NCBI GenBank assembly: GCA_963582955.1
Contig: CAUZVF010000025.1
Location: 1 to 15,832, forward strand
Direction: 5' to 3'
DNA length: 15,832 nt
From: Planctomycetota bacterium
Lineage (GTDB): Bacteria > Planctomycetota > Planctomycetia > Planctomycetales > Planctomycetaceae
The position numbers and the translations under genes were made by a program. This document shows positions 1-15,832 of this stretch, piece by piece. Positions within the stretch are counted from its first letter, which is position 1, and each line of letters opens with the position of its first letter. The notes beneath the pieces are model-generated. The model had not been told where the DNA came from. It saw only the letters and a program-made list of their open reading frames with translations, and did no database searches.

Positions 1-156
1 GCTTTTACTTTTGATGCCGTCTTGTGTCAATCCCGAGTGAATGACGTCGCCGGATCGCCGAAACGTCTTATCTGTCCTGATCGTCCCCGGTTGACTATGC
101 TCTGGCTGTCGCACCAAAGTCTGAACTCACGTGTGATCGCCTAGAATTCGTGGAAG

Positions 157-1338
157 GTGTCAGTCAGTTCAATTGGCCAGGAGCTTCGATCCGTGGAATT
201 GCCGCGAAATCCAACCAGACACGTCAAAATTGGGACGGTGGCCATCGGTGATGGGAATCCTATCGCCGTTCAAAGCATGACGGCAACTCGGACGCAAGAC
301 ATTGATGCGACCGTTGGCCAAATCAACGCGGTTTCCGATGCCGGAGCCGATCTGTTACGAGTTGCCGTTGACAGCCGCAAGGATGCCGAAGCACTGGCGG
401 AAATCCGTAATCAGACGACAGCTAACCTGTCGGTTGACTTGCAAGAAAATTACCGATTGGCCGAACAGGTGGCTCCCTACGTCGACAAGATTCGCTACAA
501 CCCCGGTCACCTCTATCACCACGAACGCGAAAAACCGTGGCAGGACAAAGTCGAATTCATCGCCCGTGTCGCTCAAGAGCATGATTGTGCGGTTCGAGTT
601 GGCGTGAATTGCGGATCCGTCGATCCGGCGAAATCCGACAAATACGCCGACGACGATTCCATCTCGCCCATGTTGGAAAGCGCACTTGACCATTGTGCGT
701 TCCTCGATTCATTGGGATTCACGCGCTATTGCGTTTCGTTGAAAGATTCGAATCCCCAAAAGGTGATCGATGTCAACAAACGCTTTGCCGAGAAACGTCC
801 CGACGTACCGTTGCATTTGGGAGTCACCGAAGCCGGCATGCCGCCCGACGGAATTATCAAGACACGGATTGCTTTCGAGCAACTGATCAGCCAGGGAATC
901 GGTGACACGATACGAGTGTCGTTGACCGTCCCTAACGACCGCAAGCACGAAGAAATCGAAGCCGGCCGTCAGATTCTGACCGACATCGCCGATGGCCGAG
1001 TCCGCTCGGTCGTCGATTTTGGTTTGAACACGCTGAACATCATTAGTTGCCCCAGTTGCTCGCGCGTCGAAAACGAAGCGTTCGTCGAATTGGCGGCCGA
1101 CGTCAAAGCGATGACGGCATACGCCCAGGAACACGCCATCACGATCGCCGTCATGGGTTGCCGAGTGAACGGTCCTGGAGAAACCGACGACGCCGATCTC
1201 GGCCTGTGGTGTGCTCCGAACTTCGTCAATTTGAAACGCGGCGAAGAATCACTGGGAGCTTACCCGTACGACGAAATCCTACCGCGGCTAAAACAGGAAC
1301 TCGACGCGTTGATCGGACAGCGTACCCGTGCGAATTGA
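157..1338 (+). CDS. ispG: 4-hydroxy-3-methylbut-2-en-1-yl diphosphate synthase (IspG/GcpE), MEP isoprenoid pathway, short two-domain bacterial form
   Basis: 393-aa ORF with a GTG start at 157; the N-terminus is bounded by an in-frame TAG at 142-144. IspG signatures in the translation: [38 protein letters not shown], and the C-terminal 4Fe-4S domain ISCPSCSR ... [11 protein letters not shown] (three Cys plus Glu ligands). There is no large internal insertion. Confidence 0.93.
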
Positions 1339-1550
1339 GCGTGTTTCCTTCGCTAAGAAACTGAGGAAGAATTGATTCCCGAAAATCTATTCTGGTGGGT
1401 ACCACGTCTTGCCGTTCAGGCAAGGCGTGTCGCGCAGCGACGGGAAACTGTTCTTTGGCTGGCTGAAAGCAAAGTTCGATACGAGTGCTTACCGGCACAC
1501 TTTGCGAGGCTGTATTTTGGCTCTGATCGTGGTACAGCGATTTCCGTTTC

Positions 1551-1634
1551 GTTTAACGGCAAGCCGCAGGCGACTGCGTTTCGTTGCCGGTCTTCGTTCC
1601 GCGCAACGCGGTCGCCTGCGGCTTGCCGTTAAAC
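1551..1634. repeat. 84-nt palindromic element: 24-bp perfect inverted repeat (1551-1574 / 1611-1634) with 5 further inner base pairs
   Basis: GTTTAACGGCAAGCCGCAGGCGAC (1551-1574) is the exact reverse complement of GTCGCCTGCGGCTTGCCGTTAAAC (1611-1634). Positions 1576-1580 (GCGTT) also pair with 1605-1609 (AACGC) after one T/G position, leaving a 24-nt loop at 1581-1604. The element lies in the 330-bp spacer between convergent ispG and pyrH. Its existence is certain; its function is unknown. Confidence 0.9.
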
Positions 1635-1667
1635 AAAGGAACAACGGTTGCACAGTTTCTCGTTTTG

Positions 1668-2435
1668 CTACTCCGCGTCCTGTGTTGCGATTTCCGAGGC
1701 TGCCACGACGCGTGTTCCAATGCGTTCGCCGGCGATGACGCGTTCGATGTTACCGGATTTCTTGAAGTTGAAAACAACGATGCCGATACCGTGTTCCATG
1801 CAATGGTGTACGGCCTGAGCGTCCATGACCTGCAGGTTTTGTCGCAGGACATCGTTGAACGAGATCACCGAATACCGGACCGCGTGAGGATTTTTTTCGG
1901 GATCTTCCGCGTAAACTCCGTCGACTTTGGTGGCTTTCAGCACGACATCGGCTTCAATCTCACGAGCCCGCAGGGCCGCGGCGGTGTCGGTCGTGACGAA
2001 CGGGCTGCCGGTTCCCGCGGCCAGAATCACAACCCGGCCTTTTTCCAGATGTCGCACGCACCGCCGGCGGATAAACGGTTCGGCAACGCCTTCCATGCGG
2101 ATCGCACTTTGCAGCCGCGTTGGCACGCCGGCGTTTTCCAGCGCGTCTTGCAGAGCCAGTCCGTTGATGACGGTGGCCAGCATTCCCATGTAGTGGGCCG
2201 TCGACGGCGCGATCGCCGCGCTCACGGCCGCGAACTGTTTGCCGCGTAGAATGTTGCCGCCGCCGCAAACAATCGCCAATTGGACTCCCGTTTCGACAAC
2301 GCGTTTGATCTGTTTCGAGAACTCGGCAACCTCCGTCATGCTGATGCCGGATTCCCCACTGCGGCAGAAACTCTCGCCACTGATTTTGAGAATCACACGT
2401 TTGTACACAGATCTCGGCGCGGTTGCTTCCGTCAT
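1668..2435 (-). CDS. pyrH: UMP kinase (uridylate kinase)
   Basis: The track ORF runs to 2516, but homology starts at [12 protein letters not shown]. The ATG at 2435 (cat at 2433-2435) is preceded by GAAAGGAA 7 nt upstream. Amino-acid-kinase fold motifs are present: [49 protein letters not shown]. Stop is TAG at 1668-1670. Confidence 0.92.
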
Positions 2436-2453
2436 GGTAAAGTTCCTTTCGAC

Positions 2454-2514
2454 GGTAGGACGGGGACTCCTGCCCGTCAGATCAATGATGACGGGCAGGA
2501 GTTCCCATCCTACC
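2454..2514 (-). promoter_or_regulatory. tsf-pyrH intercistronic stem-loop (26-bp arms, 24 Watson-Crick pairs, 9-nt loop)
   Basis: Arms GGTAGGACGGGGACTCCTGCCCGTCA (2454-2479) and TGACGGGCAGGAGTTCCCATCCTACC (2489-2514) are complementary at 24 of 26 positions. The structure starts 13 nt after the tsf stop and ends 18 nt before the pyrH ATG, just upstream of its RBS. No U-tract follows in the sense (minus) orientation. Confidence 0.6.
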
Positions 2515-2526
2515 AATGAAAAACCT

Positions 2527-3363
2527 CTACGTTCCGAGAACCCAACACGTGAATCCGGCCGCTTCCAATCCGTGCTCGGCCAATGCCTGGCTGACCGTCT
2601 TGGAATCGTCCTTGGCGAAGGCTTGTTGCACCAAGACGCCTTGTTCGACGTAGAAGTTCTTCATCCGGCCGTCGACGATCTTGTCGATGATGTTATCCGG
2701 TTTTCCGGTTGCCCGGGCTTCTTCCGACAGACGGTCGCGTTCGGTTTGGACGGCTGCCTGATCCAGTTCGTCCGTCGTCGTCACGCTGGGACGCAAGGCG
2801 GCGATGTGCATGGCGACGTCTCGTAGGACGGGCGATGTGGCATCCTCACCCTTCGCCTGAAACAACGTCCCCGTTTTGCCGTCATGATGGACGTAACCGG
2901 CGACGGGCCCGTCAACACGTGTGACCTTGACCACCACGATTTTCTCGCGGATTTTGTTGACCAGTCCCTCGTAAACTTCATTCAGCGTCTTGCCTTCGAC
3001 ATCGGGCGCCGGTTGAGAAAGCAGTTCTTCTGGGTTTGAGGCTCCCGTGCCATCGAGCATCTGACGAGCGCACTGATTGCCCAGCGACTGAAACTCGTCA
3101 TTAGCCGCGACCGGCGCCGATTCGCACTGAATTTCAACCATTGCCGCGGCGCTGCCGTCGTCCTTCACGATGATTGTAATGCGGCCCTCGCCCGTGGCGT
3201 TGTCGGCACGCTTCAGTTGGATCTTCTTCGATCCGTCCTTCAAAATTTCGATCGCCTTTTCCTGGTCACCATCGGTTTGAACCAATGCTTTTTTGCAATC
3301 CATCATCGGAAGATCGGTCAGCTCGCGAAGAGCCTTGACGGCGGCAGCGGTGATTTCGGCCAT
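2527..3363 (-). CDS. tsf: Translation elongation factor Ts
   Basis: Homology begins at [27 protein letters not shown] (the UBA-like N-terminal EF-Ts domain). The ATG at 3363 is preceded by GAGAAGGAGAAAG. The 70 extra upstream codons in the track ORF are R/H/P-rich and look non-coding. 278 aa, stop TAG at 2527-2529. Confidence 0.93.
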
Positions 3364-3510
3364 GTTACTTTCTCCTTCTCTAGTGCGAATGCTGTGCGGA
3401 AATGCGATGGTTGCGATCCGGCGAATCGTATGCCGGTGCGTCAATTCCATTGACACGCCTGAACATGCGGCAGTTCGGCCGGCTTCCGCAAAGCGCGAAC
3501 GTTGTTCGAG

Positions 3511-3557
3511 CAAGAAAACAATCCGTCGCCGCGGCCGATGCTGGCCAGCGGCAACGG
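3511..3557 (-). terminator. Putative intrinsic terminator/attenuator inside the rpsB-tsf spacer
   Basis: The minus-sense RNA reads CCGUUGCCGCUGGCC-AGCAUC-GGCCGCGGCGACGG. That is 14 bp (13 Watson-Crick plus 1 G-U) with one bulged U. It is followed immediately by AUUGUUUUCUUG. The structure lies about 105 nt after the rpsB stop and about 148 nt before the tsf ATG. Confidence 0.45.
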
Positions 3558-3662
3558 AGTATGGCACAGCCATTTTGAAATGTCCGGTTCAAGTTGCCAA
3601 TTCGTGTTCTTCTCACGGCCCGCACGGACAAGACAACATGGCCCCGCCATATATCGAAACGA

Positions 3663-4412
3663 TTAAATACTCGGAACAGCCTTTGGTTCGTCGCCATCCT
3701 GATCGTCGACGACTTTTTTCGGCTCTGGCAGTTTAGCCTTCCCTTCCAGGATCGCTTCCGACAGATAGTTCAAGACCAGACGGATTGAACGGATACTGTC
3801 GTCGTTGCCAGGGATCGGCAGGTCGACGTCATCGGGATCGGAATCGGTGTCGATCAGTGCGACCGTTTTGATTCCCAACAGCCGGCATTCGTTGATGCAG
3901 TTTTTTTCCTTGTTCGGATCGATCACGATGACCGCTTCCGGCAGCCGGTTCATCTCGCGAATCCCTCCCAAGTTTCGGTTGATCTTTCGAAACTCACGAG
4001 TAACGCGGGCTTGCTGCTTTTTGGAATAAGTTGCCAGATCTCCGCTCTCGTTCAGCTCTTCCAATTCTTCCAACCGGCGCAATCGGCTGCGGACCGTGCG
4101 GAAGTTCGTGAGTGTCCCGCCCAGCCATCTCTCTGTACACCAGGGCATTTCCGTTGCCGCAGCCGCTTCGGTGATCGGTCCGGCCGCCTGTCGTTTCGTG
4201 CCGACAAACAGAATCAGGCTGCCTTGTCCCGACACGCGTTTCAGATACCGCTGAGCCCGCAGCAATCCGCGAACGGTTTCCTTGATATCAATGATGTGGA
4301 TCAGATTGCGACGGCCATAAATGTAGGGCCGCATTTTGGGATTCCATTTACTGGTCCGATGACCGAAATGCACTCCCGACTCGAGGATTTCCTTGACGAC
4401 AATTTCTGCCAC
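3663..4412 (-). CDS. rpsB: 30S ribosomal protein S2
   Basis: S2 signature [41 protein letters not shown] ... LGGIREM ... [25 protein letters not shown] prefer the GTG start at 4412 (cac at 4410-4412), preceded by GGAG in GAACAGGAGATCACAATC-GTG. It gives a typical S2 N-terminus and 249 aa. The alternative ATG at 4439 adds 9 residues. The track start at 4493 is unlikely. Stop is TAA at 3663-3665. Confidence 0.9.
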
Positions 4413-4571
4413 GATTGTGATCTCCTGTTCCCGAACCATTCGGGAGGGTAATACTGGGCACACTTGCGACGCAGCAAGCGTTCTTGGCCGCACGTTTTCA
4501 AGAAGAATGAAACTGACACCCCGAAGAATCCACTAGCTCCGTGCGAAAGTGGGTGAAATTCCAAGAGGCAT

Positions 4572-4626
4572 CCCGGCAGTGCCGGGCCGCAAATTCACTC
4601 ACGATCCGCCGTGAGTGCCGAATTTG
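4572..4626 (-). terminator. Tandem hairpins downstream of the accessory cluster (candidate U-less terminator region)
   Basis: Hairpin A: CAAATTCACTCACG (4590-4603) pairs with CGTGAGTGCCGAATTTG (4610-4626), giving 7 + 7 bp with a 3-nt bulge. Hairpin B: CCCGG (4572-4576) pairs with CCGGG (4582-4586). Both lie 75-130 nt after the stop at 4700 and upstream of rpsB. No U-tract is present, so the call is weak. Confidence 0.3.
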
Positions 4627-4699
4627 GAACCGCTTATCGTATTGATTCGCCAAACTTGCGTCAAACCACGCTCTTGCGGCCCAAGATTTCATGTGGGAA

Positions 4700-6811
4700 C
4701 TAAAGAATCTCGACGGTTCCCGCGCTTCCATCAATTGTGATCGAGCTACCATCGACGATTCGCTGGCATGCCGACGGAACCCCAAGAACGGCTGGGACAC
4801 CAAACTCACGGCAAATGACGGCTGTGTGAGAAAGAAGGCCGCCGGTTTCCGTGATGACTCCGGCAACGCGATTAAGGACCGGCGTCCAACCGGGATCGGT
4901 AAACGGACAGACAAGTATTGCGCCGGCGGGGATTTGCGTGGCGTCTTCCACGGTACCGGCGACGCGGGCAGTGCCGCGAATTGTTCCCGGACTGGCTCCG
5001 ATTCCTTGCAGCGCGCCCGTACAAACGACTGGTTTGAATTGAAAGCGGCCGCCAATTTCGTTCGGAGCCTGGAAGTTGCGATAGCTTTCGTAGATTTCGC
5101 GATTGGGTTTCACCGCGGAGCGATCGTCTTCAAAAATCTCGCGGAACGTCATGAAGAAGATGTCGTCGCCAATGCCACGCCGCTCGGCGATTTCCAACAC
5201 ATGGCGGCGAATCAAGTAATACATCCGGCTCGACAGGTCACGTAATTCCTCACGGAGCCAAACGAAATGTCGCAAGCGATCGAGTTTGCGGTTAAATGAA
5301 CGGCGTTTCCAAATCGGTACCCGTGCGACGGCCTCCGCTCGTGCTTGTTCGTATGCCGGTCGCGGATCGGCGGCTTCTTGGCCCGATAAATTGTTGAGCA
5401 GTTGTTCGACGAATTCCCGATCCTCGTCCCAGCGCGGCTGAATGATGTCGAGCCCCAAACGGTACTGGTGTCGGAATTCGCGGAGTAATTGTGTGACGTC
5501 AGAATCGCCGCGCTCGGCCATCTCTCGCATCTTTCGGACGGGTGCCGCGTGACGGAGTGGCGGTAGCGCGGCAACCAATGATGAGTAATCAGCCTGCGGG
5601 AAAGACATCTTGAAATCCATTTTCGCGAGCGAAAGTGCGAAGATCGTTCGAAAATACGTAGATTCCGTTGCGAAGAAATCGCGTTCGATCAGTCGGAGGA
5701 ATGACGAATCAACATCGTCGTCGGCGGTCGGCTCGTACTGCCGCTCGATCTTGTCGAAATCACTTTCCAGCAGCGTCCGCGCGGACGCCGCTTGTTTCTT
5801 GAGGAATGAGCGCACTCCGAACGCGATTGGCAAAACTCGAAACAAGCTCCGCAATGTCAACGGTGTGCAGTTTCCGTCGCCTTCGTAATTGATCTGGACG
5901 CTCAAATCGTTATCGAATTCGCGTTCAACGAAACCTGGAATCTTGGCCACGCATTGTTTGACAGCTCCCAGATTCCAATACGGCCGGCCAAAAAACATCC
6001 GGGCAGCCTGAAAATCATCGGTTAACAATTTGACTTCGCGCAGGCAGCTCTTCAGAGTGGTTTCCCAAATGAAGTCATACAGCGACCACATCAGCGGCGA
6101 GCAAACAGTGCTCGACACGCCGCCATCGCGAAAGTCGGCGTTGGTCCATTCACCGACTTCGGCGAAAAATCCGATGCGAGTGATCGGCCGCGCTTGCAGG
6201 ATGTAAAACACTTCGTCTTCGATCGCGAATTCGATGTCTTGAGGTGTTCCGAAGTGCCGATGGATTTCGCGCGCCGTCGCAGCAATCTCGGACGCGTATT
6301 TCCGCAATAGCGGATCGGTGTTTGGCAGAGCCGACTTGCGGCCGGCCAACAAGTCGTCAGCGAGTCCCTCGCAGGCTTCGATGACGACTTCTTCGGCACC
6401 GGTTGTCGGATTGACCGTGAACGCCACGCCTGCCAAGACGGGCTGCACCATGCGCTGCACGATGACTTGCATTCGTAGTGATTCCGCGGCAATCCCGTTG
6501 TGCCGGCAGTATTCGATGACCGTTGGTGTTCGCAGCGATTCGTGACATTTGCGAACAGCCGCTTCAACTTCATTTGCCGACGACAGATTCAGAAAGCTGC
6601 TGAACTGGCCGGCGAACGACGTGTCTCGCCCGTCTTCGGCCGACGCCGACGAGCGGACGGCCAATGGCGTGCCGAGACGGCTGACAACTTCATCGAAGTC
6701 AGTTGGCGACACAACGAATTCAGGAACACGAAACCCAGCCGACTGCAATTCGCGCAAGACGGCGGCTTTGCCTCCAAGCCTTTGCCGATTTTCACTAACG
6801 AGTGTTGACAT
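4700..6811 (-). CDS. ATP-grasp + swivel phosphohistidine phosphotransferase (PEP-utilizing enzyme family, rifampicin-phosphotransferase/PpsA-like architecture, no PEP/pyruvate TIM-barrel domain)
   Basis: 703 aa. The ATG at 6811 is preceded by GAGAGG and overlaps the upstream gene by 17 nt. The N-terminal PPDK_N-type ATP-grasp covers about aa 1-212: RLGGKAAVLRELQSAGFRVPEFVV, VRSSASAEDGRDTSFAGQF, VIVQRMVQPVLAGVAFTVNPTTG, DIEFAIEDEVFYILQARPIT. The middle domain (about aa 213-595) starts with EWTNADFRDGG..SPLMWS, as in RPH-like proteins. The C-terminal mobile domain is GIGASPGTIRGTARV...ILVCPFTDPGWTPVLNRVAGVITETGGLLSHTAVICREFGVPAVLGV, with the catalytic His candidate at nt 4826-4828. Confidence 0.87.
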   Translation of the reverse strand: MSTLVSENRQRLGGKAAVLRELQSAGFRVPEFVVSPTDFDEVVSRLGTPLAVRSSASAEDGRDTSFAGQFSSFLNLSSANEVEAAVRKCHESLRTPTVIEYCRHNGIAAESLRMQVIVQRMVQPVLAGVAFTVNPTTGAEEVVIEACEGLADDLLAGRKSALPNTDPLLRKYASEIAATAREIHRHFGTPQDIEFAIEDEVFYILQARPITRIGFFAEVGEWTNADFRDGGVSSTVCSPLMWSLYDFIWETTLKSCLREVKLLTDDFQAARMFFGRPYWNLGAVKQCVAKIPGFVEREFDNDLSVQINYEGDGNCTPLTLRSLFRVLPIAFGVRSFLKKQAASARTLLESDFDKIERQYEPTADDDVDSSFLRLIERDFFATESTYFRTIFALSLAKMDFKMSFPQADYSSLVAALPPLRHAAPVRKMREMAERGDSDVTQLLREFRHQYRLGLDIIQPRWDEDREFVEQLLNNLSGQEAADPRPAYEQARAEAVARVPIWKRRSFNRKLDRLRHFVWLREELRDLSSRMYYLIRRHVLEIAERRGIGDDIFFMTFREIFEDDRSAVKPNREIYESYRNFQAPNEIGGRFQFKPVVCTGALQGIGASPGTIRGTARVAGTVEDATQIPAGAILVCPFTDPGWTPVLNRVAGVITETGGLLSHTAVICREFGVPAVLGVPSACQRIVDGSSITIDGSAGTVEIL

Positions 6812-9251
6812 GAGCCTCTCGTCGTTCGGCGCCCAGCATGCAAGTCTGACGATCGGCCAACTCGAACCCGTGCCGGATTGCGATGTTTGCGATACGAGAG
6901 ATCTGATCGGCTGTCAGTGATCCGGCAAATGTCGCATCTCGAACTCCTTCGAATCCCAGCAGGATGCCTTCCGCCATGCAACCAAAAGTGTATCCGTTCG
7001 GGAGCGGAAACCCGTCAATCTCTAAATCCTCACCGAACGGAAGCCGCACGATACCACCCTTGAGAATTTCGATATCGGGGCGCAATTCCGGTGTTTTAGG
7101 ATGAATGCTGCTGGGCACGGAAACGTCGCACACGATCGTGTTCTCGGCAAAGTGAGTTGGCTCCAACGGTGTTTCGACGGTACTCATCGCCGACAGCACC
7201 ACATGCGCATGGCGGATGTCGGTGATTTCGGTCGAGATCTCGGAGTTTGGAATTCTCGACGACAGCTTGTTCAACCGCGCGGCAGAACTTCGCTTGTTAC
7301 TACCGAGCAAGATCGTCCGGCGGAATTCTCGTCCGAGGAATTCGGCGCATGTGCTGCCAATGTTTCCCGCCGCACCGGCAATCGCGAGGACGGAATCTGA
7401 CCGGTTGATCCCACGCTCACGCATTGCGCGATCGATGGCTTGAATCGCCAACGCGATTGCGAAACTGTTTCCGGTCGTCAGGCCCATGTCGGTTACATTC
7501 AGACCACGGCCGTTGCGAGTCGCGATGGACGTGTATTGGCCGAGCGAGACGACGTCACAACCCAAGTGCCGGGCAACCTCGACAGCTTGCTCGATCAGTT
7601 GCTGGCATTGTCCACGCCGTCGCGATTCAATCCTGCGTTTCATCCACGAAGACGTGACTGGCAACATGATGGGATATAAGCGAACGTTTTCGTCCGTGAG
7701 CGAGCGGACATCGACGCCACTCATCACCACGGGACTTGCAAACGTACTGAATCGTTCCAAATAGTCTTTCAGTGATTCGCTCGAAAGATTATCGAATGAC
7801 GGTTCTTGGGCGACGAAGTCGTACACATCGATTCCGTGAAACAACCACGCCACGCGCTTTGGCGGAATGTCGCGTTGTTGCTCACGAAACCGGGATTCAT
7901 TCTTGGCGAACAGTTTCCAATCGGTTTGCAGCCAAGTCGTTGTTGGCTGAGCGGCATCGGCGACTGGTTCCGCGAGGAACTCGGTCAAAGCCACGGCATC
8001 GCCGTCTCGCAGACGCGTGCAGATATCTTCGAGTGCACAAATCAGCCGATCCAAGTCAGCGTCACGGATCAGTACGGACGGCTGAATCCGCAGCGTAAAC
8101 GGATCGCTGAGCGTTGCCGTTGCGCGAATCTGATGCCGATTCAACAAGTATCCCATCAACGCAAAGACAAGGTTGTCCTGAGACGACAGAAATCGCAGCA
8201 CAAAGCTGGAGGAATCGGACAGACGGCGAAATTCAATGCCGATCATCAACCCGGCTCCGCGGACATCGGCGATGATGTCGGGGAATTCTTGTCCAATAGA
8301 CCGCAGCCGGCCAAGTAGCCGATCACCTTTCGAGCGACAAGTGGCAAGAGTCGCCTCGTCGATCAATTCCAGAGTTTTCATCGCCAGGGCGCACGAAAAC
8401 TCGTCTTCCGCAAACGTGCTGGTGTGCAGCAAATCAAACGATTCGTCATAGCGGTCACGACGGATTAACAGCGCCGAAATCTTCGCGACACCTCCGCCGA
8501 GCGATTTGGCCAACAGAATGTAGTCGGGATCGACGCCCAGGTTTTGACACGCCAGGAATCGGCCCGTGCGTCCCGTCCCCGTCTGACATTCGTCAGCGAT
8601 CAACGGTACGTGGTGTTCCGCACACAACTCGGCCGCCCGCTGCAGGAAGGCAGGTTCCAGCAATCGAATGCCACCTTCTCCTTGAATGGGTTCGAAAATG
8701 AAGCCGGCGATTTCTGTCAGTCCGGCGAATGTCGCCTCCAAGTGCGCGATATCGTTGACTCGCACGCGCGCAACGTTCATTCCATTCAGCTTGAACGGTT
8801 TGCGGTAAGTTTCGTTTGCATCGAGCTGGACGGCTCCCAGCGTCTTTCCATGAAACGCGTTTTCGAGGCACACGAAGGTGTGGTTGCCGGTCTCCAGCAT
8901 CGCGTGTTTCATCGCCGCTTCGACGGCTTCGGCACCCGAGTTACCGAAGACCGCACAGAAATCACCGTTGGCACGACGCGACAACTCGGTTGCCAGTTGA
9001 CAGGCGCCTTCACGCATCGAACCCTGCACGTGAAGTGGCCGGCCGCTCGACAGAAATTGTTGTGCCTCGGCGACGAGTGCGGGATGCGAATGTCCTAGTA
9101 ACAGCGAACCGTAACCGCAGACCAGATCAAGCACTTCGGTTTCGATGCCGTTCTCATCACGATAAAAGACGAAATCACCGGCCGCGCGATGATAGACAAC
9201 GTCAAGCCGCAGTGCTTGGAGCAACTTGGATAATCGCGGGTGATGATTCAA
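6795..9251 (-). CDS. Fusion protein: class-III PLP aminotransferase (N-terminal, ~aa 1-425) + acyl-ACP reductase (AAR)-like NAD(P)H/Cys reductase domain (C-terminal, ~aa 466-800)
   Basis: 818 codons with a TTG start at 9251 (AAGGA 7 nt upstream); an alternative TTG lies at 9224. Aminotransferase motifs: GYGSLLLGHSHP, FEPIQGEGG, LIADECQTGTGRTGRF, LLAKSLGGG (PLP Lys at nt 8505-8507). The C-terminal half carries SLGQYTSI, LTTGNSF, the Rossmann motif LAIAGAAGNIGS (nt 7353-7379), FGCMAEGILLGFEG (Cys at nt 6978-6980) and IRHGFE. As I remember the sequence, these match cyanobacterial AAR along its whole length. Stop is TAG at 6795-6797. Confidence 0.85.
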   Translation of the reverse strand: MNHHPRLSKLLQALRLDVVYHRAAGDFVFYRDENGIETEVLDLVCGYGSLLLGHSHPALVAEAQQFLSSGRPLHVQGSMREGACQLATELSRRANGDFCAVFGNSGAEAVEAAMKHAMLETGNHTFVCLENAFHGKTLGAVQLDANETYRKPFKLNGMNVARVRVNDIAHLEATFAGLTEIAGFIFEPIQGEGGIRLLEPAFLQRAAELCAEHHVPLIADECQTGTGRTGRFLACQNLGVDPDYILLAKSLGGGVAKISALLIRRDRYDESFDLLHTSTFAEDEFSCALAMKTLELIDEATLATCRSKGDRLLGRLRSIGQEFPDIIADVRGAGLMIGIEFRRLSDSSSFVLRFLSSQDNLVFALMGYLLNRHQIRATATLSDPFTLRIQPSVLIRDADLDRLICALEDICTRLRDGDAVALTEFLAEPVADAAQPTTTWLQTDWKLFAKNESRFREQQRDIPPKRVAWLFHGIDVYDFVAQEPSFDNLSSESLKDYLERFSTFASPVVMSGVDVRSLTDENVRLYPIMLPVTSSWMKRRIESRRRGQCQQLIEQAVEVARHLGCDVVSLGQYTSIATRNGRGLNVTDMGLTTGNSFAIALAIQAIDRAMRERGINRSDSVLAIAGAAGNIGSTCAEFLGREFRRTILLGSNKRSSAARLNKLSSRIPNSEISTEITDIRHAHVVLSAMSTVETPLEPTHFAENTIVCDVSVPSSIHPKTPELRPDIEILKGGIVRLPFGEDLEIDGFPLPNGYTFGCMAEGILLGFEGVRDATFAGSLTADQISRIANIAIRHGFELADRQTCMLGAERREAHVNTR

Positions 9252-9443
9252 CTCGAAGTCCTTGGTCCGCTACGCAGGATCGCCGTGTTCGAGCCAGCAA
9301 CGGCTGCACTTTTTTTGGCCAGCGATCGCACTGGCGGTTGCAAGATTTCCACAATAACTTCCCATCGGATTCGGTCGCACGAGTTGGCGGTGAAAAAGCG
9401 CGCTATCCAACGAAACAAGACCCGTGGCGGTTTTCGAGCGTTT

Positions 9444-10829
9444 TTACAACGCGGAAAGAACTTCAGAGATCGTCCGATCCAAGATCGAAACGATCTCGTC
9501 GGCCTGTTTCTCGGTCAAAACCAACGGCGGTCCTAGTGCCAGCCAGTTGGGATCGAATCGCGTCAGCAGTCCGTTTTCAAGAGCACGTTGACCGATCTGG
9601 GTGCCGATTGGAAAGTCAAATTGCTCCTTCGTGTCGGGATTGCGCACGAATTCCATCCCAAGAAAGAGCCCTTTGCCGCGGATGTCGCCGATGATGCCAT
9701 GCTTGGAGCCAAGCTGCTCGATGCCTTTTCTCAGATGAGCCCCGACTTGACGCGCGTTCGCGCAAAGATCGCGTTCGACGATTTCAGCCAAGGTTGCCAA
9801 ACCGGCCGCGCTGGAAATCGGATTGCCTTCAAACGTATGCCCCTCGACGAATCCCGGATTGCTGGCCGGATCGCCCCAGAACGCATCGGCAACGTGCTGA
9901 CGGCAAACCAATGCTGACAACGGCGCGTATCCGCCACTGAGACCTTTTCCCAGACAGACCAGATCGGGGATGACGTCGAACGTCTGTGCCGCGAGAAAAT
10001 TGCCCGTTCGCCCCGCCCCCGTGATGATCTCGTCAAATACCAACAGCACATCGTATTTGTCACAGATTTCGCGCAGCATCGGCAGATATTCTTCGGGAGG
10101 ATCGATGATGCCGCCGGTGTGTCCGATCGGTTCGACCATCACGGCCGCCACGGTTTCAGGACCTTCCATTTCGATGACGTCACCGATCAAACTGGCACAT
10201 GTCAATTCGCAAGATGGATATTCTTTGCCGAACGGACATCGGTAACACGTCGGCGGAAACACATGCACGAATCCGCCAGCCAGCGGTTCGTTGACGGCGC
10301 GGCGCGACGCCAGACCGCCGGCCGACAGCGAACCCATCGTGGAGCCATGCCAAGACTGATACCGCGAGACGATTTTGTATTTCGTCGCCTGACCCTGCAG
10401 CTTGAAGTACTGGCGAGCCATTTTGATCGCGGCCTCGGTGGCTTCCGAACCGCCGGACAAGAGTTTGACGGCGTTCAAATCTGCAGGAGCCAACTCGGCG
10501 ATGCGGTTGGCCAGTTGCACGGCCAGCGGATTGGTTCCGTGCATTACTGGAGAAAAACTGAGCACGTCCATTTGTCGCTTGATCGACTCGATCACGCGGC
10601 GGTTGTTGTGTCCGACGCTGACCACATAGATGCCGGAAAGTGCATCAAGATACTGCTTTCCGTTGACGTCCCAATAATGGACGCCGTCGGCTCGCGACAT
10701 GATCAGTGGATTTTTCACAAAGTCGGTCATCTGCGACCGGACGAATATCTTCCGCAGGAATTGCTCTTCCGTCGATTGTGCTTCCGAAATTGTCACGTTC
10801 GTGGTTTCTTCAATCGTGTGTTGATCCAT
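9444..10829 (-). CDS. Class-III aminotransferase (omega-amine:pyruvate/oxoacid transaminase-like, aspartate aminotransferase fold type I)
   Basis: 461 aa; the ATG at 10829 is preceded by AGGAAA. Motifs: YLDALSGIYVVSVGHNN, LLSGGSEATEAAIKMAR, MVEPIGHTGGII, LLVFDEIITGAGRTGNF, PDLVCLGKGLSGGYAPLSA (PLP Lys at nt 9945-9947), HTFEGNPIS. Confidence 0.9.
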   Translation of the reverse strand: MDQHTIEETTNVTISEAQSTEEQFLRKIFVRSQMTDFVKNPLIMSRADGVHYWDVNGKQYLDALSGIYVVSVGHNNRRVIESIKRQMDVLSFSPVMHGTNPLAVQLANRIAELAPADLNAVKLLSGGSEATEAAIKMARQYFKLQGQATKYKIVSRYQSWHGSTMGSLSAGGLASRRAVNEPLAGGFVHVFPPTCYRCPFGKEYPSCELTCASLIGDVIEMEGPETVAAVMVEPIGHTGGIIDPPEEYLPMLREICDKYDVLLVFDEIITGAGRTGNFLAAQTFDVIPDLVCLGKGLSGGYAPLSALVCRQHVADAFWGDPASNPGFVEGHTFEGNPISSAAGLATLAEIVERDLCANARQVGAHLRKGIEQLGSKHGIIGDIRGKGLFLGMEFVRNPDTKEQFDFPIGTQIGQRALENGLLTRFDPNWLALGPPLVLTEKQADEIVSILDRTISEVLSAL

Positions 10830-10856
10830 GAGTTTTTTCCTGGGCGCCTTTCAATT

Positions 10857-11270
10857 TCATAGTGTCACGCCACGCCATTCTTCTTTGTATTCCGTAACAT
10901 CAACGACGTTGCCATCGGGGTCCAACACTTTGAACGACCGGCGCGGCGTCCAATCGTCACCAATCTCGTTTCGCGACTTGACGTCGTCTTTCGAGAACTC
11001 AGCTCCCCAATCGGACAATCGCTGCCAACATTCTTTCAAGTCATCGACGATGACTCCAAAATGAATGTACTCGTTGCCTTCGTCGAGGACTGGCCGCGAG
11101 CAATCATCGGGCTGCTGCAGCAACGTAATGTTGTTCACACCGTCGCTCAGGTCGAGACCGAGTCCGCTCGGCCGGTAGCCGATGAACTTCCAATCGAAAG
11201 CGGTTTCGTAAAATGTGCGGGACTTTTCCATGTCCATGCACCGGATTGCCAGATGTCGTAGTGAAGCCAT
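10857..11270 (-). CDS. VOC (glyoxalase I / bleomycin-resistance / dioxygenase fold) family protein
   Basis: 137 aa; the ATG at 11270 is preceded by GGAG 7 nt upstream. Typical VOC pattern: LRHLAIRCMDMEKSRTFYETAFDWKF at the N-terminus, EYIHFGVIVDDL in the middle, FKVLDPDGNVVDVTE near the C-terminus. Only 27 nt separate it from the downstream aminotransferase gene. Confidence 0.82.
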   Translation of the reverse strand: MASLRHLAIRCMDMEKSRTFYETAFDWKFIGYRPSGLGLDLSDGVNNITLLQQPDDCSRPVLDEGNEYIHFGVIVDDLKECWQRLSDWGAEFSKDDVKSRNEIGDDWTPRRSFKVLDPDGNVVDVTEYKEEWRGVTL

Positions 11271-11584
11271 TGACTGCTCCGTTAAGAGGATCTCTTTCGG
11301 CCATTTCCATCAAAGAGGGCAAATGCACTTGTGATCTGTCAGCCGTCAACCGATGGGTGTCAAAAAGTCACAAGACTTCTGGTTCGAACTTAGCTGTGAC
11401 AAAACACTCGTTTCCGGTTTCAACAATTCTGAACCAATCTCACGAAAATAGAAAGTTGTAGTAGCAGAATATGCCAAGACAGTTTACCATCGGTTCACTG
11501 CCGTTCTGATTTTTGGATATTTTTTTGACCAGCACTGCATCTGGCAATTCTCGGTCTTAGGCGAGATCAGGAAAGGGGCTCAAG
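11271..11584. promoter_or_regulatory. 314-bp divergent intergenic region (promoters for the minus-strand cluster and the plus-strand protease gene)
   Basis: This is the most AT-rich stretch in the window by eye. A T-rich run followed by TTGACC (11525-11530) lies 55 nt upstream of the protease ATG. TTGACA (11358-11363) and TTGACG (11344-11349) hexamers read on the minus strand upstream of the VOC gene. A 7-bp inverted repeat CTTGTGA (11328-11334) / TCACAAG (11368-11374) brackets four GTCA repeats. I could not pair any hexamer with a convincing -10 box. Confidence 0.4.
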
Positions 11585-13312
11585 ATGGCAATCGACGTCA
11601 CTTGCGACAGTTGTTTTTACGAGTTTAGTGTTCAAGACCAGCATGCTGGCAAACGTGGCCGATGTCCTGAATGCGGCGAGAGTGTCATGGTACCGGGTCG
11701 AGCTAGCCGCCCACAACGTCCCGCCCGAGGTGGCGCGTCGCCACCGTCCCGCCGGCCATCGTCGGGCGGCCGAACGAGAAGCGAATCGTCATCGGGATTG
11801 TCGGCTCCGGTCGGCGTGATCGTCGCTGGTTCCATCGCCGCGGTCGCCGTTATTGGATTTCTCGTGTATGCAATGGCTCGTGGCAGCGGCGAAAATAATT
11901 TGCCAGCCGGCGGCCAACAAATTGCCGCGAACGGTGAAAACGGCACTGCATCGAGCAACGATGACAAGTCGTCAGACGCCTCCAAGCGTTCGCAATCGCA
12001 GGGAAGCTCAAAGAGCGGCAATTCTCAGAATTCCAACGGCGCAAAATCGCAAGAAGTTACGTCAAACTCGACGGCGGGTTCATCGATTTCCACCGTTCCC
12101 AACAATCAGTCAGACAATAACAATCCGCAAACAAATGGCGGAGGCAACTCACCGGGCAACTCGGCAAGCAATTCTAGTACCAGTGCGGCTGCAAAAACGA
12201 TGTCAACAAAGGAATTGGTGGCGCTCATAGAGCCATCCGTCGTTCGAGTTAACGCCGTGAACGAAGAGGGCAAGCTCGAATGGCATGGCAGCGGTTTCAT
12301 CATCGAATCATCCGGCGTGATCGCGACGAATCACCATGTCGTTGCCGGGGCACACAAGGTTATTGTTGAATTCTCGGACAAGAAGAGTTACGCCGCCGAA
12401 GGTTACTACAAGATGAATCAGAAGTGCGATATTGCGATCATCAAGGTGAAATTGCCGCCGGGTTATCGGGCGCTTCCGTTAGCGAGTTCTGTGGCCGAGA
12501 AGGGAGAACAGGTTGTGGCCTTTGGGTGTCCGCACGGACTTGATTTCACGATCACCGACGGAACTGTGAGTGCACTTCGGACGTCGGAAGACATGAAGAA
12601 GATGGTTGGCCGCGACGGCACGGGAGAATGGATTCAAACGTCCGCACCGATTTCGTCAGGAAATAGCGGTGGCCCACTGGTCAACATGCAGGGCGAAGTG
12701 ATTGGCATTAACAGCTTGACCAGCACTCGGGGGCAAAACCTGAACTTCGCCATTTCGGCGGCTGATGTCCGTCAAATGTTCGAGTCCCGGGGCGAGACAT
12801 TGGTGGCTCTTTCCCGGGCTACCGAACCGAAAGGTGGCACAAAAACGCCTTCAAAGAAACAAGGGGAAGAATACGCGAAGATGTATCTCGCTCAAATTGA
12901 CTCCGTCTTTATCGGCGTGGCGAAGGAGGGTGACGCCGTCGATAAAAAGTCGCAGGAAAAGATTGGCGAGGCTATCGAAGGTCTTGCCAAACGCACACTC
13001 CGTAAATTAGATATTGGAACGGCTGGAATCATGGCCCAGTTTGGCCCGCGCATGCTCTTTACCGTCGAAGCGTTGGATGGCGCCGAGGCGGGAACCGCCG
13101 AAATCTCAATCGAGGCGGAGCTGATTTATCTTGTGCAGAAGGGTAATCTAATCCAGATCATCCCCCTTTGGAGTATGCGTGCCACTCTGGGGTCCGGGAA
13201 AAAGTTTCGTTTCCGGAAGGATCCGATGAAATACATCGATAAGGGAATGAAGGAATTCTTCCAAAAGATGGAGAACGAGATTCGGGCGGCCCGCAAACGC
13301 GCAGCGGGATAA
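11585..13312 (+). CDS. Membrane-anchored trypsin-like serine protease (S1C/HtrA-type) with N-terminal zinc ribbon, one TM helix, S/N/G-rich linker and an unassigned C-terminal domain
   Basis: 575 aa; the ATG at 11585 is preceded by GGAAAGGGG. The zinc ribbon is CDSC-x16-CPEC (nt 11603-11674). The TM helix is APVGVIVAGSIAAVAVIGFLVYAMA (nt 11804-11878). The low-complexity linker spans aa 100-204. The catalytic triad sits in classic contexts: GVIATNHHVV (His at nt 12335-12337), CDIAIIKV (Asp at nt 12428-12430), TSAPISSGNSGGPLVN (Ser at nt 12665-12667). The C-terminal ~150 aa show no PDZ-like motif. Confidence 0.87.
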   Translation: MAIDVTCDSCFYEFSVQDQHAGKRGRCPECGESVMVPGRASRPQRPARGGASPPSRRPSSGGRTRSESSSGLSAPVGVIVAGSIAAVAVIGFLVYAMARGSGENNLPAGGQQIAANGENGTASSNDDKSSDASKRSQSQGSSKSGNSQNSNGAKSQEVTSNSTAGSSISTVPNNQSDNNNPQTNGGGNSPGNSASNSSTSAAAKTMSTKELVALIEPSVVRVNAVNEEGKLEWHGSGFIIESSGVIATNHHVVAGAHKVIVEFSDKKSYAAEGYYKMNQKCDIAIIKVKLPPGYRALPLASSVAEKGEQVVAFGCPHGLDFTITDGTVSALRTSEDMKKMVGRDGTGEWIQTSAPISSGNSGGPLVNMQGEVIGINSLTSTRGQNLNFAISAADVRQMFESRGETLVALSRATEPKGGTKTPSKKQGEEYAKMYLAQIDSVFIGVAKEGDAVDKKSQEKIGEAIEGLAKRTLRKLDIGTAGIMAQFGPRMLFTVEALDGAEAGTAEISIEAELIYLVQKGNLIQIIPLWSMRATLGSGKKFRFRKDPMKYIDKGMKEFFQKMENEIRAARKRAAG

Positions 13313-13410
13313 CGTCGCCAATCGATTTGGACAGAGACAAACTTTCGACAGCGTTCCCGCTGGATTTCACCGCCGGGCTGTTACATTTCCGGGCCGTCAA
13401 CTTTGCTCGC

Positions 13411-15465
13411 TCACTTGCTTAACTTCATGCGGGCAACGCGGGCGAAGCGTTGGTCCGGCTTCTCCGGAGCTGCGTCGCTCAATACCGCCGGCAACCACAT
13501 CGGACGCGGGGCCTTGTCGTCGGGCATCGATTCCAGTATGGGAATCTTGATCTCGCCGATCTTCGGGCCGAACCGATGAGCGTCGGATTCGTGGAGGAAC
13601 AGCTTCTGACCGCCGATCAGTTTTGAAATCGCGGACGCCAGTTCTCCACCAAGACCCAGCCACAAAACGACGTTCGGGTCGGCTCGCAGAGCGATGCCTT
13701 GGTCGCCCGATGTTTCCATATGCTTAGCAAACGCTTCTTGCAATTCGGGGATCGTGGCATCCTCATTTGACTGCACAAAATCCGCCACCGCGCCCATCAC
13801 GTCGCCTTCTTGCAACAACGTAACCCACCGCTCGTCGTCCGAATACAATTCGTCCATCGCGGACAGGTCCAAATCGTCGTCATCGCTAGTTTCTTCTTTA
13901 TCGGTTTCGTCAAAGGGCTTGCCTTCTTCAACGCCTTTCTCGCGTTGCTCTTGTTCCAACATCTGCATCACGCGGCTGTCCGGAGTCGCCGGCCGGCACC
14001 GCGGCCGGCACCATTCCCGCAGAGCGAAGATCTTTTCTTCCATAGTGACCGACAACGGTACGGTTTCCTCACGGGCGCGGTCGAGATCCTTTTGGGTCAT
14101 CCCAGCTTCGCTGCCGAATGTTTCGACCATGGCCGTCAAGACGATCTGTTCGATTTCCGCGCCGCTGAAGCCTTCCGTCTGTTCCGACAATGTCCGTACC
14201 TCGTAGTCGTCGGGATTGAAGTTTCGTTTTTTGAGATGAATTTCAAAAATCTCGATGCGTTCGTGGTAGTTCGGCAAGTCGATAAAGAACAGTTCGTCAA
14301 AACGTCCACGACGCAGCATTTCGGGCGGCAGAGCGGTGACCGAGTTGGCCGTTGCAACCACGAACACGCCCGCCGTGTTTTCTTGCATCCACGTCAGAAA
14401 CCGGCCGACCAGCCGGACCATGACCGAATCGGTCGTGTCACCGGTTGAGCCGGCGAAACCCTTCTCGATTTCATCCAGCCACAGCACGGCCGGAGCGATC
14501 ATTTCCATCAGGTTCAAAACGTCACGGAGGTTCTTCTCGGATGCACCGCTGTCGGCACTGAGCAGCGTCGAGACATCCAGCCGCACTAAGGGAAAGCTGA
14601 GCATCATCGCGATCGCTCGCGACGACAGGCTCTTACCACACCCCTGAACACCTAACAGCAACACGCCTTTCGGTGCGGGAATGCCCTGTTTGCGAGCCTT
14701 TTCGCTGAATGCCTGAGACCGGCGTTCGGTCCAATCTTTCAGCCCCTGCAGGCCGCCGATGTCTCCTTTGCCCTCGGCCAATTCCTGGAATTCCAGCATG
14801 TCCGATCCCGATACCATGCTCTTTTTCTCGGAAACCAGCAGCTTAAACGTCTCGTTGCCGATCTCGTTGCAATCCAGCAGGCCGCGGGCGAGAGCGCGGT
14901 GTGCCTCGCGCGTTGTCAGGCCCATCACGGCCTTGATCATCCGCTCTTCTTGATCATCCGTGACACTCAACGTTGAACCGTTTCGCGAGTTTCGCTCATC
15001 CAATACCGCTGTCAGTTCCTTGCGGATTTCCGGTATTCCGGGCAAAGGGAGTTCAACGGCGATGGCATCCTTCACCAATGAAACGGGAATCTGCGGATTC
15101 GGACCCATGAAGAGCAACGACTTGTTGTTTTCCTTCAGGTTGGGGATCAGGTCACGAAGCTTCCGCACAACTTTCGGGTCGTTGAGGTACGGCTGAAAAT
15201 CTTTGATGAGGAAAAGCGTGTCACGACTGTATGTTTCAATCTGTTCCAGCATCGCCAGCGGACTGGCCGTGTCGCCGTCGTCGGCACGCGCCGGAGGCAG
15301 CATCCCCGTGGTGACCGACCATGTCGCGATTCCTTTCTCAATCTCCAGAGCCAATTCCGCCAGTTCCGACTCCCAGCGTTCTTCTTCCCAAGTTTCAAGA
15401 AACAGCACCGAGAAGCCCGAGACAATTCTCGCACGCAGCAGATCAACAGCTTCGGATGTTAACAT
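13411..15465 (-). CDS. Ycf46-like AAA+ ATPase with C-terminal acidic linker and extra domain
   Basis: 684 aa, ATG at 15465. The Ycf46-type N-terminal region is LLRARIVSGFSVLFLETWEEERW. Walker A is GVQGCGKS (nt 14629-14652) and Walker B is VLWLDEIEK (DE at nt 14470-14475). Also present are VVATANSVTALPPEMLRRGRFDELFFIDLP and the family-typical end PLSVTMEEKIFALREWCRPRCRPA at about aa 470-493. About 185 further residues follow. Confidence 0.88.
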   Translation of the reverse strand: MLTSEAVDLLRARIVSGFSVLFLETWEEERWESELAELALEIEKGIATWSVTTGMLPPARADDGDTASPLAMLEQIETYSRDTLFLIKDFQPYLNDPKVVRKLRDLIPNLKENNKSLLFMGPNPQIPVSLVKDAIAVELPLPGIPEIRKELTAVLDERNSRNGSTLSVTDDQEERMIKAVMGLTTREAHRALARGLLDCNEIGNETFKLLVSEKKSMVSGSDMLEFQELAEGKGDIGGLQGLKDWTERRSQAFSEKARKQGIPAPKGVLLLGVQGCGKSLSSRAIAMMLSFPLVRLDVSTLLSADSGASEKNLRDVLNLMEMIAPAVLWLDEIEKGFAGSTGDTTDSVMVRLVGRFLTWMQENTAGVFVVATANSVTALPPEMLRRGRFDELFFIDLPNYHERIEIFEIHLKKRNFNPDDYEVRTLSEQTEGFSGAEIEQIVLTAMVETFGSEAGMTQKDLDRAREETVPLSVTMEEKIFALREWCRPRCRPATPDSRVMQMLEQEQREKGVEEGKPFDETDKEETSDDDDLDLSAMDELYSDDERWVTLLQEGDVMGAVADFVQSNEDATIPELQEAFAKHMETSGDQGIALRADPNVVLWLGLGGELASAISKLIGGQKLFLHESDAHRFGPKIGEIKIPILESMPDDKAPRPMWLPAVLSDAAPEKPDQRFARVARMKLSK

Positions 15466-15544
15466 GATGATTGAACCAAGAGTTGTTGGTGAGGATTCGT
15501 ATTCACTTCGTCAGCGGATATTCTGGCCACAACACATTCTTGAC

Positions 15545-15832
15545 TCAATCCTTAACAACCGGATTTGTCAGAGTGCCGATTCCGGAAATTTCAATCGAGA
15601 CCGAATCACCGTTCTGCAAAGTGAATTCGTCCGGTGGCACGATTCCGGTGCCAGTGAGCAGAAAGGCTCCGTTGGGGAACGTGTTTTCTTTTCCGAGCCA
15701 ACCAATCAGGTCCTCAAAGCCACGGGCCATTTGGTCGAGATTCGTTTCACCATGAAAGACCTCGCTGCCGCCGCGCTGGATTGTCAGAATGATCTTCGTG
15801 TTCGGACGATCCAGCGGTGCTTCGGGCAGCAG
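15545..15832 (-). CDS. Fumarylacetoacetate hydrolase (FAH) family protein, C-terminal part only (N-terminus lies beyond the window)
   Basis: The frame stays open from the window edge. My translation of 15832-15545 is LLPEAPLDRPNTKIILTIQRGGSEVFHGETNLDQMARGFEDLIGWLGKENTFPNGAFLLTGTGIVPPDEFTLQNGDSVSIEISGIGTLTNPVVKD. The L(L/M)TGTG(I/T)xP...L..GD.V...I.GIG.L.N pattern is the FAH-family C-terminus. The track lists only the part from the internal Met at 15730. Confidence 0.78.
   Translation of the reverse strand: MLPEAPLDRPNTKIILTIQRGGSEVFHGETNLDQMARGFEDLIGWLGKENTFPNGAFLLTGTGIVPPDEFTLQNGDSVSIEISGIGTLTNPVVKD

Follow-up and report, generated by a model that had tools for sequence, protein, structure and literature searches.

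Organization of the locus and its flanks

The stretch of DNA analyzed here (the window; 15,832 nt of contig CAUZVF010000025.1 from assembly GCA_963582955.1, a member of the Planctomycetaceae) contains four consecutive open reading frames on the minus strand, at 10857-11270, 9444-10829, 6795-9251 and 4700-6811. In the direction of reading they code for a VOC/glyoxalase-fold protein of 137 aa, a stand-alone transaminase of 461 aa, a fusion protein of 818 aa initiated at a TTG codon, and a dikinase-type phosphotransferase of 703 aa. The first two genes are separated by 27 nt and the next two by 192 nt, while the fusion and dikinase genes overlap by 17 nt; ORF calling thus exactly reproduced the layout described in an earlier, sequence-only reading of this DNA. 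The 314-nt region between the VOC gene and a divergent protease gene was likewise borne out, and 206 nt lie between the dikinase gene and rpsB. Pfam searches with the four products returned Glyoxalase (PF00903), Aminotran_3 (PF00202) twice, PPDK_N (PF01326) and PEP-utilizers (PF00391), the very families which that reading had anticipated. The locus is flanked by rpsB-tsf-pyrH and ispG at one end and, at the other, by genes for a trypsin-like protease and an AAA ATPase. In agreement with the earlier claim, no mobile-element genes were found in the flanks within the window, and repeats around the fusion-dikinase pair were confined to short chance matches that gave no hint of a mobile element. 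The GC3 of this pair (0.62) equals that of its neighbors, so that neither GC nor GC3 points to a foreign composition, and Rfam and tRNA scans of the window gave zero matches.

The tandem hairpins previously noted downstream of 4700 do exist as two small hairpins, one with an 8-bp stem at 4596-4617 and the other of the form cccggc-act-gccggg; however, both are devoid of a T tract, and terminator-like sites, like promoter-like sites, are no commoner in the window than in shuffled sequence. As the counts from these scans do not exceed those from shuffled sequence, they are uninformative with regard to transcription units. The 192-nt spacer between the transaminase and fusion genes (9252-9443, minus strand) may hold a promoter of its own; searches for a consensus promoter or terminator in it were negative, and no conserved element emerged when it was aligned with the upstream regions of orthologous fusion genes.

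The VOC-fold protein and the stand-alone transaminase

The product of 10857-11270 (minus strand) is a small single-domain protein that matches PF00903 with E=2.4e-12 and reaches no NCBIfam cut-off; its identification as glyoxalase I was rejected at 32 bits against a required 165. The gene at 9444-10829 (minus strand) codes for a class-III omega-transaminase with its PLP-binding lysine, Lys295, at 9945-9947; Aminotran_3 spans the full length of the protein, the best PDB match is 6s54 (E=4e-100), and BioA was rejected as an assignment with 304 bits against a cut-off of 405. This transaminase is 71-90% identical across Planctomycetota and has unrelated neighbors in two of the other loci (L131 and L132). 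On the sister contig L130 the order AAA-protease-VOC-transaminase is kept, with the VOC protein 92% and the transaminase 90% identical, a different gene occupies the position of the fusion, and fusion and dikinase are both missing. L130 is also the only other examined locus in which a VOC homolog was found, and neither a VOC gene nor a second transaminase gene stands beside the fusion in any of 46 orthologous fusion loci. The claim that the four genes form a conserved cluster is contradicted by these observations. Accordingly, the first two genes (henceforth module A) are a VOC-fold protein and a planctomycete-conserved omega-transaminase that neighbor the conserved fusion-dikinase module (module B) without being part of it.

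Domain architecture of the fusion and the dikinase

The fusion gene (6795-9251, minus strand) codes for a TamH-type bifunctional transaminase/thioester reductase (TA-TR). At the N terminus, a class-III PLP transaminase domain (aa 1-430; 7962-9251, minus strand) is matched by Aminotran_3 over aa 18-355 (E=1.3e-68) and contains the PLP-binding Lys249 (codon 8505-8507) as well as Asp220 in the motif IADECQTG. No Pfam model covers residues ~455-818; this stretch, the AAR-like thioester reductase domain (aa 455-818; 6798-7889, minus strand), matches the cyanobacterial acyl-ACP reductase 6jzq over about 300 residues (E=1.6e-14), with FGCMAEGILLGFEG of the fusion aligning on the AAR catalytic-Cys motif FACFAEAMLLEFEG. 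The AAR-like assignment made from the letters alone thereby finds support in a profile check. The putative nucleotide-binding motif GAAGNIG (residues 626-632) is encoded at 7356-7376, and Cys758, the catalytic residue, by the codon at 6978-6980. In an alignment of 26 fusion sequences (A1) K249 and D220, whose codon positions were checked, are invariant, as are G626, G629, G632 and C758. Together with Lys295 of the stand-alone transaminase and the swivel histidine of the dikinase described below, these residues bear out the earlier calls of intact PLP sites and of a swivel histidine.

Sequence matches of the fusion in the PDB are to CrmG, PigE and AAR. In an AF2 model (pLDDT 84.8) the fold of the transaminase domain is nearest to CrmG, PigE and YgjG by Foldseek; the top 50 hits obtained with the whole model are all transaminases, leaving the reductase half uninformed by structure and dependent on the sequence match to 6jzq. 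The best NCBIfam model is PigE (NF053554), with 370 bits in two stretches; as the cut-off is 850 bits and the domains stand in a permuted order compared with 4ppm, the fusion was rejected as a PigE equivalog. By its domains and catalytic residues the protein belongs to the class of TamH/PigE-type bifunctional thioester reductase-transaminases, and is predicted from its sequence to form an amine. Full-length homologs number more than 120, at 53-70% identity, and the reductase domain matches 371 cluster representatives at E<=1e-30 in a library of representatives of 50%-identity clusters. TA-TR fusions were also seen in Streptomyces and Bacillota at 30-35% identity (L011, L012, L014, L015 and L030).

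The dikinase gene (4700-6811, minus strand) codes for a member of the Rph/PigC family with three domains. The N-terminal ATP-grasp domain (aa 1-225; 6137-6811, minus strand) carries the motifs GGK15, VRSS53-55, PQDIEF190-195 and LQARPIT205-211, which are invariant in two alignments (A3 and A4), including K15 and R53. Compared with Rph, ~65 residues at the N terminus and an insert of ~40 aa are missing from it; though shortened, the domain may be active, its motifs being conserved. The mostly helical middle domain (aa 226-595; 5027-6136, minus strand), delimited by the AF2 secondary structure, presumably binds the substrate: in the whole-chain structure matches it lies over the region of Rph that binds rifampin, and the Pfam model Rph_4th matches it weakly. 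The C-terminal phosphohistidine swivel domain (aa 596-703; 4703-5026, minus strand) is matched by PEP-utilizers with E=4.6e-25 and contains His662 (codon 4826-4828, checked), which is invariant in A3 and A4; here GGLLSHTAVICREFG of the dikinase aligns with GGLMTHGAVIAREYG of Rph. The best PDB sequence match is the Listeria Rph structure 5fbs (E=2e-50), and the match of the AF2 model (pLDDT 84.7) to Rph extends along the entire chain (E=1e-28), with further fold matches to PPDK, PEP synthase and HpeI.

No NCBIfam cut-off is reached by the dikinase, which scores 204.5 bits with PigC (cut-off 1300), 208.4 with RedH (1350) and 246 with Rph (999). It was accordingly rejected as an equivalog of PigC or RedH and also as Rph proper, the ATP-grasp domain not being full-length, although the fold is nonetheless Rph-like. 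PEP synthase and PPDK were likewise rejected, as the chain ends at the swivel domain (aa 703), PF02896 gives no match and all PEP synthase models remain under their cut-offs. What the sequence does display is the layout of PigC, TamQ and RedH: it opens with a PPDK_N ATP-grasp domain, closes with a swivel-His domain and lacks a PEP/pyruvate TIM barrel.

Relatives of known function exist for both proteins. In the tambjamine YP1 pathway of Pseudoalteromonas tunicata, PtTamH has been shown experimentally to convert the TamA-bound C12 acyl-ACP to an aldehyde and then to dodecylamine (PMC9594044), and the fatty-amine route, one of the options that the sequence-only reading had entertained, is through this homolog the reading best supported by experiment. 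In its published architecture TamH resembles the fusion in having an N-terminal class-III PLP transaminase, a C-terminal AAR-like reductase, a GxxGxxG motif and a catalytic Cys, albeit with 941 aa rather than 818. PigE, from the MAP branch of prodigiosin synthesis in Serratia, has the same two domains, and 4ppm matches both halves of the fusion; however, their order is reversed, with the PigE reductase being N-terminal, and its substrate is a keto-thioester cyclising to a dihydropyrrole. Reduction of the thioester to the aldehyde followed by transamination was shown for PigE in cell lysates, and the authors invoked the aldehyde channelling of GluTR-GSAM (PMC8341465). AAR (6jzq/6jzu) shares the fold and the catalytic-Cys motif with the C-terminal domain of the fusion, but is a stand-alone enzyme of 341 aa that passes its aldehyde to ADO for conversion to alkanes, whereas the fusion domain is joined to a transaminase.

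Among the relatives of the dikinase, PigC and TamQ catalyze ATP-dependent condensations and have their ATP-binding domain at the N terminus and a phosphotransfer domain at the C terminus (PMC6667630). Like RedH, they are pathway-mates of a TA-TR fusion, but the dikinase is ~180 aa shorter and is not accompanied by an MBC substrate pathway. The Listeria Rph (5fbs/5hv1) is the closest solved relative by both sequence and predicted fold, with the same three-domain layout and an aligned swivel His; yet the two proteins are only about 21% identical, the ATP-grasp domain of the dikinase is trimmed, and synteny suggests a role in biosynthesis rather than resistance. The sequence-only reading, in stating that no characterized pathway has such a gene set, had overlooked prodigiosin and tambjamine, in which PigE and TamH are the same type of fusion and PigC and TamQ combine PPDK_N with phosphotransfer (PMC8341465, PMC9594044, PMC6667630). 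The pairing of a TA-TR fusion with a PPDK_N-type dikinase is therefore already known from these pathways; here it belongs to a widespread family of clusters in which no bipyrrole genes were found.

Synteny of the pair and a proposed pathway

A first profile search of contigs with the full-length fusion alignment picked up generic class-III motifs, and only ~10 of 80 loci contained fusions; a later search, run on metagenomes, used the reductase-domain alignment. In 34 of 40 orthologous loci the fusion gene is immediately followed by the dikinase gene, and a fusion/dikinase overlap of 17-20 nt recurs in L001, L003, L005, L006, L088 and L133. Module B (6795-9251 and 4700-6811) is thus a real unit, a translationally coupled pair. 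The named records with fusion loci belong to Verrucomicrobiota (Horticoccus) and Planctomycetaceae; Acidobacteriota and Deltaproteobacteria appear in addition in protein names. While the pair is alone at its site in the window, L088 and L009, with no fatty-acid ligase nearby in these three, in many other genomes it belongs to a recurring cluster that has up to 10-11 genes and codes for a sulfotransferase, a P450, an MFS protein, a UbiA-like protein, a second dikinase, DUF4440, a BtaA-like DUF3419 protein, a tandem GNAT protein and a fatty-acid ligase. These extended clusters resemble the TamH pathway in combining an AMP-binding activator (TamA in the latter) with a PPDK_N-type condensing enzyme (TamQ), but differ in that their ligases have no fused ACP and in carrying the UbiA, BtaA-like and sulfotransferase genes. 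We found no published description of the extended cluster in the literature on DUF3419, PigC/TamQ-like clusters, PEP synthase with UbiA and sulfotransferase, and fatty-amine pathways.

Taking these observations together, we consider it reasonably probable that the locus consists of two unrelated co-directional modules, and that module B makes an amine from an acyl thioester, with the dikinase coupled to this process. By analogy to TamH, PigE and AAR, the AAR-like domain would charge Cys758 from an acyl thioester, a fatty acyl-ACP or acyl-CoA being the likeliest, and NAD(P)H bound at GAAGNIG would reduce the acyl group held there to an aldehyde, which the PLP domain (Lys249) would then transaminate to a primary amine. 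The source of the thioester is assumed, as no gene for a fatty-acid ligase or carrier protein was found in the window. Following the mechanism of the Rph family, the ATP-grasp domain of the dikinase would load a phosphoryl group onto His662 for transfer to an oxygen in the helical middle domain. This acceptor might be a hydroxyl of the amine product, as in Rph-like phosphorylation, or the oxygen of a carbonyl partner later displaced by the amine, as in PigC/TamQ-like condensation. The gene content of the extended clusters suggests that the product is probably a modified amine-bearing lipid or alkaloid.

More tentatively, we suggest that the pair could be the core of a widespread, undescribed pathway in Planctomycetota, Verrucomicrobiota, Acidobacteriota and their relatives, which would generate such a lipid or alkaloid by means of dikinase chemistry new to lipid or natural-product biosynthesis. 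That chemistry might be a His~P-driven activation of oxygen for C-N bond formation outside bipyrrole pigments, or else a stepwise phosphorylation that provides the UbiA-like transferase with its donor; the final modifications would fall to the BtaA-like, tandem-GNAT, P450 and sulfotransferase enzymes.

Other accounts place the dikinase or module A differently. The sequence-only reading had the phosphotransferase activating a carboxylate, by the logic of ArgB/ArgC/ArgD and Ask/Asd/EctB: the dikinase would use His~P to turn a free carboxylate into an acyl phosphate, Cys758 would capture it, and reduction and transamination would follow. These systems, like GluTR/GSAM, do share with the fusion the passage from activated acyl group through aldehyde to class-III amination, but their activating and reducing enzymes are non-homologous to those of the locus and work on acyl phosphates or a tRNA ester instead of thioesters. 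The tight translational coupling of the two genes and the stand-alone pairs lacking a nearby fatty-acid ligase would fit a dikinase acting first, and transfer from His~P to a carboxylate has chemical precedent in succinyl-CoA synthetase. However, the acceptors known for PPDK_N/swivel-His enzymes are an enolate, a phenol, hydroxyls of glucan and rifampin, and the carbonyl of MBC, and no such enzyme is known to have a carboxylate acceptor. Moreover, the orthologous fusions of L104 and L106 have no dikinase within 10 kb, and in the big clusters the dikinase stands alongside the ligase instead of replacing it. As AAR, TamH and PigE also take thioesters (PMC9594044, PMC8341465), we regard a carboxylate-activating dikinase as unlikely, the fusions of L104 and L106 in particular disfavoring it. 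A single four-gene operon serving one pathway in this lineage, with the VOC protein and the second transaminase acting on the same metabolite, for instance to give a diamine, appears more doubtful still. The genes share a strand, the gaps of 27 and 192 nt are short and moderate with no detectable terminator between, and the second intact omega-transaminase could in principle aminate a second carbonyl; yet the zero count among the 46 fusion loci, the retention of module A in L130 without the pair, and a transaminase conservation far above that of the fusion (at most 70%) in unrelated contexts all argue otherwise. Given the shared direction and the want of a recognizable terminator in the 192-nt gap, the pair may still be co-transcribed with module A in the present organism.

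Two further possibilities seem very remote. The pair might be true orthologs of TamH/TamQ or PigE/PigC making a tambjamine- or prodiginine-type bipyrrole alkaloid, as PigE is the top NCBIfam model for the fusion and the PigC and RedH models match the dikinase at ~205 bits; but all three scores fall far below the equivalog cut-offs, and MBC bipyrrole genes (prolyl-PCP dehydrogenase, ketosynthase and PCP; homologs of PigA/G/H/I/J) are absent from the window and from ~55 related loci. Alternatively, the 703-aa protein might be an Rph-like kinase that inactivates antibiotics or other xenobiotics and is functionally unrelated to the fusion. This would suit its closest solved relative, rifampin phosphotransferase, and some JGI records do call its homologs 'rifampicin phosphotransferase'; the sub-cut-off Rph score speaks against it, and an overlap-coupled synteny with the fusion across phyla would be unexpected for a resistance gene.

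Fusions of the TamH type are in demand as a way of going from fatty acids to fatty amines with a single enzyme. The module B reading implies that this architecture is not confined to pigment pathways, that its family numbers hundreds of representatives of 50%-identity clusters, and that in the subfamily studied here translational coupling to an Rph/PigC-type dikinase is nearly universal. Identifying the phosphoryl acceptor of the dikinase would extend the known swivel-His chemistry, and would probably reveal a new class of amine-containing lipid or metabolite in environmentally abundant but poorly studied phyla. The locus also cautions against annotating co-directional neighbors as one pathway without a synteny check. 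Experiments may be possible in Horticoccus sp. 23ND18S-11 (L008), as its record is not labelled a metagenome-assembled genome and carries the pair, followed downstream by DUF4440 and DUF3419 genes.

Gene order and the extent of the conserved unit

Four ORFs run head to tail on the minus strand of the window, coding for a VOC protein (10857-11270; Pfam Glyoxalase), a stand-alone transaminase (9444-10829; Aminotran_3), an 818-aa fusion of an N-terminal class-III transaminase with a C-terminal thioester reductase resembling the cyanobacterial acyl-ACP reductase AAR (6795-9251, TTG start; Aminotran_3), and a 703-aa phosphotransferase, here termed the short dikinase (4700-6811; PPDK_N and PEP-utilizers). 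Their junctions are 27 nt, 192 nt and a 17-nt overlap; 314 nt of divergent region lie upstream of the VOC gene and 206 nt separate the short dikinase from rpsB. The flanking genes are ispG and pyrH-tsf-rpsB, with a trypsin-like protease and an AAA ATPase on the other side. The coordinates and gaps are exactly those of the sequence-only reading, the Pfam families that it predicted were returned, and its AAR-like assignment is borne out by an alignment of the fusion C-terminus with the cyanobacterial acyl-ACP reductase 6jzq over ~300 residues (E=1.6e-14), in which FGCMAEG falls on the AAR catalytic-Cys motif; as all of these match, the underlying observation is confirmed. The tandem hairpins that it described downstream of 4700 are present, but neither they nor promoter-like sites stand out against shuffled sequence. 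The TTG is the sole possible start of the fusion ORF (9249-9251), with AAGGA 7 nt upstream, and leaves an N-terminus ~11-20 residues shorter than in most homologues (838 aa).

The broader proposal of an undescribed, non-homologous four-gene pathway of activation, reduction and amination fails, as synteny splits the set in two. Our comparison set, drawn from assemblies and metagenomes, comprises 46 loci whose fusion is orthologous (46-70% identity); a few of them are duplicate contigs. The short dikinase lies immediately downstream of the fusion in 34 of the 40 loci with at least 600 nt of downstream sequence, and an overlap of 17-20 nt recurs where genes have been called (L001, L003, L005, L006, L088 and L133), while a close relative of the VOC protein or the stand-alone transaminase occurs in none of the 46. 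The ~83%-identical sister contig L130 preserves the order AAA (88%), protease (72%), VOC (92%) and transaminase (90%), after which the fusion and dikinase are missing; the place of the fusion is taken by an opposite-strand 249-aa protein (L130:9464-10213) with a C-terminal CTDCH, a haem-binding-like CxxCH motif, so that the break in synteny coincides exactly with the 192-nt spacer. Because none of these fusion loci has close relatives of the VOC or transaminase genes, and L130 has both without the pair, the four genes are not a conserved unit. These comparisons strongly support a predicted two-gene unit of fusion and short dikinase, with the VOC protein and the stand-alone transaminase outside it as bystanders.

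Named sources of these loci include Horticoccus (Verrucomicrobiota), Planctomycetaceae and Planctomycetota MAGs; Acidobacteriota and Deltaproteobacteria figure in the names of homologous proteins. The base composition of the pair gives no hint of recent transfer, and no flanking repeats were found in the window. Among Pirellulaceae, Planctomycetaceae and Gemmataceae the stand-alone transaminase retains 71-90% identity, far above the fusion with at most 70%; homologues with 73-75% identity have unrelated neighbours (peptidase M20 and amidohydrolases in L131, shikimate dehydrogenase in L132). The range of 71-90% spans more than 120 clusters in Planctomycetota, an unusual degree of conservation, and a housekeeping role throughout the lineage is possible. 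The JGI automatic name BioA is rejected for this protein, which scores 304 bits against a cut-off of 405.

Domain architecture of the fusion and the short dikinase

Pfam models leave the last 360 residues of the fusion uncovered, and the protein's top NCBIfam model is PigE (prodigiosin MAP aminotransferase), matched with 370 bits in two stretches against a cut-off of 850. An alignment of 26 homologues shows the PLP-binding Lys249, Asp220, GAAGNIG (626-632) and Cys758 to be invariant, and the codons were verified. In an AlphaFold model (pLDDT 84.8) the N-terminal half is nearest to CrmG, PigE and YgjG. Within a library of 1.84 billion representatives, the reductase domain alone matches 371 cluster representatives at E<=1e-30 and 1580 at E<=1e-10, mostly as the C-terminal domain of proteins of 820-1000 aa; judged from these matches, the transaminase-reductase architecture is common, not unique. 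It also has characterised precedent in TamH and PigE. TamH of the tambjamine pathway, coupled to TamA, converts C12 acyl-ACP to dodecylamine and refuses free acyl-CoA (PMC9594044); its domain order, transaminase then reductase, is that of the fusion, whereas PigE, as re-described in 2021, has the AAR-like thioester reductase N-terminal to the class-III transaminase (PMC8341465). Distant full-length fusions (30-38% identity) were observed in Bacillota (L011, L012, L014), Streptomyces (L015, L030) and Pyrinomonadaceae (L010), in each case with no dikinase within 10 kb and so in a different genomic context. An AAR-like domain is also found at the extreme C-terminus of proteins of 1,765-3,038 aa (P0428, P0463, P0466, P0468, P0478 and P0507), which are presumably megasynthases that release their product by reduction or amination.

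The short dikinase is built of three domains: an ATP-grasp domain, a middle one that is mostly helical and, at the C-terminus, a phosphohistidine swivel. Pfam detects no PEP/pyruvate TIM barrel, and it is therefore neither a PEP synthase nor PPDK; the NCBIfam models for PEP synthase-like proteins, rifampin phosphotransferase (Rph), RedH and PigC all give 200-255 bits, far under their cut-offs. The nearest solved structure is Listeria Rph (E=2e-50), on whose swivel His GGLLSH662TAV sits in the alignment, and in an AlphaFold model (pLDDT 84.7) the entire chain matches Rph (E=1e-28, TM ~0.5). The ATP-grasp domain (6137-6811, aa 1-225) is trimmed: some 65 residues at the N-terminus and an insert of ~40 aa, both present in Rph and the long paralogues, are missing. 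All nucleotide and phosphate motifs are nevertheless retained; GGK15, VRSS53-55, PQDIEF and LQARPIT are invariant across the family, longer paralogues included. As judged by their conserved residues, the catalytic sites are intact in all domains of the pair. The short dikinase of L088 carries a 31-aa insertion after residue 32.

Predicted chemistry of the pair

By analogy with TamH, PigE and AAR, we propose that an acyl thioester would load on Cys758, that NAD(P)H would reduce the bound acyl group to an aldehyde, and that Lys249-PLP would transaminate the aldehyde to a primary amine. The short dikinase, as in Rph, would use ATP to phosphorylate His662 and then donate the phosphoryl group to an oxygen of the acceptor, releasing AMP and Pi. 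It is possible that this acceptor is a carboxylate, the dikinase making an acyl phosphate for the reductase along the lines of the sequence-only reading, but we know of no member of the family with such an acceptor. Action on the amine product or its coupling partner, in the manner of Rph or of PigC and TamQ, is favoured because orthologous fusions can lack a dikinase within 10 kb (L104, L106) and because the dikinase of the big clusters accompanies a fatty-acid ligase and does not substitute for it. The architecture of the short dikinase is shared by PigC and TamQ, which act as ATP-dependent terminal condensing enzymes in the pathways of PigE and TamH (PMC6667630).

In its predicted function we liken the pair to TamH with TamQ or PigE with PigC; scores, pathway context and, for PigE only, domain order place it outside the TamH/TamQ and PigE/PigC equivalogs. 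Genes for the bipyrrole precursor MBC are found neither in the window nor in related loci, which therefore are not prodiginine or tambjamine clusters. The pair is best filed as a putative TamH-type fatty-amine module with a swivel-His dikinase, apparently drawn into a family of uncharacterised clusters of wide phylogenetic spread.

The extended cluster around orthologous pairs

The typical gene order is sulfotransferase, P450, (MFS), UbiA-like, long dikinase (~900 aa), fusion and short dikinase, followed by DUF4440/SnoaL-like, DUF3419 (BtaA family), tandem-GNAT and a fatty-acid ligase of PRK09274/OleC type. Across 24 non-redundant loci, each of at least 12 kb, the short dikinase occurs in 21 and a second dikinase in 17; UbiA-like, DUF3419, DUF4440 and P450 genes occur in 12 each, tandem GNAT in 11, and the fatty-acid ligase and sulfotransferase in 10 each. 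Such a cluster of 10-11 genes surrounds the pair in L001, L006, L091, L094, L098, L107 and L121 (e.g. L006:3809-19056), and in L001 and L006 there are overlaps throughout the four-gene stretch that runs from UbiA-like to short dikinase. No published description of it was found in the literature searched, and the conserved pair together with this large unexplained cluster makes a worthwhile experimental target.

Some variants add a phosphatidylserine-decarboxylase-like gene and a fatty-acid desaturase (L002, L013, L101), and others a radical-SAM/SPASM protein (L005, L118, L133); the nearest relatives of the window pair are of the latter type (L005, L133). In these radical-SAM-type loci (L005:8420-16108, L133:3016-5854, L118:9786-12463) the set directly downstream of the pair comprises the radical-SAM/SPASM protein, two Pfam-less proteins (about 366 and 134 aa), tandem GNAT, fatty-acid ligase, UbiA-like transferase and long dikinase, where the window has rpsB. 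The pair stands alone in the window, L088 and L009, adjoining rpsB, a PlsC-like acyltransferase or ordinary planctomycete genes. In L088, a 70%-identical relative, the PlsC-type acyltransferase (5170-5769, minus strand; PF01553, HX4D motif NHTSTLD) converges on the pair, a neighbourhood that may hint at lipid metabolism.

Follow-up and report, generated by a model that had tools for sequence, protein, structure and literature searches.

The window, by which we mean the whole 15,832-nucleotide stretch, carries two overlapping minus-strand genes, one for a fused two-domain protein and, directly downstream of it, one for a phosphotransferase-type enzyme. The following features were assigned:

9259 to 9263, minus strand: Shine-Dalgarno-like AAGGA, 7 nt upstream of TTG 9251
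6795 to 9251, minus strand: transaminase-thioester reductase (TA-TR) didomain gene, 818 aa, TTG start, TAG stop
7968 to 9239, minus strand: class-III (omega) aminotransferase domain, residues ~5 to 428, from Pfam PF00202 (Aminotran_3)
8505 to 8507, minus strand: codon AAA of Lys249, the predicted PLP Schiff-base lysine (LLAKSLGGG), aligned with ITLAKSLGGG of PtTamH
7869 to 7967, minus strand: interdomain linker, residues ~429 to 461, colinear in all homologues and of low AF2 confidence
6837 to 7868, minus strand: AAR-like thioester reductase domain, residues 462 to 805, from TIGR04058, the PigE N-terminal domain, and PDB 6jzq and 4ppm
7356 to 7376, minus strand: Rossmann dinucleotide motif G626-A-A-G629-N-I-G632, from the alignment with AAR and from conservation
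6978 to 6980, minus strand: codon TGC of Cys758, the predicted acyl-accepting nucleophile, aligned with AAR Cys294
4700 to 6811, minus strand: partner gene, a 703-aa PPDK_N plus PEP-utilizers enzyme of the rifampin-phosphotransferase/PigC type, from Pfam and a PDB match
4826 to 4828, minus strand: codon CAC of His662 of the partner, the predicted phospho-carrier (GGLLSHTAVICREFG), aligned with GGLMTHGAVIAREYG of Listeria RPH

The sequence-only reading had described one 818-aa frame starting at TTG 9251, with no ATG before codon 79, and this description was borne out. Residue 79 is the earliest in-frame Met, the frame is bounded upstream by a TAG at 9270-9272 (minus strand), and, since family-conserved residues run from L7/L11 onward, no start later than TTG 9251 is possible. 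The protein is 100% identical to an 818-aa fusion already recorded (P0001). Full-length colinear homologues were found on independent contigs from JGI, ENA, NCBI, and Logan (n = 115), and because all of them, at 51 to 70% identity, are colinear through the linker, a frameshift or assembly artifact across it is very unlikely. The AF2 model from the 115-sequence alignment (pLDDT 91.3, pTM 0.90) predicts that both domains are well folded and places them with confidence relative to each other, with the linker block 431-440 (pLDDT 55) as the sole internal low-confidence stretch; an earlier run with a 22-sequence alignment (pLDDT 65, Cys region below 50) was discarded for this one. Promoter and terminator scans of positions 4300-11700 gave no more sites than shuffled sequence did, and no Rfam families or tRNAs were found in the window.

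The N-terminal half had been called motif-intact, and both LLAKSLGGG and DECQTGTGRTGRF were indeed found, together with a PF00202 match (residues 18-355 of the fusion) of 232 bits, well above the cutoff of 30.5. Lys249 was also aligned with LAKAIGGG of CrmG, and K249, D220 (the Asp that binds the pyridine nitrogen), and Q223 were invariant in the homologues (115/115). The solved structures nearest to this domain were CrmG, PigE, and the putrescine aminotransferase YgjG.

The C-terminal half matched the TIGR04058 profile (E 2.8e-21) and the PigE N-terminal domain (E 3.9e-24), as well as the structures of AAR (6jzq; phmmer E 1.6e-14, spanning AAR residues 33-335) and PigE (4ppm; E 1.8e-12). The TIGR04058 equivalog cutoff was missed (76.2 bits versus 449.7), and from its sequence we regard the domain as a homologue of AAR, not an orthologue. 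The motif alignment with AAR in the sequence-only reading was borne out for five of its six pairs, which are exactly as HMMER aligns them (SLGQYTSI/ALGGFTSI, TTGNS/TTGNT, the GAAGNIGS/GATGDIGS block, FGCMAEGILLGFEG/FACFAEAMLLEFEG, and IRHGFE/VRHGFQ), but its "end to end" extent was slightly overstated, as the first pair (VAWLFHG/MFGLIGH) lies outside the aligned region. The glycines G626, G629, and G632 were kept in 115/115 homologues, and 132 residues separate the first of them from the catalytic Cys, just as in Synechococcus elongatus AAR (G162 to C294). Cys758 had been singled out as the residue matching the acyl-accepting Cys of AAR, and the choice was correct: it falls in the Cys294 column within the F-x-C-x-A-E motif (FGCMAEG of the fusion aligned with FACFAEA of AAR), and the C294S mutant structure 6jzz, with Ser in this column, marks the catalytic position. 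The same residue was aligned with the PigE GCMAE motif and the TamH ACCGE motif, and it was present in 114 of the 115 homologues.

These matches also bear on the suggestion that acyl-enzyme chemistry is missing from the C-terminal half, which would be an NAD(P)-binding domain of a generic kind ("amino acid dehydrogenase" or shikimate-dehydrogenase-like), or that the fusion is an assembly or frameshift artifact. JGI labels homologues "predicted amino acid dehydrogenase," and Pfam gives only faint Shikimate_DH, Semialdhyde_dh, and KR matches. However, the matches to AAR and the PigE N-terminal domain are specific and cover ~300 residues, including non-Rossmann parts, and the profiles, which might have placed this half in another family such as plain shikimate dehydrogenase with no Cys, did not do so. 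Profile matches, colinearity of the homologues on independent contigs, and conservation of the Cys effectively refute this suggestion, to which, with the pTM of the model also speaking against it, we assign a negligible probability.

The ATP-grasp (PPDK_N) and His (PEP-utilizers) domains of the downstream gene product scored 154.8 and 87.5 bits in Pfam, both above the cutoffs, and its best PDB match was the Listeria rifampin phosphotransferase (E 2e-50). PigC/HapC/RedH/TamQ and rifampin phosphotransferase share with it the PPDK_N ATP-grasp, the C-terminal swivelling His domain, and the catalytic His motif, and enzymes of the rifampin phosphotransferase/PigC type pass a phosphoryl group from ATP to a phospho-His and then to the substrate (PMC13534948). 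The partner did not reach the Rph, PigC, RedH, and PEP synthase equivalogs (204 to 255 bits versus cutoffs of 866 to 1350). It is ~170 aa shorter than PigC or RedH, is divergent in its middle (substrate-binding) domain, and is a paralogue distinct from the long RedH-like copy of larger clusters. The long copy is the closer analogue of PigC, and the short partner may therefore act differently, a point against the role we propose for it below.

The 5' end of the partner gene overlaps the 3' end of the fusion gene by 17 nt (6795-6811), as in all six loci with both gene ends called (the window, L001, and L083-L086), and this overlapping start suggests translational coupling. A short PEP-utilizing enzyme lies directly downstream of the fusion in 17 of 30 close relatives (56 to 70% identity). 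Additionally, the PEP-utilizing enzyme, the aminotransferase, and the reductase are joined in one polypeptide in at least eight clusters (90% identity), in both orders; these triple fusions (P0172 and P0407-P0413), with the PEP-utilizing enzyme fused to the TA-TR didomain, have been seen in Nocardia and an Oscillatoriaceae MAG. We take the product of the downstream gene as a probable working partner of the fusion, and by analogy with TamQ and PigC, which act after TamH and PigE, it most likely acts on the fusion product or couples something to it. Literature searches turned up no paper on the larger cluster or on a PEP-utilizing enzyme paired with a TA-TR didomain, and it is the pairing with an ATP-driven phosphotransferase that is not yet described.

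In the window, the locus is surrounded by housekeeping genes with no obvious biosynthetic cluster, and profile scans of the window's ORFs gave no AMP-binding (ANL), PP-binding (ACP), or pyrrole-pathway domains. The search of contigs with generic aminotransferase peptide patterns returned mostly unrelated aminotransferases, and only ~10 loci had both domains. The operon of fusion and partner was found in Planctomycetota and Verrucomicrobiota, and close homologues were annotated as Acidobacteriota and Deltaproteobacteria MAGs. Genes that recur in the clusters encode the long RedH-like paralogue, DUF3419 (BtaA-like), DUF4440/SnoaL-type, ANL, UbiA, P450, sulfotransferase, and MFS proteins; an ANL of the fatty-acid-CoA-ligase family is among them, and in a sister subclade a fatty-acid desaturase gene directly follows the fusion, both of which hint at a fatty-acyl substrate. 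Elsewhere, the TA-TR didomain was found behind an ACP, a PKS module, or an NRPS C-A-PCP, which speaks for carrier-bound substrates in the wider family. ANL genes occur in some relatives, and ACP genes in relatives only beside the triple fusions, which are flanked by ANL and ACP genes (L167 and L168). Two genes upstream of the fusion, a second aminotransferase gene (9444-10829) and a glyoxalase-fold gene (10857-11270), were rejected as members of the system, as neither is conserved beside the fusion in any relative.

Several of these observations would suit a catabolic enzyme running in reverse, in which the aminotransferase deaminates an alkylamine or polyamine and the AAR-like domain oxidizes the aldehyde to an acyl thioester, like an acylating aldehyde dehydrogenase: the aminotransferase domain resembles YgjG (~198 bits), the second omega-aminotransferase gene lies just upstream, and the surrounding genes are of the housekeeping kind. 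We consider this highly improbable. All characterized relatives (AAR, TamH, and PigE) work reductively, the conserved partners (ANL, UbiA, P450, sulfotransferase, and MFS exporter) are biosynthetic in character, an ATP-consuming phosphotransferase fits catabolism poorly, and the upstream aminotransferase does not travel with the fusion.

The neighboring genes also bear on the acyl donor. A module that turns acids into amines with no ACP or CoA can be envisaged, in which the partner makes an acyl phosphate via phospho-His662, Cys758 attacks it, and the resulting aldehyde is transaminated (compare aspartate-semialdehyde dehydrogenase and ArgC). Consistent with such a route, the window and locus L084 are without ANL or ACP, a PP-binding gene is absent from seven planctomycete/verrucomicrobial-type contexts, coupling within the operon is strict, and the PEP-utilizing enzyme of the triple fusions takes the upstream place occupied elsewhere by ACP, PKS, or NRPS. 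As precedents, the acyl donor of the related GluTR is not a thioester, and transfer from phospho-His to a carboxylate is known from succinyl-CoA synthetase. However, we downgraded the idea because ANL and ACP genes adjoin the triple fusions. An ANL is also within reach in 8 of the 17 paired loci, we know of no acyl phosphate maker in the RPH/PigC/PEP-synthase family, and the characterized TA-TR relatives use thioesters. The acyl phosphate route is thus unlikely in our estimation.

The fusion is genuine and had been interpreted correctly as such, but its architecture is not new among enzymes. The sequence-only reading knew of no characterized enzyme built in this way, and here it was mistaken: PtTamH has the same domain order, and PigE has the reversed one. 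As to frequency, which the reading had wished to see checked, the arrangement is common and already functionally assigned (TamH and PigE), with the aminotransferase-reductase order present in 118 of the best 150 representatives (50%-identity clusters) matching the reductase domain. A name look-up of ten ~950-aa TA-TR representatives, made to spot TamH among them, returned no names. The proposal that an aldehyde-releasing reductase feeds an aldehyde-consuming transaminase is supported by work on both enzymes. It has been shown experimentally for PtTamH, which uses NADH to form the aldehyde from a C12 acyl-ACP bound to TamA and L-Glu to turn this aldehyde into the amine, and TamA and TamH have already been used as a one-pot biocatalytic cascade (PMC9594044). 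For PigE, thioester reduction followed by transamination has been proposed (PMC8341465). TamH rejects acyl-CoA and purified PigE was without reductase activity in vitro, and the substrate prediction is therefore uncertain.

From the sequence evidence, we consider it likely that the gene encodes a bifunctional TamH-type enzyme, which would take a thioester through an aldehyde to an amine, and that it works with the downstream phosphotransferase-type partner. A (probably fatty) acyl group would be moved from acyl-ACP or acyl-CoA onto Cys758 of the AAR-like domain, and the acyl-enzyme would be reduced with NAD(P)H to release the aldehyde. The class-III aminotransferase, with PLP on Lys249 and an amino-acid donor, would then convert the aldehyde to a primary amine, and the fusion of the domains would limit escape of the reactive intermediate. 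The partner would pass on a phosphoryl group from ATP via the predicted phospho-His662. The homology, the conservation of catalytic residues, the colinearity with PtTamH, and the conserved tie to the PEP-utilizing enzyme, by operon and by fusion, were seen directly, and it is the direction of reaction, substrate class, cofactor, and role of the partner that we infer. The window has no obvious acyl-donor gene and no sign of a use for the amine, which we counted against the explanation.

Since the operon with the 17-nt overlap recurs in Planctomycetota and Verrucomicrobiota and the same parts form a single polypeptide in Nocardia and the Oscillatoriaceae MAG, we tentatively entertain a broader reading, which we think somewhat less than evenly probable. 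The didomain and the short RPH/PigC-type phosphotransferase might form one module of three activities, in which a lipid-derived amine is made and then coupled, cyclized, or elaborated by ATP-driven phosphoryl activation outside the bipyrrole pathway. Such a module could be the core of a recurrent cluster for a new amino-lipid or alkaloid-like metabolite class, with PigE/TamH and PigC/TamQ as specialized offshoots. Fused reductase-transaminases are a proven means by which nature turns fatty acids into primary amines, and the design is not limited to the pigment pathways of a few Proteobacteria. The compact form with AAR spacing occurs widely among uncultured Planctomycetota, Verrucomicrobiota, and Acidobacteriota, which adds to the candidate biocatalysts for turning acids into amines. 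The close genetic association with an ATP-utilizing enzyme of the phospho-histidine type points to unrecognized chemistry that follows amine formation, and to an uncharacterized metabolite family. The pairing of fusion and partner offers a lead for genome mining, and cultured carriers exist (Horticoccus sp. 23ND18S-11, locus L003, and Nocardia otitidiscaviarum, locus L167).

Among known systems, AAR of S. elongatus (PDB 6jzq/6jzy) has Cys294, TTGN, and GxxGxxG in common with the reductase domain and likewise passes on its aldehyde by channeling to the enzyme that follows. However, AAR is a stand-alone protein of ~340 aa, and its aldehyde goes to an aldehyde-deformylating oxygenase for alkanes, not to a transaminase; profile scans found no ADO or ferritin-like protein among the window's ORFs. 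The GluTR-GSAM pair of tetrapyrrole synthesis resembles the fusion in that a Cys-dependent NADPH reductase acts on an activated acyl group and the aldehyde goes straight to a PLP enzyme of the class-III fold. The members of this pair are not joined in one protein, however; the acyl group comes from Glu-tRNA, and the PLP enzyme acts as an aminomutase. An analogy between PigE and GluTR-GSAM was drawn in the PigE paper (PMC8341465).

PigE itself (Serratia, prodigiosin MAP branch; PDB 4ppm, NF053554, 2021) was the best NCBIfam match for both halves of the fusion. Its Cys motif, GCMAE, is identical to that of the fusion, and its operon contains pigC, for a PEP-utilizing ligase, much as the partner gene lies beside the fusion. 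In contrast, its domain order is reductase-aminotransferase, so that the fusion halves fall swapped on the profile (the aminotransferase on positions 389-729 and the reductase on 79-335), and the NF053554 equivalog cutoff was missed (370 bits versus 850). The PigE product cyclizes to a dihydropyrrole that goes into prodigiosin. Among the window's scanned ORFs there was no protein like PigD or PigB and none of the bipyrrole pathway, and no gene of that pathway was identified among the annotated neighbors.

PtTamH (Pseudoalteromonas tunicata, tambjamine YP1 pathway; UniProt A4C5V8, 2022), for which we took the sequence from the SI of PMC9594044, likewise has an N-terminal class-III omega-transaminase and a C-terminal AAR-like reductase. 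It shares with the fusion the LAKSLGGG PLP-lysine motif, the GAAGNIG Rossmann motif, and the catalytic Cys, and its pathway also has a downstream PigC-family enzyme, TamQ. BLASTP aligned the two proteins colinearly, with only 29% identity over 742 columns (E 5e-86) and 47% over 115 columns; this low overall identity, with the scores far below the PigE and AAR equivalog cutoffs, was counted against the TamH-type explanation. At 941 aa, TamH is the longer protein; its aminotransferase has an insert of ~78 aa and the Rossmann part of its reductase one of ~50 aa, whereas the fusion keeps the compact AAR spacing. The tam cluster, to which TamH belongs, has 19 genes and includes bipyrrole genes as well as that for TamA (ANL-ACP), all of which the window is without, while the fusion, unlike TamH, has its PEP-utilizing partner, a short (~700 aa) paralogue, immediately adjacent and overlapping it by 17 nt.

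The sequence-only reading had the fusion gene run as a single uninterrupted frame from TTG 9251, and both the frame and its start were borne out. Family-conserved residues start as early as L7/L11, and no Met occurs before residue 79; thus, TTG 9251 is the only workable start.

Features of the window:
157-1338, plus strand: ispG, flanking housekeeping gene
1668-4493, minus strand: pyrH-tsf-rpsB, flanking housekeeping genes
4700-6811, minus strand: partner gene, encoding a 703-aa protein with the Pfam domains PPDK_N and PEP-utilizers
6795-6811, minus strand: overlap of the partner gene start with the fusion 3' end, the partner ATG lying 17 nt inside the fusion gene
6980-6978, minus strand: TGC codon of Cys758, in the C-terminal domain of the fusion protein
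9251 to 6795, minus strand: fusion gene, 818 uninterrupted codons, start TTG 9251
9263-9259, minus strand: AAGGA, 7 nt ahead of TTG 9251
9272-9270, minus strand: in-frame TAG closing the fusion frame, 18 nt upstream of the TTG
9444-10829, minus strand: second class-III omega-aminotransferase, 461 aa, just upstream of the fusion
10857-11270, minus strand: glyoxalase/VOC-fold protein, 137 aa, upstream of the fusion on the same strand
11585-13312, plus strand: flanking HtrA-like protease with an N-terminal extension of about 220 aa and no PDZ domain match
13411-15465, minus strand: flanking 684-aa AAA+ ATPase

Ribosomal protein S2 placed the contig in the Planctomycetaceae, with 72-76% identity to named members, e.g., Maioricimonas and Planctomicrobium. 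The fusion operon sits amid core genes, and its nearest relatives are scattered over several phyla; this pattern suggests horizontal spread. Neither the second aminotransferase gene nor the glyoxalase-fold gene is kept next to the fusion in relatives, and thus both are probably unrelated to it.

Pfam Aminotran_3 matched residues 18-355 of the fusion (232 bits versus a cutoff of 30.5), and the two N-terminal motifs quoted earlier were both found in the protein. The nearest solved structures to this domain were CrmG, the PigE C-terminal domain, and the putrescine aminotransferase YgjG, which are aldehyde- or amine-handling omega-transaminases. For the C-terminal 364-379 residues, a Pfam search gave no family above threshold. 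A phmmer comparison of the C-terminal half with the cyanobacterial acyl-ACP reductase AAR (PDB 6jzq) gave an E value of 1.6e-14 and spanned positions 33-335 of AAR. HMMER placed in register five of the six motif pairs that the sequence-only reading had aligned with AAR; the VAWLFHG/MFGLIGH pair lay outside the aligned region. The alignment of Cys758 with the acyl-accepting cysteine of AAR was confirmed: this residue shares a column with AAR Cys294, where the C294S mutant (6jzz) has Ser. In both proteins, 132 residues separate the first Rossmann glycine from the cysteine (G162 to C294 in AAR). The profile scores of the reductase domain against AAR and the PigE N-terminal domain were both far under the curated equivalog cutoffs, making it a homologue, not an orthologue, of the matched enzymes. 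Among 115 full-length homologues with 51-70% identity to the window protein, K249, D220, Q223, and G626/G629/G632 were invariant, and C758 was kept in 114. AF2 gave a poor model from a shallow alignment; with the 115 sequences it reached a pLDDT of 91.3 and a pTM of 0.90, with uncertainty in the linker only (about residues 429-444). Full-length homologues and a confident model thus effectively rule out the linker frameshift or assembly artefact that had been a concern, and the fusion is genuine.

Among solved structures, the partner was closest to the Listeria rifampin phosphotransferase (RPH; E value of 2e-50); the motif around the phospho-carrier histidine, predicted to be His662, is kept. 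PigC, HapC, RedH, and TamQ are further members of this family and pass phosphate from ATP through phospho-His to the substrate (PMC13534948). In five of six annotated homologue contexts, a partner-type gene of about 700-730 aa directly followed the fusion; the sixth had diverged PEP-utilizing copies upstream of it. The overlap measured 17 nt in the window and again in L001 and L083-L086, five homologous loci that come from different metagenomes, and its fixed length suggests conserved translational coupling. A reductase-specific scan of metagenome contigs, combined with the earlier loci, yielded 30 nonredundant close relatives with enough downstream sequence. The short PEP-utilizing enzyme was directly downstream in 17 of these, at 56-70% identity to that of the window; among the other 13, 6 had a fatty-acid desaturase there instead. 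In a sister subclade (L002 at 12477-13313, L095, L099, L100, L113, and L117), with reductase domains 48-53% identical to the window's, the next gene after the fusion was a desaturase, 80-90% identical among the loci, which hints at lipid substrates. L002 also carried a PS-decarboxylase-like gene and DUF3419. More distant fusions occurred in other contexts, for example a 38%-identical fusion in a Pyrinomonadaceae MAG (L005, 12531-18595), which lies beside three B12-binding radical-SAM genes and a FemAB-like gene.

The same two enzymes were also found joined. Triple fusions with the short PEP-utilizing enzyme made up at least eight 90%-identity clusters, whose sources include an Oscillatoriaceae MAG and Nocardia; they form single chains of 1830-2000 aa (P0172 and P0407-P0413) in both domain orders; that of Nocardia otitidiscaviarum, aminotransferase-reductase-PEP-utilizing enzyme, matches the operon order of the window. 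P0172 aligned end to end with the window's 703-aa protein at 37% identity, versus only 25-29% with the long paralogues. Three independent lines therefore underlie the predicted functional tie between the fusion and its partner in the window: adjacency, the fixed overlap, and recurrent fusion.

Triple-fusion loci:
L167 (Nocardia otitidiscaviarum), 10001-15835
L168, 10001-15640

The Nocardia L167 cluster contained two ACPs, an adenylating enzyme of the ANL family, a P450, a long PEP-utilizing paralogue, an Aminotran_1_2 enzyme, NTP_transf_5, and a HAD protein; we found nothing on it in the literature. Elsewhere the didomain was C-terminal to a lone ACP, a KR-ACP fragment, a PKS module, or an NRPS C-A-PCP module, which is consistent with substrates that are usually carrier-bound thioesters. 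P0210 (2559 aa), P0212 (2997 aa), P0228, and P0243 are proteins in which it ends PKS/NRPS megasynthases or follows a lone ACP. At a megasynthase end it would be a chain release and amination terminus, unlike the usual SDR-type R domain with a separate transaminase.

The fusion and the short RPH/PigC-type enzyme are the core of a widespread cluster.

Genes recurring around the pair (each count is a minimum, among 17 paired loci):
DUF4440/SnoaL-type protein, at least 12
DUF3419 (BtaA-like), at least 11
Unannotated protein of about 331 aa, at least 8
Fatty-acid-CoA-ligase-family ANL, at least 8
Long (about 900 aa) PEP-utilizing paralogue, aligning end to end with RedH, at least 5
UbiA prenyltransferase, at least 5
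MFS transporter, at least 5
P450, at least 4
Sulfotransferase, at least 4

A recurrent cluster of about 10 genes surrounded the pair at L001 (2171-19027), L083, L086-L089, L098, and L109; the window has the core pair only. No Pfam family recorded for the neighbor genes suggested bipyrrole synthesis, though several of those genes are unannotated. We found no description of the pairing or its cluster in the literature, and this partnership is the part worth pursuing.

The didomain itself has precedents. In PigE of Serratia, an N-terminal AAR-like thioester reductase precedes a class-III transaminase, and evidence has been presented for thioester reduction followed by transamination of the aldehyde (PMC8341465). 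In vitro, PtTamH of Pseudoalteromonas tunicata uses NADH to reduce TamA-bound C12 acyl-ACP to dodecanal and L-Glu to convert the aldehyde to dodecylamine, and does not accept acyl-CoA (PMC9594044). The domain order of the window protein is that of PtTamH and the reverse of that of PigE. Compared directly with the PtTamH sequence (SI of PMC9594044), the window protein was colinear with it throughout the two domains, with 29% of 742 columns identical (E value of 5e-86); another match, of 47% identity, covered the first 115 residues. LAKSLGGG, GAAGNIG, and the Cys motif were in register; two inserts in TamH are missing from the window protein. With the reductase domain as query, a full HMMER search over 1.84 billion cluster representatives gave 2298 proteins at E <= 1e-3, of which 373 reached E <= 1e-30. 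The best 150 comprised 110 two-domain aminotransferase-reductase proteins, 8 with the didomain after further domains, and 32 with the reductase only, several of them fragments; the PigE order was absent from these 150. The sequence-only reading had known of no characterized enzyme with this architecture, but PtTamH and PigE have both been studied, and the architecture proved common and already functionally assigned. The window protein is a new, divergent transaminase-thioester reductase of the TamH/PigE kind. An unfused pair, with aminotransferase and AAR-like reductase as separate neighboring genes, was seen in Tumebacillus avium (L029, 9962-12756), L048, and L051.

The mechanism with the best support has four steps. 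The acyl group of a thioester (probably fatty acyl-ACP or acyl-CoA) would first be loaded onto Cys758; reduction of the acyl-enzyme by NAD(P)H would give an aldehyde, which the fused transaminase would turn into a primary amine; and the phosphotransferase would act next. The earlier proposal of an aldehyde-releasing reductase feeding an aldehyde-consuming transaminase thus gains support from PtTamH and PigE. By analogy with PigC and TamQ, the partner enzyme might act once the amine has been formed, activating either a partner or the chain itself. We also considered it as an acyl-phosphate donor for the reductase, activating the free acid before reduction, which would account for the window having neither ANL nor ACP genes; however, the triple fusions at L167 and L168 directly adjoin ANL and ACP genes, which fits the TamA/TamH logic and argues against this role. 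For the thioester reduction, the second Rossmann strand is not followed by an acidic residue (LLGSNKRS, in which K653 is mostly conserved), a weak hint that the window protein may use NADPH, whereas TamH uses NADH.
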